64,000 nucleotides of DNA from NCBI GenBank assembly GCA_015680685.1, contig MNCI01000167.1, forward strand, positions 64,346-128,345. Direction: 5' to 3'. Shown here piece by piece: positions 1 through 64,000 of this stretch; within the stretch, counting starts at the first letter, position 1, and every line of letters starts with the position of its first letter. A model generated the notes under the pieces. That model was not told the DNA's origin, did not search any database, and saw only the letters and a program-made list of their open reading frames with translations. Both the position numbers and the translations under genes were made by a program. Origin of the DNA: Gnetum montanum. Its lineage: Eukaryota > Plantae > Gnetophyta.

Positions 1-1296
1 TGTTGGAGATGATATGTCCCTTCTTTTCACGATAGTGGAGGTGAGCTGATAAGATGGGAAATCTCTGTATATGCTAGCATATCTGGTCCTTGAAGTATGA
101 GATTCATAAAAGAGAAAATCTGCCCATGACTCTTGGGTTTGCCTCAGGAAAGGATAAGAAGAATAATACAAACAAGGCAAGTGTCCAAATTTGTTCCACC
201 ATCTGTAGAAAGCATCATTGGGTTGGATCTAAAGGGTTAAAGGAGATATCTATTGATGTCAGGGGCATGCAATGCAGGGTATGCTTTAATCTGATATACA
301 TATAAAGAGTTTGAAACTCTTGCCAAATGATCAACAAACCAGTCAAAACTTCTTCTATATTGATTATTTAACTCAGAAAATTCATCAGCCGGTAGATTTT
401 GTTCTTCTGGGGATGCATGTCAGAGGAATTTTGAAGACCTTTCCTGCCATCTTTGTCCAAGCAAGAATCCTGAAATACTCAAGAAGAATTGTTAAATTCT
501 CAAGTCAAGTAATCTGCTTAATTATTAATTTTACATTCAATGAATTCTGCATCGAAATCAAAATTTGATAACCATAAAGACCATCTTAATAACCTAGAAC
601 ATGCAACCTTATTCATATTTTTACTTTGTAAGAAGCTTTTGAAATGTTTAAGATCGTATTTAACAAGAAAATTTTCTGTTTGTAAGAAAACTCTAAAGCT
701 TTCAATACTCTTGATGATGGCTAATATTTCTTTATGGGTGCTGTGATATTCTTGTTGGGTATTGTTGAAAGATCCTGAGGCGTATCTGCAGATTTTTTCT
801 TTATTCTGATCTTTTTCCTTGAGTACTGCTCCCCAATATGTTTCAGATGCATCTGTTCCTAATGTTTTAAAACCATTGCTGGGCAATTTTAATTTTGGAA
901 GATTTTTAACTTTTTTTATCTGCTTTACTGCTTGTGTATGCTTATCTGACCACTTAGGTGGTTTTTTAGTAAGCTGTTTGTTTAGCAGTTGTCTATCTGT
1001 GGCAACATTAGCATAGAGACCTGAAACATAATTTAGACATCTTAGAAATCTCTGTCGTTGATTTTTTATGTTTAATAATGTTCGGAAATTGAGATGTTTT
1101 CTTTAAGATGTGATCTTGCATTTGGATTTGTACTTCCTTTATGTGAATTCTTAAAAATTCAATTTTGGGAACTCCAATTTTCATTTTTGAAGGGGATAGA
1201 ACTAATCCATTGTTTTTAATGATTTCCTAAAAATGTTCTAGATGTTTAAGATGCTTGTGGACATTTTTACTAAATACTAGAATATTATCAATATAA
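1..1296 (-). mobile_element. Endogenous caulimovirid (pararetrovirus) fragment: RT C-terminus, RNase H, and start of a downstream ORF
   Basis: Minus strand reads YIDNILVFSKN..HLKHL...IIKNNGLVLSPSKMKIG..IEFL (RT, 1296-1150). ORF 518-886 gives TDASETYWGAVL..ICRYASGSFNNTQQEYHSTHKEILAII..RLLRWSLWLSNFDF, a caulimovirid-type RNase H. A downstream frame IQPNDAFYRWWNKFGH runs off the window edge. No integrase follows RNase H. Confidence 0.85.
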
Positions 1297-1878
1297 GGTG
1301 GCAAATACGGTCCATCGTGGATTGAACACACCTAAAAAGCACTGTCCACAAATAGGTGAGAGTGATTACAATAACAACCATATGTTGGCTAAATAAAATT
1401 GCAGCTGCTCAATGACTGCAAAATTGTTGGCCAAGGACAGAATGTTAACACTGAGAAGGCTAAGGTATAAAAGATAGAGGCATTTGAAAGAATAGACATA
1501 ACATGAATTCTTTGAACTTTTTTATGATTTCACAGTAGGCAATTTTGTGAACAGCTACAGTGCACTAAAACCTTGTAGATTTGTTAAAATATGAAAATAC
1601 ATCAATACACAATAAGTACAAAAACGAAACTGTAATGTGCACACTATTGCAAACAATTTAGAGCTACAAGAGCTAGAAACAGCAGGAATAACAACATCCA
1701 ATTATCATATGGTCGTTTGTGGTCATTTATTTCAAATCTTTTGATTAATTCTACAGTAAAATTGCTAAACCTATGCGTGAATCCAATTGAACAAACCACA
1801 TTAATGACTCCACTATAAAACCACAAAACCTATGGGTGGATTTAAATTAACAGCACCAAGATCTAGCTCTAAAACAGG

Positions 1879-2002
1879 TCAATCAATGTTAATTTTAAGA
1901 ATTAAGAGATAATTTTAGAAGAAATTGCCATAGTAAAATATCAATCAATATTAATTTTAAGAATTAAGAGATAATTTTAGAAAAAATTGCCATAGTAAAA
2001 TA
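1879..2002. repeat. 62-bp tandem duplication (2 copies)
   Basis: tcaatcaat(g/a)ttaattttaagaattaagagataattttagaa(g/a)aaattgccatagtaaaata starts at both 1879 and 1941. Confidence 0.9.
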
Positions 2003-2529
2003 TTTGTGCAAGAATCATCAGATTAAAAAAAATCAAACATTTTTTTACTTAACCTAAAAAGAATTATTTAATCAAGATCATTTGCACATTTGTAATCTGA
2101 AGAAATGACCACAAAAGTAGATAAATTAATAATTTCAGATTTGTTCAATCGCATAATAATATTTTATAATTTCAAGCAACACACAAAACAAGACCATCTG
2201 AATTTAAATCTTGTAACCATTTTACCATTAATCATTTAATCAAGCAATTCATATGTTCAACAGCAGAGAATGGATAGATCACAACAATAAATTAATATCC
2301 TAGGTTTTCCCCCCACTCTATCAACTTATAGAAAGATATCAAAATCAAACTTGAGAAGACATAGAAAAAAAAGTATAATTCAAGATTCAAATCCAAGATT
2401 TATGCATTCAAAGGGGGAGTGTTCATCAACCAAATTTCAACCAAAACCCAAGAATTCAACAATTCTAAATCATGCACAATTATCTATGGGACCAAGGATA
2501 CTCTCATTTTCTGCTAGAGGTACCAATCC

Positions 2530-5500
2530 TCATATCAGGGACCCCTGCGGGCTGAAAGGAGCGACCTTGCTAGGGGTTTGTCGGTAGCTGATGGCAGGCA
2601 CAGTGTGGGTGTTCCAGCTCATGAAGAATATCCAGTGTGTTTCGATGGAGCTCCGTGTCCACAAAACTAGTGGCCTACTGGATTCCTTGCATGGTCGACT
2701 CCCATCTGTTTCGATCCACTGTCGACGTCCCTCCATTTGGATGGAAGCGCGTCGAGGTTCAACGGATGTGGCGTCTGAGCTCCCCCCAGGAGTTGTCACA
2801 ATTGATGCCCCGGATGTGGTATGGGCACCGTCAACCTCTAAGCCATTGGCGTGTGCCCGGTCCAGTTGGCTCTGCCGCTAAGCCTCCTCCTCCTGTTCAC
2901 GTTCAAGCTGCGCCCGTTCAGCCTCCTCGTGCTTTCTTCGGGCGATTTCCTCCTGTAGCAACTCTTCTCTCACTTGGGCCTGGATCTCATTCACCAGTTG
3001 GGCTTGGGCTGCATCGGCTAGGAGGGTTTGTTGCCTCACCCTCTCCTGCTCCCTTTCTCTAATCTGGGCCTCCAAATCGGCCCGTGCCTGCATGAGGGAT
3101 TTTTTCCATTTTGCCTCCCATTCCTGCCGCTCAGCCTCACGTGCCGCGGTTGCGGCCTTTTGTGTAGCCTGTTGCAACTCCTCATCCCAGGTAGCATTGC
3201 GCTCGGAGGTCTCAGGCGGTGACAACTCCAGCATCGTGATATTGGTTGGGGGGCGTCGTCCTCACTGGCTATGTCGTTTTCGTGTGTAAGTCATTGTAGG
3301 CGGGGTCCAAGGGTTATCCCGGTTGGCAGAAGATGATGGGCCAGGCGGGGGAGCCCCCCCTCTGCCCCCCACCATAAGGCTAGGATGAACCTTGAATGAT
3401 TGCCCCGTCTTTGAAGTTGTAGGGCCACTAGAAAAAACCAGGGTAAGTTAACCTGATCCTAACTTCAGGCAACAGAGGAGGGCAAAATGGATGCCTTGGA
3501 GTTTAGAGTTGTTGCCAGACTGGACAAAAAATTTGTCCACAAGATCTACCGCTCGAGCCCAGATTCGGAGCAGGGAGGATCTGGGCACTTGTCTGCTTTG
3601 CATGCGTGGCATCGGCCCATTGAAGAACATTTCCGTGTCTTGCAATCCTCGTGCGGAAGGCAAAATGACCTTGCCAGCGGCTTGGGCCCCCAAACGCCTG
3701 GCAATCGAAGATTCCGTGATGGTTACCTCTCTCCCCTCAAAGTAAGTCCGGTCGTTGTGCCAGTTAGAGAAGAACGTGTCATCTGCAAGGTCTGGGTCAC
3801 CAACTAGCCGTTGCAGGGGGCTGTTCCAGTCGCATTGTTTCACCATTTGCCAGAGTTCTTCCTTCGCTTGGAACATGGTGCAGCCAGGTTCGAATGTTCG
3901 CGTGACACCCATCGTTGCCTTGATCTCGTTCCACGTGCATAGAGCTTGGGAAACCACCAATGGGGGCGGGGGTAGCCTGATCTATTGGAAAATAGTGCGG
4001 TTTCTTGTCTTCCACGCTACCCATAAAAGTAGCGTGGTCCGAGAGTCGTCAGTGAGGTGCATCTTGGGGGGGGGGGGGGTTTGCACCAGCTGAGTGCCAC
4101 GTGGTGCACATGTACGCACAATCAAAGATGAAATGTCAAACCGTTTTTGGCGCAGTGTCACACATTAAGGCCGCGTTTGCGCAGAAGCGTGCGAACTGGT
4201 AACATGTCATTTCGCAGTAACCATAGGAACATTTTGATCTTCTCGGGGAGTTGGACCCTCCAAATTTGTTGCCAGCTTGACACTTGTGAGTACTTGGCCA
4301 CCATCAGTCAGCGCGGTTCAAGGCCACCCTTGTGCCTGCATCACATGCGCGTGGCGGCAGAGCGTTTGCTAGGGCCTCGAATCCTGCACCCCCACCTCCC
4401 AACGACGATATTTCGCATTCATAATGCGTATCCATTGGTTCAGTTCCCCATGCGGGTGCGTGAAACGGAGCAACAAGCATTGCTATCCCAACATCAGCTC
4501 ATCCTTGAATGACGAGATGCCTAGCCCCCTCGTGTTACGGGGGTGTGCGACCTATTCCCAACTCACAAGGTGGATTTTGCCCTCCCCTTTGCCCCCTGTC
4601 CAAACGAAATGTCTGATCTGCATGTTGATCTTGTTAATGATGGTGTTCGGAGGGGTGGCAACTGCTGCCACAAATCAGGTAATCGTCATGAGAATCCTTG
4701 TTGCCAGAACCAATCGCCCCTTCCGAGTCAGGAAACGATTTGCCTAGTGACCCATCCTCCGTTCAACCTTCTCCAACAATGTCCCCCAAGACGTGCTTTG
4801 CCCCCAGTGGAAGAGTGGGATACCTAGGTAGGTGTCCTTGACTATTCCGGGAAAAATGTTCAGGACTTGCATGACTCGGTTTTTAATATGTGAATCCACA
4901 TTAATAAAATGAGCTAAGGACTTAGCCTTGTTAATCTCCAATCCCAACTCATCCGCTAGTCGGGAAAGTGCGATGTTGATGCATTGTGCTTGTGGGACCC
5001 TTGCACGACTAAGCAACATTGTGTCATCCGCATAGTGCTCGGCCCGACATTCCACCCCTGCAATGTCTAAGTCGTCAACCTCCGATGTTCTACAATAATG
5101 TTGCATCAGATCCATAGCGATAATGAATAGCAGGGGCAAAAGTGGGTCCCCCTGTTGTAACCCCCTTCTAGGCGAGGAGAGACCTCACAGCCACCTCCTC
5201 ACGTCAAAGGAGAAACCAGCAGATGACTGGATGTGGATGCAAAGCTAGATAAAACCTTGGTCAAAACCCTTCCATTGCATAATGGTAGCCAAGGCTTCCC
5301 AGCGGAGTGTGTCATACGCCTTGGTAATGTTGAGCTTGAGATAGAGCCCAGGGAAACCCGTAGTTTGAAGAGAATGGAACAACTCCTGCATGAGGAGAAC
5401 CTAATCCTACAGGGTTTGACCTTGCACAAACCCTGCTTGGTTAACTCCCACTAGCTTGGGCATGAGTGGCGCAAGCCTATGCACAATCAATTTGGAGAAA

Positions 5501-5970
5501 ACCCAAATCAAAACGTTGTAGACCTTGATAGGATGGAAGGAGCTCCACTGGATTTTTCCCACAAATGTAAGCACTGGTTGAAGTCCCCAACGATTAGCCA
5601 TGCCCGGTGGTCTGGCACTAGCATCGCCACACGTTCCATCTCCTGTAGCCTCTATTCCCAATTTTTGCGTCCCATAGAAGTTGGTCAGCCAAATCCCCTG
5701 GGAGGGGATATGGATGGTCATGGTCCATTGTGAGGTGTCAACCAACGTCATGTCGTAGTGGGCCAAGATAGCAAGACATTATGCCCGAGCCATGCAGGGG
5801 TGCACATGGGTTTTCCAGCCATCCCAAAGGAGATGGTGAGGTTCCGTCGCCTGCAACTTGGTTTCTTGGAGGCAAACAATGTCACATTCTTCATCCTGGA
5901 CAATTCGATGTAAGGTATTTCTTTTATAGGGTGTACCCTGTCCCCTACAATTCTAGCTGAAAATCTTCAT
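2530..5970 (-). pseudogene. LINE A ORF2: APE - (deletion) - RT - zf-RVT - uncharacterised C-terminal domain - coiled coil
   Basis: ORF fragments 5407-5766, 4744-5139 (HYADD), 3448-3960 and 2878-3234. The APE joins the RT start directly near 5525, indicating an internal deletion. Confidence 0.85.
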
Positions 5971-6019
5971 GTATGCTTGGATGAGCGGCACTGGTAGACC
6001 TCTCGAAGGGTCTACTATA

Positions 6020-7289
6020 ACCCCAAATCAATATTCCATTGAGCTTGTCGAGCCCTGGACCGGTTCTCACTCAAGCGTTCGGGGCGACCCTCCCCCTCTC
6101 GCACCACTGGGCTACATCTCGAGTCCTTGGGTGTGGGTTCATGCTTCGGTGCCCGACGAGACTTGATGCTCCCCCTAACCATGTTCACCCATTCGCTCAG
6201 GGGGAGGAGCTCTATCCTTGGTGTCATGGGGTCAGCTAATGACGATGGTGGTGAGGTTCTTTTGGGGGGGGGGGGGGGGGGGGGGTGGTTGGTCTGCCGG
6301 TGGGTGCAGTCGGCCCATTGTGACCCAGTCACCACCCTCAAACATCTGCTTGGCTTGGTTGCGTGGCTGCATGGGCCGTGTCCTCCGAAATCAGTAGTCC
6401 TCCTCCTGGTGATCAGGTTTCCCATAGCATGCACATCCTTTTCTGTTGCCCTCTCGAGCCTTCGTTCTTTGTTCAAGGCCTGGCTCAACCTCCAGGTTCT
6501 CAAACTTGACCTGGAGGTGTTCCTCCCTGCCTGGGAGCTCCAGAATGATTTCCCGGATGAGGTCCTTATCCAATAGCCTTCACCAAACGCAGAAACGGGC
6601 GAAGCCCATCCGCACCATTGATTTTGTGATGCTATCGAAAGCAATGAACTCCCGAAAGAACCCCACCACCTTCTCCAAGAACTTTAGGTTTCACATCTCC
6701 CATGGGATCCCGAAAATCCTCATCCACACTGGGGCCTTGGTGAACAGATCTGTCTTGTGGTGCATCCCCGGGCGCCACGGGGTTAAAGCTAGCCCTCGAG
6801 CCCCGTAAAACCATGGTCCCCCAGCAACATCGAGTCCCTAGCCTGTTGGGACGGAAAGATGGACAGAAGCAAATCCTCGGACAAACTCCAGACTTCCACT
6901 TGGCCAACCTTCCAGTGTTCTTGCACCCATCGGCGGATTAACTCCATCTGCGGGTGAGCACCCTGGGAAATGAAATGGCCAATCAGGCTTCGTTGCATGG
7001 TGTGGACTCCCTCCATCCGGGGCTTGCTGACTTAGAGGCGTAGGGTGTGGTCGGCTTGGGCGTGTGCCTCGATACCCCCACCCGGCACTCGCAACCCTTA
7101 CCCCCCTCGGTCTTGTGTGGCCCAGATTGAGTTCTCCCCATCGCCTTTGCCCATCCCCGTGTTTGCCTGAAACTCCGCCCCTACGTTTGTTGGACTCTCC
7201 TCTCCTGTGCCTGCCTGTTGCTGCTGTGCTCTGGCGCTCGCCTGTTGTTCTTGCGCGTTGGCGCCCACTTGCTGTTCCTTGCCCGTCAT
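6020..7289 (-). pseudogene. LINE A ORF1 (DUF4283-like plus degenerate zinc knuckle)
   Basis: ORF fragments 7098-7337 (ATG 7289), 6789-7016 and 6391-6573. Confidence 0.8.
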
Positions 7290-9492
7290 GCTGATCCTCC
7301 TCATTTTGTCATTGAAATTAACAAATTGAATTATCAAAATATTAGATTGCTATGCAGCACCTGTTTTCTTTCTCTTTGCTATCTCTTGTAGTAGCCATAG
7401 TCTTTACTCCCTTCCTAGCCACACTCTCTGCTGTTGTATCCCTTTCTTTTTGTCTTGCTCAGCTACTTTTGCCTTGTGTGTTTTTTTTTATTTCCTCCTT
7501 ATTTGTAGGTGGAATAAATGATAATGGATGGTTTTTTGTAATTGACTCTTTCTTGGGAACTGTTTGTTTGCTTTCTTTCTTTTTAAATTTTTTTTTCTCT
7601 TTCATTTTTACAGCAATGAATCATGAGTTCAATTCTCTTCATGATCACTATCAAAAATCAATAAAATATGTATATTTAGAGCTTGCAGGTTCAATTCCTA
7701 AATCAACAATTTTTGATGTTTTAGAATTTAGATTTTGCTAGATCTCAGGTTCAATTCCTCTTGATAATTACAAAACATTCTAGCATAATATCTATCTCTG
7801 TATCATTTAGAATTGTCATAAGATGCAAGGATAGAGTTTTCAAAATTGACTTATGATGAGGCCAATTTATGATACATAATCAAATAAGACACCTTCTTTT
7901 TCAGGTCATTAGTGATGTGAGTTTTCTCATCGTCTTATGAGCCTTGAAAGGTCATCACGTGACCTTTCTACAGCTAAGGAGAGGGTACATATACTCTACT
8001 ATTTTAAATTAAAAAGAAACAATGCATCATGTTTAGATAAAATAAAAAAATAGAATATAAAGCTACAGTATTTGCACATAATATCCTTGAGTCATGGGTT
8101 TGGTCCCTCCAACTTGATTCATAGGTTCCTCAGTAATGAGCATCCTTTTGCATCCCTTTTTTAAATCATTTACATCTCAACATACCTGTTTTAGCTCTTG
8201 AGGCACACCTTAGAGTACCGTCCTCTATTTTTCTTTTGTTTCTTAGCATCTCTGTTGAAATAGAACAGAAAATATTTTGTTTTCCCATATATTTATTATT
8301 ATTATTATTTTAAAACATTCCCAGCATGTATTTTAAAACCTATTTCTTATGCATAAAGTATTTAAACATTTAATCATAATGCATATAAAAATCAGGTCAA
8401 CAAATTTATTACTATTTCAATTTGTCATTTCCACCACAGTCCAAGCAAAGCACACACAACCTGACAACAAAACATGCACACAAACACACGGAAAGACTAT
8501 TACAATCATTAACATAAAAACTCAAGGAGAAGTGGTTTGTTAGTCCTTGATTATTTTATACAACATTAGTTGCTATTGTTGTGCATTGCTTTTGGGGATG
8601 ATCTAACAATCTTTGATCATGTTTTAGAGCAATAGAGCCTTTCCTTTATTGCACATCATATTTAGGAAATCCTGTAGCATTAGGAATGTGCCCTAAATAG
8701 CTCATTTTTAAGAAATGGTAGGAGCTTTTCAGCTGGCTGCCAACCTAATGCCAACCTTCCTTATTTCCCACCTAGGTATTCCAGCAACCATGTTGGAGTT
8801 ATCACAATACTTGTCTGTGGTCCGCTTAATTGCAATCCCTGGAAAGATTTTGTTATGCACCCTTGCTTTAATGATGATTTTGGAAACTGGATAGGTTCTC
8901 ATTGTCTTATTATATGTCCATTTGTTTTTCTATCACAAGAAGATAATCAACATGTGCCACTTCTTTGAATGGCCACTTCACCAGATACTTAATTTTCATG
9001 TCAATGTCTCTTGATTTTATTTTGCCATTGCTGTAAAATGTGCACTTCAAAGTTAAGCATTTTCATTTTTTTTCCATGTTGTGCAAACTTCTTTGCTTTG
9101 ATGTCAATTGTAGGAAGTTGGCTTCAAGGATTAGTGTAGGCTTTTGAGAAGAGTTTGGGATTTTATTACAAAAATAAACATATGTACATACGCGATCAAC
9201 ACACTTGTTAGTTAGCAGTCACAGGCAGGCACCGTCCTAATAGACCCAACAGGGTCCACAGGTGCCTTCACCCCAAAATAGCCACCTTCGCTAAAGATTC
9301 CCACCCACCCCAAAACAAGGTCCCAAGACCTTTCTAGGTGCAACCTTGCGCATGCACAACGACCCTACAACTTGACTATGTTGGCCTTGAAACCCCAAAA
9401 CTCCCATTCCTAGCCTCATTTAACACATACCACAACCTATCGGTCCAACCCCAAAGCCTAAGCTCATCACACGCCAACAACTATGACTTCCC

Positions 9493-12400
9493 CTATCGGA
9501 TGTCCACATCACCCCCAAGTGGAGACCCCTGCCGCACTTGTTCCTCTATCCTCCTTCATTCGCAACTATGCTTCCTGAAGTTTAGTGTGGATCTAATCTC
9601 GCAACTCATCTCACATGAGTTTCATTAGCATCTCTTGTTGATGCAGTTGTGTTTTGCAAACTTCAGCCTGCAACTCTTCCTGTTGTTGCTTTGCTAGATC
9701 TGTTGCCATCTGTAGGTCTTTCTCATGTGCCTCCTATCATGCCTCCCAAACCACCCTTTCCACCTCCTATGCCTGCACAGCCACCTCCCTGTTGGCCTGC
9801 CGCACAAGAGCATCAACCTCACTTGGCATCATTGACACCTTTGCTTGTGCCCCCATTGCTTTGTGTGAGGATCCACCCTCATCACCTAGCGTGTGATCTT
9901 GGCCAGCCCCCAAAGCCACTCCCCTTGAGTATCCCTAGATTGTCACCTCGAATACACAAACAGGGGTTCTGAGCTCAGCGTTGGTGTGCCATGTTGCCAC
10001 AAAGCCAATATAAGTCCCAAATGTTGCCTTGGTCTTTTATGCCGCAAGGAGCCCAAAAAGAACTGTGGCAAATTTACAGGCACCCCGTGTTTTTAGGTAG
10101 TGTAGAAAAGCAAAATGCACCCCCATCAACTTGGATGAACTTCCAGGTTGAACCATAAACCTATCGACTAGGGCCACCATAGCTTGTCAAACTTGCGGCA
10201 ACGTTGATCTTGGCATGTGCCCATTGGTCGTTTTTGGCATTTTTCCTTGGGAGAATTCTCTTGCATATGTGTAGCTGTTCAACATCGGAAGGGTTGCCTC
10301 TCCCTCCGTCGGCCCTTGCAACGTGTTCGTGATTGCTAGTTCAATCAACAAAATCCTCCTTCCTTGGAACATGGTGCCCTCCCCCTCCTAATTTGTGAAA
10401 AGGGAGCTATCCACAAGATCTGGCACCCCTTCGATCCATGGCAATAGCTCCCCCCAAACCAATCCTTGTGATCAACATCCACAACTTGGCATTTCCCCAA
10501 AATTCCTGCACTGTGGGCTCCTGATACCACTTTCGCTTTATACACTGCATTGATTCCTCCCAAAGGTGCAGCCTAGCCGTAGTAGTCACAGGCGGCAATA
10601 GTAGTCTTTGCTTCTTGAAAACCAAATTATTTCGGTATTGCCATACCACCCAAAAAACTGTGGTTGCCTTTTCATCCCCATTTGGCTAAGTAGGCGGCAC
10701 TAGCCCAATTGCTTGCCACGTGTCTATTACACAGTGGTAGGGCAAATGATTAAGAGTTTCAATGTCTTCCATGCACAAAGGGTAGCAAGGATTGATATTT
10801 AGGCCCCACTTTCTTAGGAAAGCCCTCATCGACAGCGCCATGTGCGTAATAAGCCAAGCAAACACCTTTAATTTTTCTGTTAATCTCCCTTCCCATACGA
10901 CCTTCCAGCCAGCAACCGATGGGTATCTTTCCTGAATCAATTCTTTGGGAGACTTGCCCAAAAGGTTGCACTCCCTCATCTCAGTAGCATGTTTACATAG
11001 CTCCATCTAGAATCGTGATCCCCTTGGCTCAACCTCCCAAAGTTGATACTTATGCCAGAGAAGTTTGATCCATTGCTCATGTTTCTCCCCCTGCGCCATC
11101 AGCCGGTTTGCCTATGTCTGCATCTCCAACATAATTTCCTCATTGAAGGCCAACAATCTAATTCCACTTGCAGTCTTAGGCCTTGTCATTTTTTCCCAAC
11201 AAACAAGGTGGATCTTGTCTCCTCCCTTACCCCCTGACCAAACAAAATGTTGGAGGATCTGGTCAATTTTTTGAACCACACCTGCAAGAGGTTGGGCCAT
11301 GGAAGTCATAAATCGCGCCATAGCCATCAACACAAATGAAGCTGAAAGAATCTTACCTTTCCTAGATAGAAATCGGTTAGTCTAGTGTTTAGGCCTCCTT
11401 TGTAGCTTCTGAACCAGGGCAATCCACGTTGGGCACTGGTTCCACTCGAACACTGACATTTCAAGATAGTAATCTTGTAAGGTCCCCACTAGGATACCCA
11501 ACACTTGGTAGATCTGTCCCTTCACTTGCACCATACGTAGCGCCGAATTTTCCTTATTGATTTCCAACCCAAGCTCCATTTCCATTTGTGCCAGGGCTCT
11601 TTGAAGCACCAGTGCCTGAGGAATAGTTGCATGCAAAAACAAAATTGTGTCATCTGCATAGTGCTTTGCAAGGCATTGTACCCTAGTCATCGTCACACCA
11701 CCAAGACCCTTCGACTCACAGTACCCCTACAACGAATCCATAACCATGATGAAAAGCAATGATGAGAGCAGGTCCCCTTGTTGTAGCCCCCTACCTGACA
11801 CCTCAATACCCCAAAGTTGCCCCTTAATATCAAAAGAGTGCCTTGTATAAGCTTGAATTTGAATGCAAAGATTAACAAAATTCAATGCAAAACCTTTCCA
11901 CAACATGACTTCCTGCAATGCCTTCCAACTCATTGTATCATAAGCCTTTTTGATATCCAGATTTACACACATCCCAAGATACTTCGCAAGTCGGAATGAA
12001 TGCAGAATTTCTTGCAATAAAATCACCTGACCTTGTAGGAACCAACCTTGTACAAACCTTGCTTGATTCTTCCTTACTAGCCGATGCATCAATGGGGCAA
12101 GTCGTTGTAGCTACATCTTATTGAAAATTTGAAGAAGGGTATTATAGATCCCAATCGGCTAAAAGTGCATTGGCAAAGATGGTGTCGGCATTTTAGGTAT
12201 TAGCATGATTCGTGAGCAATTAATCTCTTGGCGAACCTCTTGCCACTGTAACATACAATTAAATGCATCCAAAAGATTCTCGTCAATAATATCCACGAAC
12301 TTTGTCAAGAATTCGATGGGCCAACCATTAGGCCTTGATGCCTTGTTAGCCTTCATTGTTCCCATCACGGTTGCCAACACCTGCTCGATGAAAGGTCTAA

Positions 12401-13644
12401 ATAGCGCCCGATTTTCAATGTCCCCAATAACTTTCTCAATCGGTAGAGAGATTGGCCCAATCTCCTTTTTGCTCCAAATATCCCCCTAGTACTTCTATAC
12501 CAACTTGGCAATCTTCTTTCCATCTCTTGTAATAGCCCCTTCATGTAGTAGTTGGACATTGTTTTTTACTTGCCCTCTTCCCTTGGTCGATGCAAAAAAG
12601 AAACATGTGTTTCTGCCCCCCTCCCTGAGCCATGTGATTCTGGTCCGTTGCCTCCAATAAGCCTCCTCTTCCAGCGCTAGCTCCAGTAGGTCCCCCAGTA
12701 GCGATTGTCTCTTTGCTGCCAGATCCTCACCATTTTCCTATCGTGTTTGAACTTCTACTAGTCGCTGTAGCACCTGGGTCCAGAAATTTCTAAAGCCATA
12801 CTTATCCACAATTGCTTTGGCCTTAATCCTCATCTTGAGCATCTGTAGCTTGTGCTTTAGTAAATCTTTGGGTTCCTGTCCCCGAGAATCATTGCGCCGG
12901 ATGTCCTACACGAGTGGTCTTAGCTAAGGCTTAGATAGCCATGTATGTTCAAAATGAAAAGGCATGGGAGCCAAACATTGGTTTCCATGGAAGTGACATG
13001 TGATAGATCTATGGTCGGAGGCCTGCTACTCCTTTCTCATCACTTGCACATCAAGACTAAGAACCAACCTCGTACTCACCCAAACACTATCAATTTGAGA
13101 TTGGGCTTGATCTTTACCCCTCTTCCTGTTGCTCCATGTAAACCTGCACCCATCCACGCCTAGGTCCACCGATCCATGTTTGTGAAGAAACGCCAATGAT
13201 TTGTGGCTTACCAAAGAAGTAGTGCCATTTCCTCTAGTCTTCTCCCATTAGTATAGGTGTTGATTAAAATCCCCAATCAAAATCCGTCTCTCCTAATTTG
13301 GAATAACCAATGCAACACACTTTAATTCCTGTAAACGAACCTCCTAGTTTTGGGCACCATACACATATGTTCTCCTGGACCACATGTATTGTTTGACTCC
13401 AGTAGGATTCATCCACTGGTGTCAGCTGAAACCAAGATAGAATGGTGAGCTCGCCAACCCTACCTTTGCATGGGACCAATTGCGACATCTAGCCATTCCA
13501 TTGCAGCAAACAAAATTCTGACTGTTGCAACTTTGTTTCTTGTAAACAAACTACATCATAGCCTTCCCACCGAACAATCTCCTTCAGGGTATTTCTTTTG
13601 TAAGGTGTACCCTAGCCCTTGCAATTCCAAGACAATATCTTCAT
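9493..13644 (-). pseudogene. LINE B ORF2: APE-RT-zf-RVT-uncharacterised domain-coiled coil
   Basis: ORF fragments 13026-13214, 12159-12380, 11727-12092, 11382-11696, 11112-11333, 10686-11006, 10407-10649 and 10187-10372, with many deamination-type stops. Confidence 0.85.
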
Positions 13645-14070
13645 TGATAGCCCGATGATTGTTTGTGGTAGACCTCATTTAAGGTCTTTTGAAGCCCCAA
13701 ATCTATTTCCATTTGTGTCTATTTGCCTCGTGCAACATGCATACTAGGATGTCCAACCTTTTCCCCTTGGTGAAGCTGAAACAACCTCCCCCACAGCCTT
13801 GGTTGAGTTGTAACAAGGCGCAATCATGTCAAACATCGGTGGTTTGGAAGATCCCATGGCAACCAAAACCTAGCTTTCCAAGGGTGGAAGCTCCTTGTTT
13901 GGGGGACTTGATTGTTTGGTAATTGTCAATGGTGTACAAGGGGATTGTGTGGTGAGGCTCCACCAACTGTCCCTTGAGGTTGTACCATTGTAGACACTGG
14001 CTTCGAGGGCTTTGTTACAAGATGCCCATTTTGGATCTGGAACTAGCCTGCCTTGTTTGTCTATTGTTCT

Positions 14071-17000
14071 TTTTTTTTTGGAGTAATGTTTGACCTTATA
14101 TTAATCCAAAATAAATGTGTGAACAAATGTACATCGCGGGCCAATGCCTGCCATCACCTGAGGGCCACAGCCACATGCCCGTGCTGTGTGTGCGTACACG
14201 CCATCACAACAGCAATGCCACCAATCCCCAAATCTCGAAAGACCATGAGTTCAAACAAGCTTGATAGCCAGAGATAGTATGCCCTCGGAAATAGAGGGTT
14301 TAGTATTCATTCTTGTAGTTTCTCCCTTCCTAGGAGCCCCAAACGGTTGCGTTTTCCATCCATTAGTTTGTCGTATTTGCCGTATTTTCGCCCCCTCCCC
14401 TCGGTGCCCCAAAAGGCTGTACATTGCTCTCTCTCTCGGATTCGAGGCCTAGTTGGTCGGCTAGTGCAACCCCCTGGCCTTAGCCTTTGTTGGTGTCCCC
14501 AACACGGCAATAGTCGTTGTTAGCTATTGTGCCACAGCCCCCTGCCAAATCACGAGAAGTTGGGCTAGGCCTTTACGATGTTCTGTGAGAACATTCTCTA
14601 TCCATTGGATGTCCTGCAATTGTGTCTCGTTTGCCTCCCACCTAGCCTATTGTCGCATCTCCTCCCACCTATGTTGCCATCTCGCGCCCTCCTCCAACCT
14701 TGCCTGCTCAGCCACAGTGACAGGCCTCCATTAGTGTTCTGTTGCAGGAACACCCACAAGCATGCTGCACTGGCGCCATAGTGGAGGACGAACCAAAGGC
14801 ATCGACATCATTAGATAAAGACTCTTGTCGATCCGATTGCATTGCCTGGGCCGCCTGCCTAGAACCCCTACACCTTTGATAAACAATAGTTGTTGCCAAG
14901 TGGGCAAGGGGGGTACCCCTGCGCCATAACACAAGAATAACATTGGGCTGCCACCTCTTCAACGATTCCTAGAAGAATTGGGGAAAGTTCACACAGGAGC
15001 CTTTTTTGAGGTACTTCAAGAAAGTGAAATGCACCCCCACTAGTTTGTGGGGGTACCCAGACTAAACAAAGTACCTTTCAACCATCAACGCTACGTCTTT
15101 CCAGACGCCCTGTAACTCAGAACGCCTAATGTGCCTACTAATCGTCTTGGGAACCGACCCAGGAAAGAACTCCATGGCATCCATCTGTGCCCTTGCCACA
15201 AGGGCCACGATTTCCCCTACCGCCTCCACCCCCATTGCCTCCGTAAGCGCTTGCATGAAGACTTTAATTCTTCTGCCCCGAAACTACGTAGTCTCTCCCT
15301 TCTAGTTATTGGAAAATTGTTGTGGCTAAATTGGGTTCTCCCTCTAACTGTTTGAACATTTTTGCCCATTCCATGTGTTCCACCATCGCCCATAATTCGA
15401 GCATGTTGGTGAAATCTGTCCACGATGGTGCAAAGAGCAACCCTTGCTCCATGGCTGCCGTTGCCTCTAGCCACAGTAGGTGTGCCTCCTTGACCACCGC
15501 GGGCGCCGTGGGGAGCCGTTGCTCTCGAAAATCCAGCAAGTTCTGCTTCTTCCAGATGATCCACAATGTGTCAAGTCTTGTCGAGTCCCCGTGGATCCTT
15601 GCAACCTGTGCAGATTGATCTATCCGCCACACAACTTGTGAAAACAGGCACTTGTCCATAAAATGATTAAGCGTTTTTGGAGCCGCGTGGCAACATGGAC
15701 AACTATCCTCAATTTGTAACCCCCGCTCCCATATTGTGGCCTTCACAGGCAAAGCTGGGTGCATGATAAGCCACCCAAATGCCTTAATCTTCTCCAGGAG
15801 ACGACCTTTCTAGAGCATTGCCCAACCCTTCGTTGATAGATATACGGATTTTACCATCTCCTTCGGTTGTTGTCCCAGTAGGCCCATCGGTTCAATTTTG
15901 GCCACGAATTGGCACAAATTTTTCCAGAGATGAGAGTTGGTTGACGAGGACTCCCATTTACAGTATTTTCGTGTTAAAATCTGCACCCATGGCACTCCTC
16001 CAGCTACAGTTGCCATGAACCTATTTAGCAATCGATTCAGGCCCAGAGCAACCTTATCCTCAAATATCAATAGCCCAATACCCCTTGCCAGCCTAGGTCT
16101 TGTCGTTACCGGCCATGAGACCAATGCATTTTTCGGCCCCCTTTTCCATCGAACTAGACAAAATCTCTTACTATTCTATCTATTTTTTGCATAATACTGA
16201 TCAGTGGAGTAGCCATAGAAGTGGCAAAATGAGCAATGGCCATCAAGACCATCGTTGCCAATATCATCTTGCCCTTTCGGGACAAGAATTGGCCTGTCCA
16301 AAGAGCAGTCTTGTTTTGTACATGCTCCACCAATCCTTTCCAAGCATGCTGCCTATTCTAGTCAAAAATAGGCATACCAAGTAAAGTATCCTGGGCATTT
16401 CTTGGCAAAATACCCAATTTCTATATGAGCTTGGCCCTCACCGCCCCATCTGTGTGAATACAGGAGACAATTGATTTGCCCTTGTTCACCTCCAGACCAA
16501 CTTTGCCCTCATAATAATACCTTAGCCTGTGGCACCGCGGCTCGAGAGAAAACCATAGTATCATCTGCATAATGTGCCACTAAACTATTCACCCCAGCAA
16601 CCTGAAGTCCTTGAACCCCTTCCTCACGGCAATAACTTTGGAACATGTCCATAGCAATAATGAAAAGGCACGAAGACAGTGGATCCCCTTGTCTTAAGCA
16701 ACGCCTTGTGCTTGTGAACCCACATAGCCTGCCATCGATGTCCAGAGAGTATCGTCCACTGCGTTGTATCTGAATACATAAGTTGACAAACTTGGTATCA
16801 AAACCTTTCTCCACCATCAATCTCCATAGCACCGCCCAACTGATCGTGTCATATGCCTTAGTGATGTCAAGTTTGGTACACATTCCAGGAAATCTATCCA
16901 CACAGACCAAATGCAAAATCTCTTGTAATAGCAACACATTGTCTTGTAGAAAATGTCCCTTAATAAACCTAGCCTGATGTTCCCCAACCAACTTCCCCAT

Positions 17001-19592
17001 AAGCGGCACGAGATGCCCAACTAGCATCTTGGAGAAGACCCGCATCAACATGTTGCAAACTCCAATAGGTCAAAAATGTCTTGGGGCAGAGGGATTAGGG
17101 ACTTTGGGTAAAAGCACCACCCGTGAACAATTTATTTCTCTCCTAACCTACTGCCATCTGAGCATACTGTTATACGCATTCAGCAAATTGGGCCCCATGA
17201 GATCCTCATATTCCCTGAAGAATTTGATTGGCCTGCAGTAGTTCCTCTCGCGAGAAAGGGCATAACAACTGTGCATTATCTACTTGTGTGAGGACCTGTG
17301 GTATGTGTAGAGAGATGGGATCTATGGCCTACCAACGCCAGATATTCCCCCAAAACTCTTGCAGTTCTTCTAGCCCCTTCGTGCTACTGTGTGGGCCTTG
17401 CCTACCCATGCTCTCAATGATGTCCTAGGGCTTGTTCTTTTGTGCTTGATTTTGTCTTGTTGTGGCAAAGAAAAACTTGGTGTTCTTGTCCCCTTCCCTT
17501 ATCTAGGTCACCCTTGAGCGCTATCTCCAATAACTCTCCTCTTCCCTATCCAGGTCTTGTAGCTCCCGGAGAAGTTCTTGCTCCTTAGTATCCTAGGCCT
17601 CCCCCATTTCCTGTAGTTGTTGTATTGCCCTTAGTTCCTCCTGCACTTGTTGCCAATATCCCTTGAAGCTATATTTGTCCTCTGTTGTTTTGGCCTTAAT
17701 AGTGTGTTTGAGAGCTCTCAAATCCCCACTGAGGAACTGTTGGGGCTCTTACATCCCATTATCGCCTTGCCAAATAGTTGCCACCATGGGTCTGAGCCAG
17801 GCCTTAGTCAACTAGGCCTGCTCGAATTGGAATGGCTGAGGCCCCCACCTCCCCTGTGACTGAATATGACATAGAATAGATCAGTGGTTTGAGGCTTGCT
17901 GCTCCTACCCCTCTGCTGTGATTTGGAAATCCAACATTAAGCCCTCACTTACCTAGATACGGTCAATCCGAGACTGTACACGACCTAGACCCCTCTGGCG
18001 GTTACTCCAAGTAAAATTATAGCCCAGGATTTCTAGGTCAATCAGTGCATATTGCCGCAGAAACTCAATACATGCCTCAGCCCACGGAGGATTAGTGCAC
18101 TCATTAACAGATTTTTCCCAATAGTAAAGTTGCCCTGGTTAAAATCCCCCATTACCATCTAGCTGGCCGTATTCGGGATATGCCTGGCCATCCATTGGAG
18201 TTCCTGAACCCTTGCCTCCCAATTTTGTGCCCCATAATAGTTTGTAAGCCAGATATTCCTTTGCTGCATATACACTGTTTGACTCCAAGCTGACATATCC
18301 TCCAAAGTAACCAAAACTCTAGCTAAGATGGCCAACCCCCTTGTGTGGCCCCTATTGGGCACAATGTGGGCATTCCAAGCCTCCCAATTCAGTAGTTGCC
18401 GTTCAGCCATTTGAACCTTTGTTTCTTGCAAACACACAACTTCACAATTGACCTCGCTCACCATCCTTCGCAGGGTATTTCTTTTGTACGGGGTACCCTG
18501 GCCTCGACAACTCAAGGATAAAATCTTTATGGTGAGGTAGACACTCGTTGGTGGTATACCTTTGGCAGCGTGCATTGTATCCCCAAATCTAGATCCAGCT
18601 GCATGGATTTCTTGTGCATTGTCGCCTTATCTAGGTGCCCAAGCTTGCTCTCTTGTTGATGTAGTACCTCTCCAACCGGGCTCCCTGCCTATCGAAGATT
18701 AATGTCCGACATCTTCGGGTTAGAAGAGCCCCTTCCCATAGTGATCCATTCCTCTCGCGGGGGTAGCTCCAACACGGCCCCCAACGGTTCGGTGGCCTTG
18801 TCAACCAGCGGTGTATGGGGGGACCTCGGTTCCCCTGTAGCTTGTGTCCCAATCGGGCTATCCCCCGCCTTTTGTGATCCTTCTGCTGTCTCCTCTCCTT
18901 GAGGCAGTTGAGGGATTGGTAACTCTTTTATTGGTTACTTCTACTTCAAGTCCTGATCCCCTCTGCCCACAGTTGTGTGAGGCTGTTGTTGAGGGCCCTT
19001 GGAAGCCCGTTGCTTCCAGATCTTGCCCTTTCGCCAAACTTTATTCCATCCTTGGGTGGCCTTTGTTGGCCCTTGACAACTGTCTGATGCAAGGCAGCTC
19101 TTCCCACTATCTTTCCAGTTCTCCTCCAGCCTCCTTGTGGGTAGATTTTCAAACTTCACCCGAATCCGTTCTTCCCCTCTTGCGGCATTGAAAATAATCT
19201 CTTTTACCTATTTTGCCAATTGCATTGACCACCACACGCAGAATCGTGCATGCCGCATCCGGTGCATGGATGCAGTAAATGTGTCAAATTGGATAAACTC
19301 TCCGAAGAGACCCGCCATAGACTTCAGGAAATCTGGTTCTCAATATTCCAGTGGCAAGTCCAGCAAACGGACCTAGACTAGCACATGGTCGAAGATGTAT
19401 GGATCCTGGTATGCCCCAGGTTGCCAAGGTGCCATGGCTAGGCCACAGGCATTGTAAAACCATGGGCCCCCCCAAGCAAAACCCTTTCCTGATCAGCCAA
19501 AGTAGGGAAAATAAACAGCAAACGGTCATCCGCCAGGCTTTGGACCCTAACCGTCTCCAACCCCCAAGTGATTTTGGCCCACTTGCGAATGA
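14071..19592 (-). mobile_element. L1-clade LINE, copy C (5'-truncated), nested in LINE B ORF1
   Basis: Poly(A) tail appears as a T-run at ~14070-14079. 16-bp TSD gtttgt(c/t)t(a/g)ttgttct at 14055-14070 and 19593-19608. APE 18159-18575, RT 16509-17051 (LRQGDPLS, HYADDT), zf-RVT in 15306-15764. Confidence 0.9.
14450..18530 (-). pseudogene. LINE C ORF2: APE-RT-zf-RVT-uncharacterised domain-coiled coil
   Basis: ORF fragments 18159-18575, 16509-17051, 15810-16124, 15306-15764 and 15062-15256. Confidence 0.85.
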
Positions 19593-19608
19593 GTTTGTTT
19601 GTTGTTCT

Positions 19609-20530
19609 GTAGTCTTTGTCGTGATTTTGGCTTTTCACCGAACTTTATAGTTAGTAGCCAGATGTCCCGGCTTTCCACAAGGAGAACAACCCTTCGTTGC
19701 TTTCAACACGGGTATGGCCTTCTCAAGGTTCTCATATTCTATTTGGATTTTTTCCTCGCCATTCGGAAAATCCAAAATCACTTCATTCACCAAGTCTTTA
19801 GATGAGAGCATCCTTCAAATGCAGAAACACACAAAACCCATCCTTGTTATTGAATTGGTAAATCGGTTGAGAGTAATGAAGTCACCGAAGAAACCTGCCA
19901 ATGTCTCTAGAAAATCCTATGTCCACATCTCCTAGGGGATATTTGATGCCCTAATCCACACTGGTGCCCTAGCAAACAGGTCTTCTTCCTTGTGGGCTTC
20001 CAGCCTCCACGGTGTAAGAGCAAGACTGCATGCCCCATAAAACCAAGGTCCCTCAACTAGAATCTGATCCCTTTCCTCCATAGACTGAAAGATAAAAAGC
20101 AAGAGGTCCCCTGTTAGACAGTGGACCCCAACATCTGGTATGTTCCATGTGGTTTGTGCCCACTTCATCACTAGATCCAGCCTAGGCTTGATTCCACTAG
20201 ATACAAACTTGTTGATGAGGCTCCACTCCATCGTTTTCACCCCCTCGTCGGATCACCCGCATACCTAGAGCCTCATAGTACCCTCCTATTGGGAGCAGAG
20301 CAGGCCTCGATGCAACCCATGCTCTGCCGCCAACCCACTCCGGTAGATGTTCTTGTCCCTAGGCCATCCCCCATACTCCAAATCGAGCCCCACCAAGCCT
20401 CTCTTGCCCTCTTGTGCCAACATTCCTGCTTCCCATGACCTTGGCCCCAACTTTTGCTCCTGCTCCCACCCCCACCTGCGCTCCCACTGGCTCTCTCACT
20501 TGTCCCTACTCCCGCTCCCACTCCTTCCAT
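19609..20530 (-). pseudogene. LINE B ORF1, 5' part (the remainder resumes left of LINE C at ~14054)
   Basis: ORFs 20273-20530 and 19932-20240 (DUF4283-like), then KDLVNEVILDFPNGEEKIQIEYENL..KGCSPCGKPGH. Confidence 0.85.
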
Positions 20531-21149
20531 GTCAAAATTTTTTCAAGGATCAGTGCATGTTAGTAGAATTCTGATGAGCAAAATAACAGATAAAAAGGTA
20601 TAGCAGGAAATATAAGAAAGAGGAAGGTTCTATTCTTGTCCTTAAAAAGGTTCTATTCTTGATGGATTGAAATTGAAAATTGAATATGATATTGTCCTAT
20701 ATATATAGATTATGACTTTAAAGGCACATTGATGTTTATATTCATGCTTGGCATGCATGATCTGTTCTATTATTACCTTCATTAATACCTGGTCTATGTT
20801 ATTAACCTTCTAACCACCTCTTTGGCCATGTTATGGACCCACTACGACAAATAATGGCATAAAGTAAATAATACAAAATACGTGACACCAACACCACAAC
20901 AAGTCTTACTAATTAACTTTAAATACGGTGGCCTTCCGCAAGGCAGTAACAAAGAAAGAACTTCAACATTTTATTATTTGTAATATAAAATACAATCCTC
21001 TTAACTCGATGAGGACTAGCAAGCTAACCATAACTAACATATGTCTAAATGGGAAAAAAATTCTTAAAGAGCATTGGTGTGATCTGGTGTGAAGATTTTG
21101 AAAGAAGCTGATTATGATTCACATAGATAAGAAGATAAAGATTTGCACC

Positions 21150-21383
21150 CAGGGTGTAGTACAGTTGTTAGTTTACTCATCTCTCAAGTTGTAGCACAGT
21201 TGTCAGGATACTCATCTCTCACAATGAAGGTTGTGGGTTCAATATGTGCTGCTGCTTATGAGTGTGGCAGTAGTAGAGTAGCCTTGTGGTTGGACAATTT
21301 CACAGTGGGTCCAGTTACCTTGCTGTCTGGGTAGGGGTTGTGCTACCAGCCCTGAGTTTCATTATCTTTTATTTTTATTTTTG
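21150..21383 (+). mobile_element. Putative tRNA-derived SINE with a duplicated head
   Basis: A-box-like tagcacagttg (~21192), B-box-like ggttcaat (~21236), GC-richer body and T-rich tail. The head segment is duplicated at ~21155. Confidence 0.5.
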
Positions 21384-21995
21384 GTAAAATGTCAGAGCTA
21401 TGATTCTCGAAGCACTTTTTTAGATAATTGTTAATAAATTGAATTTGGGCTTCCCATTGCATGAGGAAATGTTAAATATGAGTAATTTTTTAACAGTGGA
21501 TTTTTTAAAGAATAATAAGCATTTTGGAATATCCTGAGCTTTTTAGGTTCTTAAATCAGTCAAACAACATGATCAATGGTCTATTACATTTTCATCTAGC
21601 ATTTGTTAAGAAAAATATGAATGATCCATTTTTAAATACTGATCCATTCTTGACCAGTATTTACAGCTTTTTAATCTTGTTCTCAATGATCGATGCAGGT
21701 TAATTCCATTCCATAATCTACATTTTCTTTTCAATCTTGTACAGACAGAGACCATTCTGTTTGTGTACTTACGCTATAAGAACTATTAACATGTTGATTG
21801 AAAAGTGTTTATTAACAATGTCCTCCAAGATTTAATAATGAGGAAAATAAGAAACTGATTTTGAATATTTGTTTCTGGATGTTTTATTTGAATCCATTTT
21901 CTGCGATTTATGTATTATTTCTTGATTTGGAACGATAACATCATTTTTTTAATTGCTTTCTTGTTAATTGAAGCTTATGATGTTATTGTCTACAG

Positions 21996-22070
21996 ATTAA
22001 AGATGATATGAGAAGATCAACTTTTTATGCCTTGTTAGATTTATTTCAAGATAAGGATCTTGCTGTTAAG
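21996..22070 (+). CDS. IPO11: Importin-11 (KA120-like) exon: IKDDMRRSTFYALLDLFQDKDLAVK
   Basis: AG/GT borders, 75 nt, recognisable similarity to plant importin-11. Upstream exons were not seen in the window. Confidence 0.9.
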
Positions 22071-22225
22071 GTATGTTATGAATGAATAAGTTATTAGACT
22101 TGTAAAAATCAATAACTCAGTGCTTTTACATGATCTTGGGCACTTGCATTTCAGAATGTACTCAAAGCTGAACTTGAACTTTTTGAAGTCTTTTTATTGA
22201 TTATTATAAAAATGTGGCGTTGCAG

Positions 22226-22360
22226 CTTGCTACTTGTAGAGCGATGTTTTTCTTTTTCGAACAACTTCACTCTTGTGATGAAGATTTTGCGGAGTATTTG
22301 CCAAGATGTTTGGACATTTGTTTTCAGACAGTGAATGATGTAAAAGAGTTTGATTCAAAG
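22226..22360 (+). CDS. IPO11: Importin-11 exon: LATCRAMF...VNDVKEFDSK
   Basis: AG/GT borders, 135 nt, in frame, conserved EFDSK. Confidence 0.92.
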
Positions 22361-22461
22361 GTTTGAAAGCCAATCAAAGTTTTCTAATTTGCTGGTTCTG
22401 TTGATGGCTTTCTGTCTGATATAAGCTTATTAAATCTGTAGACTGCTTTTTTCTTCTACAG

Positions 22462-22554
22462 GTGCAAATTTTGAATTTAATCTCAATTATGATTGACCAT
22501 TTTGGAGAAAGGCTCTTTCCATGTACAGAGAGGCTAATGCATTTATTTTCCAGT
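22462..22554 (+). CDS. IPO11: Importin-11 exon: VQILNLISIMIDH...HLFSS
   Basis: AG/GTAAGT borders, 93 nt. Confidence 0.92.
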
Positions 22555-23244
22555 GTAAGTTCGGTAATCAAACTGTTGTACTGTGTAATTTTTGTTTCAG
22601 AGAGAGCTGGCATGGACGGTATAATGCTAGGCATTTTATTCTATATTGTTACACAATAGGTTTAATGTAGGGAAATTCTTCATCGACCTTTGTAGGAATT
22701 GGTTGTCCATACATGGCAGTTGGTTTTTCGATTACATATTCAGAGTTTCATTTTACTCCGTACATTTGCTTTCATGTTATAAATGAGAACCTTCTTGCTT
22801 GTACCGGTGACTTGGTGACTTCTGCATTTAATGACAATCTATGGCAGTTATTTAGCAACAATTAACATACAGTAATTGTTGCCTTCTCAACCAATATGTG
22901 AAGAGTTTGATCTATGACGGAGGCAGTGTTACACATATGTTTACAATAAAGTGGTAAACTAGCTATATTCTTGGGGGTCATCCGGTTCTTCTTCTTTTAG
23001 ATACGTGAATTTATAGCTATGTTGTGATGTTTTCTCCTTGGTTGAAATATTGTTTATTACAATTTTGTTGCAAACATGAATTTGTCTTAATTTAGCTGTT
23101 ATTACTCATTGTCATTATCACATGCTCTGCATGCTAACTTAGATTGTGGAATGATACACATTTTTCCATGATAGTTTTTTTCTTGAATATTATAATTTTT
23201 GCTTAAACACGAGTTGTTGACATACTTTGAAATACATGTAACAG

Positions 23245-23427
23245 ATTTGGGATGAATCAAGTGGTGAAAGTTTATTGAGAATTCAAGTTATTCTTGCTGT
23301 TCAAAACTTTGTGATTGCACTTGGCCATCGGAGTAATATGGTTTATAACATGCTGATACCTATTTTGCATTATTGTGTTGATCTTAACAATCCGGATGAG
23401 CTTAATTTACTTGAGGATGGAATGCAG
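23245..23427 (+). CDS. IPO11: Importin-11 exon: IWDESSGESLLRIQ...PDELNLLEDGMQ
   Basis: AG/GT borders, 183 nt, hallmark WxESSGESLL and PDELNLLED motifs. Confidence 0.95.
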
Positions 23428-23517
23428 GTTATTGCATATCTCTAATATGTGTACTGATTTTTTGTTCTTTTTCAAAGCAATGTGATATTATTAAAGCTGT
23501 TGTTGGTCTTGCTGCAG

Positions 23518-23622
23518 TTATGGGATACCACTCTTAATCATGCTACTTTGATGACACCCCAATTACTAGATCTTTTCCCAAAAATGGTTACCATTATGGA
23601 GAAGAGCTTTGATCATATACCG
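23518..23622 (+). CDS. IPO11: Importin-11 exon: LWDTTLNHA...EKSFDHIP
   Basis: AG/GT borders, 105 nt. Confidence 0.93.
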
Positions 23623-23773
23623 GTTGGTATCTACATTTAAGTTTACTTTGCACTCAATGATTTTGTTTTTATGTGACCAACAATCTCATTAAAATTTTGT
23701 TCCTAAAGCTGATTTCTTAAATAAAGTTATGGACACACTATGCTATATAATAATATGAATAATTTGTTTCAAG

Positions 23774-23932
23774 GTTGGAATGAAAATTACTGAAAGCTAC
23801 ATTCTCCTGGATGGGCCAAATTTCCTTAATATACATGCCTCTCGTGTGGTCCATATTTTGGATCTGATTGTCGGAAATGCCAATAATGCTGGATTGTTAC
23901 ATTCTCTTCCGATTATAGAATTGCTTATTCAG
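23774..23932 (+). CDS. IPO11: Importin-11 exon: VGMKITESYILL...PIIELLIQ
   Basis: AG/GT borders, 159 nt. Confidence 0.93.
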
Positions 23933-26900
23933 GTACAGTGCTATGATTTTTCTTCATAAAACTATTTTTAAAAATAAGTTTTTGACCTTGCAATACATTT
24001 TAAGATCTTTTCATCCCGTGCAAGAGTTGTGAGATGAAATAAGGGTTATGTAATCATTATTATATTAATAGAATAGAACTTACATCGTTCTAACATCTGT
24101 AATGACAGTAAGAACATTTTTACAATGGATAGAGACCAATTTCTAATGATCTTTGAATTGAGTATAGAAATTACAATTAGATAGGAACGGAGCATCCTTT
24201 ATATAACAAATTTTAAAGGTTACATGTGAACTAGAATATAATGTAAGACCCCACAAGCAGAGCCAAATCTAGATTAGTAAAAGGAAAAGTCCTTGCCCAA
24301 AGCAGTTGTTTAATTGACCGATTTTCCAAATTTGATGAGCAAAAGGGCAGCGATAGAAATACATTTGGAATTCTTAACATGATATTTGATGCATACATAT
24401 GAAAATGGTGGGTGGGCAGCTATGGAAATACATTTAGAATTTTTAACATGATATTTGATACATACATATGAAAGTGGTGGGTGCATTGTATAACATCTAC
24501 ATTATTTTAAGGATCAAACATTTGTTAAGAATCCATCAATCTCTTAGAGAAACAAGAAGTTAGTTATTTTTCTTAAGGATCATGTAATCCATTTCACTTA
24601 AGTAATTGAAAAATTATGTTTAATTATGTTGTATATTGGTAGATAAATTACCATATATGGAGACACCAAGTGTTGGTTTATTGAAAAAACATCCCTATAA
24701 TGCTCTCTTCAGTTGTATTCATGGTTGTTTACAGTGGTGCCTGCTACAGTGATTGTTATTATTATTTTTTGAAAAAGATGAAATGCTAGTTTTAAAGTTA
24801 ATTTATGGATGTATTTTGAATAAATTTTTTTGAAAGCTTTCACATAGGATAGCAAATATATTTCTTATAATGCATGGATAACAAATGCATTTCACATAAA
24901 TTACTTGAAAGATCAAATTTGCAGAGATGTCTTTTAGGAGCAATAGATGATAGGAGCAAGCCATATGCTTATGCAGTGGATGATGTGAGTCTAAAATCAT
25001 TTGATTATATCTTTGGAATCTTTTCTACCAAGTTTTAATCTTTGAAGCTATTTTAGATTTTAACCATTACTTAACCAAATATTGTTTCTTAATTTTTCAT
25101 CTGTGAATTTCACCATCCACTAGTTCCTTTTAATCTCCAATACTCCAGGATTCAAGGATTGCAAGGCAAGCTGCTAGAATATTTGGTAAAACTTCGTAAA
25201 AATTATGTTGGGTGACATACATAAAACTTTTTGTACTGGTGCAAAGATTCATGCATATATGATGTTCAATGTGAGACATATGAAACAGTTGATTATTTAG
25301 AGGCCAAGAAGACATCATCAGAGGGATAGAGCTTGCACAAGAGGGTGACTTGAGCTAACTTTAATCAAGCTAAACTAGTGTTGACATCTGTAATTAAGTA
25401 TATATATATTTGCATTATTCATTTGATAATTCTGGGATACTAAAATACTTTAATGCACATATAGCCATTGTACACAATAGCCATGAAACCTGCAATGTCA
25501 GAGGTTGTAAAATGTTGGGCACTGAGTCATGAAGAATGAATATTAAAAGAAAGATAAGATGTGTGTTTCTTAAAATGTACTATAGGGGTGACGAAGGCAT
25601 AAAGTTAGAAATCATTGTGCAAGAGGAAGTCTTGGAGTTCTGCCTATAGGAGAGATGCATGTCCATGGGGTGGACTGGAAGTCACACTGGGTGGCTAACA
25701 TTAGAGATCATTGTGCAAGAGGAAGTCTTGGAGTTATTCCTATAGGAGAAATGTAAGTTTTGGGAAAAATTGATAAATCAAAGAAGACATGAGATGAAAT
25801 AGTCAGAAGAAACAACATAGATTATATTGGTGTGACTAAAGACTAAACCTATGACAGGCAAGTATGGGGGAGCGGAATTTATAATAACATTGGTTGTAGG
25901 TTGAAATCTTTGGTTTTAGTGATAATACTGACCTTGTGACTGTTGTATCAAATGTCTATAGTATCAACATTCATTCCAAGAAAAAACAAAAAAGTCGAAA
26001 TTATCACTTTCAAGCTAGCTAAGTCATATCTGTAATGTACATGTCCCAACTTTATAGTGATGATGATCATATTGTTTCTATGCTATTTGTATTTCCCTCA
26101 AAATTTCTTTCGATCATTCCTTCCTGATTTCAAAAAATCATCTGCTAATAAAGCTCCTCAAGTTTTATTTTTACATAGTGATTCATCAATCCATGTCCAA
26201 TCTTTTGTCAAATCCTGTAAAGATTTTGCGTTTTTGACATTAGAAGATGCTGATTTGTGGCTGCCCAAACTTTATTCCAGGTACAGACAATTATAGGGCA
26301 GTGCATAAAATACGATTCCCATTGTCATAAGCAGCTTTACAGAAGTAACATCTACTAACCGTATTCCATCTCTGTTTATTGAGTTATATATTGTAGAAAA
26401 ATTTTCCGTGCTTATCATCTCAAAAAATGCATGCGCTTTAGGTATTTGGCTTACTTTTTTCAATGCATAGCTTTCTTATCATCTTCTTCATCTTGGTGCC
26501 TTTATTCCTATAACATCAGCTAACCCAGTAAGGTAGGTGAAGGGTTTTGGTGATGATTTTTTTCGTAGCTGGTTGTCTACTTGATGTCACAATGTCCAGC
26601 TTTTTTATATTGTATAGACCGTATTATATGCCTCTGATGCCTTGTATAATTGCTTATTTTTACATATCTAAACCGCACTGACTTGATATTTCTTACAACA
26701 ATCTTTTATCTGTTTTCTTCTATTGAGTGTATGTTTCTCTGATCTTTTTAACTGCTTTGTGTACTACAAAATCTGCATTTGTGGCTAGTTTGTAGCTAAC
26801 TTATATAGAAAATTGAAATTAAAAATAAATGTGCTTGGTATAAAGCGTAGTGTCAAATTCTAAAAGTGGAAATGCATGATATCAAAGTAAACAAAAAATT

Positions 26901-27910
26901 TTATGTCTGTAATGTCGAATAATATTTAAGTGAATTTTTACTGCTTCTTTCTCAGGTAGCCAGATCACCTGCTGTGATATTAGATTTACGATACTTATAC
27001 CATTTCAAGGTTTAGGGTCTCACCTCCAGGAAATTGATGTTTTGAATGGCTGAATCTTTATATTGATGTCATAAAATCATTTGCACTAGTACAGCCACAA
27101 TTGTCATGTTAGACCATGACAACTTTGACAACTTAATTCGGAAATTTGTACTGGGTTTTAAGCAGAAGGGAAACAATACTAAAAGGTAGTATATGGCTAC
27201 GAGTATGTTAGCTTGAACTATACATTGGCATTTTGGAAGTTGTTCATTGATTGACAGATCATTGTTGAATTTCAAGCTTTAGCCTGTGCTTTATATAGCC
27301 AGTTGTAAGTTTGTCAAGATTAGATTCCAAAGAGACGGCATAACTTGATATGATTTGAGGATTATTCACTGTATTCTAGGAATTTCCTTTTGTGAATTAA
27401 TGGAGAAACACAATGAAGATAGAGGGACAATATAACATGATTTATTACCCATATATCTAGAAGCAGTGAAAGTATTACTGTGTCAAGCTAGAAGCTCGGA
27501 GACATAAACTTTGAAGTGAAATAATTCAGAATGCTTAGTAGGAAGTGAAATGATTGGATGTGAAATATTTGAAAAGTGTCATGTGGGAATTTACTTAACA
27601 GGGATGAAAACTGTAAATTTTTTTTTATGGAGATGCATACAGTTTCATTTCATTTACTTTTCCTAAGTAACTTTGTTCGGTTAGATGTTGATACATTTTC
27701 ATTTTTTAAATTAAAAAAATGAAATTAAGTGGTTTTGTTGTTTCCATAGATGTTTCGTTCACATTGAATGGCTCTTGTTAATTATTGTGTGTTTTCGTGC
27801 ATGCCTTATAATATGACCTTGTTGTCTTACGTTTAACTTGTCTTTCTTTATAATCAAATAATACTGGCTTCACAGAAGTCGTAGGAAGATTTGTTTCTAG
27901 TGCAATTTAA

Positions 27911-28126
27911 ATTAGGGGTGGTGCTGGTGGGTGTGGAGGAGGAGAGTGGGGAGAGGGGGTGGGGGTGTGTGGTTTTTGCCTAATGGCCCTACCTGCTGAG
28001 GTTTTTGTGTTCTGGGGTCCTTTGTGCGTAGCGAGGGGGTGGCAGGGGCGTCTTGTGAGCATGGTTTGTACATTCTGTAGATTTTCTCACGTAATATAGC
28101 CTGAATTTTACCCAAAAAAAAAAAAA
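27911..28126 (+). mobile_element. Strongly 5'-truncated LINE 3' end (G-rich UTR plus poly(A))
   Basis: GC-rich island in an AT-rich intron, ending tgtacat...taatatag...ttaccc followed by an A-run. Same layout as the 3' end of LINE C. Confidence 0.7.
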
Positions 28127-28482
28127 GATTTTCACATTAATATTTTAAAAACGATATAATGATATTAAGCCACATTTAGCTATTTATTTGTTCTAAAGAA
28201 AATATGGACTTTCTTGACTCAAAGTCGGTAAATTCTTGGTTGAACTTCAAAAGTTTATGGCGTGAGAATATTTTGCTATAAGTATTTATTAACGAGGGTG
28301 CTAGTAGGTCTGTATTGAGTTCCTTGTAATGCTATAACCCTAGAAAGACGGCATATTGTTTTTATTTGTTCTGTCAAGTTTATGGCCTTTATTTGCTTGA
28401 GGTTATTGTTACATATTATGTTGATTATTGAACATGCACCTTCATGTTTTTGAAGTTTTCTCTACTGTCTTAATTTGAACAG

Positions 28483-28527
28483 TGCTTTCCTGGAGATGCA
28501 CCTCCTCTGTTGTGTGGAGTATTGCAG
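28483..28527 (+). CDS. IPO11: Importin-11 exon: CFPGDAPPLLCGVLQ
   Basis: AG/GT borders, 45 nt. Confidence 0.92.
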
Positions 28528-28622
28528 GTATCTTCTTAGCAAGCTAATAGATTGATTGCTATTATATATAACCTAATGATGTCCTTAAACTTAGCACTTC
28601 CATTCTTGAATTGTTTTTCCAG

Positions 28623-28841
28623 AAACTGGTTGTGATTTTTGTTACTGGAGATGAAGCAGACCCATCAAAAACAGCGATAAGGTCTAGTGCAGGTTCTATT
28701 TTGGCCAGGCTTCTTGTGCAAAACAGTAATTATTTTGCACATTTAATTGCGCAGCCAATATCTTTGACACAGCTTCAGCAAGCAAGCATTAGTCCTGATC
28801 AGAGGATTGTACTTTCTATGGTGGATTCCTGGCTTGATAAG
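28623..28841 (+). CDS. IPO11: Importin-11 exon: KLVVIFVTGDEADPSKTAI...DSWLDK
   Basis: AG/GT borders, 219 nt, DPSKTA..ILARLLV..WLDK motifs. Confidence 0.95.
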
Positions 28842-29711
28842 GTATGTAATTTTCGAAACTGTGCCTATCATGAAATAAGAAACCTGTCAATTGACATATT
28901 TGTACATTGAAAGAAAGCTGAAAGAACAGTGCCTATCATGAAATAAGAGACCTGTCAATTGACATATTTGTACATTGAAAGACAGCTGGAATATTTATGA
29001 AAATACTCCACATTTTTTTGGGGGTGCTGGAGCCAAAAATAATAAATGATAATTAAAACATATTCAGAGGACATCAGAACATCAGCATAAAGGAGAGATA
29101 CTAAACATTAAAAAAGAAAAAGAAAAAGCCCAATGGTTTTGGGATGCCTTGTCAGATTTACATCCTTACAGCTAATCTTGAAAAATCTGTTTTCTAGGGT
29201 AAAAAAAGGATTAGGCCTTGTCCTTGTGCAGAGGGTTTCACTTCGTACTAAAGGCTTCCTTGTAAAGAGGGAAGAAAACTCTCTTCAAAGATAAAGAATG
29301 TAATAGTTTGAAATAAGAAACAAATTACCAAAAAAGTTGATAGCTTTTCCAACTTGACTCCACAAATATAAAAAGAACTAATAATGCAAGAGATGAATTA
29401 ATTGTTTAGCCTTCACTAGATTTTTTTTTGTATGAAGCTGCAATTTAAAAACAACATTTTAAAGAATCTGATATTCAACTCTGGATAGAGATCATTGTAA
29501 TGTTCTTGCTGCTGGAAAATAACTGCACAATGAAGGTTCCAAATAGAATAGAGAATAAGTGGTGAAAGACACTTCCAAATACTCCACAGTTATTTATCTT
29601 CTTTTACTAGAGCATTGCATATTGAAAACAGCATGTATTTGTTGATAGTTTTACAATGTCCTAGATATTTTGTTCATATAGACTTATTGAATATATTTGT
29701 TGAATATCAGT

Positions 29712-29780
29712 GAAGCACTGTTCACTTGGTTAGAGCATGTGGCTTGTGATGTGCAAGTCACAGGTTCAATGCTGAGGGGT
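29712..29780 (+). other. Degenerate tRNA-like sequence (SINE head or tRNA pseudogene, Asn-like)
   Basis: ttcacttggttagagcatgtggct...gtcacaggttcaat resembles a tRNA D-arm/A-box and T-arm/B-box. No intact acceptor stem is evident. Confidence 0.45.
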
Positions 29781-30272
29781 ATGTTTAGACACATGTAACT
29801 TGGGAGCACAATAAAAAATATAAACCGTCATAGATAGGAAGCATCAAGTTGATGATGATAGACGAGTTATTAAACACTGACAAAAATCACTTGAAAATTT
29901 AATTCTGCAGTGTAGGATGCAGAAAATCGTTACTGCTGATTGCATCTACAAGAGTGTGACTTACTGATTTTAAATTTAGTACTTGTATTTGAATCTTTTA
30001 GATGTCTTTTTAGGAAATGATATTAACATTGCAAAATTGTTATTTAAAATAAAAATTTTTCTTCAAATAATGCAAAAACATTTTAACTGAAGAAGCAGCA
30101 ATTTCTGATACGGATGTTTAATTGTAACTATGATTTGCTTTTGTTTAGCCAAAACGTTCATTGATTTCTTTGAATTTAAGTAATTATGTTTATCTATTTA
30201 TTTGTTATTCTTGTCACAGATTTATTTAATACACATATAAATCACTGATTTTAGTATGTTCTTTTTGACCAG

Positions 30273-30379
30273 GCAGATAGCGTAACATTTATTGCTAGAA
30301 AGGCCTATGCATTGGCTCTGTGTTTTCTCTTAAAATTAAGAGAGCCACAGATTCTGGATAAGCTTGACCAGATCATGAG
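30273..30379 (+). CDS. IPO11: Importin-11 exon: ADSVTFIARKAYALAL...LDKLDQIM
   Basis: AG/GT borders, 107 nt (ends in phase 2). Confidence 0.93.
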
Positions 30380-30490
30380 GTGTGGTATTTGTAATGTTAA
30401 TAAGCAATTTGTGTGTCATGGTGGCTTTTGTGTGATATTCTGTGGTTTCCTTGTTAGATTCAAATAAAGTTTCTTTTCTGTACTTTCCAG

Positions 30491-30544
30491 TGTTTGTACA
30501 GGGGTCTTTGTTTCAGATGATTTAGATGGAATCGAGGAAACAAG
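30491..30544 (+). CDS. IPO11: Importin-11 exon: (S)VCTGVFVSDDLDGIEET
   Basis: AG/GT borders, 54 nt, phase consistent with neighbours. Confidence 0.88.
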
Positions 30545-30632
30545 GTGGGAAGTCTATTATACAGATTCAATCTGTCTGGTATTTTTTCTTTTTGTTTGAT
30601 ATTCACATTTTCAAAATTGGATCAAGATGCAG

Positions 30633-30696
30633 TTATGAAAGTCATGACGAAGCAGTGCATTCTGTGTCCCAAAACAAAGAATCAAGGAAGAGACAG
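30633..30696 (+). CDS. IPO11: Importin-11 exon: (S)YESHDEAVHSVSQNKESRKRQ
   Basis: AG/GT borders. An alternative in-frame acceptor lies 6 nt upstream (30627). Contains KE.RKRQ motif. Confidence 0.8.
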
Positions 30697-30785
30697 GTTT
30701 AAAAATTGTGTTATTTTGGATTCATGCAAGTCAGATGTAGCATATTATTTTGTTATGGATTTATTTATTTTTCTGTCTTTGATAG

Positions 30786-30947
30786 GTGAAATCTTCTGAT
30801 CCAATACGGACCATGTCATTATCACATGCCGTGACAGAGAATCTTCAAGCTTGCGCATCTTTGCATGGACATGAAGCATTAAATACAGCCATGTCAAAAT
30901 TGCATCCCACCGTATTGGAACAATTGCAGAATTTTTTACAGACATAG
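30786..30947 (+). CDS. IPO11: Importin-11 last coding exon: VKSSDPIRTMSL...ENLQACASLHG...LQNFLQT*
   Basis: AG acceptor, SDPI..SL...ENLQ.C..LHG C-terminal motif, TAG at 30945-30947. Confidence 0.93.
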   Translation: MKSSDPIRTMSLSHAVTENLQACASLHGHEALNTAMSKLHPTVLEQLQNFLQT

Positions 30948-32879
30948 TTTTGATTGTTGCTATTGTATTCTGTAGAATGCATTTTGTTTTTGTTTTTTCC
31001 CTATCCTTTTTTCCGATTCATTTTGCTTGACGTTTTCCTCTTTCAATTTATTCATGTGCCATAAACTGGCCGAGTCTTTCAAAATGAATGAAATAAATTA
31101 GAAGGAAGACAAGGAAAATTCAATTCGAGAAATATTTTAAGGTAATGTATGTTACATTCCACTTTTTTTTTTGCTTTGGGTTGTCATGGACTTTGCATTG
31201 TATGTGGTATCTCAATACAATAGAAATATATTTTAATTATATTGATTTGGTTTTATACATGCCTGCTTTCTAACATATGAACAAATTTTATCGATCCTCT
31301 GTTGCAGGGTATTTGGATTATGGATTTTCTATATAAGAAATTCTCGGAGTTTTGCATAATTATGTGTATGTCTGCTGCACAAAACGTTCTCCATGTGTTT
31401 AACGAAGAGACTTGTTGTCTGAGTCAAAGGCATTATTTGATGATCCGAACACATGATCATTAAAAGGTGAATTTGCCCTGTTATGAGGGTATTGATTTTA
31501 TGGATTTACTTCTTGTCTGGTAATGTCAATGACATGATGGGAAAACATTATTTTTGGTGCAACTTCAGTCCAGACATGAATTCCAGCCCTTGTCAGTAGG
31601 CAGCTATAATGTATTGGAGTGTTTTCCCACCTTCAAACTGATGGTTATTTACACCTTAATATACCATAGCTTTTGCATCCATAAAATAGTTTTAGTTGAT
31701 ATAGAATACAACGTGCATCACGTTCGTATAAAAGAACCGGGCTAGGTATAAAATAACATTTTTTCTATTCTTAATTTTTAAAATAAAATGAGTCCAAGCA
31801 TGTACCTGGACTGAAAAATTACCACGTTAACTTGTGTCTTCGTATATAAAATATAAAATTTATTTTAGGCCTAAAATTTGGAGGGAGATGACATATGCAT
31901 CAGCATTGAAAGTAAATGTTAATGAGTGTTTTACCCAAATGAGTGTTTCACGCATCATGAAATTTGCGATTAGGCAAAGTTTAAAAGTAAGGAAACATGC
32001 TTCAGAGATTAATGGAACCATGTTAAAGGTAGTTAAAAATGTTATTGTGAGTTTCACCTTCATATTTTTTTCAGCCATGGAAATGGGTGGGTGTTCTAAA
32101 TTTATGATCCAGAATTTGTAGAGCATAAATAATTGGAAACAGCCAGAGTTTTTAAGGATAACTCTAATTGATTCATAAAAAAACGTTGGAACAATATCTG
32201 TCACATGCATGGACATGGACATGCTGATATTTAAAAAGAAAAAGCTTTGGTTTAGTAATACTCAGGCTCAACATAAACCAAGAAGATTTAACATTGACGA
32301 GCACGAGAGTGTGCATTTGACAGAGTGGTGGAGCTCTACGAGCTTTATGTAGTCTATGACATACTATGTGACTATGTTCATTTGTGGGTACTATGCACAG
32401 CCGATTATGCTAATGCATAGTTGTGAACCCTGAATTGACATTGAGATATTATCTTGAACTGACTAGTCTGGATACCCACCCACCACATCTGCTGGTTAAA
32501 AATTTTGTATCTACTATAACTTTAAGGTGTAAATTGTCATTAACGTGATGTGATTTACTAGGTTAAAAGTTGTAGGTTTTATGTCATCAAATTATATAAA
32601 AATATAGGTGTTATGCAATAGATATTTTGGTTAAAGTTGAATTGATTCAACAAATACAATAGGACAATTACAAATTATAACTATTTTTGCTAAAGTTGAA
32701 TTGATATGATTAATTTGACAAAAAAAAAAAGAAGAAGCCTTCATATATATATATATATATATATATAAATCTAAGGCTGTTGTGGAGGTAACTTAATTTT
32801 AAGTTGTTCATGAGTGGTTATTGTTAGTTTGTTAGGCTTGTAGGTTATGGTTGTAGTTTATAGTATATGGGATGCAAGT

Positions 32880-35030
32880 ATATGAAGAAGAGATGCAAAA
32901 GAAGAGTGACAACTTGAGCATATGCTATAACTCTAGATAGTTGGACCAAGAAATAGTTAAGATCCAACATTTGACTACCTGTTTGACTAGTTGAGAGAAG
33001 CTAAGGTGCTCTATAAGATAGATTTGGAGTTTGGATACTACCAAGTTAGGGTAAAAGAAGATTATATACTTTAGATGGTTTTTAGGATAAGATATAGACA
33101 TTTTGAGTTCTTGATCATGTTTATTTGGACTCACCAATGCTCAAAACTTTTCATGCATTTGATAAACAGTGTGATATGTTTGCATCAATTTGTTATTGTT
33201 TTTAGTGATAACATATTGGTCTATTATCCTTTTGCCCAAGAAAACATACCAGAATCTTGGCTTAGGTCACATGGTGCGCTCATTTGGGGAATGAGCTTAT
33301 ATTTCATCCTTACCTAAGTACCTTACGGTACGTTTCACTTTAGTAGTTCAATCACTCAAGGGATGTAGTAAGGATAAAGAGGAGCATAAGGAACACTTGA
33401 GGATAGAGCTATTGACCTTAAGAGTAACTCATTATGTGCCTTCTAGATGAAAGAGATTTAGTTTTTTAGTCATTGGGTGTCAAGAATAAGTAGAGCAATG
33501 GATCCTTCAAAACTATCCATGAGTAAGGATTGGCCTGTTTTGACCTTGGTGATTGGAATAAGAAGCTTCTTAAACCTAACATGCTACAAGGAAAGGTTAA
33601 GAAGGAGGACTTCTCTAAGACAACTCCCTACCTTAATTGCTAAAAAAGAGGACTTCTCTAAGACAACTCCCTACCTTAATTGCTAAAAAAGAATTGTGTT
33701 TCCTCTTGAAGTGATGATTGTTAGAAGGCTTTTGAGAAGTTAAAGAAGAGATTATTCACAACACCTATACTAATCTCACTAACTCTTGGAAAGTTTTATG
33801 ATGATTGTACATTTTGGATGAAGGATTTTAGAGGAGTTTTTATAAAGGAAAAATAATGACTAATGCTTCTAGACTATTGAGGCGTCATACCACACATGAT
33901 CCAGAGCTATATGCCATAGTTTTTGCTCTTAAGAATTGGAGGTTCCACTTGCATGGTAAGCATATTACATTTTCAACATACCATAAGAACTTGTAGTGCA
34001 TGAGAAAAGCATAATTAAGTATAAGATATAGAAGATTGATTTAGATGTTAGCAAACTTTCCACTCTACAATTTAATCTCATCTTAGCAAAGTAATGACCA
34101 TTTGATTATCTCACCTATGCTAAGGGATGAGATAACCTCTTAACAATTCATAAACCCTTAGTATTGAGAGAGGTTATGAGTGCATTTGGTGGATGATTAG
34201 TTGTCTATAGTGGAAAGTTTAGGCTTGTTGAAGTTTAAAAACAAAATTTTGTACCAACATCAGTTAGACAGATGGTCAGCAAGGATATTTCATATTTTAG
34301 AGGATGTGCTTTAGACATTTGAGACATGGTTCTTCTTTGATAAAGATCACTTACAACGATAGTTATTAGACCAATTGGAAGCAACATCATATGGAGTGTT
34401 ATATTGTAGACCTTGCTATACACCCTTTTTGTTGGGAACCTGTAGAGAATAGACAAAGGAACCACACAAATTCCATCAAAGAGGCTTTAGAGCATATCAA
34501 AGTATAAGAGACAGACTTTAGTAGCAGGACAACTTCTTCAAGTATGTCAATAATGAAAGAAGACCTTCAAAAATTCAACTTGGGCAAGCTTCTAAAAAAA
34601 TTACTTTTGAAAGAAAATATGAGATTCAATTGGAGAGGGAAGTTGGCACCACACTACATTGATCCCTTCCTATCTTGGTAAAGACTAGAGTAGTTGCATA
34701 TCTATTCGAACTTCCATAATAATGCAATCTATGATGTGTTTTGGTGTTGAGAATACATATAAATACATTGGATCCTAACCATGTTATAAAGAGGCAAAAT
34801 GTGTGGATTCAACCTAATGGTAGTCATGTAAAGTGTTTAGTTGAGAGTGAGGAGTAAATGGAAAGACATTTGAGAATCAAAAGTATTCTATTGCTAATAT
34901 TATTTAGGCAAAGGCATGATGCACAAAAAGCAACTTAAAAGGTGGGGCAATGATTTTGTGTACCTTTTAAGGGGGAAGTTTCTTAGAAAGGGGAAGAGTG
35001 TAATACCTTGGTTCTCAATACCTCACTCCA
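32880..35030 (+). mobile_element. Heavily decayed Ty3/gypsy chromovirus (Tekay/Del-like) pol remnant with PPT and start of the 3' LTR
   Basis: RT remnant KIDL..GYYQVRVKE..RY.HFEFL.M.FGLTNA..FVIVF.D.IL; RNase H THD.ELYAIVFALK.WR; integrase end GKLAP.YI.PF; purine tract followed by TGTAATACC at 34999. Confidence 0.75.
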
Positions 35031-35999
35031 TGATGAGAACATCAACCCATCTCTTTGATGTATTCTATATCCTTAGTATCCTTAGGAATCATAGGAGCTA
35101 AATAATTTTGTTTGATTTTCCATTTGGAGTCATTTGTGATGTTTGGATAGAATGGGAAGGCCACTATGAGTTGCAGGAGGTCATAATCTAGACATTGCAA
35201 GTAATCGTGAGTTGCTGTCTACTGGAGTTGGCTATCTAAGGTTAAATTCCTCATGTTTCATGTCTTTAGTAGAGTGTGAGGTGGATGCGAGTGCATGAGG
35301 TTGCAATCTAAGAGGGCAAGCCATGGTTTGGTTGTAGTTAGCCAGTTGCAAGCTATTGATCATTACAATCTACTTGCATTATTTAGAGAAAGAGTGACAA
35401 GAAATCAAGTTTATTTACTAGTGTGATTGTCTTCGAGTTACAGTCTATTGCAGGCTATGATATGCAAGTTGCTACAACTCATTGACACTTGTAGTCTCTA
35501 GTAATAAAAAATTAGTGCATTTTTCTAGTGTAAAGGGTTGTGAGCTGCAATCTCGTCATAGTTTGGGAGATGTAGTTGCTGCAACCAACAAGCACTCCTA
35601 ATCTTAAAAAAAAAATAATAAAAAAAAAATAAAAAAAAATCAAAAAAATTGAAAGGCATGAATTTTGAGGGGTAATTGAAAGACCAGGGATGCTTCTGAA
35701 GTTGATTGGCCTTGTCTACCATATCATTGAGAGCTCTTGAATGAAGAGGAGTGTCTCAATTATGAGTCCATTGATGTTTTCTCATCTTGAGCATTTTTCT
35801 TGAGGAGTGTGAGAGTGAGAGAGGATTGTCTTGGGTCTTCTTCCATATTCATGTTTGTGTTGTATTTCCAGTACTTGCACTATGATTTTGGCATTGAATA
35901 AAGAATTTTTCTTTTTTATTTATGGTTTATTCTCTTGCTACTCCATTAAAGTTGGATGCTAAGGGAACTAAGTACTTGTTGTTCTTGGGGTCCTCATCA
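35031..35999 (+). repeat. 5' LTR of the CRM-like element
   Basis: TGATG...CATCA inverted termini, followed by aattagtatcagag (degenerate tRNA-iMet PBS TGGTATCAGAGC). Confidence 0.75.
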
Positions 36000-36720
36000 A
36001 ATTAGTATCAGAGAGCATTTGATTCTTAGAGCAATTTAGCCATGGAGATGTACTCTTTTGACTTTAATCATTGAGTTGTGTAATGGTCAATTACTCTCAT
36101 CATTTAATTGTATGAGAATTGTAATTTGGTTTTTTCTTTCTCCTACTCTTCTTAGGATTTGAGAATTATTCCTTTGGCCTAGAATTAAGGTTAATTGATT
36201 TGGGTTTTGATAATTGCATCCATTTGTACTACCCATTAGCTTGGTTGAGATAAGGTTTATGTTATTTTGCTTTAGACTTACTCAAATTGGTTTTGGATAT
36301 TTCATATATCTTGTGGGTATTCCATAATTAGTTGTGTGCTCCAATATTTTTGTGAGTTTTTAAATTTCTCTTGTAGCTATTCTAAATTTTGGTATAATTC
36401 CATCATGGCACCCAAGAAGAAGATCATTTAATCTCTTCCTAAGGACATGGAAGAGATGAAGGGGGATTTTCAATTTTAAAAAACTTAAAAAGCTGAAAGA
36501 AGATAAGGAAAAGAAGCCACCATCTCTAAGAAGATCTAAGTAAGATGCGAAGTAAAGAGTTTCTTTCTCTAATGGTTATCATTTCATGCATGATTTCAAA
36601 GATGGCATTATTGTTGGTCTTGAAGACCTTGAAGATAAGGATGATGATGAAGAAGAGGAAATTCATCATTCTTGAGTTGTGCATTAGCCACAAAGGTTAA
36701 GTATTGCAAGTGAAAGGAGT

Positions 36721-37132
36721 GTTAGATCTATTTCAAGACAAGAAGGGAAAATTAGAGATGACAAGGAGATTACTCTTGCTAAAGCCTTTAGACATGATGC
36801 AAGAATGCATTATGTTGAGGTCCAAACCTTTAATGGGATGAAAGGTACAAATTTCTTTACTTCTTGGCTTAAGACAATTAACAAGTATTATGTGTGTGTG
36901 TGTGTGTGTGTTAGATCTATTTCAAGACAAGAAGGGAAAATTAGAGAAGACAAGGAGATTACTCTTGCTAAAGCCTTTAGACACGATGCAAGAATGCATT
37001 ATGTTGAGGTCCAAACCTTTAATGGGATGAAAGGTACAAATTTCTTTACTTCTTGGCTTAAGACAATTAACAAGTATTGTGTGTGTGTGTGTGTGTGCGT
37101 GCGCGCGTGTGCGTGTGCGTGTGCGTGTGTGT
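36721..37132. repeat. 189-bp tandem duplication, each copy ending in a (TG)n microsatellite
   Basis: Copies start at 36721 and 36910 and are nearly identical. TG/CG repeats at ~36889-36910 and 37078-37132. Confidence 0.95.
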
Positions 37133-38198
37133 AGAGGGAGGGGTAAGGTGATCCAAGAAATTCTTCAAAGGATGGATATTCCAAACCTTTCAAGGATGAA
37201 AAGGGATCCATGGAAAAGAATGCCAAAGAAGATATCCAAGAAAAGCTAAAAGAGGGTTTCATCAAGTTTTCCAAGAAGGATTCCTTCAAGGGGAAAGGTG
37301 TTGGTAAGATCTAATGCTTCAATTATGGAGAAATGGACCATAAGTAATGGAAATGTAAGAAGCCAATAGCCTCTAAATAGAAGAAACTTTAAACCATAGA
37401 GAAGAACTCTTTAGCCTCTACAGCTAAGATAACCCTAATGAACCCATGATTGAAGATATCACTCAAGTTAATTCTTGGACTTTCATGGGAAATGTTAATA
37501 TAGAGGATTGTAATAGGAAAATCCATTTTAGAAATGGGGCTAGATGTTTGTCTAGTGGAGAATGGATTCATATTCTCATTGATGATGAAGCTCAAGAAAA
37601 CGTGATCTCTACTAAGATTGTTTAAAGACTAGTTTTGTTTAAATTTTCTCACCCAAAACCCTATATTTTTTTTTTGGCTTTTCAAAGATCATTACCAAGA
37701 AGTAAGAGAAACGCATTGTCTTTTAGGATTAGTTCTTATCGTGACAAGGTATCTTATGATATTCTTTTAATTGATTGTGCTGATCTAATTCTTGATAGAC
37801 CTTGGAACTTTGACAACGAGGCTACTTTTGATGAAGGCAAAATTTTTTTGTTTGTGCCTAGGGTAGATGATATTCACAAATTGATTCCCATGTATTTACA
37901 ATAGTTTAATAAAAATGTTTTTACCAATGCCTCTTTGATTTTGTTAAGTGAAAACAAGTATGTTTAAGCTCATATACAAGTTGGGCATGGTTTCATGATT
38001 GTGTTAGTAATTGCAACATGTGAAAAGGAACAAGCAAGTGAACTTATGGCATTAGGGAAATCCTTGTCATTAGAGTTTGCTAATATGTGCAAGGGTACAT
38101 TGGAAGGGATCCCTCTTATGAGGTTTATTCAACATCAAACTGACTTCATACTAGAGACAACTATACCAAATGAGAGAGCTTATCAAATGACTTCACAT

Positions 38199-40069
38199 TA
38201 AAATATCACCAATTTTGGGCTCTTGCAGTTCAATGGCAGATTTGTCGAAGTGTCCAAACTTGGGCAAAATTTTTCTTAGTGTCATGTTGGGAAGCGTAGA
38301 TAGCGTAGCACACTGGAGCTCTCGATTTTTGCAAAATTTTTCTAAGTTTGCCTGCTATGCTTCCAAACACAGCTAGTGTAGCACACACTTCCATGACTAG
38401 TCTACACAAATGTCAAGCCAGAAGTGATCAAGGGTTGGTTAGGATGGACCAAATAGTTTGACAAATTTTCTATCTCCTAGATTTTCAAGCTTGCTATGCT
38501 CTCTAGCTTGCCCAGCTTGACACATGTCCTGGTTGCTAGTTCACCTAAGGACCAGGCTAGAGTCTATCAAAAGTGCTTAGGATGGACAAAACAGTTTGGC
38601 AAATTTTCTATCTTTCAAGCTATCACGCTTTGCTATGCTACACAGCCTAGCTAGCTTAAAAAGTTTTAGGGCCAAATTTTGTCTAAGTGTTGAACAAGGA
38701 TTTGTCAAGCTATCTAGACATGGAAGATGCATTTGGCAATTTTTTGACTTCCAAGGCTGTTTGTCTTGCTACACCCTAGAGTGTGGTCAACATGCCATGA
38801 AGAAACATTGCAAATTTTTGGCAAAATTCATCAAAGTACTAGTGCTATGCTTTGCTACATTGCGCAACATAGATAGCATGACAGGCGTGGCAAGTCAAAA
38901 TCTATAAAAATTTTACTAAGTGCTCATGCTATGCTCTGTCATGTTGTGTAGCGTAGACAACATGACACATGGAAAATGCTTCTGAATGCCTCTAGAAGCT
39001 CCTAGAACTTGGCATCAACCTTCATTTAAGCTCCGATGTCCCTTTGGAAGCCAAGATTAGTAGTTTGCCTTGCTTTTGCACCCCCCATTAATTCCTAGAA
39101 TTGTCCCTATGCTTGACCCTACTTGGAGGAGGGGGAAGATGTAGTCTCAGAGTGTAGACTCCAAGTTACATTTATTTTGACATTGTTTGTAGGTACATGG
39201 TAGTCTCCCAGACTCTAGCACATGCATTTTGGGCGGTATGGTCACAGTTTGGTAGTTTTTGAGTTCCTGTTCTTGTCTTGCAGAGTGTAACACTTAGAGC
39301 TTGCCATTTTGAGCATAACATGTCAACATGACTCATCCATGCCCATGCTACGTGGGACCCAGGTCATGTGGCACCCAGTTTGCATCTCACATTAACCCTA
39401 GCCCTATAAATACCTTGATGATTAGCACTTTAGAGGTTGGAAAATCATTTTGAGCATTAAGCATTAGAGCAATTCTAGCATCTTCACTACTCCCGCATCT
39501 AAGAACCTGATCTTGACATCTTGGCAAGTACCGTGACATCGTCTCCCTTGCACTCGCACATCGTGATGACCACCAACCCAACAGGTTCAACCTCCTTTGC
39601 AGCTACTAGCACTGTGCTTGTGACATCCTAGAGATTATGATTGCATTGCTACGCTACTGCTGTAACTATCTGAATGCTGCGTACCAACTTCAAACATTAT
39701 TTAATCAAAAGTTGCGCTCGATCTTTGGGCAGTGCATTTCTCCACCTTCAAAATTTGGTTCTATATTCTCAACATTTGTTTCAAAATTTTTAGCATTACT
39801 CTTGCACTTTCTTCTACTATTGATACACATTTGCATATTCATGTTACGTTATGTTCTTGCTTGTTGTCCCGGCTCCCGAATGAAGCTCACTAAAAACTCT
39901 TTTTACAAACGGTTATTGTTACACCACATAAGTCCTTGTTTGATTGACCAGACTATTTAGGGCATCTCATTTCTATTTCCCCCAACATAGTCCTTGCATA
40001 GATTTTGGGTTAGGCTATATGCCTATGGATCTCTTGGTGTTCTAGCCATCGATGTTTTCGGATGTCACA
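38199..40069 (+). repeat. Ogre/Tat 5' LTR
   Basis: Colinear with 55453-57328; ends ggatgtcaca; TATA-like ctataaata at ~39404. Confidence 0.93.
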
Positions 40070-40074
40070 GTTTT

Positions 40075-40091
40075 TGGTGCTAGAAGGAGGG
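40075..40091 (+). promoter_or_regulatory. Primer binding site, probably tRNA-Asn
   Basis: tggtgctagaaggaggg just after the LTR end. Matches, with one C>T, the complement of the plant tRNA-Asn 3' end as recalled (..CCCUCCUUCUAGCGCCA). Confidence 0.75.
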
Positions 40092-40559
40092 CCTCCTATT
40101 CCTTCTAGGTGCAAAGGGTAGTCCCACATGCTTTCTACACCTCCGTCACTAGCAGCAAGCTAGCATAGATGTAACACCCTTGTTGACCTACCATGATAGT
40201 AGCTGGATCATAGGCTAGTGTAGGAGTTGTCTACATTCTAGTTGGTGCAAATTGGTCTTAGTTAACGGTTCCTCTAGAACCCCATAGGATGGAAATCCCA
40301 AATTGTGTTCATTGCATCAAGCTCTAAGTCTGCTATAGAGCATGATAACCCAATGAGCATAACAGTCCCTTAGAGCATGACAAGTGTAATAGTAGAGATA
40401 ATTATTTTTTTAGCATTTCCAGACTTAGCCATTTTTGGCCTATTTTCTTTACAGTATTCACACTTAACTATTTTATTTTAAAATTTTTTTACACTTTGGC
40501 TCACCCCATCCAATACATGGTAGACATCAAGCAACCACCTAGCCCAGTGTGACCACAAC

Positions 40560-43500
40560 AATAGTCTCTTAGACTATGACACCAATTGCTTGAATACATG
40601 ACACTTGATGATGGAAGGTATAACTTTTTATGCACAAAGATTCAAGTAGGCCTACCATTGGACCGCCAAGAAATGGAAGAAAAGTGTAGTTTCAAAATTA
40701 TCCATCGAAATGGAAGGGAGTTCCTTCCCACCCCTGGCATGGTTATATTATTCACTAAAGCTTTCAAATGGATTTTGGACCAACATGTTAGGATGAGTGG
40801 GCCAAAAGAGCAGGATTTGACATCCAACTATGATGAACCCCTACAAGATGGGCAAGAGGAGTTTGAATGCCATTTTGATGGTGGCGTCCCACTCTATGTC
40901 TTAGCCTCAAATTCTACCTCTATATTCCTACCACACCAGTCACAGTCTTTTACCTTCTTTGAGGCAACTGTGATGCTTTTGCAACCTAAAAAATATGCCG
41001 GTGGTAGCTAGCCACTAGGTCTTGTCTACGCAACAAAATGTAGGACCTTTTGTCCCTTTTCCCTTTTTCATTTCCTTGTAGTCTGTTCAGCATTCATAGC
41101 TAGTGTCTATGATGCCAACGCTACCCTATGTGCAAACCATGTTCATATCGCAGCCACACACAAGTCACATTTCCATCACTTTAGCCATATTAGTCCCACC
41201 ACCAACAATAGCTCCAACCTGAAATGCGTTGTGGGTAGCAACACCTTTACCCACTGTTCAATTGTCCCTTGTGCCATAGGAGATCCAATAGTCTACATAC
41301 CAAGTGTCACATGTGGTGGCACAACCCACTACAAGGTTGTGGACCACTTGGAAGACACCACCAACGACACAGCTGATGCAACCGTCTGCAACATCCCCAA
41401 GTTTGCTCCAAGAATTCTAACTTATCCAAACTCTCATAGAAGAGCTCAGGTGGCTTAGAGTAGCCAACTCAGAGATAGTCCATGTAATGGACTTCTATCA
41501 GGATGATCCCATTAGCCCTACAGTCCCTTCATTGACACTAACTCCTGGGGTCCAGCTTCCCTAGTTCATGAAATATAACGGTGAGGGTGACCCAAACACT
41601 CAGTTGGTCACTTTCTGTTGTGAGTGCTTACTATTGCAAGCATGGTCACACGTGATTATCTGTGTCTTTTCCATGTCTCTGACTGGCAAAGCTTTAGATT
41701 GGTATCACATGCTTCCTTGAGCATCCATTTCAACTTTGGAGGAGTTGTTGAGCCAATTCATAACCTGCTTCAAGTACAACTTGAAGTCAAAAGCCACGCT
41801 AGACCAACTCATGAACGTTAAACAAGGAGCATTGGAGCTAGTGCAAAAATTCACACAACATTGGAGCACCTCCCTAAACGAGATTCATGAGCCAATTACT
41901 AAAACCCACCTACTTGCCATTTTTAAGAGCGTAGTAAATGATTTCATTAAATTGAAGCTATACTATTTAGCCCTATGTTCCCTTAGCCAAGATTTTGCTT
42001 AAAAAAAGAGCATACAGGATGCGATGGAGGCCAGAAAGGACTCAGCTTACATAGCCTACAAGAATGTGCATGCAAAGAGAGACAAGGAAAAAGAGAAAGC
42101 CATGACAACCGCCGTGGTGGCTGTGGCTGATGAAGCTAAGTCCAACAACAATAAGTAAGCGGCTAAGGCACCTAAGGCCTTGGCCAACAACAACAAAACA
42201 TCAGGTTCTGGCAATGTAGGAACCAACTAACCTGCATGATCAGCGATTGTGGGGAAAGCTCCCCTAAGGCCAAACTTTGAGCACAAGGATCACTCAAAAT
42301 ACACCCCTTTGCTAATCAAGCCATCAAAGATTTTGGATCAATTGCTTAGTGCTTGGCGCATTTAGCACAAGCAAATGTCGGAGGATGCATGAAAGCATCA
42401 CAAGAGGTATTACAAGGTAGTTCGAAACCCTTCTGTGGCTATGCTTAATGAGCCTTTGGTACCCAAATATTCTAGACTGGACAGGTTCTACAACTATCAT
42501 TAGTTGCATGGCCATGACATAGATTATTGCCTAGTGTTGAAGGATGATATCCAATGCATTATCGATCAAGGCAACTTGGTCCTTGATGAAAGTAATTTTA
42601 TTTGGCCGAAGAACTAGTGCATGAAAGTCTATGAGGATAAAATGCTAGCGATGTAGGATATATCATTAATGCTATCAACATTGATAATGATGTAGAGCCA
42701 ACACATGAACCATTTGTGATCTGTGTGCCCTCCAGTGACATTGAGGCCTCAACGTCAACTAGGCCACAGGCCTGCTTCATCATCAAGGCACCACCATAGG
42801 AACCCATGACACCCTTTGTGGTTAGGTCCCTATAGCACATTATGGAAACAACAACCCAGAAACTTTTTGTCATAAGGATGCCAAAATGTGTGGATCCCCC
42901 ATCTACCTAGGTTCGATGGTGTGGACTGCATCGTGACCTGCTTACTTGAAGAGACGTGATGAGCATTTGGCTGACAAGATGGTTAGGGAATGCATAGAAC
43001 TAGGTCCTGCCAAACCTACCCCGTTGTCGACCATTCCCATGGCCTCATCATCTAAGGCCACCAACATAGACAAGCACACACAACAAGCAACCACTGCGGC
43101 TCAAAGGCTCATTGCCCAACCAAAAGTGAAGTCTTCTCCTCGAGAAATTTATCTCTTAGGGTGCATGGAAGAGATGAAAACCACCAAAAAAGTTGATGAT
43201 GGAAAATATTTTCTAGATGCACTCACATAGGTCAAACAGGCACTAAAATAGAAAAATATAACATTGAGCCTATATGACTTAATTATGATTTCTCCTACTC
43301 ACCGTGAAGCCTTAGTTTGCATGTTGGCATCCATTCCTATTAAGAAAGACAAGCTAGTAGAGGAAACGGCTATTCACGCTATAATGCTCCTGCCTGTAAC
43401 TGAGGAACCAAGGTCAACACTCTTAACCTTTCATGATGAAGCAATCAAAGCTAACCCTAAAAAGGATCAAGTAACCACTGCACCCATGTTTATAATGATT

Positions 43501-44131
43501 CATGTGGATCAGTACAAGATACGAAGAGTGCACATAGATGATGGGGCAACAAACAACATTATCTTATTTCTCATCATGGATAAGCTTGACCTAGTGGATC
43601 AAATTAGGCCAACAAAAATGACCTGTTTAAAATCCTTCAACAGAGCATGCATGGTTTTCAAGGGGATAGTGATAATTGATTTTGTGGTAGGGAAGAAATT
43701 TCCCACTAACACAAAATTTATAGTGGTTGAAGAGATGCCTAGATTCAACCTGATTTTAGGGAGATCCTGGTTAGTCCAACTAAGGGATATTTCTTCACCA
43801 ATCCACCAAGAGATCCACTTACCTTATGAGGGTGGGGAAATGGTGATCTTCAATGACAACATAGCCCCTCAGACCATCAACAATGTGGACACTGAGCAAG
43901 GGTTGGAGGTAGAAATCTCCAAAGACACACCACCTGTTTACAACGAAAGTTGCTATTGTTTAGCCAATGAAAAGCAACCAAACAAGACAAATGAACTCCA
44001 TAAGGAAGCTCTATGAGCAGAATTGACCTTTTCTATGGCAGATGATAGCCTAGGGGAGTATCGTTTAGTGCCCTCCAGGCCTTATGCACTGCCTAACCCA
44101 CATTCAGTTAGGAAACATCTACACGATTAGG
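40560..44131 (+). pseudogene. Ogre/Tat gag-protease
   Basis: Gag KYNGEGDP..ALDWY..L..QF...F; Ogre-type knuckle YH..HGHDIDYC.VLKDDIQ.IIDQG (~42490-42570); protease ORF 43264-44016 RRVHIDDGATNNII..FNLILGRSWL. Confidence 0.88.
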
Positions 44132-44597
44132 GCATGTCACTAACTTGCTTGCCTGCCTAACTTTTCTCTAGCCCCTTTTGCCTATATAGTTTCAGTTTGC
44201 ATTATGTTTGCTTCTTGCATCTAGTTATGATTTCATTTAGCTTTCTGCTTAAAAAAATGTGATCTAAAATGACCTTAAACTATTACACAGTCTGAGTGGC
44301 CCGAAATAACCTTAAACTAGTCTATGGCCCAAAATGGCCTTAAACTAGCATGGGGCCCCAAATGGCTTTAAACTAGCATGGGGCCCATAAGGGACCTAAT
44401 TATATCAACAAAAATCTAAGTGAGATCAATTGAACTACAAGTTAAAATGATAGCACTAAAGATAAATAAATATCATACTTTTCATGAAATCATAAACAAA
44501 ATACATAGTCTAGGATTACATCCACATCAAAATATACAAAACTACCCAATAATGGAGTTACATCTTAAACAGTTTCATTTGTATTAATGATAGGAAG

Positions 44598-47500
44598 CTA
44601 AGGATCTTCCCATCCATCTTTATTTGTTGCTCTACTGGGTCCTACACCTTCACCTGGAGCTTACGCAAAATAAAAAAATGAAATAATAAACTATTTAATA
44701 AATGGGATAACATGCAAAATCATATAGATAACAATAAGGTAAGTTAAACTAACCTGAGATGGGCTCACGTCCATATCTGGGGGCATCTTGTTGAGGCCAG
44801 ACTCTAGGCGTTAGAGGATCTCCTCCTCTGACATGTGTGTCCAATCCTCCTCTCCCAAATCAATGCTTGTGAGGGTCTACCCTTTCTCCATGGTTGTTCA
44901 TTTTGGCGACCCTATAGAAAATGAGGTAGATGTGACCTCTCTAGAAGGAATAGCGATCTCCCTCTCTGGGAACTCACTAACCACTAGATGATTTGTGAAC
45001 ATTTTGTAAGCTTGCATCACACCAATGACATCAAGGAATATGTTGTGACATTGGCACTCCATAGACTCATCCCTATATTTCTTACAATAGGCTACACATT
45101 CCATCTTGTAATGATACTTGTGGTTTTTATGAGTATGTTCCCATTCATATACTTTAGCACTGTAGTCCTTCCCATCTTGGTTCTTCTGAGCCAAGAGGTC
45201 CATCTGCAAGTGCTATTTAATGACCTTATGAGTAGCCTCATTCTTGCCCAGATGGTTGACCAGTACCTAGTGTAGTCAATTTTGGCCATATGCCAGTTGC
45301 CATTTGATTTGTCGCGGGTCACCAAGAAGTTGTATCACGATTGCAAATCTTCTAGTTGGATTGCCTGGTTTGCCTTCTATTTCCAGAGCTCTTGCACTTT
45401 TTCTAGAGCTCCTCGCTCATGTGCCTACACTCCCACAATGATCATGCAGAGTGTAGTGTGCATTTGCTTGCCTCGTCATATATATGATGAGGCACCTGCT
45501 CCACCTCAAGAGGAAACTCAAGTATAGCATTAACCTAGACCGCTCTTCTCAAGTCCCACTTGAGTCATGAGCTTGTTATCCCAAGTAGTGAAACATTAAT
45601 CAAAACAAAAAAAAAAAAAGAAAGAGGAAAAAGGAGGTAGTGATAGTAAGATAAACATACCTATCTTAGGATCTATCTATTTAAGGTAATCGATCATGTC
45701 ATCCACTACACCTTGCATGAAGGCAAATTTGTCTAGAGTTTCCACCCACGATCGTGAGCGGAAAGTGGATGTAGATTCAAGACTCTTAGTAGAAGCATCA
45801 CCCAATATAATATAAGGCATTTCATGGCCATAAAAAAAACACAAAAATATAAAAATGATAAAAAAGAAGAGAGAGAAGAGGGAGAGGAAGAGCATAATGA
45901 AGATGGCGGTGCAAAGCTCTTACCCAGCAAACCCTTAGGGGTGAGATTAGGGGGATTGCCCATTTACATGCCTTCAAACAAGTGATCAAACTCATTATCC
46001 TCTAATTGAAACCCCTCTTCTTTGAGTTGCCTCAAAACTTTAGCAGCATCCTCATCTGTCATGTGTCCCTTAGGTTGAGAAACATCCTCTTCTAAAGGCT
46101 CCTCCTCTGTAGTAGGGGCCCTCTTACCTATGTTGCAAAAATCTAAGTTAGAACATTTAATAAAAGAAAAAAAATGTAATAATAATTATATATAAAAATG
46201 AAATACACTAAATAATGTATACTTGTTGGCTAACTCTAATCGTGCATTGTGAAGTCTGAAGTGCAGCTTCTTTCCTCTTTAACTTCGCGTGCGAGCTCCT
46301 CTATAGGACGGGGCATCTTGATTTACATTATTGGCTTCACCATCTCAATGATGAGTCATCCCTCCTTTGCAACGTTACCTGTGTTAGTGGGTGGAGCCTC
46401 TCCAACACTATCACACACACGGTAGGATGGCCCCGTGTGGCCCTTGGTGGTCACTGACAATGACTCATCAATAGCCTCTATGGGGTCCAGTGATCATGTA
46501 ATATGGAACAAATGGCAGATTCATGGATTGGATATCTAGGTGCGATCTTGCACCATCCATAGCCCATTCTCATGGACCACCAAGAATTCCACAAATCTTC
46601 ATAGGCATGCTATGAAGAATACAAAATGCACATGGGATCATGCCTCAAGGTTGTCGCAAAGTTTGACAATTTCAGCTTGTAGGCCATCGACAACATATTT
46701 GGCCTAGTTATATTGTGTCCCTTTCTTTATCACATCCCTCATAACCCAAGAATGCTCCACCCTAAGGACCTTTCCTTAAGAAAGTAGCTTAGGAAATGCA
46801 CAAGCTTGGAAGATAGGATAGAGGTCTTGGGCTACCAACAATTTCACTTGCTTCATGGGTATACCATTGCAGCCTTTCTCAGTACCCAACCACTCTTCAA
46901 TGTTCCCTTTGTGATTTAGCTCCTTCTTGGTTTTCTCACCTATTGGCATACCTTTAGAGGGGATGCCAAAAAGATAAAAAAAGTTCATTCGTGATCTCAA
47001 AGGCCATCTGCATGTTGTGAACTGGTGTGTGGAAATGGTCAGCCCTCTCAAAGGAAGAGTTGACTAGGGCAGTCATCTCCATTATCAAGATTTTTGGGTT
47101 CACAGCCAAGAAAAGGTCCATGAGCCTAGCTCGCTGAAGATTTTGGATTACTCTTACTAGGGCCTTGTTGCAAAACTAGTGCTACAAGCTATCAACTTCA
47201 CCATATTTGAAAAGAAGATTGGCCTTAGTGCATCTTGAGACAACCACTATGACCTTCCTAGAATTAGCTATGATTGCAATAAACAAAAGTAGAATTAGTG
47301 ACATGATGGAAATATAAAATTAAAAGTGCATGAAAGCAAATGGGTGATAAAACTTACATGGCTCAAACAATGTGTGGAACAATGGTAGTTGGACCAAAAC
47401 CTTTTCTACACTTGGTATCTAGGATGCCCACTCAATGTTCAACTAGCTGAGATCCCAACACTTCACATAGGATTTGGAGTACCTACTAGGATAATTCGTC

Positions 47501-48300
47501 ATATTCACCCCAATTTGCCCTATAACACTAGCACACATTTTATCAATGGATGAGAACTCTTATAGGGCTATTTGGACTAGGGCTAATATCCCCTCTCCAT
47601 TGTGGAGGCTGTTTGCATCAAAAAAATATTTGGTAATAGGCAAAAAAGGTAGTAAGCATTCTAAGTCATGAGACAATAGGTAGTGTAAAAAAAATCACAA
47701 TAGGGCTCACCATCTAGCAAAATAAACCATCCCAAGTGGATTTTGGAAGGTCCTGTGCACATGATGGGCAAGGAATACAATGTTGTATTTATGGTAGCAT
47801 TGGAACTTGGGCATCTCCTAGATCCAAGACAAGAGCTTAAGGCCTTTTGGGCACTGGGTCAAGCTCCTTGCCCTTTCACCTTTAGAAGATTCATCTAACA
47901 TGAATTTCAAGATGCCTTGGTTTGCCCCAGGCAACAATGTCTTGACTATGATGCCTGCTGCTTTAGTTGACAAGTGTGATTATATGATCACATTGAAGTG
48001 GCAAAGTAGGAATTCTAAGAATTCTTGTGCACCCTCTCAAAACTAGACCACCTGGTGTCCTATGTGGGCATGTGGTGTGGAAACATTTGACATGGGATCA
48101 TTCATACAACATAGGATCCCCACCAATTCGACCACGATGAGAGTAGGTTTCAGCAAGATCCTACAATGCCACAGTAATGAAAGCATTAGTATTGGAAAAA
48201 GGTAATAAAAACAATAAAAAGTAGCAAACAAAAAATGCATAAAATAAGATAAAAGGAAAACATAATTTATTACATGTAACATGCTTTTCTACAAGCCCCA
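44598..48300 (-). pseudogene. Antisense multi-intron accessory gene inside the PR-RT spacer (PMD/Transposase_32-like part plus helical/coiled region)
   Basis: Minus-strand GT-AG, T-rich ~90-100 nt introns at 47710-47609, 47357-~47268, 46222-46128, 45660-45572 and 44753-44660. Exon peptides include FEITNELF..FGIPSKG..I and KGTQYN*AKYVVDGL. Confidence 0.65.
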
Positions 48301-48759
48301 TAGGGAAGGGATGTTGGCATGAGCATCTAACATGCCTGGTTCCAAATGGGGCACAACACTAACACTTACATTATTTTTCCAAATGTTAGAATATTAGAGA
48401 AAATATTAAAAAATTTTCTAACTGTTGTTCATGCTTCCTGTAGAGCAAGACACTTTTCAACTAGAATTTTTTCTAAGTGTTTGTCACAGTCCTATTGTGG
48501 AACAATTGGCAAAAAATTTAAATTTTTTTTTAAGTGTTGGCCATGCTGCCAAGGAGTGTGACAACTGTAGAGTTACTAGCAAAAAGTTGCAAAAATTTTT
48601 CAAGTGTTGGTCATGCTCCTAGGGAGTGTGCAAATTACAGAAGATGTAAAATTTTCTAAGTGATGAACATGGTAGTGCCAATATTTTAGTTCTTATCACT
48701 CTCTTAGGGATGCCTAGAGCTTGATGGACATGATCCTTGATTAGCTTGGCTGAGTCTTG

Positions 48760-49050
48760 TCCCATGATGCAGGACACCAAAAATCCTTGTCTTGTGCCAT
48801 GGTGTGGGATGCTTGTGAAACCCCTATCCTATCTTGTGGTGTGGGACATCGTAGAAAACCTTGTCCCGTCCTATGACGCAGGACATGTAGAAAATCCTTA
48901 TTCCACAGCATGGAATGCAGAGTGCCCAAACCCTCAGAACATGCTACACTCGTGATACATGTAAAACCCCTATTCCATCCCATGGCGTGGGATGCTACAG
49001 AAAACCTCATTCCATCCCATGGCGCTGGACACGTAGAAAACCTTGTTGAA
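48760..49050. repeat. Degenerate ~37-bp tandem array (aaaaccYYRtYccRtcccatggYgtgggaY..gtag)
   Basis: About 7 units visible, e.g. aaaacccctattccatcccatggcgtgggatgctacag and aaaacctcattccatcccatggcgctggacacgtag. Confidence 0.8.
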
Positions 49051-50029
49051 ACCCTTACCTAGTGTTGTGGCATAGGATGCCTACAAACCCTCAACGCCAA
49101 AATAAAAAATGGGGCGAAAGAAAGAGAAAATGTGCATTACACGCACTTCCTCCCTAGCAGCAGCATAGTGGCCACGATGGCAGTAGTGGTAGTGGTCCTT
49201 GCCCATGGCAGGCCGCCTTCCAAACATCCAAAAGCCAAAAGGCCCAAAAATAGGTAGGAAGTAGGAAGAAACAAAAATCATGAGTGGAGCATGACAACCT
49301 ACTTGGTAGATGACATCTCTTGGTATTCCTCAATGCATGCCCTGGGAAGACATCACAAGGTGTGCTCGCCTTCATCAATGTTGGTAAGGCTAGGGTATCT
49401 ATGTTCACTTTTACATGCCATCTTTAGTTGCTATGCTCTAGCTTTCCTATTTTCATGAGCTAACTTCCCTTTGTGGCTGCTACACTTTGCCTTGGTTGTG
49501 CTATGCTCGAATGATTGTTGGCTCTAATGGTGAAAATGATAGGTTTACCATGGGTGAAGCCTTTATTTATACCCTTCAGGATCAAATGACACGTCATCCT
49601 TCCAGGACATCCCATGTCTTGCATGTAATGTGGGATGCTCCATATCCCACATGTAATGTGGAACGTCCCATATCCTGTGTAGCATAACACTCAGAGTTAG
49701 AAAAATTTTCTAACTTTTTTAGCTTCCTACACTTAGAAATTTTTTTACATTTTTTTTGCTTACTCAATAAACGTTCAGTTTGGTCCCACGTTTTAAACCT
49801 TTCGAGCTTTGCTTAGACTTACATCCCACGCATAGTCTATGGACTGCTATGACCTTAAACTAGTAATTTTATGGCCAATCGAAGCTATAGAAAAGAAAAA
49901 AATATATATAGACAAATCATCTTACATACTGCATAGTTAATCAAGTTTTTATATCATTACCCTCCTTATTCTATGCATTTTTCTTTATTAAAATAGGTGT
50001 TGCTTGACATTTTTTTGGTTATTTTGCAG

Positions 50030-53000
50030 GATCTATTGAAAAATAAATGCATACGAGAGTCTTCATTTGCCCTTAGTCTTGAATGGAACTGATGGCAAAC
50101 TCATGAGACGTATAAACACAAAAATTTTGGACTTTGAACCGCATACCTATGAGACCAACATAGCATCCCTAGAGACATTGCTAGATTGGTTGGGACATCT
50201 AGTTAGAGCTCTAGACTTAGAAGCAGGTGACATGACCAAGGATCCCCTCATAGAAGTCCTAGTAACAACATGCAAAGGTGAGGTGAAGACATTGAAACTT
50301 AGTTCCTTGTTAGAGCCTCAAATCCAACAAAGCATCTGTAAATTCCTTAGTGACAATGTTAAGGCATTTGCATGGTCCTACAAGGACATGTTGGGCTTAG
50401 ACCCATGTATAATATAGCATAACATTATCCTAAATTCATGCATGAAACTAGTTAAACAAAAGGCTTGTAAAGTTAAGCTTGAGGTCATGTTGGTCATCCA
50501 TGATGATATCACTAAGCTTTACAAAGTTGGTTTCATCTAGGTAGTTGACTATGTTGACTGGGTTTCAAACATCATAGTTTTCCCAAGAAAAATAAAAGTA
50601 TATGCATTTGCATAGACTTTTGAGACCTAAACAAGGTAACCATTAAAGATGATTTCCCATTGCCTAGTATTGGCCAACTCATCAATACTATAGCTGCACA
50701 TGCCTTATTGTCATTCATGGACAGGTTCTCGGGGTACAACCAAACTCGCGTCAACCCAGAGCACCTACTTAGCACTACTTTCATGGCCTCATAGGGTACA
50801 TTTTGTTATACAGTGATGCCCTTTGGACTAAAGAATGCATGAGCAACACATCAATGTGCAATGACATACATGTTTAGTGACTATTTATTAGACTTGCTCA
50901 ATGACTACATTGATGACATAGCAATCAAGTCCAAAGTGGCTCATGACCACATAGATGACTTGGACAATGTCCTCAAACATTGCCTTAGACATGACCTTAG
51001 GAGTAATCCCAAAAAGTATGTCTATGGCATAAAAACTAGTCACATGTTAGGCTTTGTGGTATTAGAAGTAGGAATACATGTGGACCCCAACAAGGTTAAG
51101 GCTATCACCAACTTGGCACCACTAACAAACCTTAAGGAGTTACACAAGTTACAAGGTAGGTTGCAATTCATATGTAGGTTTATTGAAAGGTTGATTGATA
51201 AGTTGCAGCCAATGCAACATTTGCTCCAAAAGGGGATCAGCTTTGAGTGGACAGATCAATGCCAAGAGGCATTTGACAACCTAGAAAAGGAGTTGGCTCA
51301 ACTTCTAACAGTTTACCCTCCAAAAGGAGATAAACCTTTCTACATTTACCTTGCAACCTCAGACATGTCCATTGCTTTCCTACTTTGCCAAAAGTGAGAC
51401 GATGGCTTTGAGGTCCCTATTTACTACTTAAGCCATGCACTAGTAGCACACGAGGCAAAATATAATGATGTGGAGAAGAACTGTCTCACCTTAGTCTTTG
51501 CACTTAAAAAGTGGAGACACTACCTTTTCCACAGCCAAGTCAATGTCATCTGCAAGAGCAACGTACTTAGGGCTATTACAACAAACATATATGATAGTAG
51601 TAGAATAGCAAGGTGGAAGGCAATAACCATAGAGTTGGACCTGCACTATGTAGTGTAGGAATCTACAAAAGGTCAAGCAATAGCCACACAACTCACGACT
51701 TCACCCATAGACGATCAAGCAACAATATATCTAGAATTTCTAGATGAGCATGTCAATAGTATAAGCTAGGTACCTACAAATTTTGAGGCTATTTTAGACT
51801 TTGATGATGCTTTGACCACACAAGGTGGTAGTGACACTACTGTTATCACATTCTCCTCTAGGAAGATCTGACCCTTCACATACCACTTTGCATTTTCTTG
51901 TACAAACAACGTGGTGGAGTATGAAGGTCTCCTTAGAGGCATGTTAGAAGCTCAAGAGTTAGGAATTCAAAACATAGTAGTTCGAGGTGATTCACAGCTA
52001 TTTATTAACCAAGTCACAGAGGTTTATGCTTGTAAGGCACAACATCTACAACCTTACTATGATTTGGCAAAGCACTTGCTTAAACAAGTTGCAACTATAT
52101 ATGTCCAACATATACCCCGCAATGAAAATGCCATAGCTGATGCACTAGCTACTTTAGCCTTAAGCATAGCGACAAATATTTTTTCTACTTTTCCCACTTC
52201 AATAGTGGATTGCATTGAACCTATAACTCACACAAAAAGCATCACATCCATAAGTACGACTCATTCCCAAGAGTGGTATGATGATAATAAGTCATACCTC
52301 CAATAGGGAGAGCCTCCACAGAATCTAACATCTACCCAAAAGGACAAAATACAAAAATAATCATGGCAATATGTCCTTTTAGGTGATAATACCTTATGTC
52401 AAAGATCCTATGATGGAATATTGTTAACTTGCGTTAGTGGTAGTGAAGTGCAAAAGATCATTGACCAAGTCCATGAAGGACTATGTGGGGGTCATATAGC
52501 TCATAGGGTAATGACGGAAAAATCAGATGTTTAGGCTATTATAGGCCTTACATGGAGCATGATTGCATCTCTAAGGTTAGGACTTGTAATGTGTGTTAGT
52601 GGCATGGGAACATAATGCATGTGCCACCCACTAAACTGCACACCACATAGACCATGTGGCCATTCCAACATTGGGGGTTGGACATCATAGGACCTATAAT
52701 GCCTAAATCTTCCGTGGGATACAACTTCATCATTACTGCAACTGAGTATTTCACAAAGTGGGTTGAAACCATTCCCCTTAGGAAGACAACATTGCAGCAA
52801 GTTTACAAATTCATTCTTGACAACATAGTAACTCGGTTTAGTCTCCCCATGACTATAGTCATAGACAATGGGCCACAATTTAGCAGTGCAAAAACCAAAG
52901 CCTTCTGTGAAAACCTTGGCATCAAACACTCTTTCTCATCACCATACTAATCATAGGTGAATAGTCAAGTGGAGGCTACAAACAATGTCATCGTCAACCT

Positions 53001-53512
53001 TTTGAAGAGGATGCTTAACAATAGCAAGCGACAATGGCATGAACAACTATTCTACGTACTATGGGCCTATCGCACAACATGCAGAATTGCGACAAGTAAA
53101 ACAACATATAGTCTTGTGTATGGATTTGAAGCAATGTTGCCTCTTGAATTGTAGGTCCCATCACTCCACATGATCCTTTTGAGCTTCATTGATGAGGTTC
53201 AGAATAGTGGGTTGAGAACCATCGACCTTGACTCTATAGAGGAGGAGCATATGCAAACACTTGAATACATCAAGTGGTACCAAGAGAAGAAATGACAAGC
53301 ACCATCAAAATTAGCATCAATGCCCAACCAAGAAAGGGGACTTGGTCCTCAAGGTCATCCGCAAGCTTGCGGACAAATTCTCAGCGAACTAGGAAGGGCA
53401 TTTCTTGGTCACTAAGGTGTACGACAATAGAGCCTTCAAGCTCACTGATCTAGATGGTAATGAATTTGCCAATCCTATTAACCACTTGTATATGAAGCCA
53501 TACTATACATGA
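50030..53512 (+). pseudogene. Ogre/Tat pol: RT - RNase H - additional (archaeal-type) RNase H - integrase
   Basis: RT FAWSYKDM.GLDP, MPFGLKNA, YIDD; RH EKNCL.LVFALKKWRHY; aRH EYEGLL.G...GDSQL..NQV..HIPRNEN..ADALA (51911-52306); INT WPFQHWGLDIIGP..EYFTKWVE..DNGPQF; stop at 53510-53512. Confidence 0.95.
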
Positions 53513-53554
53513 TATGTAGTATCACACCAATGATAGGAGCAAGGTAGGCAGACA

Positions 53555-53860
53555 TCCGCTATGATGTTAAGCTATTATAGACGTTTGCTACGATGTTAAA
53601 CTAGCACAGATGTCTACTACAATGTTAAACTAGCATAGAACATCCTTGGGCTATGACATTAAATTGGCACCCACAGCATGATCCACTATGACCTTAAATT
53701 GGCCATCCACCATCTACTACCACGTTAAACTAGCACAGTGGTTTGCTAGAACCTTAAACTAGCACATCATGGTCCTTTTAGACCTTAAACTAGGATCATA
53801 GTTTGCTAGGACCTTAAACTAGCACAACAAGCAGTCTACCAAGACCTAAAACTGGGTTTG
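53555..53860 (+). repeat. Array of CTAYGAYSTTAAACTAGCAC-like units in the Ogre/Tat 3' UTR
   Basis: About 10 copies of a ~30-bp unit, e.g. ctacgatgttaaactagcac and ctaggaccttaaactagcac. Confidence 0.85.
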
Positions 53861-55439
53861 CAATTCAACATGTATAGTTCAACACACATAGTTTTACGGA
53901 CAAGCAAGCCAGAATACTTCCAATATTTTGTCACTTGCCCACACCTCTTAGGCAGGATTGGGTGGGGCATTGCAATTCTAGAATGAAGTTCACATCATCA
54001 AGGAAAAACCCTCAAGGACATTTACAACATTAGCATCCTCAGCATTTTTTTGATCTTCTAGAGATGTTGTTTGGCATCTTGTTGACCTTCTAGAGCTACC
54101 ATCACCACTGCCAATCATTCTGGTCATAGCTCTTGCTATCAGTAGCACTCACTAGAGTCCCAATAGTACTATGGCCCAGGCACAACACTACCATCCTCTG
54201 GCCCTCACCATCGCTTGAGCCTAGAAGAACGTCCAACAATGTAATTCTCTACCATGTTGTTGGGTTTCTTGGCTCTTTCCTTTGGTGAGAACTTCTAAGC
54301 ACTTGCATCACCATCACCTCTAGCCACTTGGTTGCTCACTTTTGGTATGGCTATTGGAGTTTTCCAGCCTGCCACCATCAACGCCTGCACTAGCCTTCTT
54401 GTTTTGGACATCGCACACAATTGACGTAGCACTTGCAGCCCTTGCAATGCCCTTGGTAGACAAGACTTTGGCCTCATCTCATGTGGTGGTTGTTTTTCTT
54501 GTTTTCTCTATGTTGCATTTGCAGGATGAAGCCTGGGCGACATCATTCAAGGATGCATTTCATCATGATGGCAAGGCATTGCATTGTTCCAATGTGTTTA
54601 CTTTGGCTCACCTAGCTACTTAAGAGTGCACATCCCTACTATCTCCTCAGCTAAACTAACCTTTACCTCTTGATCTTGCAATCTCTCACATCCCTTGCAA
54701 GCTTCCCTAGTGCACATGAAACCTTTCTTGCAGTTAGCTGCTGAATCCATGAAAGATGTAATGCAAGTCATCCCATGTGGAGCCTTTGTGGGCTGGTCAA
54801 ATCCCCAAATAGATGTAACATAACTCATCCTAGGGAGGAAACACCTATCCTACAAATGCCACGTAGTTGCCTCTAAGCAAATGTTGGTGTACAGTTCGCC
54901 CAACAACACAAAAGGAAGCAAAAAAAAAAAAAAAGAAAAAAGAAAAAAGAAAAGAAAAGAAAAGAAAAGAAAATAGAAGAAAAAATAATATATAGATAAA
55001 GAATAAAAAAATAAAAAAGAGAAGAAGATAAAAGAAGAAAAGAAAATGGGACAAGCCAAGTGACCAAGTCAAATGGCATAGTTGTCATCTCTCAACCAAT
55101 TCGGCCCTAGATTGATTGTCTCACAAGCACTCTGATGAGATGTTGAAATCCAAAGGGTAGGCCACCTTCACATGTTAACTCCCTCACAAGCACTTTGATG
55201 AGGGATCATGCTATGGCGACAAGCCATCATGACATTGGACCCTATAGTTATCCTCTCCATCCATTGTCCCTTGATCCATCTCCCTAAACTATTCTATATC
55301 ACAACTCATTTCCTTAGCACTCTGAAGCATAGTGAAGCATTGTACAAGTGGACGCTAATGGATGGTGTTGGTGTCATGTTCATCATGGTGTTTTGTATTC
55401 TTTGTTGATGTCTCTCGGGTTAATCCTCTAGACGTCAAC

Positions 55440-55450
55440 AGAGAGGGGCC
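55440..55450 (+). promoter_or_regulatory. Polypurine tract
   Basis: agagaggggcc immediately before the TG that starts the 3' LTR at 55453. Confidence 0.8.
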
Positions 55451-55452
55451 AA

Positions 55453-57328
55453 TGAAACACCACCAATTTTGGGCTCATGCAGTTCAATGCAGATTTGTCT
55501 AAGAATCAAAACTTGGGTAAAATTTTTTTAAGTTTGGTGTCATGCTAGGCAATGTAGACAACATAGCATACTAGAGGTCCTGATTTTTGCAAAATTTTCC
55601 TAAGTTTGCCTACTACGCTCCATAGCATAGCTAGCATAGCACACACTTCCATGGCTAGTCTACACAAATGTCAAGCCATAAGTGATCAAGGGTTGCTTAG
55701 GATGGACCAAATAGTTTGGAAAATTTTCTATCGCCCAAACTATCAAGCTTGCTACGCTCTCCAGCTTGCCCAGCTTGACACATGTCTCAGTTGCCAGTTC
55801 ACCCAAGTACTAGGCTAGAGTCTATCAAAAGTGCTCATGATGGATGAAATAGTTTGGCAAATTTTCTATCTTTTGGGTTGTCATGCTCTACTACGCTACA
55901 CAACATAGCCAGCTTGATAGGTTTTAGGGTCAGATTTTGTCTAAGTGTTGAACAAGGATCTGTCAAGCTATCTAGACATGGGAGATGCATTTGGCAATTT
56001 TCTAACTTCCAAGGCTATCTATGCTGCTACAACCTAGAGTGTGGTCAGCGTGCCATGAATAAACATTGCAAAATTTATCAAATTCATCAAAGTACTAGTG
56101 CTATGCTCTACTATGCTACGCAATGTAGACAACATGACTGGCATAGTAGGTCAAAATCTACAAAAATTTTAATAAGTGTTCATGCTATGCTCTATCATGT
56201 TGTGCAGCGTAGACAACATGACACATGGAAAATGCCTCCAAATGCCTCTAGAAGCTCCTCAAACTTGGCATCAACCTTTATTTTAGCTCTGACATCCCTC
56301 CAATAGATAAGACTAGTATTTTGCCTTGCTTTTGCATCCCCCATTGATCCCAAAAATTATCCTTATGCTTGACCCTACTTGAAAGAGGGGGAAGACATAG
56401 TCCCTAAGTGTAGATTCCAAGTTGCATTTGTTTTGACACTGTTTGTAGGTACATGGTGGTCTCCTAGAGTCTAGCACATGAAATCTATGTGGTGTGGTTA
56501 CAGTTTGGTAGTTTTTGAGTTTCCATTTTTGTCTTGCAAAGCATAACACTTTGAGCTTCACATTTTGAGCATAACATGTCAGTGTGACTCGACAATGCCC
56601 ATGCTACGTGGAACCTAGGCCACGTGGCACCTAGTCCGCATCTCACATCAACCCTAGCCCTATAAATACCATGATGATCGACATTTTAGAGGTCGGCAAA
56701 TCATTTTGAGCATTAAGCATTAGAGAACTCCTAGAATCTTCACTACTCCTGCATCTGAGCACCTGAGCTTGACATATTTGCAAGTACTATGAGATTGTCT
56801 CCATTGCACCCACATAGCATGACAACCACTAACCCAGCAAGTTCAACCTCCTTTGTAGCTGCCAACATTGCATCCATGATGTCTTAGAGACTATGATCAC
56901 ACTACTACGCTATTGCTATGCCTGTTTGAACATCGTGTACTAGCTTCAAACATTATTCAATCAAAAGTTGTGCTCCCTAATCTTTGGGTAGTGCATTTCT
57001 CCACCTTTGTACATTGGTTCGATATTCTTAGCATTTGTTTCAAATTTTTTAGCATTACTCTTGCACTTTCTTCTACTGTCGATACACATTTGCATTTTCA
57101 CGTTATGTTACATTCTTGCTTGTTGTCCCAGCTCCCCCATGAAGCTCACTAAAAAGTCTTTTTACAAATGGTTATTGTTACACTACATAAGTCCCTGTTT
57201 GACCAACCAGACCGTTCAAGGCATCTTGTTTTCTTTTCCCCTAGCATGACCCTCACACAGATTTGGGGTTAGGCTGTACGCTAGCAGAGCTCTTGGTGTT
57301 TTAGCCATTGACATTTTTGGATGTCATA
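55453..57328 (+). repeat. Ogre/Tat 3' LTR
   Basis: Starts tgaaacaccacc, ends ggatgtcata, followed by TSD cacat. Differs from the 5' LTR mostly by transitions. Confidence 0.93.
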
Positions 57329-57517
57329 CACATCAGAGGGAGAAGCATGAAAGACATACTAGTGAATTTCCCTCAAATGGCTTCAATAGAAGTTAATATC
57401 TTCATGTGTAGTGTTAGCAATTATAGTCCCTAATAAAGACACTGATGAGATGAAGATGTGCATTGATTCTATGGTTGTTGATAGGATAACTAGCAAGTAT
57501 TATTTTTCTATTTCTAG

Positions 57518-58385
57518 TGATGAGTGATTGGGTATTCCAACGCTCAACCATATAAGTCATGAGTGTTCACGTGTGACCTAATCATAATCCATGTATGGAT
57601 AATGTAAGTATACTAGTAGTTGAAGTTTAGTTCACAATTGTTGTCTTCTTATGTAGAGTTAGCAAAGTTTAACTTGTATGGTTTAATTGTTGGTAAGGTA
57701 TATGATATGTTGATGTTGTTTGGATTGAATTACATTAAGTGCCAACATGGTGAAAATGATAATACAATCTAAGTCTAAGTATAATGAAAGTATAAATCTA
57801 TTTTAGTGTATGGACGATAAGAAATTGTTCCTAATTTTCCATACATGTTCTAGGCTAATGTAACCATTACTAGGATCACAAAGTAATTTCACTACCAAGT
57901 GAATCAAGTGAAGTCACTACTGGGTTACCAAATAGTTACATGTTCCATTTAAAACTAGTCATACTTATATTTCCTTACTAAGATACATTAGAAAAGTAAA
58001 GTACTTAGAAAATGTAAATGACTTAATAAAAGCAAACATTATGAAAAGTAAAATTAAGCTAATTGAGAAGCTGCAATGGTAAAAAGTAATCTCAATCTTT
58101 ATTTTCAACCATGAAGTACATACAAGAAAAATTCACTTAAAAAATGTTTCTATACAACATTCTTTTATTAGACTATAGACATTCACTCTAACTCTAAGTC
58201 TAATTCATGAAAACAAACTGTAATAATTCTGCTAAGTGTTGGTGAAAGTTCATTATTTCGATGTAATGGTTGATTGGTATTTATGGACATGACCATGACC
58301 CACTACATCACATCTATGATGATGTATGAAGAGCTATGATATTGTAGATACAATATAATAGTTGCATGACATAATGGTTTTATCA
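57518..58385 (-). repeat. Putative 3' LTR of the Athila-like element
   Basis: TGAT...ATCA termini, preceded by a short G tract. The partner LTR is outside the window. Confidence 0.5.
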
Positions 58386-58619
58386 TACCCCTATGATTGA
58401 TTGAAAACTTGTTCTCAAGTTAAAACAAAAGAAGGATAGAGTTTCTTACAAAATTTAAGGGGTTATATACAAACTATGATACCATGACTTATACACATGA
58501 CTGACTCTATTATGAATGTTGCATTGTGGTTTGAGTGGTGTTTAGAAAATTATGAGGTAGTGCATGATTGACACATATGATAAAACAAAATTAAAAAAAA
58601 TAAAATAAAGCTTGATGTA

Positions 58620-61381
58620 GCCCTTATGTTCCAGGTCGTGGTGGCTCCTCCATCAACTTCTTCCCTTTGCTATCAGGTTTTTGAAATTGGTATTTGTTAA
58701 GGAGTGCTTGAAGCATCTCTTCTTCTAATCTTGGCTCATGTAATGTCCAAGAAATTCTACAATGTTTGCTAGAGTCAATACTTCCCATAGACATGGCAAT
58801 TGTGGGAACATCTTATTGGCTTTCACATATCATGTCAAAAATTGCCTTCTTTCATCTTCGAAAGATCTAGCTATTTTTTTTAACTCTTGGTAATTGGTCA
58901 TCATCCTAGCAAATTTTGCTACAATATCATTTTGGTCCTAGTAGTTGGCTTTGAACACATGTAGTTTAGAATTTGTAGGATGAAGCTTTTGTTATGCATC
59001 CTTTCTATTTGCAAAATTCTTCTCGTAAAATGCATACACTAAAGCCACCTACTGCTCTAGTTCTATTTTGGGTTTGCTTGTTATCAGCATGGCTAGATTA
59101 GCATATCAAAGATTTGCTAATGCCATGTACTTTGTCAAATCCTCTATCTCTAGGTCTTGGTTTTTAACTTTGGCTTGGTGCACCAGGGCAAGACTATCCA
59201 AGATTGGCTACTAATAAGGTTTTTGCATTGTGATGGAATTAATCTTAGATTTAGCCATTTGGATTGTCTTCTGATTCATTTTCATGTACATGCCCACCTA
59301 ATATTTGAAGTGCTTCTTTAGCCATTCATACTTCTTAGTCTCATTTTGCTATGTGTTGATTTTAATGAATAACGTTTGGCATATAATGCTAACTTCTTCC
59401 ATGGCTAGGATTCTATTTTCTTTGGTGAATTTTTTGATGTTGACTTTTCCCCAAGTAAATTTCTCCCTCAGCTAATGAATTCTTTCTTCCAACACATTTT
59501 TCTACTTCTTAATATTTGTCAACCTCATATTTTTAGTAGCAATTTTCTTATTTTCCTCTTCTAATGTAATTAGGGCTTTAACATAAGCATAGGCTTGAGC
59601 ATCTACCATTGAGGAATTTCACACTACCTTCTCTTTTTCCATCTCCAATTGGGCATATCTAACCGTCTATTGGTCCATTTTTTTAGTTTTGAATTACTTG
59701 ATCTAGTCAAATGTGATGTACTATTTATGGTCTTGCCTTTCTATTCTTAGCATGATCAATTCCTCTTGTAGCTACTGCACTTCATTTTTAGAATGTTCTA
59801 CTCTAGTTTTAGCTATTATCAACTTGCCCTTAGCTAAAATTAACTTCAAATGCACCATAGTAATATCACTTGGGATATCAAAGAGATTTTGCATTATACT
59901 TGTCTAGTCTATAGCAGTCGGTCTAATATGTCTTATGGCTCTTCTAGAGCCCTAGTTTCTACATCCTTTTTTCTAGTGATATTAGTTGGTGGCACAATGG
60001 AAATATTGAAAGATTCCTTGAGATAGTCAGTGATAACTTTAGTTGCTCCTATTGCATCATGGTGTTGCATGACTACTACTATGGCTCCTTCTCTTATTTC
60101 TAACATTATCTAAAAGGATGTAGTATTCCTAGATATTTTTTGTGTCTAGTATTTATTCTCTCTTACTTGCAATAATATTTGACCACTTGAAAATCCTTTT
60201 GATAATACAAGCTTGCTTATATTGTCTCTTATTCTATACATACTAGAGACCTCTCTACTTCCCTAGTTTATGGTTTTAACAATCTTTTGTAGATGGATTA
60301 TTGAGGGTTTGTAATCTTGTTGTGCCTAAGGAGCACTTGGCCCTGGTCTATCAATAGCTAGTATTGACCCACTAGATCCTACTTGCTCTGTTCCTATAGC
60401 CAGAATGTTTCTTACTAATGTAGATCTAGTTGCTCCTTCACTACCTACTGGATTTTCCACTTGATTCTTCTTCGATGATACTATTTTTAAAATTTTAGCA
60501 TATGAAGCATTCTTGGCCTTTTGAAGAACATCATTGGTGTAACCAAGAATTCTTACTTGTCGACATAATTTTCTAATAAGGCAAGGAAATGGTAGAATGA
60601 GCTTCCTTGGATTCTTTACCTCAAATCTTCTTTGAATTTTCAAAAATAATAGATGAGCCATGTTAGCCTAGAATTTCCTCATAAAAATGTTGATTCTTCT
60701 AGTGGTGTCAGTAAAAATTCTATTTAATATTTTTGTGGGGAAGATATGGTTAGTCCCAATATTAAAGTAGATGTTTTTGGTTATGGACAATCCACTATAT
60801 TTCTATTAACTAGTCTCATAGATCCTTTGTAGCCATAGCTTCCTTAACTCTATATCAAACCTTGTAGACATTTGGATGATGTTGGCTTTGATGTTTGGAA
60901 TGTTGGGTGCCTTGGATATCATCTCAACTGAATAGGGCACTCTAATTCCTTCTATCTTTGCTGTAGCATCATCTTGCTTATTCATCCAAAACTAGTACAC
61001 TTCTCCTAGGTACAATTCACCATTACATGAGATTGTAGATCATAGAGAAGAGGCTTGGAGTTGTTCTCAAACTTATGTAGGAGCAAACTTCAAGAATGGT
61101 CCAAAGTTCAGTTCCACTATGATAGTGGACATGATAGAATTTTCTTGGATTACTGGAAGACATTCATCTGATAGTGTGAGGTGCTATCCTTGCTCTTGAG
61201 TACGTGGTGCTTTAGCTTTAGCTTATGTAGATTATCCTATAGCAGGCATTGATTGTTGGATAATATAGAATTAAGCATCTTGCTCTTTAGGTGGGGTATG
61301 TTCTCTAGCTTGTCCTCTTCCTCTAGGTCTCTTTCTCCTTTGTTGTGACAATCCTTCTACTGTGGATCTTTGAGGAGGCAT
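58620..61381 (-). pseudogene. Gypsy extra ORF: Transposase_32 (PF20167)-like domain plus long coiled coil
   Basis: tgtag|ATG MPPQRS...; GELYLGEVY*FWMN..ATAKIEGIRVPYSVEMISK; ANMAHLLFLKI..LPFPCLIRKLCRQV (ORF 60326-60661); E/K/L-rich helical region ~59850-59000. Confidence 0.7.
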
Positions 61382-64000
61382 CTACAATCATAAAGAATTA
61401 TTTTAAGATTATCTAAGGATTTCATAAAAATATTTAACTATTCATAACCCTTTCTTGAGTTCTTGGATTTGATCAGTATCAATTCTTATTATTACGTTGT
61501 AGTTCTTATTGAGATTGCAGAGTTAGAAATAATTTATAGAAATCATTAAGTAAAGAAATTCTTGATGTTTACTAACAATTTTAGGTTTATAACATGTCAC
61601 AATTACTAATTTCTTGTTAATCATGTGTTTGAATGGCTATTGGGAAGAATTGTTAAGTTTATTAGCCTTTGTGCATTTAAAATATGATGATTCCTTATTG
61701 TTCTTACCCTTTCATTATTCTTCCATACATTAGAAAAATTTGATGCAAATCACACAACTATGCATATTACTCTTCCCCACAACTAAGTTGGTCACTCCAA
61801 AAGCAAAAGGAAATGAAAATAACATGAATTAGAGCTATGGTAAGGAAGATATGGCTCTTGGAATTTTAGAGGTTAGAGAAATAGCATGAACTCTCTAGGT
61901 GTTGAATTAGAAACTAAAAAAAATGGCTAACCTCTTATGCATATATATAGGTTTTTATCAAGGATACATAGTAGATACAACATCATGGATGTGATATCAT
62001 AGGGGCTAATGCATCATATCTATGATATCACCTTTGAATTTTTCAAGATTTTGAGCAATTTATGATGGAAAAAATTGAATAAATTGAATGGTCTAGAAGG
62101 TATAGAGATGGTCAAAAGAGTATTTGATCATAGTTAATGCTTAGATTGTAGGAATTTATCCTTAAAAAGTATGTGAAAGAAGGGTTTTGAACAAGGTAAG
62201 TTGATTAAGTCTGTTGGAGATGGTTGGTCAAAATTGCCAAATATATGATTGAAGATGAGTCTATAGGAAAGATAAAAATTATCATCTAAGTGTTCCAAAG
62301 GCACAATATTATGTAGAATTGTTCATTAGGCATGAAGCATAAGAGTTATACAAGTGGATCCTCCTAAAAGTAGGCTCTAGCCTTTAGTGCCCTTGTATAA
62401 CCATACCTACAAGTATTTGTAGGTACTCAAGGAGTTAAATGTAGAACATACATGTCTTCAAAGAATCACATGTTAGTATTGCCTCAATAAGAAAATAAAA
62501 GTATATTATACAAAATTATTAAATTATGACTGTATAACAGTGAGATGCAATGTGAGTAGCACAAATTATAGAAAATGGGATGTGAGATGTCTTACTATAG
62601 GCATAATGAATTCTATGTGTGATGCATGGTTAAAGTGATCATTAGCCTTTCTATCCAAGATTCAAACCAAGTCCATACCACTTACTAGTGACACCACATT
62701 GTATCATCTCAAAACCAGCAACTACAAGACTAGCATAATTGCAAGAAATATTAAGACCTTGAAATCAAGTTCAAGGAAGTAATTTAGTAACAACACATTT
62801 TATTTTGAAAGAGACTTGACCATTGGATAGAGGAGTACGTTCAAGCATGGGTAACATGTCTTTCTAGCCTTATAACTAAGGTGAGTTCAACAAACCTTAA
62901 AATTTTTAAAAAGGCACCTACCTTTAGGTATGGATAACATGTGTTTCTAGTGGAACCCCCCAAAAATTTTTATTATGTGTATTTATTATGATATTATATT
63001 TTCAAACTTACCAAAGGACTACCTTTAGGAATGGGTAATATGTCTTTCTAGTGTCATAATAAGGAAGCACTTATTTTAGACATACTTCCATTTTTTAATT
63101 AGAACTCAGGTGAATAATACAACTTATCATCATGATAAAAATTATAGTAGTAGGCTTAGAGAATTCACAAGTCCCCTTGATGTCACATCCTTTTCATTTC
63201 TACTTGGTTCTTCACTCTTCTATCTAGGCATAATGATTACAGGATTATTTTAATTTAATTGTGGAAAGAATGTCATTATGTCCATGGTAAGAATCTCTTA
63301 TTATTGGAAATGGGTGGATGGATGATGTGGTCTTAAAGTATATGCAATTAGTTCTTTAATGACTTGATAACATAGGATGAAATTCTCATTGTTTTGACTA
63401 CATCTTGTTTTATTCCTTTACACTTATTAGAAAAATAATAAAAAAAAATGTACATGAAGGATAGTAAAAATCATAGAAAAGGTAATAGTAGAAAAATGGA
63501 TAAGGAATTTGAAAGATATTAAAGAATGAAAAATGATCAAGAAATAGAAAAAGTATAAAATAATGGAAGATATATTAAAGAATGTAAAAATTGGTGCCTA
63601 ATTGTCAGACTTGATACACCCATGACTATCATTAAGAGTGGAAATTTGGAAGGTTGAAAGGGCAATGAGCAATTTGGTGAACATGGTAGAGTCCCTACAG
63701 GAGTAAGAAAAGTTACAGAATGGTTTTACCTATTGAATATTGACAAGAATAAGTTTTTATGGGTTTTTTGGATGATAAATTTGCATAGTGCTATATTGGT
63801 ATGTAGCATGAACAATATAAGGTTTCTCCCATAGAGTTTAAAACTTAGTCTTTTTTTGAACATGACTAGGGTTATAGTAAAGAACTTTATTGTTAGGATT
63901 GATGGACACTTGTCATATTTTAATGTCATTTCTACATTTGGAGTACTTCTTGTGAAGTTCATTGCTCATTTGAACTATCGGTTAATTCTCATCTACGAGA

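Follow-up and report, generated by a model that had tools for sequence, protein, structure and literature searches.

A Tat-clade retrotransposon of Gnetum montanum with a probably integral, intron-rich antisense gene between protease and reverse transcriptase

Introns are described as generally absent from plant LTR retrotransposons, with Ogre and EVADE as the exceptions (PMC12786077). In Ogre, gag-protease is separated from the reverse transcriptase (RT) by a spacer of 274 nt on average, which is a partly spliced intron (PMC6317226). In Tat lineages III and V, antisense open reading frames (ORFs) for a PMD and a coiled coil occupy the 3′ end (PMC4408406), and in deltaretroviruses HBZ of HTLV-1 has been named as an antisense gene (PMC11963269). 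Furthermore, a ‘retroviral’ order of RNase H (RH) and additional RNase H (aRH) is known in Ginkgo, yews, cypresses and gnetophytes (PMC13468544, PMC10508981). Extra antisense ORFs are known, as is the short intron of Ogre; an intron-bearing antisense gene nested in a protease-RT intron was not found in the literature searched.

Here we analyse a 64,000-nucleotide window from the gnetophyte Gnetum montanum (contig MNCI01000167.1), to which all positions refer. Like Ogre (Tat lineage IV), its element has a non-coding region, with ends resembling splice sites, between gag-protease and RT-RH-aRH-integrase (INT), and displays large LTRs, tandem arrays and a 5-bp target-site duplication (TSD) (PMC6317226, PMC4408406). 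Its spacer is 5.9 kb long, where that of Ogre averages 274 bp (PMC6317226), and has a gene inside; the PMD-bearing extra ORF of Ogre is in sense orientation upstream of gag, whereas here it is antisense and within the spacer (PMC4408406).

A close parallel to this gene is the antisense accessory gene present in most copies of Tat III/V and of Retand, Grande and RIRE2 (TRP28), with which the locus also has in common neighbouring tandem arrays and a helical C-terminus (PMC4408406, PMC7264820, PMC11963269). Grande gene23 has its own promoter, and here an antisense promoter is presumed from a candidate TATA-like box. However, the antisense ORFs of Tat III/V and Retand occupy the stretch from pol to the 3′ LTR, and Tat antisense ORFs are described as plain ORFs (‘intron’ does not occur in the excerpt of PMC11963269), whereas the main gene here lies between protease and RT and would contain about ten introns. 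Gymnosperm Tat J/K elements likewise carry the aRH between RH and INT; the likeness is one of domain order, the sole subject of the excerpts, in which ‘intron’ and ‘antisense’ are absent (PMC13468544, PMC10508981). The gene described here also differs from the Tat antisense ORFs in giving no PMD or TRP28 match, which has to be set against its decay and frameshift. Finally, HBZ is itself spliced, and the present gene would resemble it as a spliced antisense gene maintained in a genome passing through RNA; HBZ, however, is driven from the 3′ LTR, has one or two introns, is not located within a gag-pol intron and encodes an unrelated protein.

The host element and its spacer

The window contains a complete but dead Ty3 element of the Tat clade (38199-57328, 19.1 kb; table 1), with an LTR pair flanked by a TSD, the order gag-PR-RT-RH-INT, a protease lying with gag and away from RT, and an additional, archaeal-type RNase H between RH and INT (PF13456, E 1e-16). 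The Ogre/Tat label proposed in a first-pass annotation holds for the Tat clade, with Ogre a candidate at most: at 5,898 bp, the spacer departs from the short one typical of Ogre. The gymnosperm host and the primer site, which we take to resemble that of tRNA-Asn, also set the element apart from Ogre. Neither the protease frame nor a plus-strand frame of 293 codons farther upstream (40580-41458) matched Pfam. In the 3′ region, a short remnant at 54600-54900 represents a second antisense coding-like stretch, and no homology was found between the antisense regions of the spacer and of the 3′ part.

Frame positions and Pfam pol domains bear out the claimed protease-RT distance of about 5.9 kb (protease frame at 43252-44016, pol frame from 50040). 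The candidate donor and strong acceptor that had been pointed out are both present as sites: the acceptor at 50029 ranks second among the 1243 plus-strand AGs of the element (ad hoc score), and, by context, the GC donor (44132) scores 3.75, against −0.57 for the best GT site within 43950-44300. Moreover, the T-rich pieces outside the antisense cassette sum to 297 nt, near the 274-nt mean Ogre spacer, which makes it plausible that the whole spacer is one enlarged Ogre-type intron spliced out for the gag-pol mRNA.

Table 1. Features of the element and of the antisense gene in its spacer (window positions).
Feature	Position	Strand	Basis or remark
Left TSD, 5 bp	38194-38198	.	repeated at 57329-57333
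5′ LTR, 1.87 kb	38199-40069	+	83% alike to 3′ LTR, K2P 0.18
Primer-binding-site-like tract	40075-40091	+	sequence
gag capsid domain, decayed	41664-41924	+	PF03732, E 3e-5
Protease-containing frame, 254 codons	43252-44016	+	aspartic-protease motifs by eye
Candidate GC donor (44132) and T-rich 5′ piece of presumed outer intron	44132-44263	+	
28-bp tandem array, core common with 3′ arrays	44297-44387	+	extended or of varying length in sister copies; loose ends at 44375 in 83 and 82 contigs
T-rich presumed 3′ UTR of antisense gene	44401-44597	-	inferred
Last coding-like antisense exon	44598-44641	-	one X16 contig links it to 44754
Antisense intron, 112 nt, GT-AG	44642-44753	-	missing at exactly these ends from one X16 contig
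Antisense exon with a helical, coiled-coil-like part and a tail of low complexity	44754-45572	-	frameshifted here
Antisense intron, 88 nt	45573-45660	-	acceptor not AG in this copy; skipped in one X16 contig
Antisense exon	45661-45804	-	third codon positions account for 7 of the 8 differences listed against sister copies
Antisense intron, about 119 nt	45805-45923	-	donor exact, acceptor not AG here; joint in one X16 contig
Antisense exon, acidic linker	45924-46127	-	29% D+E
Predicted antisense intron, 95 nt	46128-46222	-	sequence only
Largest antisense exon	46223-47257	-	contains motifs cited in the first-pass annotation; frameshift near 46980
Predicted antisense intron, 100 nt	47258-47357	-	
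Antisense exon	47358-47608	-	
Predicted antisense intron, 102 nt	47609-47710	-	
Antisense exon	47711-48160	-	
Predicted antisense intron, 113 nt	48161-48273	-	
Upstream antisense region, coding or leader	48274-49302	-	predicted introns 49058-48365, 49146-49081, 49302-49217
TATA-like box of presumed antisense promoter	49564-49571	-	sequence; candidate
Single copy of repeat core, far end of cassette	49855-49863	+	sequence
T-rich 3′ piece and strong acceptor (50029) of presumed outer intron	49864-50029	+	
pol: RT, RH, aRH, INT; stops and frameshifts	50040-53510	+	PF00078, PF17917/PF17919, PF13456, PF00665
Two 29-bp tandem arrays 3′ of integrase, core common with spacer array	53559-53826	+	
3′ LTR	55453-57328	+	polypurine tract directly before, 55440-55448

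Structure and splicing of the antisense gene

On the minus strand of 44600-49400, we counted nine T-rich islands, against none on the plus strand and a mean of 0.64 (maximum 4) in 300 shuffles. Every island begins at a GT donor (mean score 2.86 versus −0.56, p = 1e-4), and these island and donor statistics rule out a chance origin of the introns. The islands separate about 980 coding-like codons and, where at least five short T-rich GT-AG introns had been claimed, the predicted total now comes to about ten. With one frame per segment, 20 stops occur in 861 codons versus 32 in shuffles (p = 0.001), the segments having been picked with prior knowledge of the frames; the corresponding figures are 27 for the plus strand and 15 in 1043 codons for pol. 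Differences to sister copies fall at third codon positions in 18 of 33 cases, versus 11 expected.

Three predicted introns are skipped, at the predicted donors 45923, 45660 and 44753, in contigs of run X16, which is guessed to be RNA, each junction being represented by one or two contigs at a depth of about 3. The former two donors are used in joints, and at the last a loose end reads exactly across 44753-44642. The 88-nt skip preserves the reading frame, and a DNA contig spanning 45424-45748 retains this intron. Two of the four joints listed (44798-45689 and 46975-47045) correspond to no predicted intron, and no joint was found in the raw RNA reads of four runs. In run X10, strand bias places two spacer bins on the pol strand and one on the opposite strand. 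Peaks of RNA depth at 45830-45869 (X10 and X11) were poly-A artefacts and were dropped. Taken with the sequence statistics, the intron-less contigs from related copies support the proposal of a nested, spliced antisense transcription unit, three introns of which are absent from transcript-like contigs.

By contrast, no search supports the PMD/Transposase_32-like identity initially suggested for the product: Pfam is blank on the exons, though it does detect Transposase_32 in a neighbouring element. Profiles PF10536, PF20167 and PF04195 gave no match (exon frames at E up to 10, whole frames up to 0.1), with a sensitivity lowered by decay and frameshift. A 200-residue exon stretch had no phmmer match among 1.84 billion representatives. 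Word-index searches were equally blank for two antisense stretches and for the RT (E 1e-30, longer proteins); since the protein library seems poor in such elements, these blanks say little. There was no usable Atlas match for one 104-residue frame, no PDB structure match for a single-sequence fold (pLDDT 46), no PDB sequence match, and no six-frame tblastn match between an antisense exon and the neighbouring Transposase_32-like ORF. A metagenome scan returned no protease and four RT loci, three of them at 32% identity, none of which resembles the spacer.

Alternative readings of the spacer

On balance, we lean slightly towards reading the locus as a dead member of an abundant Tat-clade Ty3 family, with a multi-exon and likely accessory antisense gene in a spacer that is likely an enlarged Ogre-type intron. 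The gene could be integral and the spacer not one intron if a divergent promoter at ~49.6-49.9 kb served pol, whose transcript would carry a short leader intron up to the acceptor at 50029; the element would then have three transcription units. We regard this arrangement as unlikely, given that a donor-like site and a T-rich tract directly follow the protease frame, as in Ogre, that the outer pieces match a normal Ogre intron in length, and that Pol normally reaches the particles fused to Gag. It would nevertheless accommodate several observations: no 44132-to-50029 joint appeared among the matches listed for reads and contigs of eight runs (the RNA or probable-RNA runs examined numbering six, at a depth of about 0-5); the donor is GC and the outer splice is out of frame in this copy (donor phase 1, pol requiring phase 2); plus-strand donors (49384, 49863), T-rich islands (49695-49776) and in-frame ATGs (50103, 50232) precede the RT; and an X16 contig begins matching at 50039, with 86 further upstream letters unmatched.

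Multi-exon genes are typical of DNA transposons, and the cassette might also be an independent intron-bearing transposon (MULE, CACTA or Helitron type) or a captured host gene, inserted in this or few copies. All 12 spacer bins are covered in DNA of two organisms at depths of 340-5600, which a separate repeat family could explain; the median is one third of the gag-protease depth (3500-8800), and no contig bridges either spacer end among 16 listed of about 223,000 pieces. We consider such an insertion improbable, however. As had been claimed, the spacer has no LTR pair, which rules out a nested LTR element, and no TIR pair at its ends; Pfam finds no transposase or helicase in it; the 12 DNA rows listed show no pile-up of loose ends at either 44132 or 50029, and no protease-to-RT joint without the spacer occurs among 15 of 1557 listed. 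Furthermore, the 9-mer repeat core occurs four times in the spacer, at both cassette ends, and six in the 3′ region, and is absent from the rest of the 64 kb (0.92 expected); motifs had also been said to recur in the LTR, where the likeness is weak (best pairwise E 0.009, AT-rich). Because the spacer is multi-copy in the DNA of two organisms, lacks TIRs and transposase and has the 3′ repeat of the element at both ends, the cassette is probably integral, a built-in accessory gene; the earlier impression to that effect is indirectly supported on these counts, but not by a junction-bridging contig. Still less probable is a recombinant in which a non-autonomous LTR-gag-protease-antisense-gene element was joined with pol and the 3′ end of a related element, so that a deletion within a tandem pair would incidentally account for the gene position. 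Repeat arrays after both protease and integrase, the antisense stretch at 54600-54900 and a pol and 3′ depth 3-4 times that of gag-protease agree with it, although conservation predicts a higher pol depth. The two antisense regions lack homology, however, the acceptor ahead of pol looks intact, and the single LTR pair with matching TSD indicates that the layout transposed as a unit.

A possible cycle and its implications

If the spacer is an enlarged Ogre-type intron, full-length unspliced sense RNA would be packaged and copied, so that outer intron and cargo would both be inherited. The cargo introns, being in the opposite orientation, would be invisible to the spliceosome on the genomic RNA and thereby survive every cycle. 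A promoter near 49570 would drive an antisense mRNA for a protein of roughly 1,000 residues, with a folded N-terminal part, an acidic linker and a helical C-terminus, which probably serves the element in the nucleus, by analogy with proposals for Tat antisense ORFs. Its origin may lie in a 3′-type antisense cassette moved into an Ogre-like intron of roughly 0.3 kb by template switching at the common tandem repeat. More tentatively, and with slightly less than even confidence, we suggest that in a gymnosperm Tat lineage the Ogre gag-pol intron became a 6 kb cargo bay for an antisense gene that is rich in introns and has its own transcription. The ratio of Gag to Pol would then be set by partial splicing over a long range, and the protein encoded by the cargo would work on behalf of the element.

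The need to look for antisense and spliced transcripts has been raised in a review of extra ORFs in antisense orientation (PMC7264820). The present family, with a ten-intron antisense gene at a position not surveyed so far, would allow long-range partial splicing to be tested in a genome of 19 kb. It also carries a warning, as cassettes of this kind will be mistaken for host genes during annotation or will disrupt the annotation of elements in giant genomes. Above all, it would show a way for an RNA-replicated element to retain an intron-rich gene.

The spacer as a probable part of the element

Two 1.87 kb LTRs, 83% alike, delimit the Tat-clade Ty3 retrotransposon, which is flanked on both outer sides by an identical 5 bp; a stretch resembling a primer-binding site and a polypurine tract are also present. 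The LTR–LTR K2P distance is 0.18 (225 transitions and 65 transversions over 1861 sites). CpG and CHG depletion is similar across spacer, gag, pol and LTRs. The copy is dead. Pfam searches of 18 frames, with stops read as X, yield in this order gag, RT, two successive RNase H domains and integrase. The element thereby resembles Ogre and Retand, which are defined by an extra RNase H placed after the first one and before integrase (excerpts of PMC6317226), and the Tat J/K elements described from Ginkgo, yews, cypresses and gnetophytes, for which it is likewise reported (excerpts of PMC13468544 and PMC10508981).

The 5.9 kb spacer between protease and RT could be integral to the element or an independent sequence nested in it. 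In DNA contigs of two organisms (runs X1 and X7), all spacer bins are covered (medians 1669 and 1863, range 342–5611, up to 3400–4200 in exon-rich bins), compared with depths of 5192 and 6027 for gag-protease and more than 20,000 for pol. The spacer is therefore a high-copy sequence common to both organisms. No protease-to-RT joint figures among the 15 of 1557 DNA-contig joints listed, no pile-up of loose ends (contig parts beyond their match) at either spacer end among the 12 DNA rows listed, and no contig bridging the spacer ends among the 16 pieces listed. The insert was described in the first-pass annotation as free of terminal inverted repeats, and indeed none of the 25 longest of 112 inverted pairs links its two ends; nor did any of the 18 frames give a Pfam transposase match. 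Motifs said to be shared with the element were recovered in its 3′ region, as a 9-mer repeat core; spacer similarity to the LTR is weak. This core, set within 28–29 bp arrays, occurs in the spacer at 44312, 44340, 44368 and 49855, six more times after integrase and nowhere else in the window (0.92 occurrences expected). We consider it likely that the cassette, i.e. the repeat-bounded inner spacer holding the antisense gene, is integral to the element.

The antisense gene

The spacer with its antisense gene is a real feature. Between 44600 and 49400, nine T-rich islands lie on the minus strand and none on the plus strand (mean 0.64, maximum 4 in 300 base shuffles), and the best GT donors near island starts score 2.86 on average versus −0.56 in random windows (p = 1e-4), using a matrix built on plant frequencies. 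Ten antisense introns can be drawn, including one longer candidate, which exceeds the at least five short T-rich introns first proposed; 9/10 measure 66–122 nt and 9/10 end in AG, their ends having initially been placed by eye. The seven introns of the coding-like part are 66–84% AT versus 53–59% for exons, which sum to 2,938 nt (approx. 980 codons). In their best frame, the ten antisense segments hold 20 stops in 861 codons (shuffles: 32; plus strand: 27; pol, for comparison: 15 in 1043), with a p-value of 0.001 that is optimistic because segments were picked with frames already known.

Related copies were searched for splicing in run X16, a contig run whose RNA nature is guessed and whose evidence consists of single contigs at a depth of approximately 3; 28 records matched the window, with four joints (stretches of reference skipped). 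One leaves out a stretch of 119 nt whose end coincides with donor 45923, and another skips 88 nt, a frame-preserving length, at donor 45660, this intron being retained in an X1 DNA contig covering 45424–45748. The joints 44798–45689 and 46975–47045 correspond to no predicted intron. A loose end at 44770 stays in register through 44754, then matches 44628–44641 (2/14 mismatches; two further matches of this motif within the window), fitting the predicted intron 44642–44753 to the base. At 45672, the loose end of two contigs matches 45553–45565 after 14 letters versus approximately 105 expected. The splicing is antisense, because intron ends read CT..AC on the plus strand. Third codon positions hold 18/33 exon differences (7/8, 6/16 and 5/9), counted among 40 of 229 rows listed after dropping six in an A-rich tract and one in pol. 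Raw RNA runs X10, X11, X13 and X14 gave no joint in the spacer, at a coverage of about 0–3 reads, and run X19 no record matching the window.

The presumed outer intron

Plus-strand T-rich tracts lie immediately inside both spacer ends, and the spacer pieces outside the cassette total 297 nt, close to the 274 bp mean of the partly spliced Ogre spacer (excerpts of PMC6317226). Together, these sequence features suggest that the spacer is an ordinary Ogre-type intron into which a 5.6 kb cassette was inserted. Splicing from the candidate donor at 44132 to the candidate acceptor at 50029 would leave pol one base out of frame with protease in this copy, and no joined read across the two sites was seen. 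Given an integral cassette, we regard long-range splicing of the outer intron as fairly likely, and a separate pol transcript in its place keeps some probability.

Features of the element and of the surrounding window
Feature	Position	Strand	Remarks
LTR retrotransposon	38199–57328	plus	
Frame upstream of gag capsid domain	40580–41458	plus	293 codons, one stop; gag N-terminus or Ogre-like first ORF
Protease frame	43252–44016	plus	Identified by eye from motifs; no Pfam match
Candidate outer donor	44132		GC; context beats every nearby GT
Branch-point-like heptamer, pyrimidine tract ending in AG	44138–44171	plus	Only 40 nt past candidate donor; possible alternative acceptor
PMD-type motifs	47100–46700	minus	Presumed, recognisable by eye
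Candidate outer acceptor	50029		Rank 2 of 1243 by ad hoc score
Element's top-scoring plus-strand acceptor	54524	plus	In 3′ region; may be a chance occurrence or the acceptor of a subgenomic sense RNA
Second antisense coding-like stretch	54600–54900	minus	In 3′ region, below long T-rich tract 55084–54872; 2 stops vs 8 and 10; depth approx. 15,000 in DNA contigs; no Pfam match or homology to spacer antisense gene
Decayed mobile-element gene	58500–61500	minus	Transposase_32 (E 8e-8) at approx. 60550–61000, then long coiled-coil-like region
Host exon, importin-11-like gene	28572–28910	plus	PF25758, E 1e-5; long introns of this gene may contain the repeats around it
RT-connection and RNase H fragment	518–1102	minus	Resembles an endogenous caulimovirid by eye
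Three decayed LINE-like copies	3000–20500	minus	Richer in GC, with shared repeats at 5911, 13585, 18471

The predicted antisense protein

In the full-text literature searched, which included PMC6317226, PMC4408406, PMC7264820, PMC11963269, PMC13468544, PMC10508981, PMC12786077, PMC6431247 and PMC12477816, no gene that is antisense or contains introns was found described between protease and RT. The predicted protein, initially likened to PMD/Transposase_32, had no match in Pfam, among 1.84 billion representatives, in word-index protein searches, or in Atlas or PDB. It shows an acidic linker (29% D+E) as well as a C-terminal part that is helical, the same outline as in the antisense ORFs of Tat lineage V (PMD plus coiled-coil; excerpts of PMC4408406). 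A nuclear role serving the element may be borrowed for it, by analogy with gene23 of Grande (excerpts of PMC7264820).
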